A stretch of 36,907 bases of DNA, taken from Candidatus Woesearchaeota archaeon (GTDB lineage: Archaea > Nanobdellota > Nanobdellia > Pacearchaeales > GW2011-AR1). Both the position numbers and the translations under genes were made by a program. Of the stretch, positions 1 to 36,907 are shown one piece after another. Each line of letters opens with the position of its first letter. Positions within the stretch are counted from its first letter, which is position 1. The stretch is from positions 1 through 36,907 of the forward strand of contig CAYHMF010000001.1 of assembly GCA_964357655.1 (NCBI GenBank). Reading direction: 5' to 3'. Below the pieces are notes generated by a model that worked only from the letters and a program-made list of their open reading frames with translations, was not told where the DNA came from and did no database searches.

Positions 1-468
1 ACAAGTTTAAAGTTTGCAAAATTAAGAAATCAGGCTATTTTTGCAAACTTCTCTAAGGATAACCAGTTGAGTAATTCTGTTGCTAAAACAAAAGTGTCTC
101 ATGGTAGAATTGAGACTGCTGTCAGAGTTAGAAATGCTAAAAATAAAAAAGAATTAGATTTAGAATTAAAGAGATTAAAAATTCTAAATCTAATAGACCA
201 TTCTTCTATTGGAGAGGACATTAAACTTCCAAATGAGATTAGGGCTTTTCAACAACTAATTTTAATAATAGGAAAACTAAATCTAAAAACTACTCGAGAA
301 ATTTTATTGGCTTGTAAAAAATTGGGATACAAGGGAGAGTTGGAAAGGTCTAGAATAAAATGTTTAATGTATTCATATAAAGATTTTTTTATTTTTGATA
401 AACAAAAAGGATGGAAACTTACAAATAAAGGGCAAACAGAATTCTCAAGATTAAACCAATTCCTGTAG
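1..468 (+). CDS. hypothetical protein, possibly 5'-truncated by the window edge
   Basis: The reading frame is open from base 1. The first start-like codon is TTG at 67 and the stop is TAG at 466-468. No motif recognised. Confidence 0.4.
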   Translation, partial: TSLKFAKLRNQAIFANFSKDNQLSNSVAKTKVSHGRIETAVRVRNAKNKKELDLELKRLKILNLIDHSSIGEDIKLPNEIRAFQQLILIIGKLNLKTTREILLACKKLGYKGELERSRIKCLMYSYKDFFIFDKQKGWKLTNKGQTEFSRLNQFL

Positions 469-508
469 GCCACCTATTTTAGTGGATTTAACCTAATGGC
501 CCCCAAGT

Positions 509-790
509 TTATTTAATCGTAAATAACTTATCATCCTCGACGTCAAAAACATCCAACCGAACTCCAGCGTCAAGCCAGCCGTGCGCGTAGTTTATTGCGG
601 CGAATGCATTTACCAAGTCGCTGTTTTTTTCAAAATGCTTTGCGTCTGAAAGATAATTTTCAACCATGTCAATAATTTCTTTTGCGTGCTGTTCTTTTCC
701 CTTGATTATAGATTTCTTTGCAATTTTCAGTGCTTTGCTAGTTAAGTCATAATATTTTTCAATCTTTTGAGGGGTTATTGTGTTTTTCAT
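509..790 (-). CDS. DUF357-like small archaeal protein
   Basis: 93 aa. The C-terminal 'AINYAHGWLDAGVRL' resembles the conserved core of the archaeal DUF357 family as I recall it. Confidence 0.55.
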   Translation of the reverse strand: MKNTITPQKIEKYYDLTSKALKIAKKSIIKGKEQHAKEIIDMVENYLSDAKHFEKNSDLVNAFAAINYAHGWLDAGVRLDVFDVEDDKLFTIK

Positions 791-822
791 AATTAAATTA
801 AGAATTATTTGTTTTTAAATAT

Positions 823-1548
823 TCATCTTGGAAATCTTTGGGTAGGGGGTCTTTGGAATTGCGGTGAAGTTAATGCTGGATTTAAAGTCATTTTTTTGAT
901 TATGAATTTTGACCCAATGGTGCCAGAGACAATTGCCGAGAGAATTAAATGTCCCCTAACTATTTCATGAACGCCTTCTTCAAATGGAATTTTGGCCTCG
1001 CTGAAGAATTTTTCTAATATGTCATTTATTTCTTTTTCATTGAGGATTAATTCTGTTTTGTTGATTCCTGTTTTAGTTCTGACAAGGATCCTTGTATTTG
1101 GGCCACTACATTCTACTGAACTAGTCATGGGATTATCCAGCAAGGGATTTAATTGCCCAACATCTATTTGCATCAGCGTCGGAGTTGGACGAATATGCTG
1201 AATATGCGGAGGCAATCTTGGTCTAGGAATTTGCAGTGGTCTGGAAGGATTAATCGCAGTTTGTCTAGTGATGCTTTTTTCATATTGACCTTCAGGAAAT
1301 TTTTTTTGAATAGTTCCGAGAGGTTTTCCAAAAATTTTTTGAGGAGGAATAATTTTTTTAACTAAATTTTGTGGTTCATGTATTTTCTCGTCAACTTCTA
1401 GTTTTAGTGTTTTTTCAAATTTTTTAACTTCTTCAGAATTGGATTGTTTAATTAATGTTTTAACAAATTCATACCAAAAAAAGTTTCTGAACTCTTGGGA
1501 ATTTAAAATATTCTCGTCAATTGATTCAAGAATTTTTGTCTGTGCCAT
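823..1548 (-). CDS. hypothetical protein with a C-terminal region like the N-domain of type II/IV secretion (FlaI/PilB/VirB11-type) ATPases, but no ATPase core
   Basis: 241 aa. 'LNPLLDNPMTSSVECSGPNTRILVRTKTGINKTELILNEKEINDILEKF...GSKFIIKK' follows the L-pLL-D..v.EI.vNGp..v.V...ftIRK pattern that precedes the Walker A box in those ATPases. The ORF ends about 25 aa later. There is no gap to the upstream gene (stop 1549-1551, ATG at 1548). Confidence 0.5.
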   Translation of the reverse strand: MAQTKILESIDENILNSQEFRNFFWYEFVKTLIKQSNSEEVKKFEKTLKLEVDEKIHEPQNLVKKIIPPQKIFGKPLGTIQKKFPEGQYEKSITRQTAINPSRPLQIPRPRLPPHIQHIRPTPTLMQIDVGQLNPLLDNPMTSSVECSGPNTRILVRTKTGINKTELILNEKEINDILEKFFSEAKIPFEEGVHEIVRGHLILSAIVSGTIGSKFIIKKMTLNPALTSPQFQRPPTQRFPR

Positions 1549-2055
1549 TTATCTTGTTGGAGAATTTTCTTCATTGCCTATGTTTTGTTGAGTTTGATAA
1601 CGTTCTCCTTGTTTTGGAAGAGGAGGGAATTCATTGGAAACTGATTTTTCATAAGTGCCAGGACCCATATTTTGAGGAGATGCTGGAGTTTGTCGTTGAG
1701 GTAAATTTTTTATGATTGGAATGTGAGCGATTTCCTGAGGAGGATTGTGAACTTCATGCAATAATGTCAAACCTTTTGCAAGAATTTTATCTTGGTCTAT
1801 TAAGACATTTAATTTTTCTTCTATTCTTTTACTATCTCTGAAATCTTTTTCAGCAATTGATCTTGCCGACAATTCAAATAGTTCAACAAGCCTGGATATT
1901 TGTTTTGAAAGGTGTTCAAAATTCGAAGAAAAATTCACCATAATTTTTTGAAGAGTGATGAGATTTTGGTTGAGAATATGATTTGAGGATTCTGTCACAT
2001 GGCTTACATTTTTAACATTACTTTTTCTTTTTGCAACTTTCCTCTTTTTTATCAT
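1549..2055 (-). CDS. hypothetical protein (basic N-terminus, coiled-coil-like middle)
   Basis: 168-aa ORF. A TATA-like box sits 22 nt upstream of the ATG. The stop abuts the next gene's start. Confidence 0.45.
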   Translation of the reverse strand: MIKKRKVAKRKSNVKNVSHVTESSNHILNQNLITLQKIMVNFSSNFEHLSKQISRLVELFELSARSIAEKDFRDSKRIEEKLNVLIDQDKILAKGLTLLHEVHNPPQEIAHIPIIKNLPQRQTPASPQNMGPGTYEKSVSNEFPPLPKQGERYQTQQNIGNEENSPTR

Positions 2056-2113
2056 AGTTTATTGAAGAGTTTGTTATTTAAAAAACTTTATTTTTAGAGT
2101 TATTGCCAATTTA

Positions 2114-2156
2114 CCGCAAGTTCAACCCATAAATTAATAATTCACGACGAGCAGAT
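2114..2156 (+). repeat. R2 partial copy
   Basis: The exact 23-mer aaattaataattcacgacgagca (2131-2153) equals 27171-27193. The flanking ccgcaagttcaaccca is a degenerate match to tcgcagatttaactta. Confidence 0.7.
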
Positions 2157-2178
2157 TATCTCATTTAGAATAAACCTT

Positions 2179-4185
2179 TTATTTCTTTCCAAGTCTGCTA
2201 ACAAAGGATTTTATGAATTGCTTGTTTTCTTCTTCATCTTGTTTACTTTGAACTTTTTTTATTGTGTAAAATACTATATTTTCTCTTTCGTGTTTTTCTG
2301 CTTTTACACTCGTCATAAGTTTTTCTTTTATTGATTCACTTATGAGGATTTCTTCGTCTGACAAAGTCGCTATTTTTTTCGCACCAGTTATCAGTGTTCC
2401 CATGCTCATGAATTTTAACTCTCTTCCTTCTTGTTCCCCGACGATTGCTCCAGAATTAATTGAAATCCCAAAGTTTATTGGCTGTCTGAATATTTTGTTG
2501 TGGGATTTAATAATTTCAGTTAATTTAATTGCTAAGTCTAATGCAGGACCTTCATTTTTGAGTGTTTTGGTTTCTGAAGGAACTAGCATGAAAAAGATAT
2601 TTTCATTATTTTCATAAACTATTGCTTTGCCTTCTTCAGAGGCATTTTTAATTTTTTGCAATGTTTCTTCAATTCCTTCTTTTTGAGTTTTCACGTCAGT
2701 GAAATTTTTAATTTTTAAACAAACAACGCTTGCGTCTTGTTGCTTTCCTTTAATTGATAGTGAGAGAAATCCTCTGCTTGATGTATCGATTAATCCTTTT
2801 TTTGAATATTCTTTAGGTCTTTGAGAGGACCCTTCACTTTTTCTTATTATATTTCCCAAAAAACTTCTTTTGAAACCTTTTTTTGCAAACATAAAAATCA
2901 TAAATCCTAAAACAGCCACAATAAACACCCATGCCAAAGGTTGTCGTGCCACAGTCACAATTCCTTTTTTTATTTCTTGAACATCAATTGCGTTTCCAGT
3001 TAACATAGCTCTTCCAGATATTTTATTACCGTTTTCGCTTAAAACTTCTATTGTGTACTCGCCATCTGGGGCAGTCAATAAATATTCAGTTGTATCGTCA
3101 ATTCCAAGAGAAGTAGCAAGATATACTGGTGTGTCCCCTATTTTTATCACAACACTTTTATTGTAAGGAACATTTCCCTTGTTAGTTATTTCAAGAGTTT
3201 TGTTTATTAATTTAACTTCTATTTCTTGTTTTTCTTTTATGTTAAAATTCGATTCTGATGTTAGTTGATTTGACAATGCAAAAACTGTCCATTTGTTTGG
3301 AGGTTCGTTGTAAGCAATTGGGTATTCAAGAAATTTATCCGTCGCTATTTCTATTTGTTCATGAATTAAATTTGTTTCGTCTTTTATTGATATAACTGAA
3401 TTTGAAGGCATTTTTTCTCCTGATTGGTCATGCAGAATTGTTTTAACTTTGAGATTTGTTCCTGGTTCTACTTCGGAGGTTTCAAAAATTATTTCCAAAC
3501 TTGTTGGAACTTGAATCACTAAAGCATTATAATTTATGAATCCATTGTTAGAAATTTCTTCCTCGCTTTCTTTTTCATAAACATTTATTGCAATTAAATA
3601 CTGGCCAGCTTTGAGGTTTTTAGGGGCAGATAGGTTTACTTTGAAATAACCTTCATTTACAGTATCCATTAAACTTATGTCTTCGGTAGAGCCGGTAGTT
3701 ACCATTTTTACCTCGACAAAACCCTTCACCAAATCCCCGTTTTCTTTTTTCGCGTTTCCTTCAAAAATTAAATTTTGCCCCGGAGAAATTTCTTCTGCTT
3801 TAGTTATCATGTTTATATTTATCTTATCTGAAATTGTGAAATTGTTCGTTAGAGAAAAAATATCGTCGAGAGATGCCTTTAATTTGCAACTTTCAGATGA
3901 GTTTCCTATACGTTCTTTGTCAAGAATAACTGTTAATTCAAGAGATTTTTCGTTTCCAGTAGCTAATTTAATATCTGATTTGTAAACTTGATTTTCAATT
4001 CCGTCGCATACCAAATCCAAATTGAATGAAGTCTTCACATCTTTTGTGGCAACTATTTTAACTGGAAAGGTTATCACGTCGCCAAGATTGTAAAGAGTTT
4101 CTGGTTGTTGGTTTATTATTATTTCTGCAGATACAGAAGAAACTAGTAGTATTACAAGTAGTGGTAAGATAAATATTCTCCTCAT
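2179..4185 (-). CDS. single-pass membrane protein with a large extracellular beta-rich ectodomain and a cytoplasmic domain weakly resembling a degenerate class III nucleotide-cyclase fold
   Basis: 668 aa. N-terminal signal-like 'ILPLLVILLVSSVSA'. TM segment 'LAWVFIVAVLGFMIFMF' at about aa 415-431. The C-terminal 'VVCLKIKNFTD...FFMLV...ISINSGAIVG...MSMGTLITGAKKIATLS...ILISE' follows the cyclase-homology layout, but the metal-binding Asp positions are replaced. Confidence 0.6.
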   Translation of the reverse strand: MRRIFILPLLVILLVSSVSAEIIINQQPETLYNLGDVITFPVKIVATKDVKTSFNLDLVCDGIENQVYKSDIKLATGNEKSLELTVILDKERIGNSSESCKLKASLDDIFSLTNNFTISDKININMITKAEEISPGQNLIFEGNAKKENGDLVKGFVEVKMVTTGSTEDISLMDTVNEGYFKVNLSAPKNLKAGQYLIAINVYEKESEEEISNNGFINYNALVIQVPTSLEIIFETSEVEPGTNLKVKTILHDQSGEKMPSNSVISIKDETNLIHEQIEIATDKFLEYPIAYNEPPNKWTVFALSNQLTSESNFNIKEKQEIEVKLINKTLEITNKGNVPYNKSVVIKIGDTPVYLATSLGIDDTTEYLLTAPDGEYTIEVLSENGNKISGRAMLTGNAIDVQEIKKGIVTVARQPLAWVFIVAVLGFMIFMFAKKGFKRSFLGNIIRKSEGSSQRPKEYSKKGLIDTSSRGFLSLSIKGKQQDASVVCLKIKNFTDVKTQKEGIEETLQKIKNASEEGKAIVYENNENIFFMLVPSETKTLKNEGPALDLAIKLTEIIKSHNKIFRQPINFGISINSGAIVGEQEGRELKFMSMGTLITGAKKIATLSDEEILISESIKEKLMTSVKAEKHERENIVFYTIKKVQSKQDEEENKQFIKSFVSRLGKK

Positions 4186-4448
4186 TTTGACCTCTGTTAA
4201 CTTATGAAATCATGTTTATAAATATTTGGTGGATTTGTTGTTGATTTTTGTTGTTATAAATAGGAATAAAAATATTTAAATAGTTCTGGTTGTTCGAAAT
4301 ATCATGAATTTGAAACATCTCTGGCAGCAAAACTGAAAACTTTTTCTTAGCTGGAGGTTTGCGTTATATTATTTTTTCTGAAATAAATTTAGGCTTAATT
4401 GCCAGGAGGATAAAATGAAATCAGAAGAAAAAAACCTTAAACTAAATA

Positions 4449-5072
4449 TTGGAAGTTGTAAATGTCTTTGGCAGCGTTCAAAGAATTGAGGACCCAAAGA
4501 GTTTTTTTGAATTTGGTTCTAACGAGTTTACAGAATTAGTTGAAGTAGTTAGAAGTGCATTTGGAAGAAAATTAGAACTGGAAGATATATACCAGCACGT
4601 CACATCCCCAGAGAGAGTGTATTTGATGAAAAAGGATGGAAGGACTTGCGCAATGGCGAGTTATAACCAGAAGATTTTTTCCGGAATTTCTTCATTGGTC
4701 GTAGAAGGGGTTGCAATTGCTCCTGAGTTTCAAGGTAAGGGGATTTTTAAGGAACTTACAGATAGAGTGTTGGGCGAGGAAAAATTAATTTGTTTGAGGA
4801 CTCAAAACCCTTTGATGTACAAAGCATTGGAGAACTATTGTGTTAATGTATTTCCTAGGGAAACAAAAATACCGAGAATTATTTCTGAAGTCTCGAAGGA
4901 CTTTGCAAACTATCTTGGTTGCGAAATAAATGTAGAAGGAGTTGTAAAAGGATATTATGGAGGGCTTTTTTATGGAAAAACTCCAAAGCATAAAGACGTG
5001 ACCGGACTTTTTGAAAAGTTGAATGTGCAATTAAATAATGGAGATGCGCTTCTCGTAATAGGAATGATATGA
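4449..5072 (+). CDS. GNAT-family N-acetyltransferase
   Basis: Acetyl-CoA binding motif A 'VAIAPEFQGKGIFKEL'. TTG start; frame 0 is closed by TAA at 4443-4445. ATGA overlap with the next gene. Confidence 0.6.
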   Translation: MEVVNVFGSVQRIEDPKSFFEFGSNEFTELVEVVRSAFGRKLELEDIYQHVTSPERVYLMKKDGRTCAMASYNQKIFSGISSLVVEGVAIAPEFQGKGIFKELTDRVLGEEKLICLRTQNPLMYKALENYCVNVFPRETKIPRIISEVSKDFANYLGCEINVEGVVKGYYGGLFYGKTPKHKDVTGLFEKLNVQLNNGDALLVIGMI

Positions 5073-5791
5073 AAATCGCGATAGTTTGTTGTTTGCACGG
5101 AAACGAGAAATACGGATTGGAAGTTTTAAAAGGGCTTCCGTCCGCCTTCTCTTTTTTTATTGGGAATAAAAGGGCGATGATTGAGAATAAAAGATTTATT
5201 GATTCTGATTTGAATAGGTGCTTTCCAGGAAAACCCCATGGAAATTATGAGGAAAAAAGAGCTTTTGAGTTGGTAAAATCTCTTAAGGATTTTGATTATG
5301 TAATTGATTTGCATTCGTCGTCGAATAATTGTTCTTTGTTTGGGATAATTACAAAACCAAATACCGAAAAAATAGAATTCGCTAAAAGATTGGGATTAAA
5401 AAGATTGGTAATAATGCCTAAAAATTTTGCTAGTGGGCAAGCACTGATAGATTTTACCAAATGCGGAATTAGTCTGGAAATTGGCCCCCATAAAAATAAA
5501 GATAATGTTAGGAAAGTTTCGGAAAAAATTAAAAATTTATTAGAAAATAAAGGCAAAAATAATAATCTGGAAATTTTTGAAGTGTTTGGGAAATTAATTA
5601 AAAAATATGATAAAGTTTTAATCAATAATTTTGATTTTGTAAAAATGGGTCAGCCAATTACAGAAAATTTTGAAGGAGATAGGCAATTCGCAGAATTTGA
5701 TTTTGTAGCTATTCTTGTTGATGAAGAATCTTACGGAAATGTTTTATGTTTAGTGGGAAAACAAGTAAATTTAAAAGTAATGAAAGATTAG
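5069..5791 (+). CDS. succinylglutamate desuccinylase/aspartoacylase (AstE/AspA, M14-like zinc hydrolase) family protein
   Basis: 'CCLHGNEKYG' (HxxE zinc ligands), 'DLNRCFPG' and 'DLHSS' motifs in the family order. Confidence 0.7.
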   Translation: MKIAIVCCLHGNEKYGLEVLKGLPSAFSFFIGNKRAMIENKRFIDSDLNRCFPGKPHGNYEEKRAFELVKSLKDFDYVIDLHSSSNNCSLFGIITKPNTEKIEFAKRLGLKRLVIMPKNFASGQALIDFTKCGISLEIGPHKNKDNVRKVSEKIKNLLENKGKNNNLEIFEVFGKLIKKYDKVLINNFDFVKMGQPITENFEGDRQFAEFDFVAILVDEESYGNVLCLVGKQVNLKVMKD

Positions 5792-5792
5792 T

Positions 5793-7028
5793 ATGAACAT
5801 GATAAAGAAAGAGGCAAAGAGAACTTTGCAAAATTCAAAAAATCGCAAAATTCTCATCGAGAGCATTTTGAAAATTCCTTCAAAAAAGCAAGAAATAGGA
5901 GTTATTCAAACTTCTCCAAAGGTAACTCCTTACGATGTTCAGGGAGACATTGATTATGATAAATTAGTCAAGGAATTTGGAGTTAGCAGAATCGATAACA
6001 AGTTACTCTCGGAAATTAAGAAACATTCTGGGGAATTGCATCATATGTTGAGAAGAGGAATATTTTTTGCGCATCGAGATTTAAAACCTATTTTGGATGA
6101 ATACGATAAAGGAAATAAATTTTTTCTTTATACTGGTTGCGGGCCTTCTGGGCCAATTCATTTGGGGCATTTGGGGACTTGGGTTTTTACAAAATGGTTG
6201 CAGGATGTTTTTGATGTTGAGCTGTGGTTTCAGTTTACCGACGACGAAAAGTTTTTGTATAAGAATCAATCTTATGAAGAGATTCAAAAATGGACATATG
6301 AAAATATGCTGGATGTAATTGCACTTGGTTTTAATCCAAAGAAGACGCATTTTTTGATTGACACAAAACACGCAGGAATTATGTATCCAGAGGCAATAAA
6401 AATAGCCAAGAAAATAAATTTTTCGACGATAAAAGCTGCGTTTGGATTTACTGATGCAAATAATATTGGAAGCATTTTTTATACGAGCATGCAGGCAGTT
6501 CCAGTTATTTTGCCGAGTGTTTTGAAGGGCAAAAAAATTCCTTGTTTAATTCCGCTTGCAATAGACCAGGATCCTCATTTCAGAGTTGCGAGAGATGTTT
6601 ATCCAAAGATTGGGCACCCAAAACCCGCAATTATTCATTCGGTGTTTTTACCTCCTTTAACTGGGATGCAAGGAAAGATGAGCAGTAGTGAGTCTAATAT
6701 AGCAATTCTGACTACAGATTCCCCCGAAGAAGTGAAAAGAAAAATAAACAAGTACGCTTTTTCAGGAGGGCAGGCGACAATTGAAGAGCACAGAAAAAAA
6801 GGAGGGAATCCCGACGTCGATGTTTCATTCCAATACTTAAGATTCTTTTTTGAACCAGATGATAAAAAACTTGAAAAAATTTACAACGATTATAAATCAG
6901 GAAAACTTCTTACTGGAGATTTGAAAAAAATTTTAATAGAAAAAATAAATGCTTTCTTAAAAGAGCACCAGAAAAAAAGAGAACTCGCGAAAAAGCAAGT
7001 CGATAATTTTATTTTTAAGATTCAGTAA
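5793..7028 (+). CDS. trpS: tryptophan--tRNA ligase (archaeal/eukaryotic type) with a ~44-aa N-terminal extension encoded by repeat R1
   Basis: Class I signatures 'GPSGPIHLGHL' (HIGH) and 'KMSSS' (KMSKS). The 'VTPYDVQGDIDYDKLVKEFG' entry is typical of archaeal TrpRS. The start lies 1 nt after the upstream stop. Confidence 0.9.
   Translation: MNMIKKEAKRTLQNSKNRKILIESILKIPSKKQEIGVIQTSPKVTPYDVQGDIDYDKLVKEFGVSRIDNKLLSEIKKHSGELHHMLRRGIFFAHRDLKPILDEYDKGNKFFLYTGCGPSGPIHLGHLGTWVFTKWLQDVFDVELWFQFTDDEKFLYKNQSYEEIQKWTYENMLDVIALGFNPKKTHFLIDTKHAGIMYPEAIKIAKKINFSTIKAAFGFTDANNIGSIFYTSMQAVPVILPSVLKGKKIPCLIPLAIDQDPHFRVARDVYPKIGHPKPAIIHSVFLPPLTGMQGKMSSSESNIAILTTDSPEEVKRKINKYAFSGGQATIEEHRKKGGNPDVDVSFQYLRFFFEPDDKKLEKIYNDYKSGKLLTGDLKKILIEKINAFLKEHQKKRELAKKQVDNFIFKIQ
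5818..5921 (+). repeat. R1 copy A: 104-nt module shared by the 5' coding ends of three genes
   Basis: 97/104 identical to the reverse complement of 21479-21582. Also matches 26868-26994 (reverse complement). Confidence 0.9.
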
Positions 7029-7780
7029 TTTTCGAAATTATAAAAATATGCATGAAGTTTTTTTCCCCACGGAGTTCTTAGGTTAACGTCGACTTTTTCA
7101 AGATATTTTACAGGAATTCTATTTCCTTTTTTATCTAGTTGAAATGTTTTACCGTCTTCTTTTTTCAAAAATGCCCATCCTGGAAGACTATATGCTTTTG
7201 CGCATTTTGAATTTGTGCAGTACATTGGGTCTTTTGCCTTAACCATATAATTTGTTGCATTTACCAGCGCTTTTTTAACTTTTATTGGTTCTCCTCCAAG
7301 AATTTTTTCTGATAAATTTTTGCATTTGCTCCAAGTTTCTTCGCCCAAATATTTTTCTGGATTCATGATTTTTCTGTAATTTGGGTCCCATTTATTAAAT
7401 GTTGAAAATTGAAGATCTTTTAAAAGAGCGTTTTTAATTCCCAAGTCATTTATTCTATTAATCATTACTGCCGACGCGCCAAGCAAATAATCATTTGTGA
7501 ATTCGCTTCTTCCTTCTCCACAGAGCGCTTGCGCCAAAAGTTTTCTATTCTTGTGAGTATTATCTTTAGGATGGGAATATTTTATTGTCGTGTAAGTCGG
7601 ATTTCTTAAAGTTTGAGTTTCAATATTTTCCAAACTTTGAGGAAAGAGAACTGATGTCAATATTCCAGCTCCAACTATATACGGGGAAATGTCCCAAACT
7701 TTTTTAGAAGCTCTCAATATTTTTTCCCCAAAAGATTTTTTTCTTTCTCCGAGAGACTTCTCTTTTTTTCTGTTTTCCAT
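7022..7780 (-). CDS. membrane-anchored protein with a SleB/Hydrolase_2-like cell-wall hydrolase domain
   Basis: 252 aa. N-terminal TM 'ISPYIVGAGILTSVLF'. 'LLAQALCGEGRSEF...GASAVMINRIND' resembles the lLArvi.aEarge....aVa.Vv.NRv core of SleB-type hydrolases. Confidence 0.5.
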   Translation of the reverse strand: MENRKKEKSLGERKKSFGEKILRASKKVWDISPYIVGAGILTSVLFPQSLENIETQTLRNPTYTTIKYSHPKDNTHKNRKLLAQALCGEGRSEFTNDYLLGASAVMINRINDLGIKNALLKDLQFSTFNKWDPNYRKIMNPEKYLGEETWSKCKNLSEKILGGEPIKVKKALVNATNYMVKAKDPMYCTNSKCAKAYSLPGWAFLKKEDGKTFQLDKKGNRIPVKYLEKVDVNLRTPWGKKLHAYFYNFENY

Positions 7781-7853
7781 ATATCTTTAGTAGAATAACC
7801 CTTTTTAAAGCTTTCTGCTGTCGTTTTTATTAAGTAGTAACAAAGTAGAAAAG

Positions 7854-7861
7854 TTTATAAA
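7854..7861 (+). promoter_or_regulatory. TATA-like box (tttataaa) preceded by a purine-rich BRE-like gaaaag
   Basis: Its 3' end is exactly 22 nt from the ATG at 7883. Confidence 0.5.
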
Positions 7862-7882
7862 CCCTTTTTTGTAAAATTATTC

Positions 7883-8314
7883 ATGGAAAAACAAATACAT
7901 GCAAATCCTGCAAGTGAAAAGTTTAAGGGGAAATTTACTTACGCAATTGTAAAAGTTCCTGGAGAAGAAATTTATGTTCTTTTAGAGAAATCTAACCTCG
8001 GGGGAGAATTAATGGAAAAGAGAATTAGAAAAGGTTGGGCAGAATTTGAGCAAACATATCAGTATGAACCAGTAATGATCTATGATGGCGTTAAGCAATG
8101 GAGCGATAAGGACGATGGCGTTTGTTTAGATGGACCAGAAAAAATTCTTTCTCTTACTGTTGGAAAATTGAATCTTGGAAGAAAAATAAGCGAATCTGAG
8201 TTGGCCAATCTTTTGATAGAAAAGAAAAAAGAAAAAAGAAAATACAATTCAGACGATTTTTTTGTTGAGGAAGAAAAAACCGAATACGATTTGGATAGTT
8301 TTTTACCTAGGTGA
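7883..8314 (+). CDS. hypothetical protein
   Basis: 143-aa ORF with a correctly spaced TATA box. No motif recognised. Confidence 0.5.
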   Translation: MEKQIHANPASEKFKGKFTYAIVKVPGEEIYVLLEKSNLGGELMEKRIRKGWAEFEQTYQYEPVMIYDGVKQWSDKDDGVCLDGPEKILSLTVGKLNLGRKISESELANLLIEKKKEKRKYNSDDFFVEEEKTEYDLDSFLPR

Positions 8315-8371
8315 TTATTTTTCTTTTTTGAAGCATTATCAACGTAACCGAATATTTTTAAAGCAAAATTT

Positions 8372-8438
8372 GTACTCCTCGCTTTACTCGTCGTGAATTA
8401 TTAACAATTAATTAAATCTGCGAACGAAAGTGAGTAGC
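8372..8438 (-). repeat. R2 copy (inverted relative to the 27140-27206 copy): intergenic repeat, candidate small RNA
   Basis: The reverse complement aligns along about 67 nt with 27140-27206. The alignment includes an exact 18-mer, ttaataattcacgacgag. Confidence 0.8.
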
Positions 8439-8441
8439 TAA

Positions 8442-8462
8442 TCGCCTTCGGCGAGAATTTTT
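8442..8462 (+). terminator. GC-rich hairpin followed by a T5 run, immediately after the R2 core
   Basis: tcgcc-ttc-ggcga (5-bp stem) followed by gaattttt. Confidence 0.3.
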
Positions 8463-8515
8463 AAAGTTTTGAGTTTTATTTATAGACAAACTGATAACCC
8501 CCTATTTCGAATAAT

Positions 8516-8523
8516 TTTATAAA
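8516..8523 (+). promoter_or_regulatory. TATA-like box (tttataaa)
   Basis: 22 nt upstream of the thrS ATG at 8545. Confidence 0.5.
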
Positions 8524-8544
8524 CATCCTTTTTCTTTTATTATT

Positions 8545-10245
8545 ATGAAGATATTAAGTTTGCATACAGATTATATTAAGTTCAAGCCATTGAAAAAAGC
8601 GTTGAAGAAAATTGCGGATTTGCCTGAAAAGGAAATGGGAGTTGTTAAGATTGATGAGGCTTTGACAATTTTGACTGCTGTTGAAAAAAGTGACACAGAT
8701 ATTCAGGGAGTTGTTAATGCACTTGTCGAGAATGTGAAAGATATTGCTAAACAGGTCAATGCCAAAAATATAGTTTTGTATCCTTACGCGCATTTGTCGT
8801 CGAATTTGGCGAGTCCTGACGTCGCTATTGAGGTTTTGGAAAAATCAGAGAAGGCGCTGAAAAAATTTTTTAACGTCGTCAAAGCACCTTTTGGATATTA
8901 CAAAGAATTTGAAATGAAAGTTAAAGGGCATCCATTGAGTGAGTTGAGTCGAGAGATAAAAGTTGAAGGAAAACTTGGCGAAGAAAAATATGATCCTCAA
9001 CAATTGCTTAGAGAGATTTCAAAGTCTAAATTGGATACTTCTAAACTGAAAGAAAATGATCACAGAATTCTTGGACAGCAAATGGATTTGTATAGCTTTA
9101 ATGAAACTGCGCCAGGAATGGTTTTTTGGCACAATAATGGTCTGATAATCAAGAATGAATTAATTAATTTTTGGAGGGAGATGCACAGAAAGGCAGAATA
9201 CCAAGAAATTTCAACTCCACAAATTCTCGACGAGAAACTATGGAAAATTTCTGGGCATTGGGAAAAATACAAAGAGAATATTTTTTTGACTGATTATGAA
9301 AAAAGAAAATTCGCAGTTAAACCAATGAATTGTCCTGGAGGAATGTTAGTTTACAAAAACAAACCAAAAAGTTACAAAGAACTTCCGTTGAGAGTTGGAG
9401 AGTTAGGAATAGTTCACAGACAAGAACTTTCAGGAGTTTTGGGGGGATTATTCAGAGTAATACAATTCACTCAAGATGATGCTCACATATTCTGCACTGA
9501 AAAACAAATTGAAGATGAGATTGCTAATATTATTAATTTGGTTGATATCTTTTATAAAAAGTTTGATTTGCCTTACCATGTTGAATTTTCTACTCGCCCG
9601 GAGAAAAGGATTGGCTCGGATAAATTATGGAATAAGGCAGAGAAAATTCTCGAGCAGACTTTGAAAAAGAAAAAAATTGCGTTTAAAGTAAATAAAGGCG
9701 ACGGGGCTTTTTACGGGCCGAAAATTGATTTTCACGTCAAGGATTCTTTGGGACGAACATGGCAGTGCGGAACAGTTCAATTGGATTTTGCGATGCCAGA
9801 AAGGTTTAATTTAGAATATACTGAAAATGACAATAAAAGAAAAAGACCGGTGATGATTCATAGAACAATTTACGGAAGTCTTGAAAGATTCATCGGAATT
9901 TTAATTGAACATACGAGAGGAAGACTTCCCGTTTGGTTGGCTCCGACGCAGGTTAGAGTTTTGAGTTTTACTGACAGGAATGAAAATTATGCTAAAGAAA
10001 TTATTAAGAAACTTGGAGAGAAGATTCCTAATTTGAGAATCGACGCTGATTTTACGCAAACAACTGTTCCGTCGAAGGTGAAGGACGCAGAGATTATGAA
10101 AGTTCCGTATATAATTGTGGTTGGAGATAGGGAAGAAAAAGAAAGAACTTTGGCAGTTAGAAAAAAGGGCGACAATAAAATTGAAATGATTAAAGTTAAT
10201 GATTTTATTGAAAAATTGAAGAAAGAGATTGCGGAGAGGGATTAA
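8545..10245 (+). CDS. thrS: threonine--tRNA ligase, archaeal type with N-terminal editing domain
   Basis: The N-terminal 'MKILSLHTDYIKFKP...LYPYAHLSS' matches the archaeal ThrRS editing domain. Class II core: 'FWHNNG', 'RQELSG', 'FTQDDAHIF', 'GAFYGPKIDF'. C-terminal anticodon-binding domain present. Confidence 0.9.
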   Translation: MKILSLHTDYIKFKPLKKALKKIADLPEKEMGVVKIDEALTILTAVEKSDTDIQGVVNALVENVKDIAKQVNAKNIVLYPYAHLSSNLASPDVAIEVLEKSEKALKKFFNVVKAPFGYYKEFEMKVKGHPLSELSREIKVEGKLGEEKYDPQQLLREISKSKLDTSKLKENDHRILGQQMDLYSFNETAPGMVFWHNNGLIIKNELINFWREMHRKAEYQEISTPQILDEKLWKISGHWEKYKENIFLTDYEKRKFAVKPMNCPGGMLVYKNKPKSYKELPLRVGELGIVHRQELSGVLGGLFRVIQFTQDDAHIFCTEKQIEDEIANIINLVDIFYKKFDLPYHVEFSTRPEKRIGSDKLWNKAEKILEQTLKKKKIAFKVNKGDGAFYGPKIDFHVKDSLGRTWQCGTVQLDFAMPERFNLEYTENDNKRKRPVMIHRTIYGSLERFIGILIEHTRGRLPVWLAPTQVRVLSFTDRNENYAKEIIKKLGEKIPNLRIDADFTQTTVPSKVKDAEIMKVPYIIVVGDREEKERTLAVRKKGDNKIEMIKVNDFIEKLKKEIAERD

Positions 10246-13169
10246 TATTCTTTTCCATTAAGGAGTTTCTCATCCCATCCACCAAGTTTCCCTTTAATTT
10301 TTGATTTAGTCATTTTTACTCCAGGGGATTCAAAAATATCTATTGTGTTTGCTCCATTTTTTTCAAGAGCATAAAATGTTTTTTCCCCAAGCAAAACATA
10401 TTGCCATGTGCAATTCATTCTATCTTCAGATTTTAATTCATTAATTTTATCGCACCAATCACATGCAGACAATCTCTTCTTTAAAACATCTTCTTGATTT
10501 AAATCTCTTTCTGCTTTTGTTTCAACAACAAAAATTTTATTTCCTATTTTAACTAAAAAATCGGGAAAATAATGAGCCAACATTCCATCGCTTCTGACAT
10601 AAAGAATATTTGCAAAATTATAAGTATGCTCATTTATTTTCATAAAAGAGTTTACTTTTGAATCTGTATCGATGAAATTAATAAATGCTTTTTCAAACCC
10701 TCCTTTATTTGAAGGAAATCCAACTTTAGGATAAATAGTTTTTGCAACAATTAGGGCATAAGTTTCTCTAATTTTTATTTCATTAACTTCCGAAAACCAT
10801 TTTTTAATTATTGTTGCATCTAAAACCTTTAGTTTCTTTTGCAAATCATAAATTTCTTGGCTAATATTTTTTACAACATGTTTTATTAGTTTTCCTTCAG
10901 TCAATATTAAAATCTTCCAATTGTTATTTTCTAAAGGTTCGAAGTTTTTTCCGAAAAGTTTATGCCGAATATAATTATCAACTAATTTTGCAATTTTTGC
11001 TGAATTTATTTGCATAAGGGGAAATTCTTGAGATTTTCTTTTGTCTTCCAATTTTATTTGAACAGAAGAAACAGCATTAACAACTTTCTGAATAAATTGT
11101 TGATAACTCTTTGCAGTAAAAATATCTGCAGTTACAGAATAATCCCCAAATTTTGTTTTAACAGTTATTTCTTCCCCGTAGAAAACATCGCCTTCTTTTA
11201 CAATTGGCTTTAATTCTTCTAATTTTATTGGGTAAGGTTCCAAATTTTCCAAAGACATTTCTATATCTTCAAATTTTTCTTCTTTATCATGAATAATTAT
11301 TGGCCAAAATAAATCATATTCTTGGTAATTTTCTTTTAATTCAACTTTTATCAAATCTCCGACGATTCTCTCTTTTTTTGGCAATTCTTTAACTTTTCCA
11401 ACTGCATCCCCAAGTTCATTTTCATAGAACTCTACAAATGCGGGATGCTCAATTATGCTTAAAATATCCATGTAGTTAACAGGTTCTATTTTTTTGACTA
11501 ACAAATTAATTCTATTTTCTTCTTTTATTTCTTCATGTGCTTTCTCTCTCCACATTAACCTTAAACCTCTTCCAATCGTTTGCTCTAGAAGAATAAATGA
11601 AGTGCTAGAGCGAAGTGGAACAATTACACAAATGTTATTTACATCAAATCCTTCTCTTAACATTAAAACAGAGATTATTACTTTTGGATTTTTTGATTTA
11701 TCTAAATTAGATAGTTTTAATTTATCTTTTTCCAAAATATTCCCCAATTTTTTTGAATGAATTTCTACAATATCATTTTCACTTAATCCTTCTTGCCTTA
11801 AAAATTGGGTGACATAAGGAACAACAAAAGTATCTTCACACATAATTAACATCTTCGGATGTTTTTCTATATCGTATTCTTCAAATCCTTCAGCTAATCT
11901 TCTTAATTTTTCTAATCCTGCCCTCAACATTACTTTTTGTCCTTCCGACAATGATTGAATGCCTCTGCCTTTTTCTTCTCTTTCAGCTTTAAAATCCAAA
12001 GGCAAAGCAGTAATTTCTTTTCTTTTATCTATTGCAACGGTTTTTACTAAACCCAAATGAATTGCTGTTCTCAAATCAAAATTGATAATTATATGTGGGA
12101 AATAATGCCTTGTTCTTTTTTGTCCGCTTCCAGTAACTGAATAAGGTGTTGCAGAAAAATCAATTTGAACAAATTTTTCTTTTTTATTTTTTGAAATATC
12201 TGAAATTGCCTTTTGCCATTTTTTATCTAGCACTTCATCTCCTTTTTTCAATTCTCCTAAATGATGTGCTTCGTCGTTAAAAACAACTAAATCTTCTAAC
12301 CTAGATAAAAAGTCCAATTCTTTTCCTCTAAAGTAAGCATTATCTAATTCTTCCAATGAGTGTCCTGCTGAAGTCCCGGGGGTTAGGGGAAGAAGTTTTT
12401 TTATTATTTTTCTTGGGGAATCTAAAGCAGAATCTTCTTCTAATTCTTCTTCATCAATTAATAAATGCCAATTTGTTATTGCAATTAAACCTTCGCCAGT
12501 AACTTTTTTCCCAATTTCATCTTTTGAAGCAACTGAACTTTGGATAAAACCAAAAATTTCATCTTTGTATGGGGGCGGGCAAAATAACTCTTCAAATTTT
12601 TTAAAATCTGAAGTTTCAAAATCCCTTGTTTTTGCATCTTTCTTTTTTCCTAAATAAGCATCCAATAGTCTATCATAAACAATTAAACCTGGGGCGATTA
12701 ATAAAAAATTTTTTGAAAATCTTCCAGTTCGCTCTTCATCATATTTTGCATTTAAATACTGCCAAATTAATATTGCATGCATAACCCATGTTTTTCCTGT
12801 TCCTGTAGCCATTTTTATGCAATATTGAGGATGTTCATATTTTTCTTTTTCGTGAGAAATAATATTGATAAATTCTGCAAATAAATCTTTGTTTATTGTC
12901 ATGTATAAATCCTTAATATTTTTTGTTTTCAAAATTTCATGAACATAAATAGTATTTAAAATTGCTTGCCATTGCCCGTCGTGAAATTGAACACTTCTTT
13001 GGTCTCTCCAGCTTCCTTCTGGGGCCCAAAATCTCAACAAATCTTTTGTAATTGGAGAAACCTTTTGCAAAAATGTTCCATCTTCCCACTCTTTATTTGC
13101 CATTTCAGTAATTGCTTTTGCAAACCTTAAAGGCATTTCTCCTGTTCCAAGTGATTTTGCGTTTACCAT
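10242..13169 (-). CDS. res: Type III restriction enzyme Res subunit (SF2 helicase plus C-terminal PD-(D/E)xK nuclease)
   Basis: Motif I 'MATGTGKTW', motif II 'FNDEAHHLG', helicase C 'LREGFDV...TIGRGLR', and C-terminal 'FPDFLVKIGNKIFVVETKAE'. The stop codon overlaps the thrS stop (convergent genes). Confidence 0.85.
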   Translation of the reverse strand: MVNAKSLGTGEMPLRFAKAITEMANKEWEDGTFLQKVSPITKDLLRFWAPEGSWRDQRSVQFHDGQWQAILNTIYVHEILKTKNIKDLYMTINKDLFAEFINIISHEKEKYEHPQYCIKMATGTGKTWVMHAILIWQYLNAKYDEERTGRFSKNFLLIAPGLIVYDRLLDAYLGKKKDAKTRDFETSDFKKFEELFCPPPYKDEIFGFIQSSVASKDEIGKKVTGEGLIAITNWHLLIDEEELEEDSALDSPRKIIKKLLPLTPGTSAGHSLEELDNAYFRGKELDFLSRLEDLVVFNDEAHHLGELKKGDEVLDKKWQKAISDISKNKKEKFVQIDFSATPYSVTGSGQKRTRHYFPHIIINFDLRTAIHLGLVKTVAIDKRKEITALPLDFKAEREEKGRGIQSLSEGQKVMLRAGLEKLRRLAEGFEEYDIEKHPKMLIMCEDTFVVPYVTQFLRQEGLSENDIVEIHSKKLGNILEKDKLKLSNLDKSKNPKVIISVLMLREGFDVNNICVIVPLRSSTSFILLEQTIGRGLRLMWREKAHEEIKEENRINLLVKKIEPVNYMDILSIIEHPAFVEFYENELGDAVGKVKELPKKERIVGDLIKVELKENYQEYDLFWPIIIHDKEEKFEDIEMSLENLEPYPIKLEELKPIVKEGDVFYGEEITVKTKFGDYSVTADIFTAKSYQQFIQKVVNAVSSVQIKLEDKRKSQEFPLMQINSAKIAKLVDNYIRHKLFGKNFEPLENNNWKILILTEGKLIKHVVKNISQEIYDLQKKLKVLDATIIKKWFSEVNEIKIRETYALIVAKTIYPKVGFPSNKGGFEKAFINFIDTDSKVNSFMKINEHTYNFANILYVRSDGMLAHYFPDFLVKIGNKIFVVETKAERDLNQEDVLKKRLSACDWCDKINELKSEDRMNCTWQYVLLGEKTFYALEKNGANTIDIFESPGVKMTKSKIKGKLGGWDEKLLNGKEY

Positions 13170-13172
13170 GAT

Positions 13173-13895
13173 TTATTTTTTATTTTTCTCAAAATCCTCA
13201 ACGGACTTAATTTCAGATTTATTGATAAGGATTGATTTTAGTAGAGCATTTTCATCTTTTAATTTTTCTGGATTATAATCTATAATGTTTTTTATTTTTA
13301 CAATCTCAACGAAATCTTCTCCCGTTTTAACAATCTTACAGATTACTCTTTCCTTATCTTTCAAAACTATTGATTTGAATTTTAATTTTGTAAGAAGTTG
13401 TTCAAAATTTGCTGGAGTAACATTTAGCCCATAAATTACCGAGGCATAAGTTAATGTTAAAAAAGTAATAATTCCTGAAACAAGAGTAAATACAAGAGGT
13501 ATGTCAATAATAAAAATACAATAATTAATTAAGATAGAAGAGAACACTATTAAACAATTATTTGTATTGCTAATATTAAACATCGATTTCTCTTGAAATT
13601 TAAATAATAAAAATTGTAATAAAATAAGAAGTATCCCAACCAAATAAAATAAATTTCCATAACTTGAAAAAATTTCAGAAGAGATATGCCTAAGAATAAA
13701 GAAAAAAGTGAGATATGTTAATAAAAAAGGGATTATTACATGATTTGGAATAAACATTATTCCTTCCAAAACCTCTGAGGTCCAATCTCTGCATAATTCT
13801 TTTCTTGCTTTCAAAATATTTTTTCCAAAAAAAGTTATAGCTACCCCAACTAGAGTAATAATTACAGAAATATTAACAACACTTGAAAATTCCAT
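13173..13895 (-). CDS. polytopic membrane protein of unknown function embedded in the R-M operon
   Basis: 240 aa with about 5-6 hydrophobic segments and a soluble tail of about 85 aa. Its ATG overlaps the mod stop (TAATG). Its stop lies 3 nt before the res ATG. Confidence 0.65.
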   Translation of the reverse strand: MEFSSVVNISVIITLVGVAITFFGKNILKARKELCRDWTSEVLEGIMFIPNHVIIPFLLTYLTFFFILRHISSEIFSSYGNLFYLVGILLILLQFLLFKFQEKSMFNISNTNNCLIVFSSILINYCIFIIDIPLVFTLVSGIITFLTLTYASVIYGLNVTPANFEQLLTKLKFKSIVLKDKERVICKIVKTGEDFVEIVKIKNIIDYNPEKLKDENALLKSILINKSEIKSVEDFEKNKK

Positions 13896-15763
13896 TACTT
13901 CACCTCCTCCACAGCCACGCTTTCAAAACCAAAAACATCTACGGCTTTCACACAAATTTTTCTTTTTCCTTTTATTTTTGGCAGAGTTAGTTTTGCTTTT
14001 TTAATAACTCTAAATTCGTCGTTATCGTTTGCAGTATTTCCTCTATAGTCCTGCCACTTGCTCCTAAAAACTTCTCCGTCATAGTCAGGGTCAATACTCC
14101 AATATTCAATTAAACTTAATGGCTCTTTTTCAATTACTTGAGATAATTTTTCTTGGTTTTCTTTATCTAAAGGAAGAACATCTGGTGAGAGCAAAACATA
14201 ATCATCTAATTCAACAATTATTTCTTCTTGCTCTTTTCCATAGTCCTTTTTTATAATTGGTTTTATTTTTAAATATTGTAAAGAAGAAAATCTAATTTTC
14301 TTTGCTAAATCTTCTGTGCTTGCTTTTGACTTGAGCATATCTAAAAGATTTTGAGGGATAACTAAAACTTCTAATCTTTTGTCTTTCAATGAATCAATTA
14401 CTTTTCCAATATCAAAAACAAAATTCCATCCAAGAACAACAACTTTTTCCCAACCCCCCATAAACGAACCTCTTAACTCTTGTGCTTTCTTTAAAGTGTT
14501 GTATCCAGTCATCTTCGACGGAGAATCAACTAAAACCAAAGTTTTTGAAGATTTTATATAACCTAAATTTGCAGGAGCTTCTTCCTCTTTGAAAGGCAAG
14601 GCACCAAATAAATTTAAAACATTTTGAGACAAATCCCCGATAGTTTTAAATTCCGATTTTTCAAATTGTTCTTTTTGATAATCGCCAATCGACTGATATA
14701 AAAATGGTTTTGAATCCTGATCAATTAATCTTTTTCTCATAATCATGCAAGCTGGCTTTCCTAAATCAGACATAATCCATTTTCTTCCGAGCTTTTCCGC
14801 AACTGCTCCAGTTGTTCCTGAACCAGCGAAGAAATCTGCGACGATTCCGTTTTCAGGACAAGATGCGAGAATAATCCTATTCAATAATTTCTCGGGCTTC
14901 TGTGTTCCATAATCTAATTGTTCTTTTTGACCTTTTGAAAGATTAATTATATCTATCCAATTAGAACCTATAGCGAATTTTGCTTCATCAAGATAATATT
15001 TTTTATACTCTTTACCGCTTGAGGTAATATAAATAAGATTTTGTTTTCTAAAGTTCTCAATAGAATCTTGAGAATAATCTCCTAATTGAACTTTTTTAAA
15101 TTTTCTACCATCTGGTTCAGAATACATATATTCTCTTAATTGTGTTTGTGTAAGTTCTTCTCTATAAATTTGATTAAAATATGTTCCAGAAGATTTTCCA
15201 TAAAATAATAAAAAATCATTTTCTCTGGACCATTGTTTTGAAGTTCCTTTTGCTCCTTTTCCCGCAGAATCTCTTTGCCAAATTATTTCATTTCTAAAAT
15301 TCTCCTTCCCGAAAATCTCATCCATAATCACTTTAACATAATGTCCAACATGCCAATCAATATGAACATAAATTGAACCTTGCTCACTCAAAAGTTCTCT
15401 CATTAAAATTAATCTTGGAATCATCATCTGCAAATAAGAAGCTGTTCCGTCTTTCCATGTGTCTGAATATGCAAACTGCTCAATCACTGTTGGTTTTTGT
15501 TCAATATCTGTATTTGGAAGATGAATTTTTGTTCTATAATCTGCCTTGCTATCAAACGGAGGGTCAATATAAATTAAGTCTATTTTTCCACGCATAGAAG
15601 AAAGCCCAGTTTGTTTGTCTCCTGCTAAAAGAGCCTGCATTGCAAGTAAGTTATCTCCATAAACAAGACGATTAAACCAATCTCGGTTCTTTATTTCTTT
15701 AATTTGCCCTCTAAAAAGCCCACTCATAATCTTCTTTTCTTTTTTCAACTTTATTAATTTCAT
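13895..15763 (-). CDS. mod: Type III-like DNA methyltransferase Mod (beta-class N6A/N4C MTase)
   Basis: Motif IV 'IYIDPPFDS' lies upstream of motif I '[24 protein letters not shown]'. An alternative start, ATG at 15727 ('MSGLFRG'), is plausible. Confidence 0.85.
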
Positions 15764-16283
15764 TTGCCCTATTTAATCCTGCGTCGGTTAAATTACTCGA
15801 ACCCGAAATTATTCTACCTTCATCCCCAAAACCACCGCCTTTTGAAGTAAAAATATAGATTTTACCATGCATATCCTGATTAGGAGAAGCACGAATCTTT
15901 AGTTTTCCAGAAACTATCCAATCAATAAATTTCTTTGTTCCCTCTTCAACTTCAAAGGTATCTCTTGATTCTTCATATTCATGAACAATATTATTCTCTA
16001 TTTCTTTTTTTATTTCAGAAGTGGAATCTTTCAATTTTAATTGGCTTTCTTTTGCATGACTTAACATATCAAAAGTCTGTTTATTGGTACTTATTCCAAC
16101 CAAAACTTTTATTTCATTTACATTCTCTAAATCTTTGTATATTCTAAAAAATCCACTTGCATAAAAATAACCTACCAAACAACTAAATTCTTTTGTATTC
16201 TTAAGTAAGGTCTTAAAGTGATTTTCCAAGGTATCGTCGCCTTTGTTTGTAATAAATGTTGTATCTGCCATTTTACCTGCCAT
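15711..16283 (-). CDS. PLD/HKD-family nuclease-like protein
   Basis: 190 aa with HKD signature 'HGKIYIF...GSSNLT'. Its 3' end overlaps the mod 5' end. Confidence 0.75.
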
Positions 16284-16286
16284 TAA

Positions 16287-16330
16287 TTAGTGGCATTTAC
16301 ATTTTAAATCTTGCTATCTCTTAGTGGCAT
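16287..16330. promoter_or_regulatory. divergent promoter: central TATA-like ttttaaat (16302-16309) flanked by two exact direct repeats ttagtggcat (16287-16296, 16321-16330)
   Basis: The TATA lies about 19-20 nt from both divergent ATGs (16283 on the minus strand, 16329 on the plus strand). The repeat was seen directly in the sequence. Confidence 0.5.
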
Positions 16331-16547
16331 GAGAAGAAAAGCATTAGACATAAAGAAAAAGATTTTAGAGGTTTTGAAAAAAGAAAAAGAACTATCTTTA
16401 AGAGAATTGGAAACAAAGGTAAACACAAATAATAAAACTCTTAAAACACAAATTGAAGAATTAGAATGGTTTGAAAAAGTAATTGCCAAAAAATATTCAA
16501 GAAATTGTAAGAATGGAAAGCCGTTCACAACAATTCGTTTGAAATAA
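16329..16547 (+). CDS. small winged-helix DNA-binding protein, candidate controller of the divergent R-M operon
   Basis: 'KKKILEVLKKEKELSLRELETKVNTNNKTLKTQIEELE' is a typical wHTH pattern. ATG 16329 is preferred over TTG 16311 because of the TATA spacing. Confidence 0.5.
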   Translation: MRRKALDIKKKILEVLKKEKELSLRELETKVNTNNKTLKTQIEELEWFEKVIAKKYSRNCKNGKPFTTIRLK

Positions 16548-16601
16548 TATTCTCATCTATGCCGAAAACCTTAAAAACTCCAATGTATTAATTAATACAC
16601 T

Positions 16602-16889
16602 ATGATATTAACACGAAACAAAGAAAAATTTGAAGCAAGTGCTCCTCGCCTCGACACAGTTTTTATGGTTGAAGAATTTATTGAAAAGCATAGTGGAGAA
16701 TATACCCAAATTGAATTATTTAAAAATCTCCCAAAAAAAATGATGTGGAGAACATTTAAAATTATTATTTATTATTTGGAGAGCATTCACAAAATTGTTT
16801 TAAACAAAGACGGAACTATTACTTGGATTTGGAATCCTAAACTTGTAGAAAAATATTTAAAAAATAAGAATTTGGATGTAAAAATTTAA
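16602..16889 (+). CDS. hypothetical protein, possible antitoxin partner of the next gene
   Basis: 95 aa. The stop lies 1 nt before the next ATG. Confidence 0.45.
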   Translation: MILTRNKEKFEASAPRLDTVFMVEEFIEKHSGEYTQIELFKNLPKKMMWRTFKIIIYYLESIHKIVLNKDGTITWIWNPKLVEKYLKNKNLDVKI

Positions 16890-16890
16890 A

Positions 16891-17208
16891 ATGGTTCTTT
16901 TAAAATATGCCGATGAAAAAATTAAAAAAGAACTTGAAAAACTTAAAGAAAAAGACCCTAATTTTTATGAGCATATTGCCAATGCTTTAAGAAATATCCA
17001 AGAAGATCCTGTTTGCGGGATTAAAATTCCTCAAAGATTAATCCCTAAAGAATGGCTTAAAAAATTTGGGATAAATAATCTTTACAAATACAATCTTCCC
17101 AATGCTTGGCGTTTATTTTATAGTTTAAGTGGTAATGAAATAGAACTAATTGCAATTGTTTTAAAATTTATGAATCACAAGGAATATGAACGAGAATTTC
17201 ATTATTAA
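16891..17208 (+). CDS. RelE/ParE-superfamily toxin-like protein
   Basis: 105 aa. 'LYKYNLPNAWRLFYSLSGNEIELIAIVLKFMNHKEYE' follows the ...yRliY.v....i.i..i..H..Y pattern of this superfamily. Confidence 0.5.
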   Translation: MVLLKYADEKIKKELEKLKEKDPNFYEHIANALRNIQEDPVCGIKIPQRLIPKEWLKKFGINNLYKYNLPNAWRLFYSLSGNEIELIAIVLKFMNHKEYEREFHY

Positions 17209-17290
17209 ATAGCATCTTTTTTCAAAAATAAAATATTATTAACTTTTATAATATGTGTTTAAATAGTCTGTTGTTCTTTTAATTTTTAAA

Positions 17291-17872
17291 ATGATAAATA
17301 AAATAGAAAAAGAATTTTTGCAGAATTCAAATTGGATTGAAAGCGAATATTCTAATATTGCGATGGAAGATTCTATTAAAGCGTGGGATTACGCGAAGAA
17401 AAACAAGCAAAATATAACAATTGATTATATTAAAGAAATTCACAAAAAATTAATGATAAGATTAAATCCCAAAATCGCTGGGAAGATTAGGAATTGCAGA
17501 ATTTACGTCGGGGGTTTTTCAGAATACAAAGAATGCTTGAAACCAAAATATGTCACGAAAAAGTTGGAAGAATGGGTTAAAAATTCGAATATAAAAGAAG
17601 AAAGCGAATGCCCTCCAAGTGAAAGAGCAAAAAAAGCCCATATAGTTTTTGAAAATATACATCCATTTAAAGACGGAAATGGGAGACTTGGGAGAATTTT
17701 GATGAATGTTCAAAGATTAAATGCAGAACTTCCGTTGCTCGTTATTTATGAAAAAGAAAAACAAGATTATTACAAATGGTTTGAACAAGATACAAATAAC
17801 AAATGCAAGGATTTTAGAGACCCTTTAGCAGATTTATTTGTTTACGGAGTGCAAAGATGGAAGGAAAAATGA
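17291..17872 (+). CDS. fic: Fic/DOC family protein
   Basis: Canonical Fic motif 'HPFKDGNGRLGR'. Confidence 0.85.
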   Translation: MINKIEKEFLQNSNWIESEYSNIAMEDSIKAWDYAKKNKQNITIDYIKEIHKKLMIRLNPKIAGKIRNCRIYVGGFSEYKECLKPKYVTKKLEEWVKNSNIKEESECPPSERAKKAHIVFENIHPFKDGNGRLGRILMNVQRLNAELPLLVIYEKEKQDYYKWFEQDTNNKCKDFRDPLADLFVYGVQRWKEK

Positions 17873-18423
17873 AATTGATAACTAAGAGATTGATTCTTAG
17901 AAATTTGAATGTGAAAGACGCTAAAGATTTAGTTGATAATATAAATGATTTGGAGGTTTCGAAATATTTGGCAGTTGTTCCGCATCCTTATTTAATTAAA
18001 GATGCTAAATGGTATATTAATAAAACTATCAAAGATTCTAAGAGAAAGAATAGGGAAGATTATAATTTTGGGGTAGAACTAAAATCAGAAAAGAAAATTA
18101 TCGGATGTATTGGTTTACATAAAATTGATAAATTTAATAGTACGGCAGAAGTAGGTTATTGGTTAGGTAAAAAATATTGGAGGCGAGGAATTATGACTTA
18201 GGCAATGAGTGAATTAATTGATTTTGCTTTCAAGAAATTAAAATTGAGGAGATTAAATTTACCCGCTTATGTCGAGAATGTTGCTTCAAATGCGTTAGCC
18301 AAAAAATTGGGTTTTAAATTAGAGGGAACTTTAAGAAAATATCATAAAACAAAATCTACTGGAAGAATACATGATGCAAATATTTATGGTTTGCTGAGAG
18401 AAGAATGGGGGAGCCAAAAATGA
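17857..18423 (+). pseudogene. RimJ/RimL-type GNAT acetyltransferase interrupted by one in-frame TAG
   Basis: ORFs 17857-18201 and 18205-18423 are in the same frame. The sequence reads 'GYWLGKKYWRRGIMT*AMSELIDFAF', and the stop sits where this family normally has Glu. Confidence 0.7.
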
Positions 18424-18674
18424 TTTCTATTAAAACCAAAATTAATGGAAAATTAATCGGATACGCAGAAATTGTTAATCGAAAACATATCGAAGAAGAA
18501 ATTTATGAATATTCAGTGGAATATTATAGACCTAGAAAAAATCCTTCAGTAATTAGATTTAATCTTATTCATGATAGAAAGAAAGGGGCCGAAAACTTAA
18601 CAATACTTCTTTATGAACAATTGGATAAAGAATTGAAAAAAAATAATTTAATTATACATCGGATAAGAACCTAA
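18405..18674 (+). CDS. hypothetical protein
   Basis: 89-aa ORF overlapping both neighbours. No motif recognised. Confidence 0.35.
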   Translation: MGEPKMISIKTKINGKLIGYAEIVNRKHIEEEIYEYSVEYYRPRKNPSVIRFNLIHDRKKGAENLTILLYEQLDKELKKNNLIIHRIRT

Positions 18675-19505
18675 AACTTTGAGATATTTTAAATCAACAT
18701 TTTTTCTTATTTCTTTTAGGGCTCTCACAATTTTTATGTCTTTTCTATGCCCAATAATATCACAATAAAATGTAAATTCTTCAAGACTTCCGTCCTTAGG
18801 TATTGATTGAATGTAAGTCATACTTATTTTTTCTTTTTCTAATTCTTTTAAAAAACTATAAAGTAAACCTGCCCTTGTTGTAACTTTTCCTTTTTCTCCG
18901 TTTGCGAATTCAAATATTAATGTTGTTTTATCATTTCCCGTCGGGATATTGTCTTTTTTTCCAATCACTGCAAATTTTGTTTGGTTGTTATTTTTATCTT
19001 GGATTGCTTCTTCCAAAATAGTCAAATCGTAAATTTCTGCTGTTCTTTTAGGAATAATAACTGCTCTTGTTGGGTCGTTTAATTTTTTTATTTTTTCTGC
19101 GGCAGTAGCCGTCGAGTTTTCAGGGATTGTTTGAGCCCCAATTTCATTAATTTTTTTCATGCATTGTTCCAGTGCTTTGTCTTTTGAATGGATGAATTTT
19201 ATTTTTTTGATATTTATTTTGGAAATTGATGCTAAGCACATATCTATTTTTAGGATTTCTTCGTCGTAAATCATGAACTTTTTTTCCCTCAAATTTTGTA
19301 GAGTTTCGTTCACCCACGCTGCGCCTCCAGAAGAACTTAACAAAGGGACTATTGCCAAATCTATTTCCCCTTTTTCTATTCCAGTAAAACAACCACTTAT
19401 CGTCGTGTAAAATTTAAATTTGGACTTGAACTTCTTCCTTTTAAGATAATTGTGCCCTGCTTCTGCCGAGAATGTTCCGTCTGGTCCTAATAATCCAAAT
19501 TTCAT
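18648..19505 (-). CDS. pheA: prephenate dehydratase with C-terminal ACT domain
   Basis: 'LLGPDGTFSAEA' entry, 'NQTKFAVIG' (TRF-like motif), and an ACT-like C-terminus. Confidence 0.8.
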   Translation of the reverse strand: MKFGLLGPDGTFSAEAGHNYLKRKKFKSKFKFYTTISGCFTGIEKGEIDLAIVPLLSSSGGAAWVNETLQNLREKKFMIYDEEILKIDMCLASISKINIKKIKFIHSKDKALEQCMKKINEIGAQTIPENSTATAAEKIKKLNDPTRAVIIPKRTAEIYDLTILEEAIQDKNNNQTKFAVIGKKDNIPTGNDKTTLIFEFANGEKGKVTTRAGLLYSFLKELEKEKISMTYIQSIPKDGSLEEFTFYCDIIGHRKDIKIVRALKEIRKNVDLKYLKVLGSYPMYN

Positions 19506-19774
19506 TTTCCAATTATCTCTTTTTCTATTTTGTGAGAATTTTCTATAATTTTTTTGATAATATCTTCCACCAAATCTGGGTCAAGACCCAAATTTATAGC
19601 TAGTTTTCTTTTGCTTTCAATGATTTCTTTTTCTCTTTCAGGTTGATATCTTTGCAGATTGTTTTCTTTTTTATATTTTGCAACTTTTGGAATTAACTTT
19701 TGTCTCTTTGCTAGAATGCGAATTAACTCAGCATCATAATTATTAAGATATTCCCTGATTTCATCAAGTTCCAT
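19502..19774 (-). CDS. chorismate mutase (AroQ class)
   Basis: 90 aa. 'LDEIREYLNNYDAELIRILAKRQKL...PEREKEII' is the typical AroQ helix pattern. ATGA-type overlap with pheA. Confidence 0.75.
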   Translation of the reverse strand: MELDEIREYLNNYDAELIRILAKRQKLIPKVAKYKKENNLQRYQPEREKEIIESKRKLAINLGLDPDLVEDIIKKIIENSHKIEKEIIGK

Positions 19775-19945
19775 TTTTGTTTTCCAGCGATTTAATTATT
19801 GAAGAATTTTGGATATTTTGCGAAGAGTTATCACTGGGGATTAAAAAGACAACCAGTGCTTTTTTGCACCTTAGCCCCAAGAGATATTTTTTTCATAAAA
19901 ATTAGTATGTTTGGAAGTTTTTAAATCTTTGGAGGATTGAAAAGT

Positions 19946-19953
19946 TTTATAAA
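19946..19953 (+). promoter_or_regulatory. TATA-like box (tttataaa)
   Basis: 22 nt upstream of the ATG at 19975, with gaaaag just upstream. Confidence 0.5.
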
Positions 19954-19974
19954 CAAATTTTAAAGTATCTAATT

Positions 19975-20487
19975 ATGAATTCGCAGTTTTATCTTAAGAA
20001 ATTGGAAAAATCCAAAGAACTTCAGGAATTTTTGAAGGGGAATCCAAAAGCCTTTTTGTGTTCTGGTTTTTTTGTTATAGATAATGAAGGCAAAGATAAC
20101 CAAGTTCACTTTGATTATTATGTTCCCGACAAAAGAGAATTATTTAGTTTTCAGCTTGAGGGAGAAATAAAAAAAGCGCGTGTCGATATTTTGGATGATA
20201 AGTGGATTCCTGAAAAAGTTTCAAATTATAATTTTGAATTTGAGGATGTTGAGGAATTGATTGTTGAAAAAATGAAAGAGGAAAAACTGAAAAACAAGTT
20301 GCAGAAAATTCTTTTGTCCTTGCAGAAAATAAAACCCGAGGGGGAAAGCGAAAGCAAGAATTATCTTATTGGAACAGTTTTTATTTCAGGACTTGGAATG
20401 ATTAAAGTTCACATTGATTTGAAAGAAATGAAAATAGTTTTGTTCGAGAAGAAATCTGTTTTCGACATGGTTAAAAGAGTTAAGTAA
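19975..20487 (+). CDS. hypothetical protein
   Basis: 170-aa ORF with a correctly spaced TATA box. Confidence 0.5.
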   Translation: MNSQFYLKKLEKSKELQEFLKGNPKAFLCSGFFVIDNEGKDNQVHFDYYVPDKRELFSFQLEGEIKKARVDILDDKWIPEKVSNYNFEFEDVEELIVEKMKEEKLKNKLQKILLSLQKIKPEGESESKNYLIGTVFISGLGMIKVHIDLKEMKIVLFEKKSVFDMVKRVK

Positions 20488-20532
20488 AACTTGGATAACA
20501 ATATTTAAAAATGAATGTTTTGATAATATTTG

Positions 20533-20862
20533 ATGGACGAAGAATTAACTAATATATCTTTTGGAGGAATAAACAATTTCGATTTTACTAAATTTTCTAA
20601 ATCATCCCTAGTTGAACTTGGAGAATTGTACGCAAAAGTTGAAAATAGCAATAGTTGGAGGAAATTGTTAATTGATTATCCTGGAGTGAAAGTGGAATTA
20701 GAGGAATATAATTTATTGCCACATGACCCCACGAATAAATTATTAAGCTGGGTTAATGATTATTTGAACGAGCAAAATTTATATTTAACAAATGTGGAGT
20801 ATTCTCCAGCGAATTTTTTATCCGATGCTTCAATTAAAGGAAAAATTCATAGAATTGATTGA
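20533..20862 (+). CDS. hypothetical protein
   Basis: ATG 20533 is preferred over TTG 20530 because the TATA-like tttaaaaa ends at 20511, 22 nt upstream. Confidence 0.45.
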   Translation: MDEELTNISFGGINNFDFTKFSKSSLVELGELYAKVENSNSWRKLLIDYPGVKVELEEYNLLPHDPTNKLLSWVNDYLNEQNLYLTNVEYSPANFLSDASIKGKIHRID

Positions 20863-20884
20863 TTCTTTTCTGAAATAAACTTTT

Positions 20885-21610
20885 TTATTTTTGAGCGATA
20901 AAATTAATCATCATTTCTGAATTGTGCGTACTTTTGATTTTAAATCCGGCGTCTTTAAACAAATCGTGAATTTCTTTTTCTTCATAAAAGTAATAATATC
21001 TTAGTCCTTTATCTGTCCATCTAATGTATTTTTCTTTTTTAGAATTCTTGAATCTTTTTGATTTGAAGTTCCAGACACCAATATCTGTTTCTGCTCCAGG
21101 TTTTAAAACCCTGAATAATTCTTCGATTACTTTTTTACGATTTTCTTCTCCGTGGATGCATGTGAGAACAGCTATGCAGATTGCAGAATCAAAATAATTG
21201 TCTTCAAAAGGAAGTTTTGCGATATCTGCCACAAAAAATTCTGCTTCGATATTTAATTTTTTTGCTCTTTTTTTGGCTAGTTTAATCATCTCTTTTGAAA
21301 AATCTACAAGATGCATTTTTCCTTTTGTTTTAAGATTAATTAAGTGTCTTCCACTTCCACTTCCCAAATCAAGAATATTTCCTTTTTTATTTTTAAGAAA
21401 TTCTAAAACATGTTCTGCAGGGGTTGTTTTAAATTCTGTCCATTCAGACGCAATCGCATCCCATATTTCTTTTTGATTCTTTGGAGAAGTTTGAATAATT
21501 CCTATTCCTTGCTTTTTCGAAGGAATTTTCAAAGTGCTCTGTATGAGAATTTTGCGATTCTTTGAATTTTGCAAAGTTCTCTTTACTAATTTCTTTTCAA
21601 TATTTTCCAT
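20885..21610 (-). CDS. class I SAM-dependent methyltransferase with an R1-encoded N-terminal extension
   Basis: Motif I 'ILDLGSGSGRH' and post-I 'VDFS'. The first ~45 aa are nearly identical to the TrpRS N-terminus. Confidence 0.8.
   Translation of the reverse strand: MENIEKKLVKRTLQNSKNRKILIQSTLKIPSKKQGIGIIQTSPKNQKEIWDAIASEWTEFKTTPAEHVLEFLKNKKGNILDLGSGSGRHLINLKTKGKMHLVDFSKEMIKLAKKRAKKLNIEAEFFVADIAKLPFEDNYFDSAICIAVLTCIHGEENRKKVIEELFRVLKPGAETDIGVWNFKSKRFKNSKKEKYIRWTDKGLRYYYFYEEKEIHDLFKDAGFKIKSTHNSEMMINFIAQK
21479..21582 (-). repeat. R1 copy B
   Basis: 97/104 identity to 5818-5921 in the sense orientation of its host gene. Confidence 0.9.
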
Positions 21611-21698
21611 AAATTACTAATAAGTAATTCTTTTATAAGGATTTTTGTATTTGAATAGCTATCTTGAAATTAGAACATCAAATTAGAGAATATAAATA

Positions 21699-21706
21699 TT
21701 TATTAA
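21699..21706 (+). promoter_or_regulatory. TATA-like box (tttattaa)
   Basis: 22 nt upstream of the ATG at 21728. The surrounding 16-mer ataaatatttattaaa recurs at about 22365-22380. Confidence 0.4.
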
Positions 21707-21727
21707 ACGTTAAATGGTATAATTTGG

Positions 21728-22045
21728 ATGTTTGATAAGTATGGGCAAAAAAAAGAAATTGTAGAGTTGCGTGAAAAATTTTTAGAAAATAACGTGCTTG
21801 TAGGTTCTTTAATTGCGTGTGCTGTAAAAGAAGACCATCTTTCTTTATCAGAAATAGAGGAATTTATTTCTCAATATAATCTACTTCACGAAATTGTGAT
21901 TAAGACAAGTGAATATAATAAATTTTATGTTGATGAAGATATGATGAACGAAGAAAAAATGTTAGTCTCTTGTTTTGAGGAAGCGAAGTCAGGATTAGCA
22001 AAATTAATTTACAATATTTATAGACAAAATGTCAAACAAAATTGA
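21728..22045 (+). CDS. small helical protein, paralog 1 of a tandem triplet
   Basis: Shares 'Y.LLHE......YN..Y.D......E......C......L' with the next two ORFs. Confidence 0.5.
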   Translation: MFDKYGQKKEIVELREKFLENNVLVGSLIACAVKEDHLSLSEIEEFISQYNLLHEIVIKTSEYNKFYVDEDMMNEEKMLVSCFEEAKSGLAKLIYNIYRQNVKQN

Positions 22046-22352
22046 TGAAGATATAGAAAAAAATAAAATCCTAGTTTTGATTTATGATTATTATTCAAGT
22101 AAAAAGACTATTGAATCAATGCTTCAAATAGCAATAGATAAAATGAGCAAAAATGAGGATTATGCTCTTGATATTAAGTTATGTAGGAAGTCGTATAAAT
22201 TGCTTCAAGAAGCTGTAACGCGAGCCAAGAGGTATAATAAAGTTTATTCTGATACAAGAATTAAAAATATTGAAAGTACGATGAGTCTTTGTTTGGACGG
22301 TGAGAAAAAGATATTGGAAGATGTAACATATGTTTTTGAGCATAAAAATTAA
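22029..22352 (+). CDS. small helical protein, paralog 2
   Basis: 'SYKLLQEAVTRAKRYNKVYSDTRIKNIESTMSLCLDGEKKILEDV' aligns with paralog 3. Overlaps paralog 1 by 17 nt. Confidence 0.5.
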   Translation: MSNKIDEDIEKNKILVLIYDYYSSKKTIESMLQIAIDKMSKNEDYALDIKLCRKSYKLLQEAVTRAKRYNKVYSDTRIKNIESTMSLCLDGEKKILEDVTYVFEHKN

Positions 22353-22380
22353 AAGAAAAGAAACAATAAATATTTATTAA

Positions 22381-22716
22381 ATGTCTAATTATAAAACAAA
22401 AGAAAAAGAGAGGATTTTGAATTTATTAAATGAACATTTTGATAACGAGGTTATTGTGAAATTATCCTTGAAAGCAGTGCTAAATAACAAAAATGATAGT
22501 CGTATTTCACAATTTGATATTGATTTATCTTGGGGTTCATATGATCTCCTCCATGAAGTTTTTACGAGTACCAAAAAATATAACGAGGATTATTCTGATT
22601 TGAAAATGCAAGAGGTTGAAAAAGAAACAAGGTCTTGTTTAGCGGGGTCAAGAGAAATATTGGAAAATTTAATTTCTGCTCTAGAAATTAAGAAGTTAAG
22701 AGAAAAGAAACAATAA
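22381..22716 (+). CDS. small helical protein, paralog 3
   Basis: 'SYDLLHEVFTSTKKYNEDYSDLKMQEVEKETRSCLAGSREILENL'. Confidence 0.5.
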   Translation: MSNYKTKEKERILNLLNEHFDNEVIVKLSLKAVLNNKNDSRISQFDIDLSWGSYDLLHEVFTSTKKYNEDYSDLKMQEVEKETRSCLAGSREILENLISALEIKKLREKKQ

Positions 22717-22717
22717 A

Positions 22718-22725
22718 ATTATAAA
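22718..22725 (+). promoter_or_regulatory. TATA-like box (attataaa)
   Basis: 22 nt upstream of the elp3 ATG at 22747. Confidence 0.45.
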
Positions 22726-22746
22726 CTTCCTCCTCTTTTTTTTATT

Positions 22747-24159
22747 ATGCTACCGCCTAAATTTGGGGAAGTGAGAAAACCGACGAAAACCATTTCAGGA
22801 ATTACTCCGGTCGCTGTTATGCTCCCCCCACGCAAGTGTGAACATGGTGCTTGTTTGTATTGTCCTTCGTTGGATGTTCCTCAGAGTTATACCCCAAAGA
22901 GTCCGGTTGTGATGAGAGCAAGTGAAGTTGGTTATGATTCTTATGAGCAGGTTGTTGGAAGACTGAAGGCGTTCAAGGCGATGAATCATCCGACGGAAAA
23001 AATTGAGTTGATAATTATGGGGGGGACTTTTTTAGAGTATGCCGAGGATTTTCAGGAAAATTTTGTGAAGGGTTGTTATGATGCGTTGAACGATAAAAAA
23101 TCCGAGACGCTTAAACAAGCGCAAGAATTAAACGAGAATTCTAAATCAAGATGTGTTGCTCTTTGTATTGAGACTCGACCTGATGTTTGCTCAAAGTTTA
23201 TTGGTAGGATGATGAAGCTTGGTTGCACGCGTGTTGAACTTGGCGTGCAAATTATCGACGACGAAATTTACCAAAATATCAAACGAGGGCACACTGTCAA
23301 AGATGTTGTCGACGCGACGAGGAATTTGAAGAACGCTGGGTTTAAAGTTGGCTATCACATAATGCCTGGCTTACCTGGAAGCAATTTGAAAAAAGATTTG
23401 GTGCTATTCAATAAGCTTTTTTCCGACGAGAATTTTAAACCAGACCAATTGAAAATTTATCCGTGCCAAGTCGTTCGCGGAGCAGAACTTGAGAAATTTT
23501 ACTGGGATAAAAAATACGAACCTTATAATAAAGAACAGACAGAGAAAATTATTATTGATATGTTGAAAAATACTCCGAGGTATTGCAGAGTTATGAGAGT
23601 GATGAGGGAAATTCCTCCCGAGTATCTTGTTGCAGGAACAATTCATATTGATTTAAGAAAAGATATTGAAAAAGAGCTTAGGAAAAAGGATACAAAATTG
23701 GAAGAGATTCGTTATCGAGAAATTGGTTTTGCGATGCAAGCAGGCGGAGAAATAAATGGTGATTTGAGTTTGAAAATTATGAGATACGACGCGAGTGGGG
23801 GGGAGGAATATTTTTTAGAGATTGTGAATAAAGATGATATTTTGTTTGGATTGTTGAGGTTGAGGATTTTTGAAGAAGAGACAGATTCACAAGTTCATGA
23901 TATTAGTGGATCAAAAAAACAAGCAATAATTCGGGAACTTCATGTTTATGGTAAGAGTTTAAAGTTGGGAGAAAAATCTTCGAAGGCGTTTCAGCATCAA
24001 GGAATTGGAAAATGGTTGCTTGGTTCTGCTGAAGAAATTGTTAAAAGTAGGGAGATTAAAAAATTAAAAGTTATTAGCGGGGTTGGGGTTAGAAATTATT
24101 ACAGAAATCTTGGATATGAATTGGACGACGAGGGGTATGTTGTTAAGATGTTTGATTGA
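22747..24159 (+). CDS. elp3: Elp3-type radical SAM/GNAT tRNA uridine(34) modification enzyme
   Basis: Radical-SAM cysteine cluster 'CEHGACLYCPS', 'ELIIMGGTF', 'RVELGVQ', and a C-terminal GNAT 'HQGIGKWLL'. Confidence 0.85.
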   Translation: MLPPKFGEVRKPTKTISGITPVAVMLPPRKCEHGACLYCPSLDVPQSYTPKSPVVMRASEVGYDSYEQVVGRLKAFKAMNHPTEKIELIIMGGTFLEYAEDFQENFVKGCYDALNDKKSETLKQAQELNENSKSRCVALCIETRPDVCSKFIGRMMKLGCTRVELGVQIIDDEIYQNIKRGHTVKDVVDATRNLKNAGFKVGYHIMPGLPGSNLKKDLVLFNKLFSDENFKPDQLKIYPCQVVRGAELEKFYWDKKYEPYNKEQTEKIIIDMLKNTPRYCRVMRVMREIPPEYLVAGTIHIDLRKDIEKELRKKDTKLEEIRYREIGFAMQAGGEINGDLSLKIMRYDASGGEEYFLEIVNKDDILFGLLRLRIFEEETDSQVHDISGSKKQAIIRELHVYGKSLKLGEKSSKAFQHQGIGKWLLGSAEEIVKSREIKKLKVISGVGVRNYYRNLGYELDDEGYVVKMFD

Positions 24160-24163
24160 AAGT

Positions 24164-24499
24164 TTAATTGCAAACATATTTTTCCCAAAGATAATCAACA
24201 AATTTTTTGTTTTTTTTGCAGAATGCCAATGCTTTATCTTCGGTTTCTCCTTCTGATATTTCGATTCCTTCCAAATCATTATTAATATGCACAAGTTCAT
24301 GAATAAGTGTAGTTTTTCCGCATTCAACCCCGCGAGTTTTATTTAGTCGAATAATATACCGACGACCATTTTCATCTGGGTGGTGTTTATCCCAATTACC
24401 GCAATCATAATTAAATGGCCATTGTTTAGGAATAATTGCACTAACATGTTTTTTTATAATTATCTCATACAAACTTTTTTTTTGTTGCATAAAGAGCAA
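24164..24499 (-). CDS. small putative zinc metallopeptidase (HExxH)
   Basis: 111 aa. 'TLIHELVHI' is the only recognisable motif. Confidence 0.45.
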   Translation of the reverse strand: MLFMQQKKSLYEIIIKKHVSAIIPKQWPFNYDCGNWDKHHPDENGRRYIIRLNKTRGVECGKTTLIHELVHINNDLEGIEISEGETEDKALAFCKKNKKFVDYLWEKYVCN

Positions 24500-24538
24500 T
24501 AATTTAAAGATTTATTAATCTTTCTGCCACTATTTTCT

Positions 24539-25387
24539 TCAAACCTGTATTTTTCCTGCTTGCAATTCTTTTAAGACGTGCCTCGCGGTTTTGTCTTCGT
24601 CAACTAAGTTTCCTTTTTTCATAAAACCTTTTTGTTTTCCAAGTTCTTCAATAAGTATTTCTGAATTTCCTTTCGCATCTATATCATAAAATTTTTCAAA
24701 TACTCCAGGAAATTCTTGCATTAAATTTGCAACAACAATATCTGGCTCTTTAACCTGGCTATAACTTCTTGCTCCAAGTTTTGTGTGGCTCGCAATTAAT
24801 TTCTGTTCTATGTTGGAATATTCTTCTCTCGGTATAACCCCCGGGCTGTCAAGGAGGACAATTTCTGGAGTGAGTTTTATTTTTTGTATCCCTTTTGTGA
24901 ATCCTGCTTCTGCCCCTGTTCCCGCGATGCTTTTTCCGACGAGCAAATTAATTATAGAACTTTTTCCAGTGTTTGGGTATCCAATTACCCCAACAGATAT
25001 TTTATTTGCTTCTAAAGGGAATTCAATTTTTTTGGCTTCTATTTTTATTCTATCTCGAAGTTCTTTGATTCCTTTTCTTTCTGTACAAGAAGTAAAAACA
25101 TAGGGATATAATTTTTTGAGATTTGTTTTTTTAATTTTTTTAATGTCTGCGATGTCGGCTTTGTTAAGCACGTAAATTATTTTTTTACTTTTCTTTTTAA
25201 TTTCTTCTTCGATTTTTTCGTTCTGTGTTTCATTTGCGAACCTCGCTTCAAGAATTTCAAGAATTATATCCGAATTTTGTATAATCTTATCTAAAAGATC
25301 AGGATATTTCGGTCTTTGCTTTCTCATATTTTTTCCAGCTCTCGCTCTTCCGGTTTTCCTCGACGAATAAGTATAGCGAACTCTCAT
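24539..25387 (-). CDS. circularly permuted ribosome-biogenesis-type GTPase (YlqF/RbgA/Nug-like)
   Basis: G4 'LNKADI' precedes G1 'GYPNTGKSS' and G3 'DSPG'. Confidence 0.8.
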   Translation of the reverse strand: MRVRYTYSSRKTGRARAGKNMRKQRPKYPDLLDKIIQNSDIILEILEARFANETQNEKIEEEIKKKSKKIIYVLNKADIADIKKIKKTNLKKLYPYVFTSCTERKGIKELRDRIKIEAKKIEFPLEANKISVGVIGYPNTGKSSIINLLVGKSIAGTGAEAGFTKGIQKIKLTPEIVLLDSPGVIPREEYSNIEQKLIASHTKLGARSYSQVKEPDIVVANLMQEFPGVFEKFYDIDAKGNSEILIEELGKQKGFMKKGNLVDEDKTARHVLKELQAGKIQV

Positions 25388-25408
25388 GAAAAATTAAGGA
25401 ATGAGAAG

Positions 25409-25416
25409 TTTATAAA
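25409..25416 (-). promoter_or_regulatory. TATA-like box (palindromic tttataaa)
   Basis: 22 nt upstream of the minus-strand ATG at 25387. Confidence 0.45.
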
Positions 25417-25433
25417 TCTGTAGAAGTAAAAAA

Positions 25434-25721
25434 TTATTTTTTATTGGCAGGGGATTTTGTTCCCGATTTTGCCTCTTCAATTTCTGAGGGGGTTGCTTCT
25501 TTGTCGTGTAAATGAGAGTAAGTTCCATTAAGATGAAAACTTTTTCTTTTTCTTTGGTTTCCCGGAACGATTAAATCCGCATCAATTAGGGCTAAATCTG
25601 CCGAGTTTCCAAAGAGTCTAAAATCTTTGACAATATACACTTCTCCTTGGTTAGAAACGAATGCTTTATCTTTTGCACCTTCTTTAAGCATGTAATCTTT
25701 CAAAAGTTTTTTTTCTATCAT
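25434..25721 (-). CDS. hypothetical protein
   Basis: 95-aa ORF. No motif recognised. Confidence 0.4.
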   Translation of the reverse strand: MIEKKLLKDYMLKEGAKDKAFVSNQGEVYIVKDFRLFGNSADLALIDADLIVPGNQRKRKSFHLNGTYSHLHDKEATPSEIEEAKSGTKSPANKK

Positions 25722-25753
25722 AAAATTTTATTTATTTTATATTATTTAAATAT

Positions 25754-26005
25754 TTATTTGTTATAAATGTTTTTGCGATGTCCAACTTTCAAAATAATAA
25801 TTGTTTCTTTTTCAATAGAAAATATAATTCTATAATCTCCAACTCGTAATCTAAAATATTCGTAGTCTTTTAATCTTTTTATATCTTTAGAAAAAGGATT
25901 ATCGGATAATTCTTCTACTTTTTTTACAATTCTTCTGGAGACGCTTGGTTCAAGTTTGTTTAAAGAATCGTGAGCTTTTTCATCCCAAATTATTTTGAAT
26001 GGCAT
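25754..26005 (-). CDS. type II toxin-antitoxin system RelE/ParE-family toxin
   Basis: 83 aa. 'KDYEYFRLRVGDYRIIFSIEKETIIILKVGHRKNIY' is the typical family C-terminus. 1-nt overlap with the upstream small gene. Confidence 0.8.
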   Translation of the reverse strand: MPFKIIWDEKAHDSLNKLEPSVSRRIVKKVEELSDNPFSKDIKRLKDYEYFRLRVGDYRIIFSIEKETIIILKVGHRKNIYNK

Positions 26006-26223
26006 TATAATCTAAGCCCTTTTTTAACTTCTTCATGCGTAATGAATTTCCCAGTCTTCACTCTTTTTCTTGCTTCTTCTATCTCTTTTTTTGTTTTTTC
26101 ATTTAATTCTAAATCATCTTCAATCATTCTTTCTATAATTTCATTATATGTTTCTCTTTCCATCATTTTCATTTTATCTAGAACTAATTTTACATTATCT
26201 GATATTTGGATTGTTGTCGCCAT
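26005..26223 (-). CDS. putative antitoxin
   Basis: 72 aa, directly upstream of and overlapping the RelE-like gene. Confidence 0.6.
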   Translation of the reverse strand: MATTIQISDNVKLVLDKMKMMERETYNEIIERMIEDDLELNEKTKKEIEEARKRVKTGKFITHEEVKKGLRL

Positions 26224-26346
26224 TTTATATTCCTTTATAATTTATTATAACCGGCTATAGTATTTAAAACTTTCGTCATTTTGGTCATATAAAATGAGAC
26301 TCCGAACATAGGAACTATTTATTTGAATTGGTGCTAAAAATAGTTG

Positions 26347-26369
26347 AAACGCCCCGTCCGAGATTCGAA
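26347..26369 (-). repeat. 23-nt exact copy of the 3' end of tRNA-Glu (T-loop, 3' T-stem, 3' acceptor strand plus 3 flanking nt)
   Basis: aaacgccccgtccgagattcgaa occurs at 26347-26369 and at 26507-26529. A further 12-nt resemblance to the T-stem/variable region lies at 26422-26433. Confidence 0.85.
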
Positions 26370-26509
26370 GCAAATTTCTTCGAAATTTTCATTAATCAAT
26401 TTTTCGCGAAAAAATTAATTAAACTCGGATTATCGCTTCGAGCGAAAAATCTTTTTGAATTTAACGTATTAGAATCTTGAGAATAAAATCCCCTCTTCGA
26501 TGGTATAAA

Positions 26510-26582
26510 CGCCCCGTCCGAGATTCGAACTCGGGTTACATCCTTGAAAGGGATGAGTCCTTGGCCTCTAGACTAACGGGGC
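26510..26582 (-). tRNA. tRNA-Glu (anticodon TTC)
   Basis: Manual cloverleaf: GCCCCGT/ACGGGGC acceptor, GTCT/GGAC D-stem, CATCC-CTTTCAA-GGATG anticodon arm, CCGAG-TTCGAAT-CTCGG T-arm. No encoded CCA. Confidence 0.9.
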
Positions 26583-26630
26583 ATGAAAATAAATGATTAA
26601 ATTAGTTTTTAAAGCTTTCAGAATTCCTAT

Positions 26631-26957
26631 CTATTTCTCAGATTCCTTTATTAATTGCACACCTGTAACAATTCCCCATATCCAAGAAGACACAGGCCCG
26701 AATATTAGAATCGGAACACCTATTAATAATCCAATAATACTCACGATGCCTATTATAAATAAAATACCAGTAAATAATCCCCCAATTAAAAGAACCAGTT
26801 GCCATATCCCTTCTTTCGTCTTGCCACCAATTAAACTTCCCAATCCAGGGAGTATTAGTATGTTAAGAGAAGTTTGAATAATTCCTATCTCTTGCTTTTT
26901 TGAAGGAATTATTCCTTTTTCTTGCTTTTTTGAAGGAATTTTCAAAATGCTCTTCAT
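26631..26957 (-). CDS. small integral membrane protein whose 5' part is R1-derived; probably the downstream part of a frameshifted longer ORF
   Basis: 108 aa with two or three hydrophobic segments ('GIWQLVLLIGGLFTGILFIIGIVSIIGLLIGVPILIFGPV'). The N-terminal 'ILKIPSKKQE.GI' unit is duplicated. Confidence 0.6.
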   Translation of the reverse strand: MKSILKIPSKKQEKGIIPSKKQEIGIIQTSLNILILPGLGSLIGGKTKEGIWQLVLLIGGLFTGILFIIGIVSIIGLLIGVPILIFGPVSSWIWGIVTGVQLIKESEK

Positions 26958-26994
26958 GAGAATTTTGCGATTTTTGAATTTTGCAAAGTTCTCT
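26868..26994 (-). repeat. R1 copy C, with an internal 30-nt duplication and a 1-nt shorter A-run
   Basis: Aligns to copies A and B across agagaactttgcaaaattcaaa...caaacttct. Confidence 0.85.
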
Positions 26995-27139
26995 TAAGTA
27001 ATAAACAAGCTATTGCAAGAGACTCGCTTATTTTTCTTTTTTTAGCCATGTTTATACCAGGTATATTTGATTTATAAATTTATTTGAATTTGAAAGTGTT
27101 AAGCTATCGTGATTAACCCCCAATTTAAAATCCTATTTT

Positions 27140-27206
27140 GCTACTCACATTCGTTCGCAGATTTAACTTAAAATTAATAATTCACGACGAGCAAATGCGA
27201 GGAGTG
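27140..27206 (+). repeat. R2 copy: intergenic repeat, candidate small RNA
   Basis: Matches the reverse complement of 8372-8438. It also shares an exact 23-mer (27171-27193) with 2131-2153. Confidence 0.8.
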
Positions 27207-27261
27207 TGAATTTTATTTAAAGAATCCCCCTTTAAGTTCACAATATTTTGTTCAAATCAAA

Positions 27262-27388
27262 TGAGCCTGCACAGATTTGAACTGTGGACCCCCGCCTCTC
27301 TTAGATTCCCTATAATCTTAGAGATATAATTCTAACGAATTATTTTCATATAAGAGCGGTGCTCTAAACCAGGCTGAGCTACAGGCTC
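27262..27388 (-). tRNA. intron-containing tRNA, anticodon TAT (tRNA-Ile UAU)
   Basis: Manual fold: GAGCCTG/CAGGCTC acceptor, GCTC/GAGC D-stem, CCGCT/GGCGG anticodon stem, CACAG-TTCAAAT-CTGTG T-arm. A 51-nt intron sits at the canonical 37/38 position with a bulge-helix-bulge motif. Confidence 0.8.
27298..27348 (-). other. tRNA intron (51 nt, canonical position 37/38)
   Basis: A 4-bp central helix, C32-U33-U34-A35 paired with intron UAAG, is flanked by two 3-nt bulges that carry the two splice sites. Confidence 0.7.
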
Positions 27389-27448
27389 ATGTAAACTTGT
27401 TGATTCCTCGATTTTTAAAGTTTTGTTAAATATCTCATCACGCGAAAG

Positions 27449-27456
27449 TTTAAAAA
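27449..27456 (+). promoter_or_regulatory. TATA-like box (tttaaaaa) preceded by cgaaag
   Basis: 22 nt upstream of the ATG at 27478. Confidence 0.45.
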
Positions 27457-27477
27457 TTATGAATCCTTGCAAACTCT

Positions 27478-30400
27478 ATGAAAAGAGGATTCGAAAAATT
27501 AGTTTTAATTGTTGGTTTTTTAATGTTATTCTTGATATTTCTTTTAAATAGTAATATAAAAGGTACAATTAATTCTTTTGTCATTGAAGAATCTAAAAAT
27601 GATATAAGTTTTATGAATTCTTGTTTTAATGATTCAAATAAAGAAAATTGTTCGAAGGCAGATTTTGATAAGAATAAGATAATCAACGAAATGGATTTTA
27701 ACTTTTTTCTAAATCTTTGTTCTGTTTATGATTTAAATAATGATAGTTGGGTTACTAGAGACCTTGGAGAGGATTCAGACTTTGAATTTTTTAGGGCATG
27801 TTTTTTAAGTGATACTGAAAATTGCACTGGAGCTGATTTTGATAAAGATGGGTATATAGGGATATTTGATTTTGAGTTATTCTCTAAAGATTTTGCAACC
27901 TGCGACTTAAACTGGGACGGAATTGTAGATTTGACTCTTAATTCAAAGGATAAAGCCATTTGTCCTATGGAACTTTTTCAGTCAGGTGGCTGCGCACAAA
28001 ACATCTCTTCATCTGTTGCAACAACAAAAAAATTATTTAATTCTGAAGAAGTAATAAATCTTGAAAAAGAACGTTCAAAAATAATTAGTTATGACGAATG
28101 GCTCCCTGGTGGAAGTTTAACCTTAAAACTTTTAAATAAGGAAACAAAAGTTGAATCAGTTGTATATACTGACAGTGTCTCGTTTCCCGGAAATGGAATA
28201 ATTGAATTAACAGAAATTTGGAACCCCCTATTTGTGAAGACACATTCTTCTGGAAATTATTCTGTTATTTCATTTCTTGATTTTGGAATAAATGAATATA
28301 CTGCAAGTTGGGATTTTGAGGTATTAGATTGTTTAGACAATGAAATTTATTCTAGTGTTTATGGAAAATGTATTGAACCTTGCACAATAGATTCTCATTC
28401 TGAATTTTGTTTAAACTCTTATGGGGGAAGTGCAGAAAATGCTTTGTTAATAATTGATCCGACGATTCCAGAATCACTTTATATCGGCAATTACTATAAA
28501 AATGCCAGGAATATTCCTGATAAAAATGTTTTGTATATGGATCCTTCGGCGACTAATTTTACTTCATTCATTAATATAAATTTGAATGCTTTATCTGGAG
28601 AATTGGAAAACAAAAAAATAAATGACCACATAGATTATATTATAATTGCGTCATTGGCTCCAACAAGCAAAGCTTATGGGATTGAGGGGGCTAGTGATGT
28701 AAATGAAGTATTTGAAAATATTGGGCCTTTGCCAGTAACCACTGCATATAGTTATGCTTTTGTATGGAATGAATCAGATTATTTTATTAATCAATATGGG
28801 TATTCTTATAAAATTGATTCTACTCCTTTTACGCGTTGGGAGTATCATCAATACCCAGATCCTTTAAGAGCAATAGCTTTTGATAATTCGTTTTATTGGA
28901 CCGGTACAAAACCTTCTAAGATTAAACCTGATGGGGGGAAAGATGGTCGTTACTATATAAGTTCTTTATTGAGTTACACTGGGATTAGGGGGAATACTTT
29001 AAATGAAATTATTAATATGATTGATAGGTCTGTTGAGGTAGATGGCACGCGACCAAATGGAACATTTTATTTTTTAGGAAATGGAGATGTAAGAACTATC
29101 TGTCGTTTTGGGTATAATTATAGTGTTGGATTTGAAAAAGCAGTTTCTTCAATTACTGATTTGGGAGGGAATGCTGAATTTTCTGAATGCTGTGCACTGG
29201 TTCCTTCTGATAAACATGATATTCTTGGAGTTATGACAGGGCACTGGCTCCCTGGAATATTAACTGCTAACATGACTATTCAACCCGGGGCATTTGCTGA
29301 TCACTTGACCAGTTATGCAGGAATTCTTGGCGATATTACATATGCTTACACTCAAGAACCCATGACTAATTGGATAGCAAGAGGAGCAAGTGGAACTGCT
29401 GGAGCTGTTACTGAGCCGGGATGCAGTTCTGTCAAGTTTCCAAATATTTTTATTCATGCAAGTTATTACGAGGGTTTATCTTTGGGTGAGGCTTTTTTCA
29501 GGAGCGTGACATCACTTCGTCACACTATGTTTTTTGGGGATCCTTTAACAAGACCTTTTGGATATTTGCCAGTTGTTAGTTTGAATTTGCCTAATAATAC
29601 TTTATCAGGAATAGTGAATCTTGTTCCATCAGCAACTACAGATAATCCTAATGCATTAATATCTCATCATAACATCTATGTCGATGGCATCTCAAAAGGA
29701 ATAGTTTTTGACGGAAATTCTTTTGACTTGGACACAACTCTTTTGTCTGACGGATTTCATGATATTAGAGTAGTTAGTTATGATAATTCAAATATTTCAA
29801 CTCCTGGAAGATGGATAGGACAATTCAAGTCCAATAATTATAATAAAGAAGTTAATTTAACAGTTAGCCCAATTGAAGGAGATCTTTCCACTATATTTAA
29901 TGTAGTCGTAGATGGGGGGAAAGATGTTTCTGAAATTAGAATTCTTCAGAATAATGTGGTTATTGCCTCGACTTCTGATGATAGTGCAAGTTTTGAAATC
30001 CCGGGATTTGTTTTGGGAGGAGCTAATGTAAAAATTATTGCAGAAGCTGAATTTAAAGATTCAATTCGTGCTTTGAGTGAACCAAAAATAATTAATATTT
30101 CTTATAGGAATAAACCAACTGCAGATGCTGAAACGTCTCCAAAAGCATTTAGTTATACCAAAGATGTACTATCTAATAAATTTGTTTTAGTGGAATTACC
30201 GGCTATTGATTTGGATGAACAACTAACTTACACTATTTTAAAAAGTCCAACTCAATCGAAGATAATTTTTGCTAATAATAGCATGCCAAATATATTAATA
30301 CAAACTTTTGAAGATGCTTCGGGGATTGATACTATGAAATTTAGAGTAGATGGTTTAAAAAAATCTTCGGAGGGAATAGTGAGGATTAGATACAAAACAA

Positions 30401-31731
30401 ATTTTTCTGACAATGATAATGACGGAGTTTCCGATGAGATTGACTGTAATGATTATAACGGCAAAATTGGGAATTGCGTGGGTTGTGCTACTTGTTCTAT
30501 TAATGCTATTGGATTAGGAAATGGAAAATGTATAGCAAATTCAGATAATTGTGAGTCAATTAAATGTCCTGCGTTACCCAAATGTGGAATTGCTGGGTGT
30601 CTTGAAAGTCAAATAGCAGTTTTTAATAAATATGCTAATGGAAAATGTGATTTAAATGGGGATGTTGGAAAATGTTCTGTGCATATGTGTAAACCAATTT
30701 CTTGTGAGAATAGTTTACGTTGTTCAGATAAAACAGATAAAGATAATGATGGCGTTCCAGACGCATTCGATAAATGCAATAATTCCTTAGATAAAAATGT
30801 AAATGAATATGGATTTCCTCGTCCTAAGATGAGCAAGTTTGAGAATGATTTAACAACCAATGTTAGCTATGAAGATTTTGGGAATATTTCTAATTTTAAC
30901 ATAGGAAAACTTAATACTGGAAAAATTAAATTTAAAGAAGAAATAAAATTGTTTAGGGAAATATCTGGAGATTGTGAATCATTAGATTTTGATAGTTATA
31001 TAACTATAACTGAAAATAAAGTAAAAATTGCTTCCGAAAATTTAGAGGAATTAAATAAGTCGGCAGAAATAACAATTTATAATGTAATTTTTAATAGCCC
31101 ATATATTGAAAGAGATGGAGTGAGATGTGATGAATGTAAAATTATAAGTTATATTAACAATACTTTAATTTTTAGTGTAGAGCATTTTACAGAGTATGAG
31201 GTGAAAGAAGACTCTTCTCAAATTCCTCTAAGTTCTGGAGGAGGAAGTTCCGGCAATAAAAATAATGCAGAAAATTATAATATTAAATATGAAGAATTTA
31301 AAAAAGGATATACAAATGAATTTAGCAAAGGGGGGAAAATTTCTTTTGAGTTTGGGAAGGAGAACCATTTATTAGAAGTTATGGATTTAACAAAATCTAC
31401 AATTAAAATAAAAATTTTAAGTGAGCCTCAGGAAGCAATATTTCTTGTAGGGAATATTAGAAAATTTGATTTAAATAATGATGCTTTTTATGATTTAAAT
31501 GTTAGGTTAAACTCTATTTATGGTAATAAGGCTAATTTAACAATACAAACAGTTAATGAAGATATGACTACGAAAATTTTTGCCGAAGAAAAAAAGAAAG
31601 AAGAGACTGCGCAAAAATTTTTCGAAGAGGAGAAAAAAAATAATCGGGTTTTTATTTGGAGTTTAATTATAATTCTTATTATTTTTATTGTTATCTATTT
31701 AATAAAAAATGGTGAAGATCATATTAGATAA
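27478..31731 (+). CDS. giant secreted/C-terminally anchored surface protein with Ca-binding dockerin/EF-hand-like and thrombospondin-type-3-like repeats
   Basis: 1417 aa. N-terminal TM/signal 'LVLIVGFLMLFLIFLL'. DxDxDG-type loops ('ADFDKDGYIGIFDFELF', 'CDLNWDGIVDL'). 'DNDNDGVSDEIDCND' and 'DKDNDGVPDAFDKCNN' flank a Cys-rich stretch. C-terminal TM 'VFIWSLIIILIIFIVIYLI'. Confidence 0.8.
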   Translation: MKRGFEKLVLIVGFLMLFLIFLLNSNIKGTINSFVIEESKNDISFMNSCFNDSNKENCSKADFDKNKIINEMDFNFFLNLCSVYDLNNDSWVTRDLGEDSDFEFFRACFLSDTENCTGADFDKDGYIGIFDFELFSKDFATCDLNWDGIVDLTLNSKDKAICPMELFQSGGCAQNISSSVATTKKLFNSEEVINLEKERSKIISYDEWLPGGSLTLKLLNKETKVESVVYTDSVSFPGNGIIELTEIWNPLFVKTHSSGNYSVISFLDFGINEYTASWDFEVLDCLDNEIYSSVYGKCIEPCTIDSHSEFCLNSYGGSAENALLIIDPTIPESLYIGNYYKNARNIPDKNVLYMDPSATNFTSFININLNALSGELENKKINDHIDYIIIASLAPTSKAYGIEGASDVNEVFENIGPLPVTTAYSYAFVWNESDYFINQYGYSYKIDSTPFTRWEYHQYPDPLRAIAFDNSFYWTGTKPSKIKPDGGKDGRYYISSLLSYTGIRGNTLNEIINMIDRSVEVDGTRPNGTFYFLGNGDVRTICRFGYNYSVGFEKAVSSITDLGGNAEFSECCALVPSDKHDILGVMTGHWLPGILTANMTIQPGAFADHLTSYAGILGDITYAYTQEPMTNWIARGASGTAGAVTEPGCSSVKFPNIFIHASYYEGLSLGEAFFRSVTSLRHTMFFGDPLTRPFGYLPVVSLNLPNNTLSGIVNLVPSATTDNPNALISHHNIYVDGISKGIVFDGNSFDLDTTLLSDGFHDIRVVSYDNSNISTPGRWIGQFKSNNYNKEVNLTVSPIEGDLSTIFNVVVDGGKDVSEIRILQNNVVIASTSDDSASFEIPGFVLGGANVKIIAEAEFKDSIRALSEPKIINISYRNKPTADAETSPKAFSYTKDVLSNKFVLVELPAIDLDEQLTYTILKSPTQSKIIFANNSMPNILIQTFEDASGIDTMKFRVDGLKKSSEGIVRIRYKTNFSDNDNDGVSDEIDCNDYNGKIGNCVGCATCSINAIGLGNGKCIANSDNCESIKCPALPKCGIAGCLESQIAVFNKYANGKCDLNGDVGKCSVHMCKPISCENSLRCSDKTDKDNDGVPDAFDKCNNSLDKNVNEYGFPRPKMSKFENDLTTNVSYEDFGNISNFNIGKLNTGKIKFKEEIKLFREISGDCESLDFDSYITITENKVKIASENLEELNKSAEITIYNVIFNSPYIERDGVRCDECKIISYINNTLIFSVEHFTEYEVKEDSSQIPLSSGGGSSGNKNNAENYNIKYEEFKKGYTNEFSKGGKISFEFGKENHLLEVMDLTKSTIKIKILSEPQEAIFLVGNIRKFDLNNDAFYDLNVRLNSIYGNKANLTIQTVNEDMTTKIFAEEKKKEETAQKFFEEEKKNNRVFIWSLIIILIIFIVIYLIKNGEDHIR

Positions 31732-31754
31732 CAAATTTCATACGTTTAATAACA

Positions 31755-31762
31755 TATTTAAA
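31755..31762 (+). promoter_or_regulatory. TATA-like box (tatttaaa)
   Basis: 22 nt upstream of the ATG at 31784. Confidence 0.45.
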
Positions 31763-31783
31763 GGTTTTTCTCTGTGAAGATTT

Positions 31784-32965
31784 ATGTTAATTGGATTGGT
31801 AGGAAAACCTTCGTGTGGAAAGTCAACTTTTTTCAAAGCATCGACGCTGGCAGAGGTAGAAATAGCTTCGTATCCATTTACAACAATTAAACCAAATCAC
31901 GGAGTTGGATATGTCAAAGTCGAATGCATTGACAAGGAATTTAACACTCAGTGTCATCCGAATCACGGATTTTGTATAAATCATCACAGGTTTGTTCCGG
32001 TTGATATGATGGATGTTGCGGGATTAGTTCCAGGAGCGAGCGAGGGAAAGGGTTTGGGAAATCAGTTTCTTGATGATTTGAGAAAGGCAAATGTTTTTAT
32101 TCATATTGTAGATGCTTCTGGAACAACTGGCATCGACGGAAAACCCACTGAAAATCACGACCCTTGTGAAGACGTGAAATTTTTGGAAGAGGAGTTGAAT
32201 AAATGGTATTGCAATATTCTTATAAAGGTTTGGAAAACTTTTGCCCGAAAAGCAGAAATGGAAAAAACTAAATTTTCCGAGGCAGTTGCGAAGCAATTTT
32301 CTGGATTGGGAGTTGTTGAAGGGAATGTTAAAGATGTTATTCGCAAGTTGAATTTACCTGAAAAACCAACTCAATGGAAAGAGGAACAGGTTATGAAATT
32401 TGCTGGAGCACTAAGAGAAATTAGCAAGCCAATGATTATTGCGGCGAATAAATGTGACCATGCCAACGCCCAAAAAAATATTGAGAAGATGCAAAAGAAT
32501 TTTCCAGAGTTGATGATTTATCCATGTTCTGCAGATTCAGAGCTGGCTTTAAGAGAAGCAACCAAGGCAAGATTGATTGATTATATTCCTGGCGACGACA
32601 AATTCGTAATTAAGGGAAAAATTTCCGAGAGGCAGAAAGATGCATTGGAAAAAATTAAGAAAAATGTTTTGGAAGTTTATGGCGGGACTGGAGTTCAAGA
32701 AGTTTTGAATTTGGCTGTTTTCGATTTGTTGAAATACCTTGCTATTTTTCCTGCAGGTGCAAATAAATTAGGAGACAGCAAAGGGCATATTCTACCAGAT
32801 TGTTTCTTGTTACCTCAAGGCTCAACAGCATTGGATTTCGCATTTTTCTTGCACACTGATTTCGGAAATAATTTTATTAAAGCAATTGACGCCAGAACAA
32901 AAAGAGCCCTTGGGAAATCTTACGAATTAAAGCATAGGGACGCTTTAGAAATTGTAACACGTTAA
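31784..32965 (+). CDS. ychF: YchF/OLA1-related Obg-family GTPase with a C-terminal TGS-like domain
   Basis: G1 'GKPSCGKST', 'YPFTTIKPN', G3 'DVAGLVPGA', G4 'NKCD', and C-terminal 'GSTALDFAFFLHTDFGNNFIKAIDA'. Confidence 0.8.
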   Translation: MLIGLVGKPSCGKSTFFKASTLAEVEIASYPFTTIKPNHGVGYVKVECIDKEFNTQCHPNHGFCINHHRFVPVDMMDVAGLVPGASEGKGLGNQFLDDLRKANVFIHIVDASGTTGIDGKPTENHDPCEDVKFLEEELNKWYCNILIKVWKTFARKAEMEKTKFSEAVAKQFSGLGVVEGNVKDVIRKLNLPEKPTQWKEEQVMKFAGALREISKPMIIAANKCDHANAQKNIEKMQKNFPELMIYPCSADSELALREATKARLIDYIPGDDKFVIKGKISERQKDALEKIKKNVLEVYGGTGVQEVLNLAVFDLLKYLAIFPAGANKLGDSKGHILPDCFLLPQGSTALDFAFFLHTDFGNNFIKAIDARTKRALGKSYELKHRDALEIVTR

Positions 32966-33110
32966 ACTTTGTAAACAAAATTTTAGAACGCATTGGAAAC
33001 AATTAAACGTTAAACTTTGTAAACAAAATTTTAGAACGCATTGGAAACAATTAAACGTTAAACTTTGTAAACAAAATTTTAAAGACGCTCTTGAGATTGT
33101 AACTAGATAA
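32936..33110 (+). repeat. tandem array: four ~29-30-nt copies of the ychF-like gene's terminal codons alternating with three identical 19-nt spacers (actttgtaaacaaaatttt)
   Basis: Terminal-codon modules at 32936-32965, 32985-33013, 33033-33061 and 33081-33110. Spacers at 32966-32984, 33014-33032 and 33062-33080. The two central 48-nt units are identical. Confidence 0.9.
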
Positions 33111-33151
33111 GTATAAAAATTGAAATTGTTTAATAAAGAAAAAGAGCTAAG

Positions 33152-33976
33152 ATGACAAAAGTTAAAATTGCAGTTGTTCAGTTTAAGTTAGAATCAACGA
33201 CGGAAAAAAATTTTAAAAAAGCAGAAAAATTTATTCAAAAAGCTTCCTTGAAAAAAGCGAATATAATTATCTTTCCTGAAAATTTTATTTCAACTTCTGG
33301 AAAAAAGAAAGAAATATTCATAGATTCAGATAAAAAATTTCTAAAATTCTTCCAAGGAATGGCAAAGAAATACAAAATAGATGTTGTTCCTGGCTCGGTT
33401 ATTGAAAGAAATTGGTTCGGAAAAAAATATAATGTTTCATATTATATTGATAGCTACGGAAAAGTATTATGTCGGCATAAGAAAGTTCATTTATGGCTTT
33501 CTGAAAAATCTCTCTTAAAACCTGGAAAAGAAACAAAAGTTTTTGACACAAAATATGGAAAAGTGGGGTTGATAATTTGCTGGGATTTAATGTTTTCAGA
33601 AGTTTTTAAAAAAATAATGAAAGAAAATGCGAGCATTATTTTTTGCCCGAGCAATTGGTCGTACCAAGACGCAGGCAAAGGATTAAAGTATGATAAAAAT
33701 TCCGAAATTAAGTTAGTTGATTCGTTATGTGTTGAGAGAGCATTTGGAAATGAGGTTATATTAGTTTTTTGCAATACTGCCGGGGGGTCTTATGATAAAT
33801 CTAAAAAAGTTTATTCTATGGGGCATTCTCAAGTCACTGAACCTTTTAAGGGAGTAGTTAAAAAATTAGATTCTTCCAAGGAGCAAATGTTTATTGTGAA
33901 TGTGAATACCAAAATTCTCGACGATGCTGAGAAATCTTATGAACTCAAAAAGGACTTGAAGATAAAAAAGAAATAA
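33152..33976 (+). CDS. carbon-nitrogen hydrolase (nitrilase superfamily)
   Basis: Catalytic E-K-C context: 'IIIFPE', 'HKKVHLW', 'GLIICWDLMF'. Confidence 0.8.
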   Translation: MTKVKIAVVQFKLESTTEKNFKKAEKFIQKASLKKANIIIFPENFISTSGKKKEIFIDSDKKFLKFFQGMAKKYKIDVVPGSVIERNWFGKKYNVSYYIDSYGKVLCRHKKVHLWLSEKSLLKPGKETKVFDTKYGKVGLIICWDLMFSEVFKKIMKENASIIFCPSNWSYQDAGKGLKYDKNSEIKLVDSLCVERAFGNEVILVFCNTAGGSYDKSKKVYSMGHSQVTEPFKGVVKKLDSSKEQMFIVNVNTKILDDAEKSYELKKDLKIKKK

Positions 33977-33983
33977 AAATTGT

Positions 33984-34475
33984 TCAAACCAAATGCCCAG
34001 GACAAAGAATTTTATAATTAATTTTTTTTAGTTTTTCTAAAGATTTTTGCATTTCTTTTTGATTGCTTTCTGGAAAGTCTGTTCTTCCGATGCATCCATT
34101 ATGAAAAATCACATCCCCTGAAAATAAAACGTCATCATATAGAATGCAAATATCTTTTTGTGTATGCCCTGGAGCTTTTATTATTTTGAATTCTTTTATT
34201 CCTAATTCATTTATGTTAGAATTGTTGTATGTTTTTGCATCCGCGAAAAGTTCGATATTTCCGACGTGGTCCCAATGTTCATGAGTCAGAATAAGAATAT
34301 TAATTTGTTCTGGAGTGAGATGTAATTTTTTCAAATCATTAATTAATTCTTCTTTATTACTTTTTGAACCTGTGTCGATTAAAATATTTTTGTTATTGAT
34401 TTTTATCAAATAAACACAAGAGCCGAATTCTTGGAAATCGAATTGCCAAATGTTCGGGGTTAATTTGGATATCAT
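33984..34475 (-). CDS. MBL-fold metallo-hydrolase
   Basis: 'LTHEHWDHVGN' (HxHxDH) and a later 'APGHT'. Confidence 0.8.
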   Translation of the reverse strand: MISKLTPNIWQFDFQEFGSCVYLIKINNKNILIDTGSKSNKEELINDLKKLHLTPEQINILILTHEHWDHVGNIELFADAKTYNNSNINELGIKEFKIIKAPGHTQKDICILYDDVLFSGDVIFHNGCIGRTDFPESNQKEMQKSLEKLKKINYKILCPGHLV

Positions 34476-34873
34476 GAGGGGGAGGATTTGATATCATATC
34501 CTTTTCTTTGTTCATTAAATTTTTTTAACATTTCTTGAGTTTTTGCAAACTCTGGATTTTCTTTTTTGTAATTCTCGAATATTTTGAGAAAATCTCTTAT
34601 CTCAATTACTCTTTCTGGATTTTTTGATGCCCATTTATACATCCCAGATGCACGATGCAATACTCCTAAAATCATGTTAATATAATAAGGGATTTGATCC
34701 GAATTTAATTGTTCATAAAGTTCATAAGTTTCATTTATAATTCCTGCATCGTCTACAAAATTATTTACATCGTCAATAAGTTTTTTTTCAAGTTTAGAAC
34801 GCATTTCTTCTATTGAAGTAGTGTCTATAACTTTATCTTCTTCGCCAGTTTTTTGTATTAATGTTTTTGACAT
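34472..34873 (-). CDS. hypothetical protein
   Basis: 133-aa ORF with a 4-nt overlap with the MBL gene. Confidence 0.45.
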   Translation of the reverse strand: MSKTLIQKTGEEDKVIDTTSIEEMRSKLEKKLIDDVNNFVDDAGIINETYELYEQLNSDQIPYYINMILGVLHRASGMYKWASKNPERVIEIRDFLKIFENYKKENPEFAKTQEMLKKFNEQRKGYDIKSSPS

Positions 34874-34919
34874 AGATATTCACAGATAACCTTATATATA
34901 AAATTTGTTATGATGAGAT

Positions 34920-35336
34920 ATGAAATATGAATTTGCTTTTGATCTTCAGAGAATTGCCGAAGATATTTCAAGTAGATTGTTTCCACATATTCGAATGAGT
35001 AATGTCAAATGTCTTCGGAGTTATGGGACTTCTTCGAGGGGAACGATTGCTCGTTGTCATGCCCTTGGAAAGCTGATGCAAAAGGCGATGATGACGCAGG
35101 CGTTTTATGCTCTTGAATTTTTGTCAGAAAGATTTGATAAACTCGATAAAGAAGAACAGATTAAAGTTATAATTCATGAATTAATGCACATCCCGAAAAG
35201 TTTTGGCGGAGGGTTTAAACATCATGATTTTGTTTGTGATAAAAATGTTAATAAATACTACAATGAATATAAAATGATGAAAGGAGATACTATACATGGC
35301 ACAAGTCAAATTGAAAAGAAAAAAGGTTGGTTTTAA
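34920..35336 (+). CDS. small archaeal putative metallopeptidase (HExxH)
   Basis: 'IARCHAL...KVIIHELMHIPKSFGGGFKHH' resembles the conserved ~130-aa archaeal predicted-metallopeptidase family (recollection only). Confidence 0.6.
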   Translation: MKYEFAFDLQRIAEDISSRLFPHIRMSNVKCLRSYGTSSRGTIARCHALGKLMQKAMMTQAFYALEFLSERFDKLDKEEQIKVIIHELMHIPKSFGGGFKHHDFVCDKNVNKYYNEYKMMKGDTIHGTSQIEKKKGWF

Positions 35337-35688
35337 TTACAAAGGTAAGAAAATTTCAGTAGATGCAAAACCTTGTAATTTGTTTTGGATGGTTTGCGGT
35401 TTAATGTTTTCTCGACGAGAAAAAGCCGAAGCTTTGTTGTTATTTGATCTCAAAAAATCCGCAAAATTAAAAATTCATTCGTGGTTTGTTTTCTATCCTT
35501 TTGTTGCGGTTTGGCTTGATAAGAGAGATAAAATTATTGAAATAAAAATTGTTAAACCATTTACTTTTTTAGTTGAGCCCACAAAGTCTTTTAACAAATT
35601 AATAGAAATTCCCATTAATAATAAATATCGAAAAGAAATAGGATTTCTCGTCGGTGCAACAAAAGGTTTAAATACCTCAGCGTCATAG
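35296..35688 (+). CDS. DUF192-family protein
   Basis: 'GLMFSRREKAEALLLFD...IHSWFVFYPFVAVWLDKRDKIIEI' matches the DUF192 pattern (GLM.r......l.f......M....plDi.fld). Confidence 0.65.
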   Translation: MAQVKLKRKKVGFNYKGKKISVDAKPCNLFWMVCGLMFSRREKAEALLLFDLKKSAKLKIHSWFVFYPFVAVWLDKRDKIIEIKIVKPFTFLVEPTKSFNKLIEIPINNKYRKEIGFLVGATKGLNTSAS

Positions 35689-35719
35689 ATTAATTATAAT
35701 ATTAAAAGGAGGGAAAAAA

Positions 35720-35869
35720 ATGGGAAGCGTAATTGCAAAAAATGTTGTTAAAAGAAAGCCAGGGTATCTTTACTATGTAGATGGCAAAGGAAATGTTTGC
35801 GAGGCAAAAATGAGCCGTGGTGGAAAAAAGAAAAAAAAGAAGGTTGCTAAAAAGAAAAAAAAGAAGTAA
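35720..35869 (+). CDS. 49-aa lysine-rich small protein, absent from the supplied ORF track
   Basis: ATG preceded by aGGAGGg (35708-35713). Translation: MGSVIAKNVVKRKPGYLYYVDGKGNVCEAKMSRGGKKKKKKVAKKKKKK. Confidence 0.5.
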   Translation: MGSVIAKNVVKRKPGYLYYVDGKGNVCEAKMSRGGKKKKKKVAKKKKKK

Positions 35870-35927
35870 GCTTTCTTAAATTTATTTTTATTTTTTATTA
35901 ATTAATTTTATATACTCGTTCTGTGTT

Positions 35928-36416
35928 TTGGATGTTATGGAACTGAAAGAAGCAAGAAAATTAATGAATCGTATTATTAAGAAATCTTTCCTTCTATTAA
36001 ATGATAGAAAGATATTTCTTTTTGAGTTTAATTTTAAAAAATATGAGGGAGGGACTATTAGACTTCCTTTTTTTGATATAATAATTATTAGTAAGAAAAT
36101 AAAACATGATAAGAAAAGAGTAATTGCATTATTTGCTCATGAATTATCTCATTTAGAGAGATTTAAGAAAAAAGGCTGGAAAAAATATATTCTTGAAGAA
36201 AGTCTTTACTGGTTTAATGACAAAATAAGAATTGATGAAGATAATGGAGCAGATAAATTAGCTATTGAAAGAGGATATGGAAAAGAACTTTATTATTCTA
36301 GAATAAAATCAAATAAGAATAAAAAAAGAAAGTCTATAACAAAATACTATTTAACCCCCAAAGAAATTAAATCTTATGCAAAGAAAATTAAAAATGCCAA
36401 CAATATTAGGAATTGA
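35928..36416 (+). CDS. hypothetical protein with an HExxH motif
   Basis: 162 aa with 'LFAHELSHLERF'. Confidence 0.45.
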   Translation: MDVMELKEARKLMNRIIKKSFLLLNDRKIFLFEFNFKKYEGGTIRLPFFDIIIISKKIKHDKKRVIALFAHELSHLERFKKKGWKKYILEESLYWFNDKIRIDEDNGADKLAIERGYGKELYYSRIKSNKNKKRKSITKYYLTPKEIKSYAKKIKNANNIRN

Positions 36417-36907
36417 ATCAACAGCACACACTTTTGGGATTGGAATTGTTCGAGATGGAAAAATTCTTTCTAATGTAAAGAGAACTTATACGACGGAATC
36501 TGGGGGGATAATTCCTACAGAGTCTGCAAAGTTTCATTGCGAGAATAAGCACGAAATTTATTTTGAAGCCTTGGAAAAGGCGGGCTTGACGCCACAAGAG
36601 TGTATCCCGAACCAAAAGGTTACTAGAGGTAAAGATGAAATAGATGCAATTGCATTTTCTCAAGGACCGGGTTTGGCTCCTTGTTTGCTTGAAGGCATGA
36701 AGTTTGCAAAAGAACTTTCCAAAAAATTTATGAAACCAATTGTTCCAGTTAATCATTGCATTGCTCATTTGGAAATTGGGAAAACTGTATTGGCACCACA
36801 AGGGTGTACCCCGAGAGCAAGGAATGCTCTACAAGGGGCAAAGGCACGCGACGCTGTTATGCTTTATGTTTCTGGTGCGAATACGCAAATAATTGCATAT
36901 GAGGCTG
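36394..36907 (+). CDS. kae1: Kae1 (tRNA N6-adenosine threonylcarbamoyltransferase), 3'-truncated by the window edge
   Basis: Manual translation, open to the window end: 'MPTILGIESTAHTFGIGIV...IAFSQGPGLAPCL...VNHCIAHLEIG...LYVSGANTQIIAY'. It is not in the ORF track because no stop codon lies in the window. Confidence 0.85.
   Translation, partial: MPTILGIESTAHTFGIGIVRDGKILSNVKRTYTTESGGIIPTESAKFHCENKHEIYFEALEKAGLTPQECIPNQKVTRGKDEIDAIAFSQGPGLAPCLLEGMKFAKELSKKFMKPIVPVNHCIAHLEIGKTVLAPQGCTPRARNALQGAKARDAVMLYVSGANTQIIAYEA

Follow-up and report, generated by a model that had tools for sequence, protein, structure and literature searches.

The question raised by this locus is why three functionally unrelated genes share nearly the same hundred or so nucleotides close to their start. 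The stretch of DNA analysed here (a whole MAG contig of 36,907 nt, 31% GC, hereafter the window) comes from Hainich groundwater (well H41, 0.1-um fraction, for which ERZ1292624 and ERZ1292625 are assemblies), and the closest relatives of its proteins carry Nanoarchaeota or Pacearchaeota labels. An initial annotation, made from the sequence alone, had pointed out three near-identical copies of a module, in trpS (copy A), in a methyltransferase gene (copy B) and in a small membrane-protein gene (copy C), and had proposed a mobile 5' cassette, gene conversion or a shared N-terminal tag. The copies lie essentially at the positions it gave, all three reading in the sense direction near the 5' end of an ORF as it had stated, and its figure of 97/104 identities between A and B is equivalent to the 98/105 measured here (5817-5921 versus 21479-21583). 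Each half of the module has two to three matches in the window and none in 100 versions of it shuffled by dinucleotide, and a search with nhmmer found no copies in the window beyond A, B and C. We estimate at about 90% the probability that A, B and C represent a non-autonomous transposon (MITE) of 98 bp, belonging to a family found in Pacearchaeota-type DPANN archaea, on the grounds set out below.

The ends of the element were fixed by aligning seven copies from the Hainich metagenomes (L002-L008) with those of the window, which refined the module to a 98-bp element bounded by 4-bp direct repeats. The canonical element starts with GAGAACTTTG and ends with CAAACTTCTC; its termini, complementary at 9/10 positions, form 10-bp terminal inverted repeats (TIRs; GAGAAsTTTG / CAAAsTTCTC), and two hairpins fold on either strand (z about -3.3 to -4.3 versus shuffles). 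The element is small and has no transposase gene of its own, its six-frame translation giving only short open frames. Two of the three sense frames are free of stops, which occur in the third sense frame and in all three antisense frames. The consensus has an internal ATG (CTCATGAAG), kept in copy C and lost in A and B. Within genes, the footprint of the element and one repeat amounts to 98 + 4 = 102 nt, i.e. exactly 34 codons.

The flanks of the copies are those expected of an insertion with a target-site duplication (TSD). Copy A (5819..5916, + strand, 98 bp) is bordered by CAAA on its left (5815..5818) and on its right (5917..5920), and copy C (26867..26993, - strand) by TTAA at 26994-26997 and 26863-26866. 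Copy B (21484..21581, - strand, 98 bp) lies between TAAA (21582-21585) and CAAA (21480-21483), which match at three positions out of four. Over the eight Hainich copies, the fixed-length 4-bp duplication is perfect in five (CAAA/CAAA for A, TTAA/TTAA for C and L007, TAAA/TAAA for L004 and L005), and a 3/4 match is found for B (TAAA/CAAA) and for L002 and L006 (both TAAA/TATA). The chance of a 4/4 match at the base composition is 0.0067 per element.

Direct evidence for insertion comes from the trpS gene (5793..7028, + strand), whose product, tryptophan-tRNA ligase, is 411 aa long including a 34-aa insert. As previously noted, trpS abuts the upstream gene, its ATG at 5793 coming 1 nt after a stop codon (5789-5791). 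The database entry P0002 ('tryptophan--tRNA ligase [Nanoarchaeota archaeon]' at NCBI) is 100% identical to the window protein and is 409 aa long owing to a different annotated start, so that copy A follows codon 9 counted from the ATG at 5793 and codon 7 counted from the NCBI start. The nearest relative (P0003, 80% identity) starts MIKKASKVTPWEVEG and reads MIKKASK-VTPWEV where the window protein reads MIKKEAK[RTLQ...TSPK]VTPYDVQG. At the DNA level, the trpS locus of this nearest relative (L010/L011), in which no copy of the element was found, shows an empty site with a single CAAA (..AGCAAAGTAACTCC.. / ..GCAAGCAAAGTAACTCC..), to be compared with the filled site of the window, ..GAGGCAAA|element|CAAA|GGTAACTCC.. 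The length of the N-terminus varies within the TrpRS family of the window protein; all 119 other relatives listed are 367-394 aa long, versus 409-411 for the window protein, and the insert peptide is absent from the N-termini of the best 58 of these 119.

The same holds for the class I SAM-dependent methyltransferase (20885..21610, - strand; P0122 and P0393 in the databases), which is 241 aa long including the insert, copy B lying after codon 10 of the gene. Its relatives are 193-225 aa long, mostly 197-209, and start M(N/K/E)xQxxVWD without an insert (e.g. MNQKQVWD), the window protein reading MENIEKKLVK[34 aa]NQKEIWD. The comparison with orthologues thus bears out the proposal that the extension is lineage-specific, since the relatives listed for both enzymes are shorter. 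When the element and one repeat are excised in silico, TrpRS and the methyltransferase regain normal N-termini (MNMIKKEAKVTPYDV... and MENIEKKLVKNQKEIWD..., respectively); together with the empty sites of the orthologues, this leads us to conclude that the element was inserted with duplication of a 4-bp target.

The third host gene was less fortunate. Copy C, 127 bp long (98 - 1 + 30), differs from the other copies by a 1-nt deletion in an A-run and by a 30-nt internal tandem duplication (26881..26940, - strand; units 26911-26940 and 26881-26910), so that the frame break already remarked upon is real. The insertion splits the conserved first transmembrane helix of the host protein, the hydropathy of this segment falling from 2.39 to 1.55, and the gene now consists of a 31-codon remnant (26954..27049, - strand), encoding MAKKRKISESLAIACLLL and element-encoded residues up to a stop after the frameshift, and of a 108-codon ORF (26631..26957, - strand) running from the internal ATG of the element into the rest of the membrane protein. 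The window sequence thus reads MAKKRKISESLAIACLLL[element]NILILPGLGSLIGGK, and the relatives are uninterrupted (..LAILSLILNILIMPGLG.. / ...KISEGLAILSLILNILIMPGLGTLIGGK...). Indeed, excision of copy C in silico gives an unbroken 95-aa ORF with 64% identity to P0242 from end to end.

Is the element translated in the two intact genes? The start originally given for the module is preceded by the ATG at a distance of 24 nt in trpS and of 27 nt in the methyltransferase gene (25-28 nt had been announced), and the observation that no in-frame ATG separates the module from the conserved core in either gene was confirmed and extends to GTG, the only alternative starts for both enzymes being TTG codons inside the element. 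It follows that at least part of the insert is translated if TrpRS and the methyltransferase are made, and the module very probably contributes residues to both proteins, in line with the idea that it forms part of their N-terminal coding sequence. AlphaFold2 modeled the TrpRS core with pLDDT values above 85 and residues 7-39 with values below 50, in a region where the alignment has no depth. Both enzymes probably carry, behind their own start codons, a lysine-rich and probably unstructured N-proximal insert of 34 residues, which TrpRS presumably tolerates in view of this model and of the variable N-terminal length in its family. By contrast, the notion of a '5' cassette' that supplies the N-terminus has to be abandoned: the native starts and the first 7, 10 and 18 codons of the three genes are retained, and the element is inserted after them.

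A count of copies beyond the window, as suggested at the outset, showed the element at no fewer than nine loci in the Hainich H41 population, both in and outside genes. Five copies (L002, L003, L004, L006 and L007) are intergenic or out of frame: those of L002 and L006 are located between genes, that of L003 about 90 nt upstream of a gene, that of L004, which has a 1-nt insertion, between antitoxin-like and toxin-like ORFs, and that of L007, a variant with a 12-nt deletion, directly 3' of a stop codon. A 57-aa ORF (P0001) consists mostly of the element and carries the same peptide. Every informative copy points in the same direction as the gene that harbors or follows it. Together, the TIRs, the TSDs, the empty sites and the multiplicity of loci vindicate the initial suggestion of a spread at the DNA level by a mobile element, and the copies are nearly identical because they transposed recently, not because the peptide has a shared function.

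We also considered whether the pattern could be an artefact of contigs misjoined or padded at a short repeat, a concern already voiced in the initial annotation. The public assembly coverage is only 2-4x, two contigs (L012 and L003) break inside the element, and in one (L005) the 5' flank of copy B is followed by another 3' flank, which P0001 in turn has behind a third 5' flank. However, judging by the orthologues, both flanks of copy A, and both flanks of copy C, belong to one and the same gene, and both arrangements were recovered in independent assemblies of replicate samples: copy A with its two flanks in L009 (99.99% identity over 8660 nt), and copy C with its two flanks, deletion and duplication included, in L008. 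Moreover, a typical read pair is longer than the 98 bp of the element. An artefact is thus scarcely credible as an account of the whole pattern, and the doubt is limited to the pairing of the two flanks of copy B: its junctions were seen only separately, the 5' one in L005 and the 3' one in L012, which starts inside the element. The discrepancy in L005 reflects either recombination between copies in the population or a chimeric assembly at the repeat. In a comparison of synteny for the native 5' flank, the gene upstream of the methyltransferase was not conserved in L039.

The element belongs to a wider family. A pattern derived from its 3' end (GGAATTATTCAAACTTCTC) matched 26 loci (L013-L038) in a scan of the genome collection, and 17 of these come from MAGs of the Pacearchaeota/Nanoarchaeota type recovered elsewhere (MaH-04nov19-88, Hainich H32-bin084_1, RIFOXYB1_FULL_32_8.8, NC_groundwater_1202 and one bin labelled Methanosarcinales); the bacterial or other matches among the 26 (L018, L020-L023, L025, L026, L032 and L037) were set aside as chance matches to short patterns, as was the separate locus L001. 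The related elements are mostly 79-109 nt long (range 79-230) and have the same termini as the window element, and the two-hairpin layout is common to the 79-nt type and to several longer elements. Among those with an identifiable 5' end, 8/13 display perfect 4-bp duplications, with varied sequences (TATA, TAAA, TTAA, AAAA, CGAA, TTCA), and three more a 3/4 match. A profile built from six 79-nt elements alone, all from other Pacearchaeota MAGs, aligned with each window copy over its full length (E values of 1e-8 to 1e-11). A scan of genome contigs with the 5'-hairpin pattern gave 0 matches, as did scans of viral contigs with both element patterns, which thus gave no sign of a virus-borne copy.

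The element has the defining features of a MITE, with the exception of a known partner IS: it is small, has TIRs and a TSD, occupies multiple unrelated loci and is missing from the corresponding sites of relatives. Pfam searches on 40 ORFs of the window revealed no transposase, and no IS-sized TIR pair surrounding a transposase was present among the 40 loci scanned, the only IS-sized TIR pair, in L014, enclosing ORFs devoid of transposase. The IS5, IS701 and ISH3 groups include elements that make 4-bp duplications. Other types of insert were dismissed, namely a BHB intron because the reading frame is kept and a TSD borders the insert, and an intein because the element is far too small.

The first reading to be weighed against a MITE is that the module encodes an N-terminal peptide with a function, for instance in targeting, interaction or tRNA binding, spread by selection, gene conversion or exon-shuffling-like recombination. 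Eukaryotic tRNA synthetases have N-terminal tRNA-binding appendices, which the lysine-rich peptide loosely resembles; the reading frame is the same in all three genes, and the peptide recurs in the ORF P0001. Yet copy C breaks up a transmembrane helix that is conserved, and carries a frameshift, and the five copies of the population listed above are intergenic or out of frame, which argues against a shared functional tag and for selfish insertion. Likewise, the 119 other TrpRS relatives listed, given their lengths, have no room for 34 extra residues, the insert is modeled with low confidence (albeit at a position where the alignment is devoid of depth), and copies A and B differ by three synonymous and four non-synonymous changes (by inspection), with no sign of strong purifying selection. 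The initial proposal of a shared tag is thus highly improbable. Gene conversion, also put forward at the time, was rejected as a primary cause because the TSDs argue for insertion; it is not needed, as recent transposition with 4-bp target duplications accounts for the identity of the copies.

The other reading, somewhat less improbable than a peptide tag but still unlikely, is that the element, having spread as a MITE, was exapted as an RNA or DNA structure acting in cis (to stabilise mRNA 5' ends, attenuate translation or bind a protein, for example) and is now kept at gene starts because its two hairpins regulate the host genes. The excess stability of the hairpins over shuffles and the co-orientation of all informative copies with the gene that they occupy or precede are compatible with such a role, as is the near-invariance of the stems in nine copies, in which one compensatory change (CG->UA) and one UA->UG change were observed and the variable columns fall mostly in loops and linkers. 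However, a mean column identity of 94% leaves little weight to the invariance of the stems, a compensatory pair was reached by 60/500 shuffles, and terminal hairpins are expected of any MITE. In addition, Rfam covariance models run on the whole window retrieved only two tRNAs, at the gathering score and at E <= 1 alike, hence nothing that matches the element, and the host genes are functionally unrelated, one of them being broken. As to the orientation bias, oligo-T is an archaeal terminator, and the antisense stop codons together with antisense T6 runs acting as terminators would explain this bias more simply.

Returning to the MITE, we propose that a transposase encoded elsewhere, presumably of the DDE type and acting in trans, recognises the 10-bp TIRs and that the element inserts at 4-bp targets rich in A and T, with a duplication of the target that is itself observed. 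Insertions in genes would survive only in sense orientation and at a permissive place, because the footprint is 34 codons long and the element has two open sense frames and stops in the others; the first few codons, ahead of the conserved core, would constitute such a place. Copy C hit a transmembrane helix and subsequently gained the 1-nt deletion and the 30-nt duplication, thereby splitting the gene, whose downstream part is expressible only from the ATG inside the element. The absence of 79-nt relatives from long ORFs (none was found there; their footprint, 79 + 4 = 83 nt, is not a multiple of three) fits with the idea that the 102-nt footprint lets the window subfamily persist in coding sequence.

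How does the element compare with known systems? Among the closest parallels are the prokaryotic MITEs, such as RUP of Streptococcus pneumoniae, Correia of Neisseria and SM of Sulfolobus: like them, the window element is small, non-coding on its own, multicopy and hairpin-forming, with TIRs and a short TSD, and like them it is polymorphic in presence between related genomes and breaks contigs. Archaeal MITEs have been catalogued, DPANN genomes being among the densest, and about 89% of them are intergenic (PMC11602168), unlike the window copies, which are intragenic in 3/3 cases. MITEs are known to fuse in frame with ORFs of their hosts, the foremost case being the Rickettsia palindromic elements (RPEs), palindromic repeats of about 100-150 bp that are found in frame inside unrelated genes without destroying the host protein (PMC10969869). 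By analogy only, the window element adds a conserved in-frame peptide to its host proteins, trpS and the methyltransferase gene staying open through the insert, and here too the organism is host-dependent and has a reduced genome. Unlike RPEs, the window element is hosted by a different domain of life; its clear TIRs and 4-bp TSDs show a classical cut-and-paste-type insertion, and its cases within genes are few, none of them lying beyond codon 18 and one being disruptive. A resemblance also exists to REP/BIME sequences, which are mobilised by RAYT, IS200/IS605-like transposases, in that the element is short, hairpin-forming and repeated. REPs are extragenic by name and are not known to make a target duplication. 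They are 20-40 bp long with GTAG/CGTC heads (PMC3733652), and this assignment was rejected for a 98-bp element with GAGAA at its head and a 4-bp TSD, three copies of which are intragenic. The window thus offers a new example of a known phenomenon, distinguished by the multiple-of-three footprint and by the insertion in a tRNA synthetase gene that is essential, in an archaeon with a reduced genome.

We tentatively raise the possibility, for which the odds are somewhat short of even, that the 98-bp subfamily is 'coding-compatible', i.e. routinely translated within host proteins, an essential tRNA synthetase included, as an archaeal counterpart of RPEs; the basis for this reading is a length divisible by three once the TSD is counted, together with two open sense frames and an internal ATG. 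If so, the element would be a source of new N-terminal protein sequence and could even provide a split gene, as in the case of copy C, with a start codon and an N-terminus. Should the inserts be translated, they would also constitute a small natural experiment on the tolerance of both enzymes to N-terminal sequence.

Whatever its status in proteins, the insertion in trpS is a clean case, with a documented empty site, of a transposon in frame within an essential gene of an ultra-small archaeon, and the shared termini and 4-bp duplication define a MITE family for Pacearchaeota-type genomes. Contig breaks and possible mis-joins in such MAGs are explained by this family, which also distorts or inflates N-terminal annotations: the 34 extra residues of TrpRS and the methyltransferase are not to be annotated as a domain.

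Finally, the peptides encoded by the inserts include ILIESILK and IPSKKQEIGVIQTSPK. A peptide profile searched against 5.8 billion proteins retrieved only P0001 and missed the window TrpRS and methyltransferase (P0002 and P0393), which are in the collection, hence the search is no measure of rarity. Of the two open frames, a single one is used by all three copies that lie in genes; this could be a coincidence (with a chance of about 1 in 4), but some selection on the peptide is conceivable.

Sequence comparison of L005, a Hainich groundwater metagenome contig bearing an element copy, with the window (L005 1-3334 against 21480-23082) gave 99.6% identity as far as the 3' end of copy B, the copy in the methyltransferase gene. 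Beyond that point, L005 diverges from the window and carries another flank, which begins SLNSKSLLAGALLLLF* and continues into an isopropylmalate/homocitrate-synthase-like gene, then LeuRS. The 57-aa ORF P0001, which carries the element-encoded peptide, has the same 3' flank as L005, together with a third 5' flank (MELRIFKKL). Either copies of the element have undergone recombination or inversion with one another, or the assembly is chimeric at the repeat.

In two other Hainich contigs, L002 (reverse strand, about 1-31) and L006 (1011-1049), a related repeat, GAGAAATTAGCAAAAYCCAAAAAAATT..., lies directly 3' of the element, and both contigs terminate after it. This arrangement suggests either a tandem second family of diverged elements or a nested insertion, one that breaks assemblies as well. 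One Pacearchaeota MAG, from groundwater in California (L015, 4041-4119), has an ORF that enters a relative of the element, 79 nt long, and terminates at the 3' end of that relative, so that the ORF's C-terminal tail and stop codon come from the element.

The window itself holds two copies of a second repeat family of 59 nt, both intergenic: one upstream of thrS (8383-8441, +), the other between an intron-containing tRNA gene and the small membrane-protein gene split by copy C (27137-27195, -). The two copies are 86% identical, with similarity beginning about 8 nt earlier, at ACTCCTCGC. They fold weakly (z -1.6 to -2.0) and neither had a match in Rfam; the repeat could be a small RNA or a further small repeat. 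The 127-nt tRNA gene (27262-27388, -), reported by Rfam (50.7 bits) and not detected by ARAGORN, presumably contains an intron of roughly 54 nt. A tRNA-Glu(TTC) gene lies at 26509-26583 (-).

A defence/addiction cluster (10242-16283, -; 17291-17872, +; 25754-26223, -) comprises a type III restriction helicase (ResIII), a DNA methylase (N6_N4_Mtase), a PLD-family nuclease, a Fic protein and a ParE toxin accompanied by an antitoxin. The GNAT (Acetyltransf_3) gene at 17857-18423 (+) is divided by an in-frame TAG (18199-18201) into ORFs of 114 and 72 aa (..WRRGIMT*AMSELIDF..). The same TAG occurs in an independent assembly that starts inside copy B (L012), and the orthologue in L039, the locus used for synteny comparison with the methyltransferase region, is an uninterrupted 182 aa; the split gene is either a pseudogene or subject to stop read-through. 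The sole Pfam match of a 1417-aa ORF (27478-31731, +) is borderline, a Nup98-type autopeptidase S59 domain at residues 1127-1241 that scores 28.2 bits, below the cut-off of 28.4. Finally, the end of the Obg/YchF-like GTPase gene (31784-32965), namely its final codons, stop and spacer, is reiterated in three 48-nt tandem units (32940-33083, +; 83-85% identical), followed by one more DALEIVTR* remnant at about 33085-33111.

Follow-up and report, generated by a model that had tools for sequence, protein, structure and literature searches.

Introduction

The Correia/NEMIS elements of Neisseria are prokaryotic MITEs with regulatory side effects, which duplicate a TA at their target and carry -35/-10 boxes; the Sulfolobus MITEs SM1-SM4 share their ends with ISC partner elements in the same or in related genomes. 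The intergenic repeat described here, R2, resembles Correia/NEMIS in being short and non-coding, in its terminal inverted repeats, target duplication and tens of intergenic copies, as well as in its potential to form hairpins, its promoter- and terminator-like signals and the coexistence of full-length and internally deleted forms. It differs from them in its archaeal BRE/TATA sites and T-runs, its 9-bp duplication and its unrelated sequence, and effects on neighbouring genes are only putative. Throughout, G000 denotes the genome carrying the window, other G-numbers the genomes compared with it, L loci and C contigs. Like SM1-SM4, a sub-family in G082 shares its ends with an insertion sequence (G082:C9:25589-26676); unlike for SM1-SM4, no partner was found in the four genomes searched for the type present in G000, G070 and G144.

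DPANN genomes are reported to be among the most MITE-dense of the archaea (PMC11602168). In Pyrobaculum calidifontis, MITE-like elements consist of inverted repeats flanking a conserved, sRNA-sized core with C/D boxes (Lui et al. 2018, PMC6009581); they are confined to one species and absent from its close relatives, and it was suggested that MITEs spread small-RNA modules (PMC6009581). Both these elements and R2 are archaeal MITE-like repeats with a conserved core of sRNA size, but canonical C and D boxes and expression are found in Pyrobaculum, whereas for R2 expression is putative and TGATGA is present in 0 of 51 cores.

We conclude that Pacearchaeota-like DPANN archaea very probably harbour a non-autonomous DNA transposon (MITE), of which R2 is the internal core. 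The family is new; MITEs as such are a known and ordinary kind of element. Judging from the anatomy of the copies, the mobile unit would be a non-coding segment of ~155-260 bp with 14-17-bp terminal inverted repeats, (G)ATAYTGTYAAGTTATC ... AAGTTKACARTAT(C), moved in trans by a DDE-type transposase that duplicates 9 bp of the target, and an autonomous partner of the GATAYTGTYAAGTT type would be expected to end in GATAYTGTYAAGTTATC. A 9-bp-duplicating MITE so defined and common to several Pacearchaeota genera marks transposon exchange among co-occurring groundwater archaea, and a DPANN genome of 0.8 Mb tolerates, and perhaps uses, dense MITE families. Were the core transcribed, the spread of small-RNA modules by MITEs would have a second archaeal example after that of Pyrobaculum.

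Genome and promoter matrix

The window, a stretch of 36,907 nt, is a whole contig of a 770-kb genome (0.77 Mb; 81 contigs, 32% G+C, 87% complete, coding density ~88%). Archaeal features of this genome include an intron-containing tRNA and an archaeal-type ThrRS, whose nearest relatives, 75-78% identical, carry the labels Candidatus Pacearchaeota or Nanoarchaeota. Metagenome contigs from the groundwater of Hainich well H41 (0.1-μm fraction) were at least 99.6% identical to G000 over the shared sequence, and exact 18-mer scans gave matches only in contigs of the same Hainich H41 population among metagenomes, and chance matches only among species genomes.

Promoter-like sites were scored with a matrix built from 15 tRNA promoters of G000, which themselves score 1.5-16.3, using a cut-off of 8.6 that is reached at 0.06% of genome positions. 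The tRNA genes of G000 share aaaaCTTTAAAAA ~31 nt ahead of the mature 5' end.

The repeat family in the host genome

The original prediction had described R2 as a 67-nt intergenic repeat in three copies, at 27140-27206 (+), inverted at 8372-8438, and in part at 2114-2156. All three are real and lie at these positions, the partial copy sharing the exact 23-mer aaattaataattcacgacgagca, and their intergenic gaps (123 nt, 230 nt and ~210 nt) are long, as had been claimed. The family is, however, larger: a profile search of the 770-kb genome with nhmmer recovered ~45 copies, 43 of them at E<1e-3, on at least 30 contigs, with a similarity among copies well above chance (E-values 1e-17 to 1e-31). Likewise, the 67-nt unit does correspond to a conserved core, but the homologous unit extends over ~8333-8502 and 27092-27247 and ends in inverted repeats. 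What stood was that the repeats form a true intergenic family and have the potential to fold into hairpins.

All strong matches lay outside long ORFs, and many fell within 150 nt of a contig end, as expected of a dispersed repeat. The elements are ~155-260 bp long and strictly intergenic, with 127-394 bp, mostly 150-250 bp, between the terminal repeats; no ORF of at least 60 aa was found inside the window copies. Cores occur in a standard form of 74-77 nt (15 copies), in a long form whose AT-rich loop contains an insert of 32 nt (AAAGCTCCtAAtCAC...CTCGCTTT; 8 copies), in a form with the central part deleted (9 copies) and as the 3' half only (~10 copies, including window 2099-2152). The 32-nt insert was rejected as a separate mobile module, since it occurs inside R2 copies only.

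The features of the three window copies, A, B and C, are compiled in Table 1. Copy A is placed between the stop codon of a 143-aa ORF (8314) and the thrS promoter, with both terminal repeats degenerate, and its core gave a single-sequence fold of -12 kcal/mol (z = -0.95). Copy B lies 14 nt past the 3' end of an intron-containing tRNA-Ile(TAT) gene; its terminal repeats are GAAAGTGTTAAGCT (27092-27105, 3 mismatches) and AAGTTCACAATATT (27234-27247, 2 mismatches), and its left arm is short, without the GC hairpin and without a well-placed promoter (best score 4.4, 17 nt from the core). Copy C has lost the 3' stem arm and retains GTTATTGCCAATTT, which resembles a terminal repeat, as well as the opening bases of the core (TTTACCGC) and the block AATTAATAATTCACGACGAGC.

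Table 1. Coordinates of R2 elements and their parts in the window
Feature	Position	Strand	Basis or remark
Copy A, whole MITE, ~170 bp	8333..8502	-	wide alignment of 35 copies
Copy A, conserved core (R2 as originally predicted), imperfect long hairpin ACTnCTCACnTTCGTTCG ... CGAGCGAAnGCGAGGAGT	8366..8441	-	covariance model, 91.3 bits
Copy A, BRE/TATA-like site AAAACTTTAAAAATT	8456..8470	-	score 15.3, tRNA-promoter matrix
GC hairpin tcgcc-ttc-ggcga	8442..8454		part of the left arm in ~15 copies
T5 run after the GC hairpin	8458-8462	+	
T-run just past the core, AAATTTTGC, candidate archaeal terminator	8363..8371	-	AAATTTT kept in most copies
Copy A, left terminal inverted repeat, degenerate, GGGGTTATCAGTTTGTC	8485..8501	-	10/17 match to consensus GATATTGTCAAGTTATC; alignment by eye
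Copy A, right terminal inverted repeat, degenerate, GTTACGTTGATAATGC	8333..8348	-	consensus AAGTTTACAATATC; alignment by eye
Copy B, whole MITE, 156 bp	27092..27247	+	terminal repeats with 3 and 2 mismatches
Copy B, conserved core	27137..27213	+	covariance model, 98.9 bits
Copy C, truncated and internally deleted remnant	2099..2152	+	E = 0.04 by itself; has the exact 23-mer of copy B

With respect to gene context, copies between genes of the same direction were antisense in 13 cases and sense in 5, with a further 8 in divergent and 4 in convergent gene pairs. The outer end lay 45-55 nt ahead of a start codon in at least 8 cases, leaving the TATA of that gene between the two, which fits insertions tolerated only just upstream of core promoters. 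The same placement would suit a reading that we hold to be quite unlikely, in which the palindrome of the core, alone or together with the GC hairpin and T-run, is retained because it acts at the DNA level or in cis, either by binding a protein or by halting transcription in both directions or insulating tightly packed genes from one another, and so resembles bacterial REP/BIME or Correia elements: the copies are strictly intergenic, the 13 antisense against 5 sense insertions put the hairpin and T5 downstream of the upstream gene, and the outer ends keep their distance from the start codons. The orientation bias is weak, however (two-sided binomial p ~0.1), T-runs suffice for archaeal termination and are abundant in an AT-rich genome, and no binding protein is known. 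The ends of the element were rejected as a general promoter motif, TTKACAATAT not being found generally upstream of genes.

As a separate observation, contig C5 carries two identical R2 copies in inverted orientation, 14 kb apart, at 5146-5255 (-) and 19380-19489 (+), where the sequence to the left of one copy recurs to the right of the other (TCTTATCTT, 9/9), as it would if the two had recombined and thereby inverted the intervening 14 kb.

Element ends and target duplications

In a wide alignment of the G000 copies, homologous arms flank the core on both sides and terminate in mutually inverted repeats, GATATTGTCAAGTT(ATC) on the left and AAGTTTACAATATC on the right. The six copies of G070 are near-identical units of 192-199 bp, in which similarity stops exactly at GATACTGTYAAGTT ... 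AAGTTGACAGTAT(C) and the terminal repeats, GATACTGTTAAGTT / AAGTTGACAGTATC, have 0-2 mismatches. The elements of G070 and G000 share homology along most of their length, left repeat included, and we therefore regard them as one family. Direct repeats of 9 bp flank the G070 copies L089 and L097 (TTTGAGTAA and AATGAATAG, 9/9) and the G144 copy L113 (CTATGTTTA, 9/9), with a match of 8/9 at L101 and L105 of G070; altogether, 5 of the 14 G070/G144 copies match in at least 8 of 9 positions, compared to 0.2% of mismatched flank pairs. Terminal repeats, sharp boundaries and 9-bp duplications are the defining features of MITEs.

For G000, target duplications were barely above control (3/24 copies with at least 7/9 matches, versus 3% of controls), so that mobility, observed in the relatives, is inferred for G000. 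That they are mostly lost points to old insertions: the family is old in this genome, with target duplications mostly decayed and many derivatives. The original prediction had set against its RNA gene the distribution of a decaying MITE, inside genes as well as between them. The family does bear the hallmarks of such a MITE: terminal inverted repeats, 9-bp duplications in the relatives and numerous copies that are decayed, deleted or halved.

The element is lacking upstream of thrS in two relatives with 78%-identical ThrRS, where the gap upstream of thrS measures 78-90 nt and the neighbourhood reads hydrolase-like gene (-), gap, thrS (+). In G000, 764 nt separate the neighbouring 252-aa ORF (7022-7780) from thrS, accommodating an extra 143-aa ORF and the element, the end of which sits just upstream of the thrS TATA box. 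The thrS promoter itself, TTTTATAAAC-N23-ATG, is the same in G000 and the two relatives and scores 8.6 in G000. We note on the side that this promoter, in all three species (window 8511-8547; L138 2460-2503; L139 2460-2503), predicts a start 1-5 nt before the ATG, so that the thrS mRNA is probably leaderless, and that the 143-aa ORF (window 7883-8314), located where the two relatives have their gap of 78-90 nt, has no Pfam match and could be either a spurious ORF or a piece of inserted DNA.

Distribution in relatives and search for a partner

The distribution of R2 is patchy. With a covariance model of the core, it was found in 8 of 151 family genomes including G000, with 6 copies in G070, 12 in G144, 15 in G082 and single matches in G120, G074, G087 and G156; the match in G074, which lies inside a gene reading as a kae1/tsaD-type coding sequence, is probably spurious. 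A motif pattern identified R2 in 8 of 401 family genomes, its reversed control giving 0 matches. Searching 45 genomes from other families of the order with the covariance model yielded none, and a BLAST-level search of 40 relatives had returned one weak match only, the family being found later with the model. Among viral contigs, 32 pattern matches were obtained, none of them confirmed by the model, in agreement with a rough chance estimate. Copies in different genera occupy non-syntenic sites, and no synteny was seen among the copies of G120, G156, G200, G087 and G379 (single copies, two in G087), which argues against an ancestral orthologous gene.

Most G082 copies of the core reside in MITEs of 190-250 bp with different ends, AGTATCTCCGATGAG ... 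AGTATCGGAGATACT. The same ends delimit G082:C9:25589-26676, an insertion sequence of 1088 bp with a DDE_Tnp_1 transposase. Between G082-type and G000-type elements, similarity is limited to the core and ~40 nt downstream. An autonomous element combining GATAYTGTYAAGTT ends with a transposase was not found in G000, G070, G144 or G082 (87-92% complete). Among candidate partners, PF12762 transposases yielded none; PF00872 gave weak matches only, not beside matching ends; and the PF01609 element of G000 at C18 was rejected because its ends differ. The latter (C18: 8408-9416) is a 1-kb insertion sequence in its own right, encoding a DDE_Tnp_1 protein of 320 aa between the inverted ends CTTTGTCCGGAATA / TATTCCGGACAAAG and unrelated to R2. 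We also rejected the core as the 5' leader of a transposase gene, since no copy precedes a long ORF and the G082 partner has no core. In three G082 loci (L119, L123, L126), a hairpin-forming segment of ~55 nt (cgtttatgttttgacaa ... aacaaaacgtggg) is inserted in the 3' stem arm of the core, separating GCGAG from GAGGAGTG.

Conservation and folding of the core

Pairwise identity in G144 was 80% in the core, 47% and 59% in the arms and 29% outside the element, and column identity in G000 was 0.83-0.95 in the core versus 0.65-0.75 in the arms; in the young burst of G070 it was ~90% in all parts. Arms without a core were never found. The core is kept better than the arms, which a purely neutral MITE does not predict. 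As evidence for selection this is weakened by the ascertainment of copies through the core, by sub-families among the arms and by possible gene conversion.

Core conservation and the presence of two unrelated frames may nonetheless leave room for a functional core. It is doubtful, but conceivable, that the core is a selected module, either a transcribed hairpin RNA or a protein-binding site, which uses MITEs as vehicles and is kept while the arms decay, in at least two unrelated inverted-repeat frames and at least 8 Pacearchaeota genera; if so, it would represent a mobile small-RNA gene family in DPANN archaea. Spelled out for RNA, which we consider unlikely, small-RNA genes would ride on MITEs, the ~75-nt core being a hairpin RNA with its own promoter and T-run terminator that two or more unrelated MITE frames have spread and that selection preserves once it is inserted. 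In favour of such genes, conservation within the same copies is much higher in the core than in the arms, and cores resemble each other even where the terminal repeats of the elements are unrelated; the conserved positions come in blocks, and the loop varies in length and can hold an extra 32-nt segment; and the C/D-box sRNA cores of Pyrobaculum calidifontis, some of them highly expressed, set a precedent (PMC6009581). The conservation figures are biased, however, as copies were found by their core, and gene conversion between cores could mimic selection.

The core forms an imperfect palindrome around a variable, AT-rich loop, and single copies fold into a long closing stem modestly better than shuffled sequences (z = -0.95 to -3.2), but the RNAalifold consensus is nearly empty (-1.4 and -2.5 kcal/mol). 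Compensatory changes, by which the original prediction had proposed to judge the structure, are not in excess within the genome in either the core stem or the GC hairpin: in the specified core stem of 31 G000 copies, 82.7% of cells were paired versus 82.9% in shuffles, and in the small GC hairpin of 16 copies 76.3% versus 75.8%. Across genera there is a small excess of pairing-preserving double changes (20 cells versus 10.1 +/- 2.6 in shuffles), which would favour an RNA, although the alignment was structure-fitted and its sequences are related. Mismatches showed no strand asymmetry (112 G-U in the forward direction versus 89 A-C, equivalent to G-U on the other strand), which counts against an RNA and accords with a module acting at the DNA level, as does the conservation of the stems as sequence rather than merely as pairing, CGACGAG being invariant; the GC hairpin, however, decays without compensation, contrary to what such a module would suggest.

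No match to a known family lent support to an RNA gene. In the Rfam search called for by the original prediction, nothing in R2 attained the gathering score, which was passed in the window by two tRNAs only; a permissive search of Rfam 15 returned mir-308 as the best hit, at 20.6 bits, where the gathering score is 60. That neither C/D nor H/ACA boxes could be fitted was borne out, both being absent; among the 51 cores, TGATGA was found in 0 and CTGA in 2.

Promoter- and terminator-like signals

One window copy, copy A, does bear promoter-like and terminator-like signals, as had been pointed out: atatttttaaag on the plus strand (8352-8363), the hairpin tcgcc-ttc-ggcga and the T5 run all exist. 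On these grounds a plus-strand sRNA of ~70-90 nt had been proposed for 8340-8470, starting after atatttttaaag and ending at hairpin and T5. Hairpin and T5 are indeed present at copy A, the arm that carries them recurs in ~15 copies, and the strand is that of the flanking genes in 13 of 18 same-direction pairs. As a promoter, however, the plus-strand TATA scores 7.3, below the cut-off of 8.6, and would place the start within the core stem, at 8379-8383; the A/T block of atatttttaaag reaches only 4.9 when read on the other strand, the equivalent flank of the 27140 copy only 3.9, and the hairpin lacks covariation. We regard this plus-strand RNA as highly improbable, and the orientation proposed for it is probably wrong.

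The minus strand offers the better candidate. The site AAAACTTTAAAAATT (8470-8456) is the best within 260 nt, on par with the best tRNA promoters of the genome, and lies 28 nt upstream of the core, predicting a start at 8437-8441, that is, at the first bases of the core. If this TATA is used, the GC hairpin falls between it and the predicted start and would not be the terminator of the minus-strand RNA; its terminator-like look arises from the T5 that follows the hairpin on the plus strand. In a promoter scan of 24 copies, 9 reached the cut-off, 5 of these at a distance of 28-29 nt. Such BRE/TATA sites of tRNA grade ahead of the core start, together with AAATTTT after the core, are what small-RNA genes riding on MITEs would need; against such genes, promoter-grade sites are found in 9 of 24 copies only, 5 of them well spaced, and the elements of G070 and G144 do not have the promoter-bearing left arm at all.

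For the MITE as we understand it, the left arm of one sub-family would have gained a consensus archaeal BRE/TATA and the small GC hairpin, whereby some copies could give a minus-strand hairpin RNA of ~75-80 nt ending at the T-run; in the opposite direction, hairpin and T-run would offer termination signals to the upstream gene. Going by these predicted signals, minus-strand transcription up to the AAATTTT run may occur at some of the copies, 8333-8502 among them. Any such transcription would be confined to a sub-family and would not characterise the family as a whole.

Other repeats and tRNA-linked observations

A second, unrelated MITE of ~100 bp (GAGAACTTTGCAAAATTC ... ATTATTCAAACTTCTC) occurs in at least 35 copies of the genome, in the window at 26906-26995, 5801-5935 and 21479-21596. 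This 98-bp family has the same host and a similar copy number (at least 35) as R2 and is often found in the same gaps, adjoining R2 on C38, C45, C3, C13 and C34 and upstream of copy B; it differs in its unrelated sequence and ends (GAGAACTTTGCAAAATTC ...) and in lying also inside the 5' ends of genes, where R2 does not. R2 (~45 copies) and the 98-bp family (at least 35) explain most of the unusually long intergenic gaps of G000, as well as many contig breaks and some spurious small ORFs. The 108-aa ORF at 26631-26957, which overlaps a copy of the ~100-bp MITE, is probably not a gene. On C26 (2350-2500), a sequence of the 98-bp family forms a tandem duplication of ~75 bp, upstream of an R2 remnant with the right arm only (~2500-2548). 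A stretch of ~55 bp, 98-100% identical at no fewer than five contig ends (L070 1163-1217; C29, C38, C13, C4, C51), is another assembly-breaking repeat.

Directly upstream of the genes for tRNA-Trp(CCA) (C32 ~6324-6504) and tRNA-Val(GAC) (C43 ~5945-6053), a copy of the 98-bp MITE (... attattcaaacttctct) replaces the usual aaaaCTTTAAAAA box at -31, and the promoter of these two genes may be MITE-derived or missing. Finally, TTTGATTTGAACAAA, which includes the reverse complement of a T-arm-like GTTCAAATC, is common to the 3' trailers of three intron-containing tRNA genes (window 27247-27261, tRNA-Ile(GAT) on C22 and tRNA-Lys on C47).

Follow-up and report, generated by a model that had tools for sequence, protein, structure and literature searches.

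Results

A Type III-like operon with two additional genes

The DNA analysed here (the window, a stretch of 36,907 nt) carries a Type III-like mod-res restriction-modification (R-M) operon of a DPANN-type archaeon. Four co-directional ORFs overlap or abut on the minus strand: a PLD/HKD ORF (15711..16283, 190 aa), a 5'-truncated mod (13895..15763, 622 aa), an ORF for a 240-aa membrane protein (13173..13895) and res (10242..13169, 975 aa). The last 53 nt of the PLD ORF lie within the longest mod ORF, the mod stop codon and the start codon of the membrane-protein ORF share one base in the TAATG at 13893-13897, and the membrane-protein ORF stops (TAA, 13175-13173) 3 nt ahead of the res ATG at 13169. 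This layout had been given in a preliminary description of the locus, and both the ORF list and direct reading of the junctions bear it out. The R-M locus sits within a small defence and toxin island adjoining thrS, and annotation tools label it as plain "Type III".

Res combines an N-terminal SF2 helicase (MATGTGKT, DEAH, QTIGRGLR) with a C-terminal PD-(D/E)xK motif (PDF...VETK), and the nuclease motif that had been proposed for it is indeed present: its residues D870, E883 and K885 are invariant in three orthologues (alignment A4). In Pfam it matches ResIII above the cut-off (3.5e-14) and Helicase_C marginally below it (1.1e-4; 22.9 bits, with a gathering cut-off of 23.5 bits), and in PADLOC it matches REase_III (1.6e-23). 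Its NCBIfam matches lie far below the equivalog cut-offs (a partial match to the BPTD_3080 family with 220 bits against a cut-off of 800, and PRK15483 with 31 bits against 564), and we therefore call the system "Type III-like" and its Res family divergent. A sequence search of the PDB returned no match for Res. Full-length Res orthologues with 63-88% identity were found in DPANN metagenome-assembled genomes and in metagenomes.

Mod matches N6_N4_Mtase in Pfam (8.5e-41) and MTase_III in PADLOC (5e-70), and its motif IV (DPPF) lies N-terminal to motif I (FAGSGTT), the order of a beta-class N6/N4 methyltransferase. The top PDB match for the Mod of a related locus (L011) was EcoP15I Mod (4ZCF, 4.9e-18). 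With PLDc_2 in the PLD ORF, the Pfam families that had been expected for the locus (ResIII, Helicase_C at the borderline, N6_N4_Mtase and PLDc_2) were all recovered, and the domains and gene junctions together confirm that a polytopic membrane-protein gene is coupled between mod and res of a Type III-like operon.

Type III R-M is usually treated as a strict two-gene unit. The window locus resembles the classical systems (EcoP15I and EcoP1I, mod followed by res) in its beta-class Mod, of a family whose best solved relative is EcoP15I Mod, in a Res with an N-terminal SF2 helicase and a C-terminal PD-(D/E)xK nuclease, and in that mod and res overlap or abut in most of its relatives. It differs from them in the extra 240-aa gene between mod and res, in its very divergent Res, and in a Mod that is devoid of about 50 N-terminal residues.

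The PLD ORF as a probable deletion stump

The preliminary description took the PLD/HKD protein for a second nuclease of the system, and saw a DISARM-like logic in the company of a helicase and a methylase. In Pfam the ORF matches PLDc_2 and RE_NgoFVII, with the motif 'HGKIYIF...GSSNLT' inside the match. Its top PADLOC and NCBIfam matches are to the N-termini of PbeA, HKD+Snf2, PLD_Helicase and the 895-aa phospholipD_antiphage model. Homologues of the ORF run on via '...LNYFNELW...TPYELYLKFL...DVVGLGKT', the last being SNF2 motif I, whereas in the window the PLD-family homology stops at '...EDYEWA'. No SNF2 continuation (DVVGLGKT) was found 3' of the PLD ORF in the window; mod starts there instead. 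The ORF thus shares the N-terminal HKD domain of the HKD-SNF2 and PLD-helicase proteins (PbeA, 'HKD+Snf2' C3a139 and PLD_Helicase in PADLOC; NF042964 in NCBIfam), and differs from them in keeping the first ~189 residues only, the whole helicase part being apparently deleted.

Mod is altered at the same point. An N-terminal segment ('SLIEELPKI..GKKEAQKILDGLS..ITLQTNE.VLP') that is present in all ten aligned relatives is missing from the window's Mod, and a tblastn search across the whole window found it nowhere. Homology to the Mod orthologues starts only at about 15724-15733 (similarity to the relatives' mod begins at 15733-15717 by blastn, and to their Mod at 15724 by tblastn), and the longest mod ORF opens with 13 codons of PLD gene sequence in another frame. 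The window's mod has evidently lost about 50 conserved N-terminal codons. The junction itself, placed at 15716..15733 on the minus strand by blastn, tblastn and direct reading of the sequence, consists of the microhomology AAGATtATGaGTGGGCT, where codon ~189 of an HKD-SNF2 gene is joined out of frame with codon ~50 of mod.

These comparisons identify the PLD ORF, with good support, as the 5' stump (the first ~189 codons) of a formerly neighbouring HKD-SNF2 helicase gene, and point clearly to a microhomology-mediated deletion that removed the helicase part along with ~50 conserved codons from the start of mod. Since the homologues continue into SNF2, the suggestion, made in the preliminary description as a caveat, that the ORF might be the decayed remnant of an earlier fusion turns out to be the right one. 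A PLD-Mod fusion made by programmed frameshifting was rejected: such a fusion occurs in no relative, and the Mod N-terminus is missing, not displaced. We also considered assembly chimerism at the PLD-mod junction in place of a true deletion.

The same evidence bears on the proposal of a four-gene system, in which an HKD nuclease, Mod, the membrane protein and Res would act together with a DISARM-like logic. All four ORFs lie on the same strand and overlap or adjoin their neighbours, as such a system would have it, and the stump has an intact HKD catalytic motif and a dN/dS of ~0.1 relative to its homologues, indicating purifying selection, so that residual nuclease activity is conceivable. The proposal nevertheless has very little chance of being correct, given that the PLD ORF is cut short at a deletion scar, that its homologues are HKD-SNF2 fusions, and that Mod lacks a universally conserved segment from the same point. 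Moreover, none of the 72 related mod-res loci has a PLD gene, and the nearest PLD homologues, which are truncated too, lie far from any R-M genes. By all appearances the PLD ORF is no component of the R-M module, and its role as the system's second nuclease falls away.

The likeness to DISARM lies in the helicase, methylase and PLD domain in one neighbourhood; the difference is that the adjacency of PLD here appears as a by-product of the deletion. PADLOC models of DrmA, DrmB and DUF1998 matched none of the window's four proteins, and the match of the PLD ORF to DrmC (E = 0.007, 14 bits) is far weaker than those to the N-termini of PbeA and HKD+Snf2. With DrmA and DrmB absent, DISARM identity was rejected, and the DISARM-like logic with it.

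A TATA-like sequence, TTTAAAAT (16308-16301), lies about 20 nt upstream of the PLD ATG on the minus strand, and we infer that the region in which it sits (16284..16310) now serves as promoter for the entire run of genes. A scan for bacterial-type promoters and terminators, uninformative for an archaeon, gave counts no higher than the shuffled expectation. The truncation of Mod may have killed the window's copy of the R-M system, in which case co-expression of the 240-aa gene with the R-M genes would perhaps be irrelevant at this locus.

The exact mod-res junction is a cassette slot

Related loci were gathered with the Res alignment A4; the membrane-protein alignments (A1 and A3) hold no stretch conserved enough. 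In 43 of 63 mod-res junctions mod abuts res, as it also does in the bacterial plasmid relatives, and in the other 20 a small gene is inserted exactly between the two. The inserts encode 88-283 aa and come singly, except in one locus that has two. They fall into at least 8 unrelated families, mostly of small membrane proteins: A, B, C, D (AIG2/GGACT), one RusA-like and three singletons. The gene order is mod-B-A-res in L010 and mod-D-res in L022, and a family-B gene lies ahead of res in L031, a fragment with no mod.

The boundaries of the slot are precise. The 3' end of mod ('...GAGGTGAAGTAATG') is conserved in about 60 loci, and inserted genes start at the mod stop codon or a few nt from it (TAATG, TAAATG, TAAAATG); in insert-free relatives the res ATG stands at, or a few nt from, the TAATG position. 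In nucleotide sequence the window is 85-88% identical to L011 and L030 as far as 13887 and once more from 13175 onwards, and the stretch between shows no similarity. The nearest relatives, whose Res proteins are 82-88% identical, carry inserts other than that of the window. On the Res tree the inserts are dispersed, and four different families occur within the clade of the window alone. Families A, B and C recur in the slot across distant Res lineages, with divergent members at 24-53% identity; the closest insert pair (L012 and L034) is 66% identical. The exact junction between mod stop and res start of this R-M family is therefore a cassette slot, filled in about one-third of orthologous operons, and the 240-aa ORF is its family-A occupant in the window. 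The inserts have apparently been swapped between lineages by recombination via the conserved mod 3' and res 5' ends.

Membrane proteins make up 5-6 of the 8 insert families, as against 31% of small neighbouring ORFs, a modest enrichment (P ~0.01-0.06, on a crude background). No insert family matched a PADLOC model, and searches gave nothing useful for families B and C and the singletons.

This pattern is in part what would be expected of neutral or selfish hitchhikers, that is, lineage-specific inserts unlinked to restriction that exploit a permissive, well-expressed junction and spread via the conserved mod and res flanks. The inserts are heterogeneous, down to AIG2/GGACT-like and RusA-like proteins, their recombination boundaries are sharp, and tight gene packing is general in DPANN genomes, so that coupling alone says little. 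Hitchhiking is at odds with the recurrence of families A, B and C across distant Res lineages at such low identity, which implies long retention in the slot, and with the start/stop coupling, which is kept exactly in every case and suggests selection on co-expression. The genomic contexts of family A, described below, cut both ways; all in all we regard hitchhiking as unlikely, though a serious competitor.

The 240-aa membrane protein and its family

The 240-aa protein matched nothing in Pfam, PADLOC or NCBIfam. A word-indexed homologue search returned only the protein itself, and it was exhaustive phmmer that revealed its family, with 16 representative homologues (aligned as A1). The protein is no ORFan: its closest homologues lie between mod and res at L007, at L008/L009/L013/L040, at L010 and at L020, loci that are divergent and that with the window make at least five. 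A relative follows a Type I hsdS in L084, and others occur in a Cas1 operon, in an island with a BrxH/DrmD-like helicase, between PorA and PorB (in the order PorA|x|PorB), after PheS and after a gene for a FAD-binding protein. Of 11 distinct contexts, eight are linked to defence or mobility, which speaks against mere hitchhiking, and three are housekeeping operons, into which a hitchhiker could equally be wedged. As distant homologues are also found outside R-M loci, family A is best described as an autonomous embedded cassette, not as an obligate subunit of Mod-Res. GenBank phages and PLSDB plasmids contained no match to the 240-aa protein and IMG/VR viral contigs none to Res, and there is thus no sign that the module is virus- or plasmid-borne.

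The preliminary description gave the protein 5-6 transmembrane segments. An AlphaFold2 model (pLDDT 76) has five long helices, consistent with this, while a crude Kyte-Doolittle scan gave four non-overlapping hydrophobic peaks; the topology was derived from hydropathy and this single model. The protein is predicted to consist of five transmembrane helices and a small C-terminal beta-barrel of the SH3/Sm-like type, and topology rules place the barrel probably on the cytoplasmic side. In Foldseek searches of the PDB and BFVD the transmembrane bundle had no informative match and the small barrel alone was matched, by a designed SH3 protein and Hfq in the PDB, weakly and non-significantly (E 0.03-0.1, TM 0.6-0.73). 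The family-A profile reached only E = 0.28 against the PDB, and a few members of the family have weak Pfam matches to the RimP SH3 domain, DUF903 and Hfq_1.

Such a structure could suit a membrane anchor or adaptor, in which the inserted membrane proteins (the 240-aa protein via its cytoplasmic barrel) tether Mod-Res so that restriction takes place at the point of DNA entry. SH3/Sm-like folds often bind nucleic acids or peptides, the 240-aa gene is translationally coupled between both subunit genes, membrane proteins are over-represented among the inserts, and distant homologues between other enzyme-subunit genes, such as those for PorA and PorB, would fit an adaptor with a general anchoring role. 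We find a tethering role improbable all the same. About two-thirds of orthologous systems do without any insert, and the nearest relatives hold unrelated inserts, of which those of family B have no soluble domain and the AIG2-like and RusA-like ones are wholly soluble. The insert families have no common interaction surface, and family A is also present with no R-M genes nearby. Nor can the membrane protein be a fixed part of a four-gene set: the slot is variable, and in about two-thirds of orthologous operons it is empty.

Discussion

We propose the following history for the window locus. An HKD-SNF2 gene would have stood next to mod, and a microhomology-mediated deletion would have fused its stump to the truncated mod, so that the truncated mod, the cassette and res may now be expressed from the promoter and start region of the stump. 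The cassette, lodged in the slot, would be an "embedded" gene for a second line of defence. Its product would work at the membrane, whether as an effector of the abortive-infection or exclusion type or by stepping in once the R-M enzyme is blocked. Like PrrC in the Type I system EcoprrI, the cassette would be expressed and transferred together with the R-M genes. Taken as a whole (slot, autonomous cassette, PLD stump and deletion, promoter takeover and embedded membrane defence gene), we hold this account to be somewhat more probable than its negation. The defence role of the cassette is our best guess within it, made by analogy with known embedded genes. Against that role, no known domain links any of the insert families to defence, and the three housekeeping contexts of family A (3/11) fit a non-defence function equally well.

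Defence genes nested in Hma, BREX, DISARM and Type I R-M loci have been described under the term "guilt-by-embedding", with EcoprrI-PrrC as the precedent in Type I R-M (Payne et al., bioRxiv 10.1101/2024.01.29.577857). The window locus shares with these a variable accessory gene inside a restriction operon, co-transferred and co-expressed with it, and family A is recurrently nested in known defence operons of independent lineages. The differences are that the host system here is of Type III and belongs to DPANN archaea, that a single precise junction is used, and that small membrane proteins of uncharacterised families make up most of the occupants, in place of ABC-ATPase or nuclease effectors; any functional coupling here is putative. 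The locus is thus a variant of the known "embedding". What survives of the undescribed defence variant originally suspected here is this embedding in a Type III system; a new four-gene system it is not.

Small membrane-bound exclusion and abortive-infection proteins, and the membrane-anchored Zorya and Kiwa, are small, fast-evolving, diverse and linked to defence loci. The slot occupants are likewise small, fast-evolving, family-diverse and defence-linked membrane proteins, but neither sequence nor fold searches linked the 240-aa protein to any of these. A search of the literature turned up no account of a membrane protein encoded within a Type III operon.

A more specific version of our proposal is that the slot is an exchange site for small membrane effectors which the R-M enzyme licenses or guards, much as PrrC is kept in check by EcoprrI. 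A virus that blocked or overloaded Mod-Res would set free the co-translated effector, which would depolarise the cell or stop DNA entry. We offer this guarded-effector version as a speculation that is itself improbable.

The locus also carries a caution, in that adjacency alone misleads: a deletion scar here mimicked a convincing "PLD + Mod" overlap. DPANN archaea have a little-known defence repertoire that is reported as poor, and in one widespread, DPANN-centred R-M family the junction between mod and res is now seen to be a hypervariable slot for small genes of at least 8 unrelated kinds. In Type I R-M, BREX, DISARM and Hma, embedded defence genes have been a rich source of new immune systems. 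Our results extend the embedding idea to Type III, with families A, B and C as testable candidates. If the guarded-effector version were true, the operon would be a two-layer module of restriction and membrane abortive infection with interchangeable effectors, the first such for Type III and for DPANN archaea, and the slot would hold at least 5 new families of membrane effectors.

A divergent Type III-like operon with a membrane-protein gene inside it

The four minus-strand ORFs of the preliminary description are real, namely res (10242-13169, 975 aa), a 240-aa membrane-protein ORF (mem, 13173-13895), mod (13895-15763, 622 aa) and a 190-aa ORF with a PLD-type HKD domain (15711-16283). Their tight packing was also borne out: the mod stop and the mem ATG share a TAATG, the mem stop lies 3 nt ahead of the res ATG, and the PLD ORF ends 53 nt within the longest mod ORF. 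The window, with a GC content of ~30%, is archaeal, since the adjacent thrS encodes an archaea-specific editing domain. The 3' ends of res (minus) and thrS (plus) converge with a 4-nt overlap (10242-10245), and there is therefore no terminator space between the defence operon and this essential gene.

Mod matched Pfam N6_N4_Mtase (8.5e-41) and PADLOC MTase_III (5e-70), and the best solved relative of the Mod from the related locus L011 is EcoP15I Mod (4ZCF). Res matched Pfam ResIII, with Helicase_C slightly under the cut-off, and PADLOC REase_III (1.6e-23); it also partially matched the NCBIfam BPTD_3080 restriction endonuclease model, far under that model's cut-off. The PD-(D/E)xK residues D870, E883 and K885 of Res ('YPDF...VETK') are invariant in three orthologues, and a search of the PDB gave no sequence match to Res. 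By these matches, and with Res lacking a PDB match, the pair is classified as a divergent Type III-like system; as an R-M system by itself it is ordinary.

A hypervariable cassette slot between mod and res

Alignment of Res retrieved 17 genome loci (spanning Woese-, Pace-, Iain-, Micr- and Aenigmarchaeota, Altiarchaeales, Thermoplasmata and a few bacteria) and 51 metagenome loci, so that the following counts describe mod-res loci rather than the frequency of insert families elsewhere. Both sides could be seen at 63 junctions: mod directly abuts res at 43 of them (gaps of -47 to +11 nt), and a single inserted gene of 88-283 aa is present at 20. Inserts also occur in three partial loci (L007, L010, L022), and in L031 a family-B gene lies directly upstream of res. 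Family A, to which mem belongs, occupies the slot in the window, L007, the L013 group, L010 and L020. Family B (L011/L073, L030, L033, L010) is polytopic and consists nearly entirely of TM segments, family C (L012, L034, L026, L061) has one TM helix and a helical domain, and family D (L059, L066, L022) is soluble and AIG2/GGACT-like. Singleton inserts are found in L032 (283 aa), L064 (88 aa, 2 TM), L072 (124 aa, 3 TM) and L043 (RusA-like). None of the inserts matched a PADLOC model.

The preliminary description had left room for the membrane protein being an ORFan without syntenic homologues, but its closest homologues share the mod-res slot. L007 carries a mod 91% identical to that of the window followed by a family-A gene, and stops short of res. 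The order mod, family A, res is found in L008/L009/L013/L040 (212 aa) and L020 (227 aa), and L010 has mod, family B, family A, res. Res identity is 63-70% for L008/L013, L010 and L020, against only 31-53% among the family-A proteins themselves.

The layout of the slot is strikingly uniform, and its boundaries are sharp. The insert ATG directly follows the conserved mod 3' end (encoding '(V/I)K' and the stop), usually as TAATG, and in most loci the insert stop lies 0-4 nt ahead of the res ATG. Nucleotide identity between the window and its closest relatives, L011 and L030, is 85-88% until 8 nt beyond the mod stop and resumes at the same level 6 nt ahead of the res start, with no nucleotide similarity between these limits. 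Inserts are scattered over a simple neighbour-joining tree of Res, with four different families in the clade of the window (Res 82-88% identical) and with each of families A, B and C on several distant branches. In the bacterial plasmid relatives (Res ~43% identical) mod abuts res.

This scatter, together with the sharp flanks, implies that inserts have been gained, lost and swapped, most simply through homologous recombination via the conserved flanks, and the recurrence of the same families points to long-term residence in the slot. That the cassette is a neutral or selfish hitchhiker is somewhat unlikely. Across the loci compared, the junction is shown to be a precise, recombinationally active cassette slot, occupied in the window by an autonomous membrane protein. 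Membrane proteins are modestly over-represented among the occupants (5-6 of 8 insert families, against 31% of small neighbouring ORFs; P ~0.01-0.06), with inserts and background ORFs scored by the same crude hydropathy test.

The family-A protein within and beyond Type III loci

The 240-aa protein had no match in Pfam, PADLOC or NCBIfam, and a word-indexed search returned only the protein itself. An exhaustive phmmer search of 1.84 billion representatives found 16 homologues (161-234 aa, 25-46% identity), which have in common a conserved TM1 and basic loop ('YFGxxILKSRKExxKDxTSE') and, at the C-terminus, a 'KIxRLGDxFID...INKSxIxSI' domain. An AlphaFold2 model from the 17-sequence alignment (mean pLDDT 76) has five long helices (3-30, 38-72, 78-104, 113-129, 134-158) followed by a small five-stranded barrel. 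The TM segments were assigned crudely. Under the positive-inside rule, the basic loops that follow TM1 and TM3 suggest an N-out, C-in topology, and the barrel is predicted to be cytoplasmic. In Foldseek searches only the barrel was matched, weakly, by a designed SH3 protein and Hfq/Sm proteins (E 0.035-0.1, TM 0.6-0.73), and it also resembles small uncharacterised viral barrels; profile searches gave equally weak hints of SH3, RimP and Hfq.

Family A is also found outside Type III loci. One distant member comes directly after the genes for a Type I HsdS (PADLOC 4.7e-30) and a 101-aa TM protein in L084, and in L086 another is the last gene of an operon that contains Cas1 but lacks a CRISPR array. 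A third, in L029, stands by itself in an island that also holds a BrxH/DrmD-like SNF2 helicase, a DinG-like helicase and an integrase. Others lie between PorA-type and PorB-type (pyruvate:ferredoxin oxidoreductase) genes (L028:1957-2649), directly after a PheS-like gene (L083:5071-5760), and between FAD/NAD-binding protein and alpha/beta hydrolase genes (L081:2616-3320). Altogether 8 of 11 distinct contexts are defence-related or mobile, in a tally covering the 16 representatives other than the seven P0126, P0128, P0129, P0131, P0134, P0135 and P0137. From such contexts the family-A protein is evidently able to work without Mod and Res, and the family is autonomous. In L028, L083 and L081 its start and stop codons overlap the housekeeping neighbours; one small membrane-protein family is repeatedly seen at tightly coupled junctions of unrelated operons.

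A truncated PLD gene joined out of frame to a truncated mod

The best PADLOC and NCBIfam matches of the PLD ORF are all to the N-terminal ~170 residues of far longer PLD-helicase fusions (PbeA, 'HKD+Snf2', PLD_Helicase and the 895-aa phospholipD_antiphage model). Among 14 aligned homologues, the uncut proteins run beyond the window's stop, through '...DYxFAxxxFxxLW...TPYELYLKFL...', to the SNF2 motif I 'DVVGLGKT'; P0003, a homologue 80% identical to the PLD ORF, reads 'EDYEWALNYFNELW' where the window has 'EDYEWAF' and a stop. On the other side of the junction, the conserved ~50-residue Mod N-terminus 'SLIEELPKI..GKKEAQKILDGLS..ITLQTNE.VLP.K' opens 10 of 10 aligned orthologues, is missing from the window's Mod, and was not found anywhere in the window by tblastn. 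Mod homology sets in abruptly at nt 15724 (tblastn), and nucleotide identity to the relatives' mod genes (77-90%) starts at 15733-15717. At the junction, the PLD codons 'GAAGATTATGAGTGGGCT' share microhomology with the relatives' mod codons 'AAAGATAATGCTGGGCT', and a 1-nt offset leaves PLD and mod out of frame. Judged by these alignments, the PLD ORF is a stump and the window's mod is 5'-truncated.

In the simplest history, an HKD-SNF2 defence gene would originally have lain upstream of mod on the same strand, and a microhomology-mediated deletion would have taken out the part encoding the helicase, the intergenic stretch and ~50 codons from the start of mod, a reading that takes the contig as assembled. 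A TATA-like TTTAAAAT precedes the stump at 16308-16301, and the stump's putative promoter and translation presumably now feed the downstream genes, among which mem and res are intact.

Even with a permissive HMM threshold (E <= 1), none of the 72 related mod-res loci yielded a PLD homologue, and the closest homologues (64-80% identical) lie in unrelated neighbourhoods without nearby R-M genes. The four-gene defence system of PLD nuclease, Mod, membrane protein and Res suggested by the preliminary description is essentially ruled out by this absence and by the evidence for a stump and a deletion. Homologues in L002-L006 are cut short at various internal points; examples from related archaeal contigs, 80% identical to the stump, are L002:5794-6240 (148 aa, ending 'HDKICCS' and a stop) and L006:10001-10327 (108 aa). 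That in L001 reaches the contig end, with 181 of 184 comparable residues aligned. The dN/dS of the stump against these homologues is ~0.1, so the HKD domain was under selection through most of its history and the truncations are therefore recent; since the cuts differ in position, the HKD-SNF2 gene is decaying independently in several lineages, low dN/dS notwithstanding. The stump may retain residual HKD activity.

Neighbouring genes

Divergent from the stump are two small ORFs (16311-16547 and 16602-16889), one a 78-aa winged-helix protein and the other a 95-aa ORF without a Pfam match. Homologues of both (43-54% identity) adjoin family-A genes in L086 (5962-6195) and L083 (5856-6041), and mod or res in L030 (2-238) and L041 (6995-7183); they may be a recurrent small regulator or toxin-antitoxin partner of these islands, or a coincidence. 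Beyond lies a small toxin and defence island (16891-18423) with a 105-aa ORF that is RelE/ParE-like by eye and has no Pfam match. The island also encodes a Fic/DOC protein (17291-17872, Pfam 3e-15) and a GNAT acetyltransferase whose gene a stop or frameshift has broken in two (17857-18201 and 18205-18423).

In other loci, a Cas4/RecB-like PD-(D/E)xK gene directly follows res (L020:5504-6022, L021:10921-11667), its product bearing an N-terminal CPxCF(W/Y)L cysteine motif in both. The L020 protein matches Pfam PDDEXK_1, as does one encoded immediately upstream of the PLD homologue in L001 (4314-4961); such genes may be a further accessory component of the defence neighbourhoods. In the Sphingobium plasmid pMI3 a large TrlF-family AAA-like ATPase gene directly follows res (L087:7970-10777), and in L088 a similar-sized hypothetical gene (8111-10741) lies ~185 nt downstream of res, which hints at a three-gene variant in bacteria.

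Elsewhere in the window, a 127-nt minus-strand tRNA (27262-27388; Rfam 50.7 bits, unreported by ARAGORN) is likely to carry an intron, a common feature in archaea, and a normal tRNA-Glu(TTC) lies at 26509-26583. The sole Pfam match of a 1417-aa ORF (27478-31731) is a borderline one to the Nup98/96-type S59 autopeptidase (E 2.4e-6, slightly under the gathering score). An S59-type match is unusual in an archaeon, and the ORF may encode a large protein, secreted or on the cell surface, that has an autoproteolytic domain.

Possible role of the cassette protein

Gene content shows that the 240-aa protein is not an obligate Mod/Res subunit: two thirds of orthologues have nothing in the slot, the nearest relatives hold unrelated occupants, and homologues are known in places that lack R-M. 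A role in anchoring Mod-Res to the membrane would suit a TM protein encoded between the two genes; beside these three observations it is improbable. We tentatively propose instead that the cassette is an embedded defence gene, a second line that acts at the membrane, a reading that is plausible while falling short of probable. Such a cassette gene would be expressed and transferred along with the R-M genes, following the embedding logic of PrrC in EcoprrI and of genes in Hma, BREX, DISARM and Type I R-M (bioRxiv 10.1101/2024.01.29.577857).

Our literature search found no description of genes embedded in Type III operons, or of membrane proteins linked to them; the embedding study covers Hma, BREX, DISARM and Type I only (bioRxiv 10.1101/2024.01.29.577857). 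The embedding principle is known; new here are the slot in a Type III operon, how precise it is, the archaeal setting and the membrane proteins that occupy it.

Follow-up and report, generated by a model that had tools for sequence, protein, structure and literature searches.

When e14 or phage 21 integrates at the 3′ end of the E. coli protein gene icd, the gene receives a replacement end. C-terminal displacement arrays, in turn, have been described for the rhs, CDI and T6SS effector loci (Jackson et al. 2009; Kirchberger et al. 2017, PMC5361080), and homology-facilitated illegitimate recombination has been proposed as the mechanism behind them (PMC5361080). As cited in PMC5361080, this process is also named 'homologous recombination at the border' and has been demonstrated experimentally in transformable bacteria (de Vries and Wackernagel 2002; Prudhomme et al. 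2002; Meier and Wackernagel 2003).

Here, a stack of gene-end copies is described behind a housekeeping GTPase gene of a tiny groundwater archaeon, located in a 36,907-nt stretch of DNA (referred to as the window) from a 770-kb genome that is 86.8% complete (referred to as G000). As in icd, a working end and a displaced copy point in the same direction, the protein sequence is not altered, and most differences between the two ends are synonymous. Unlike icd, the locus has no integrase, element body or identical core, several modules are stacked, and the insert amounts to 97–145 nt made of modules and spacers only. With the rhs, CDI and T6SS arrays it shares an anchor in a conserved gene, what would be a new 3′ end coming in, and old 3′ ends stacked downstream in one orientation. 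The tips of those arrays, however, are different toxins with their immunity genes and are selected, whereas the tips in the window are about 30 nt long, all correspond to the same nine residues of the GTPase rather than to a variable domain, and bring no visible benefit. A single homologous anchor, illegitimate joining close to where homology ends, short trapped foreign DNA and small duplications or deletions at the join would be in common with homology-facilitated illegitimate recombination, although, unlike the bacterial process, the one proposed here is read from its scars alone. The constant 48-nt period, the perfect central copy and the unequal number of units among assemblies are reminiscent of slippage minisatellites, but the outer modules are not drifted copies, the divergence being located in the module interiors and, in the outermost module, being synonymous.

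The outermost of these copies is a former gene end that is still intact, and for this reason the stack most probably represents a scar of recombination at a site of repeated foreign DNA entry, in other words a putatively non-functional pile of displaced gene ends; it is evidence of gene exchange rather than of a new machine. To our knowledge, almost nothing is known about the recombination biology of uncultivated DPANN archaea, and nothing about homology-facilitated illegitimate recombination in them. The stack would offer a readable and datable record of DNA exchange in these organisms, with each fossil end marking one entry of foreign DNA beside an essential gene that stays unbroken, and a conserved gene's stop codon, where it adjoins a variable slot, would be a preferred entry point of accessory genes. 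If this logic holds widely, a systematic survey could gauge cross-lineage recombination in reduced genomes. On the practical side, stacks of this kind give rise to unstable 48-nt repeats, exactly where short-k assemblies break, and can mislead gene callers and synteny analyses.

Organization of the Array

The C-terminal TGS domain of the GTPase extends to the final residue of the protein. A search of the genome found the gene in single copy, and the C-terminus RDALEIVTR is kept across about 190 orthologues. The working end encodes exactly this family consensus followed by the stop (asterisk), so that the host protein is intact. The features of the locus are listed below; modules (M) and spacers (S) were read from the sequence, as was the TATA-like box.

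31,784–32,965, forward strand: YGR210-like / YchF-like Obg-family GTPase gene, 393 aa (Pfam PF08438, PF01926, PF02824)
32,936–32,965, forward strand: M1, working gene end, RDALEIVTR*, AGGGACGCTTTAGAAATTGTAACACGTTAA
32,959–33,081, forward strand: perfect 48-nt tandem repeat, 2.6 copies (TRF)
32,966–32,984, forward strand: S1, 19-nt spacer ACTTTGTAAACAAAATTTT with the weak palindrome TTTGT-AA-ACAAA
32,985–33,013, forward strand: M2, decayed 29-nt module AGAACGCATTGGAAACAATTAAACGTTAA with a 1-nt deletion
33,014–33,032, forward strand: S2, spacer copy identical to S1
33,033–33,061, forward strand: M3, exact copy of M2; unit variably present among assemblies (absent in L195)
33,062–33,080, forward strand: S3, spacer copy identical to S1
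33,081–33,110, forward strand: M4, intact fossil gene end AAAGACGCTCTTGAGATTGTAACTAGATAA, KDALEIVTR*
33,112–33,119, forward strand: TATA-like box TATAAAAA of the next gene, 2 nt past the M4 stop
33,152–33,976, forward strand: carbon-nitrogen hydrolase gene (Pfam PF00795), accessory, filling the variable slot between the GTPase and MBL genes
33,984–34,475, reverse strand: metallo-beta-lactamase-fold (MBL) gene (Pfam), conserved right-hand neighbor of the slot

The array is composed of module-spacer units with a period of 48 nt, and re-reading bore out all coordinates and sequences that the initial annotation had given for M1, the spacers, the identical M2 and M3, and M4. The last 7 nt of M1 (ACGTTAA) already lie inside the perfect 48-nt repeat, which may stem from recent slippage or from unequal exchange. 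In the frame of the GTPase gene M2 translates to NALETIKR*, while M4 lies in the +1 frame and is therefore out of reach of simple read-through. M4 adjoins the TATA-like box, 41 nt ahead of the ATG of the next gene; the box is putatively the hydrolase promoter, judging from its position 33 nt before that ATG.

Removal of 145 nt leaves the GTPase frame intact again, in agreement with the gene-end restoration that had been proposed, and relatives repeat the arrangement, twice with cargo. Between M1 and M4 the 145-nt insert holds modules and spacers only, with no genes and no cargo. Both the 19-nt spacer and the 48-nt unit were found at this locus only in the 770-kb genome. A scan of the whole genome with a profile of the C-terminal decapeptide scored M1 at 42, M4 at 35 and the next best match at 11.5, and the search for further module copies elsewhere in the genome returned matches only at control level. 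The same genome contains about 15 tandem repeats with periods of 38–79 nt, several of which span gene ends.

The reality of the array was judged from metagenome assemblies and Logan contigs. In L195, an independent assembly of the same population from another sample (99.95% identical), the order is M1-S-M2-S-M4, with one M2 unit versus two in the window. Both outer junctions of the array are present in Logan contigs from other runs, and a simulation of unitig breaks at k=31 matches the starts and ends of these contigs only with at least two M2 units. With one M2 unit in L195 and contig breaks that fit at least two, the copy number is unstable and the architecture real. A differing copy number had been put forward beforehand as a sign of an assembly artefact; the number of M2 units does differ among assemblies, but the order repeated in an independent assembly speaks against an artefact. 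The units run head to tail with constant period and variable copy number, as in slippage repeats, and the M2+S unit is a very recent duplication.

The slot between the GTPase and MBL genes differs in content between the window and its closest relatives. Orthologues of the hydrolase are patchy: about 7 of 251 family genomes have one, and none of them adjoins the GTPase gene or a module. In L198 and L199 an MBL homologue (58% identical) matches in position and orientation, and the intervening genes are other than those of the window. The slot is occupied by the hydrolase in the window, by a radical-SAM cassette in one relative and by OTCase in others.

Fossil Gene Ends in Related Genomes

Comparison of orthologous gene ends, as envisaged in the initial annotation, showed that about 6% of related genomes, spread over at least eight lineages, have comparable fossil ends behind the GTPase gene, always on the coding strand; the nearest kin of the window have neither fossil nor array. 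A profile scan of 500 nt behind each of 168 unique orthologues detected 9–10 fossils at distances of 13–115 nt on the coding strand, and no match on the reverse strand or upstream reached the fossil score. Of the 122 genomes with the pattern LEI[VI]T[RK]*, 7 have it twice or more on one strand at distances of 44–299 nt, and two occurrences of the reversed control pattern were never seen. As in C-terminal displacement, these loci consist of a conserved gene body with former 3′ ends stacked behind it in one orientation, and they show that stacks of similar kind arose in many lineages, some with gene cargo.

The most elaborate of them, in G171, has the order GTPase-M1-S-M-S-M, a 3.3-kb cassette, and M-S-M, where the flanking module blocks are about 85% alike and the cassette carries three genes (radical SAM/SPASM, nucleotidyltransferase and SPASM protein). 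In G264 a 67-aa ORF separates the true end from the fossil. Cargo lies between the copies in 1–2 of about 17 cases, at kilobase scale in only one, and most fossils of the relatives have very short spacers, so that the typical event may be local repair or duplication rather than import. In most lineages the spacer is unrelated to the sequence following the fossil, as expected of a trapped donor flank.

Some of these features recall scars of site-specific integration, with the last codons of the GTPase gene as attachment site for integrative elements or cassettes that a recombinase encoded elsewhere would move, the modules as attL/attR-type hybrids, and the cargo lost from the window. In the relatives' fossils the 5′ part is often scrambled and the 3′ part intact, as would be the case in hybrid att sites; L073 and L120 combine an off-consensus working end (EIICR* and EIVCR*, respectively) with a consensus fossil (EIVTR*), which also accords with the import of a new end; the G171 cassette sits between module blocks; and the window repeats 23 nt of the tRNA-Glu 3′ end at a distance of 137 nt from the tRNA, a scar of the classical att-like kind. 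However, no match to a tyrosine recombinase (PF00589) was found in G000 at its 86.8% completeness, nor in or beside the G171 cassette, and the neighbors of the array in the window are the hydrolase and MBL genes, with no integrase. The longest identical runs between M1 and M4 measure 8 nt (ATTGTAAC) and 6 nt (GACGCT), which leaves no identical core, and the 5′ limits of the relatives' fossils vary by lineage from about 18 to 36 nt. A viral contig search found the module on no viral contig, and the rarity of cargo also weighs against integration. Based on these observations, with an insert of modules and spacers only, the integrating element to which the locus had been likened found no support, and integration scars are considered unlikely.

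Divergence between Working and Fossil Ends

M1 and M4 differ at 8 nt. Re-reading confirmed the four synonymous codon changes noted before (TTA>CTT, GAA>GAG, ACA>ACT and CGT>AGA), to which the sole non-synonymous change, AGG>AAA (R>K), has to be added. In a duplicate-and-drift simulation, at most one non-synonymous codon was obtained in 0.25–0.33% of runs (P ~0.003). Among the relatives, 18 pairs of true end and fossil contain 83 differing codons, 63 of which are synonymous, the remainder being mostly V/I or R/K. M4 is thereby shown to belong with working ends rather than with drifted duplicates, and the synonymous divergence, as a comparison of sequences, implies that M1 and M4 probably had separate histories as working ends. 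The suggestion that M4 is the displaced ancestral end stands in so far as M4 is a former working end, given its consensus peptide, its stop and the simulation; as to direction, we infer that M4 was the resident end and M1 the incoming one.

Replication slippage followed by drift, raised earlier as the alternative, would derive every module from one local 48-nt unit (the gene end plus about 18 nt downstream). It accords with the constant 48-nt period and the perfect 2.6-copy core, with the unequal copy number between assemblies, with the other tandem repeats across gene ends in the genome, and with S (GTAAACAAAATT), which is weakly like the sequence behind M4 (GTATAAAAATT). In addition, the Asp codon of both M1 and M4 is GAC, the rarer one, which hints at common descent within the lineage. 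Against it stand the improbability of the synonymous-only divergence of M4, the recurrence of that pattern in the 18 pairs of the relatives and the mostly unrelated spacers there. Divergence is also uneven rather than evenly neutral as among slippage repeats: M2 differs from M1 at 9/23 positions in the 5′ part versus 0/27 in the ACGTTAA+S+A block (Fisher 3e-4), and this 27-nt block is present in three identical copies, whereas the module interiors are about 40% different. Slippage therefore accounts for the last step, the identical M2+S unit of differing copy number, but it fails on M4, and as an origin of the whole array it is distinctly unlikely. A lone import leaves the identity of the 27-nt block unexplained unless extra slippage or conversion is added to it.

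Proposed Origin by Recombination

With slightly better than even confidence, we favor recombination with DNA of a diverged relative, which would have brought a new end in and displaced the older end downstream, and later slippage duplicating one unit. Strong conservation of the GTPase gene contrasts with variable DNA right behind it, which makes the stop codon a border of homology between related genomes. Briefly, DNA from a diverged relative would recombine with the chromosome using the conserved GTPase gene as anchor, and the exchange would end in an illegitimate join a few tens of bases at most from the homology border, in an event either of the homology-facilitated illegitimate type or of a Campbell-like short-homology type. 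The incoming piece would bring the working end M1 together with a short donor 3′ flank (S, and perhaps the older fossil M2), and the resident end M4 would be left before the promoter of the next gene as an untranslated fossil. With M4 as the resident ancestral end, the earlier arrangement would have been ...GAATTAAAGCAT joined directly to AAAGACGCTCTTGAG. In the last step, recent slippage would have duplicated the M2+S unit. Only events sparing both the GTPase frame and the downstream promoter would survive, and the remnant would therefore be a duplication of the last 20–40 nt.

No donor was found in a search by way of the hydrolase orthologues in family genomes. Segment-wise phylogeny, sliding-window identity and split trees of the GTPase gene yielded no clear recombination breakpoint, because its C-terminal third is too conserved. 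A broader version, which is regarded as quite improbable, would have the last codons of the GTPase and of other conserved DPANN/CPR genes serve as a common docking site at which cassettes are exchanged, either independently of an integrase or by mobilisation in trans. DNA flanked by gene-end copies would then loop out, move between related cells and re-enter, and short module-spacer stacks would be empty sites.

Other Explanations

A selected function of the modules or spacers, be it as promoter or BRE context, as terminator or 3′-UTR hairpin, or as protein binding site, is very unlikely. The M4 stop and a TATA-like box are 2 nt apart, and TATA-like boxes likewise adjoin several fossils of the relatives. 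All S copies are identical while the module interiors diverge. The spacers of L006/L042 resemble those of the window, and the palindrome is preserved by paired changes (a stem of only 5 bp in S versus 7 bp in L006/L042). Hairpins after the stop are slightly over-represented in orthologues, stems of at least 6 bp occurring in 13.8% versus 5.8% of shuffles. However, the RNA fold of the array equals that of shuffles (z = 0.04) and Rfam gave no match at E up to 1, on which grounds a structured RNA was rejected as well. Moreover, position-matched fossils (L006 versus L042, G171 versus G267) differ at synonymous positions and thus lack conservation at the nucleotide level, the downstream genes vary by lineage, and the absence of the whole array from the nearest relatives of the window argues against a selected role.

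An assembly artefact is extremely improbable: the data are entirely metagenome assemblies, the M2 number differs between L195 and the window, and a gene-end duplicate across a 10-N scaffold gap in contig C25 resembles haplotype duplication, but the order recurs in another sample, the outer junctions and the contig breaks (a de Bruijn prediction) agree with the array, and analogous arrays exist in unrelated assemblies of many relatives.

Several further candidates were rejected. A dispersed REP/MITE hairpin does not apply to S, which is confined to a single locus in G000 and whose matches in 300 family genomes are at control level; the L006 spacer is single-copy within its own genome and not dispersed. 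In other lineages the spacers are partly dispersed hairpin repeats, the L120 spacer having GCAAATCCACGCAGTGATTTGC in common with five G000 loci, and the rejection of a mobile hairpin is therefore not extended to those lineages. Translation of M4 by read-through or frameshifting was dismissed: M4 is in the +1 frame, which is open through the array, and the fossils of the relatives occur in all three frames and are stop-blocked. Judged from the sequence, the locus is no CRISPR-like array, its spacers being identical rather than unique. Nor, on the same basis, is it the template/variable repeat of a DGR, where the target here is a conserved housekeeping end and the differences are not adenine-specific, the M1/M4 changes being, in order, G>A, G>A, T>C, A>T, A>G, A>T, C>A and T>A.

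The GTPase gene and its downstream array

The window derives from a DPANN archaeon genome bin of 770 kb and 31% G+C, the relatives of which are labelled Pacearchaeota, Woesearchaeota, or Nanoarchaeota. Its GTPase gene, present as a single copy in the genome, encodes a C-terminal TGS domain extending to the final residue. The gene and the array behind it comprise the following features:

31784-32965, plus strand: YGR210-like Obg-family GTPase ('YchF') gene, 393 aa
32936-32965, plus strand: M1, the working gene end, RDALEIVTR*
32959-33081: perfect 48-nt repeat, 2.6 copies (TRF)
33081-33110, plus strand: M4, the distal module, KDALEIVTR*

The order is M1, S (a 19-nt spacer), M2 (29 nt), S, M3 (identical to M2), S, and M4, exactly the module-spacer layout described by the initial annotation, positions included. 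M2 translates as NALETIKR* in the frame of the GTPase gene, and M4 lies in the +1 frame relative to it. The 8 nt that distinguish M4 from M1 amount to four synonymous codons and one AGG>AAA change. A genome search returned no further copy of S or of the 48-nt unit (module plus S), matches to S did not exceed the control level in 300 relatives, and a profile of the C-terminal decapeptide scored 42 for M1, 35 for M4, and at most 11.5 for everything else in the genome. TRF also listed a 30-nt tandem repeat at 26876-26940 of the window (2.2 copies, 91% matches).

Fossil gene ends in relatives

Comparison of about 190 orthologous GTPase loci revealed a near-invariant C-terminus, [RK]DALEI[VI]T[RK]*. 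When the 500 nt 3′ of the stop codon were scanned with the profile, fossils, i.e., probable former gene ends 3′ of the working stop codon, were found at 13-115 nt in 9-10 of 168 unique loci, in every case on the coding strand; the best control scores were -3.4 on the reverse strand and 2.6 upstream on either strand. One locus (L042) carries two more intact modules, RDALEIITR* and RDALEIVTR*. Among 301 genomes of the order, 122 contain the exact pattern LEI[VI]T[RK]*; in 7 of these it recurs on the same strand at a distance of 44-299 nt, and its reversed control never occurs twice. Under a common criterion, fossils accompany 3/157 GTPase loci versus 0/544 other ORFs of the same loci (Fisher, 0.011).

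Of the 83 codons that differ across 18 pairs of true end and fossil, 63 are synonymous and the remainder are mostly V/I or R/K exchanges, the natural variation of the family. Fossils tend to retain their 3′ part (LEIVTR*) and to lose their 5′ part. In two relatives (L073 and L120) the fossil matches the consensus and the working end departs from it (EIICR* and EIVCR*). Fossil-bearing loci are spread over at least eight separate lineages of the protein tree, and none was found in the nearest relatives of the window (82-83% identity).

Origin of the distal module

If M4 were a local copy drifting freely while M1 accepted synonymous changes alone, most differences would be expected in M4 and would be non-synonymous. 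Indeed, 40,000 simulations of this model, stopped at 8 differences, gave a mean of 4.4-4.5 non-synonymous codons, with one or none in 0.25-0.33% of runs, and the M1/M4 identity of 22/30 is the level seen between gene ends of different genera. M4 is thus not a drifted duplicate. Judging from these codons, M1 and M4 must each have been in use as a gene end for most of the period after their divergence, which, with a single gene copy, would imply different lineage histories joined by recombination.

The most economical mechanism is recombination at the gene border. An exchange anchored within the conserved GTPase gene would be resolved illegitimately where homology ends, at the stop codon beside a variable slot, trapping a short donor flank (S, perhaps M2) and leaving the resident end before the promoter of the next gene. 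Such a process would account for several features: spacers and fossils are short, fossils differ in how far they extend 5′, the spacers bear no relation to what follows the fossil, and cargo is occasionally present. M4, rather than M1, appears to be the resident end, because a TATA-like box follows it at 2 nt and the next ATG at 41 nt, because removal of 145 nt restores the frame, and because in two relatives the fossil is nearer to consensus than the working end. No recombination breakpoint was resolved within the GTPase gene, since its C-terminal third is too conserved.

The replacement ends of icd follow the same logic as that proposed for the array. This logic is also common to the C-terminal displacement of rhs, CDI, and T6SS genes, for which homology-facilitated illegitimate recombination has been proposed (PMC5361080). 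Unlike toxin-tip arrays, the array has neither variable tips nor immunity genes and, unlike an integrative element, it has no integrase, core, or cargo; it works like known gene-end displacement without the defining traits of either. The initial annotation, which suggested that M4 is the ancestral end displaced by about 145 nt of inserted or amplified DNA, is supported as to the displaced working end and not as to an integrating element at the locus.

A site-specific recombinase acting in trans is a rather unlikely source of the array: no tyrosine recombinase was found in this genome, or within or near the cassette of the relative G171, and no module was found in IMG/VR contigs.

Slippage followed by drift is unlikely as the sole explanation. 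Over its 5′ 23 nt, M2 departs from M1 at 9 positions, an indel and non-synonymous changes among them, and the 27-nt block ACGTTAA+S+A is the same in all copies, a divergence that is uneven against the 5′ part of M2 (Fisher, 3e-4). This pattern is the opposite of that of M4, and a single duplicated unit decaying neutrally and uniformly could not have produced both. A function for spacer or module is unlikely; the array matched no RNA family and its predicted fold gave no signal (z = 0.04).

Copy number of the array

The array was checked through independent assemblies. One contig (L195), assembled from a different Hainich groundwater sample and 99.95% identical to the window over 4.6 kb, reads M1-S-M2-S-M4, one M2+S unit less than the window. 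Logan contigs stop at '...S+AGAA' in runs SRR32696708 and SRR32696712, and a second contig of SRR32696708 starts at 'TAAACGTTAA+S+M4'. Simulation of k=31 de Bruijn assembly produced no unitig break for a single M2 unit, and for two or more units it produced breaks at the same two points as the Logan contig ends; at least two M2 units are present in an independent sample. The order of M1, M2, and M4 is thus reproducible, and a pure assembly artefact is very improbable. Either the M2 copy number is polymorphic, or one of the assemblies has collapsed it; the identical M2+S unit has therefore arisen by recent slippage and is unstable. Slippage, the alternative raised by the initial annotation, applies to this last step only.

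Cargo at the 3′ border

Behind the GTPase gene of G171, modules are arranged as M1-S-M-S-M, followed by a 3.3-kb cassette with a radical SAM/SPASM gene, a nucleotidyltransferase gene, and a SPASM-domain gene, and then by M-S-M, which shares about 85% identity with the first module block. G264 has a convergent 67-aa ORF that separates true end from fossil. On the right, the window and its closest relatives share a conserved neighbour, an MBL gene on the minus strand. The stretch from the GTPase gene to this neighbour varies: it holds a C-N hydrolase gene in the window, and a PF1765-like gene together with OTCase in L198 and L199. The hydrolase gene has a patchy distribution (about 7/251 genomes) and elsewhere never adjoins the GTPase gene. 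Given this cargo and the differing genes up to MBL, the 3′ border of the GTPase gene is a variable slot.

The G171 cassette and module blocks occupy 5230-8720 of L202 (G171:C26); the radical SAM/SPASM gene is encoded by the minus strand, and the SPASM gene's stop codon falls within the fossil 'LKNR' codons of the right block. Where L198 3683-4086 is compared with L199 2622-2625, the PF1765-like gene of one relative overlaps the GTPase stop (ATGA); in the other, 400 nt with a 42-aa ORF and no visible fossil separate the two genes, a further insertion at this border.

Other gene borders and repeats

An all-ORF scan of the genome found 11 ORFs whose last 8 residues and stop recur within 300 nt downstream, against none in the reverse-complement control. 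The set is heterogeneous. It includes near-identical tandem duplications of 49-79 nt; direct repeats of 30-50 nt flanking short inserts of higher G+C content, part of them members of dispersed hairpin repeats; one duplicated gene start; one scaffold-gap artefact; and one more case, on contig C4, that differs only synonymously at its extreme end (AEKKL*). The gene borders of this genome are plainly in flux.

A second gene end, on contig C4 (12613-12770, outside the window), is duplicated around an 89-nt G+C-richer insert, parts of which recur on C70. The first 28 nt of the copies are identical and the last 12 nt carry four differences, all synonymous or stop-to-stop (AEKKL*, AAAAAGCTTTGA versus AAGAAACTATAA). 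On C9 (8199-8366), a 34-nt direct repeat flanking a 99-nt insert, itself like an internal piece of a gene on C37, copies a minus-strand gene's start rather than its end (ATGATAACTTACAACG...). On C25 (~2800-3040), a gene end and flank are duplicated (~80% alike) on either side of 10 N, which looks like two haplotypes joined by scaffolding, an assembly artefact.

In a dispersed repeat family made of ~50-nt units (C36:907-1045, C34:2309-2430, C12:7453-7542, C6:1565-1655, C43:6226-6294, C60:43-77, C41:6145-6192), each unit contains a small hairpin (e.g., GCAAATC-CACGCAGT-GATTTGC or CCGAAC-AA-GTTCGG) and the 3′ end ...GCAGTCGCTTCGCAT; one such unit forms the spacer between true and fossil GTPase ends in L120, which belongs to another genus. 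A dispersed repeat of 78-nt period (AAGAAATAGGAATTATTCAAACTTCTCTATAGAGAAATTAGCAAAA...) occurs at more than 10 loci, partly within ORFs (C2:29508, C3:20008, C4:19346, C17:14434, C25:3995 and 6719, C26:2317, C32:6325, C55:5121, C69:1257, C74:69). Finally, the 3′ end of tRNA-Glu has an exact 23-nt copy 137 nt beyond the tRNA (window 26347-26369 and 26507-26529), an att-like scar without cargo.
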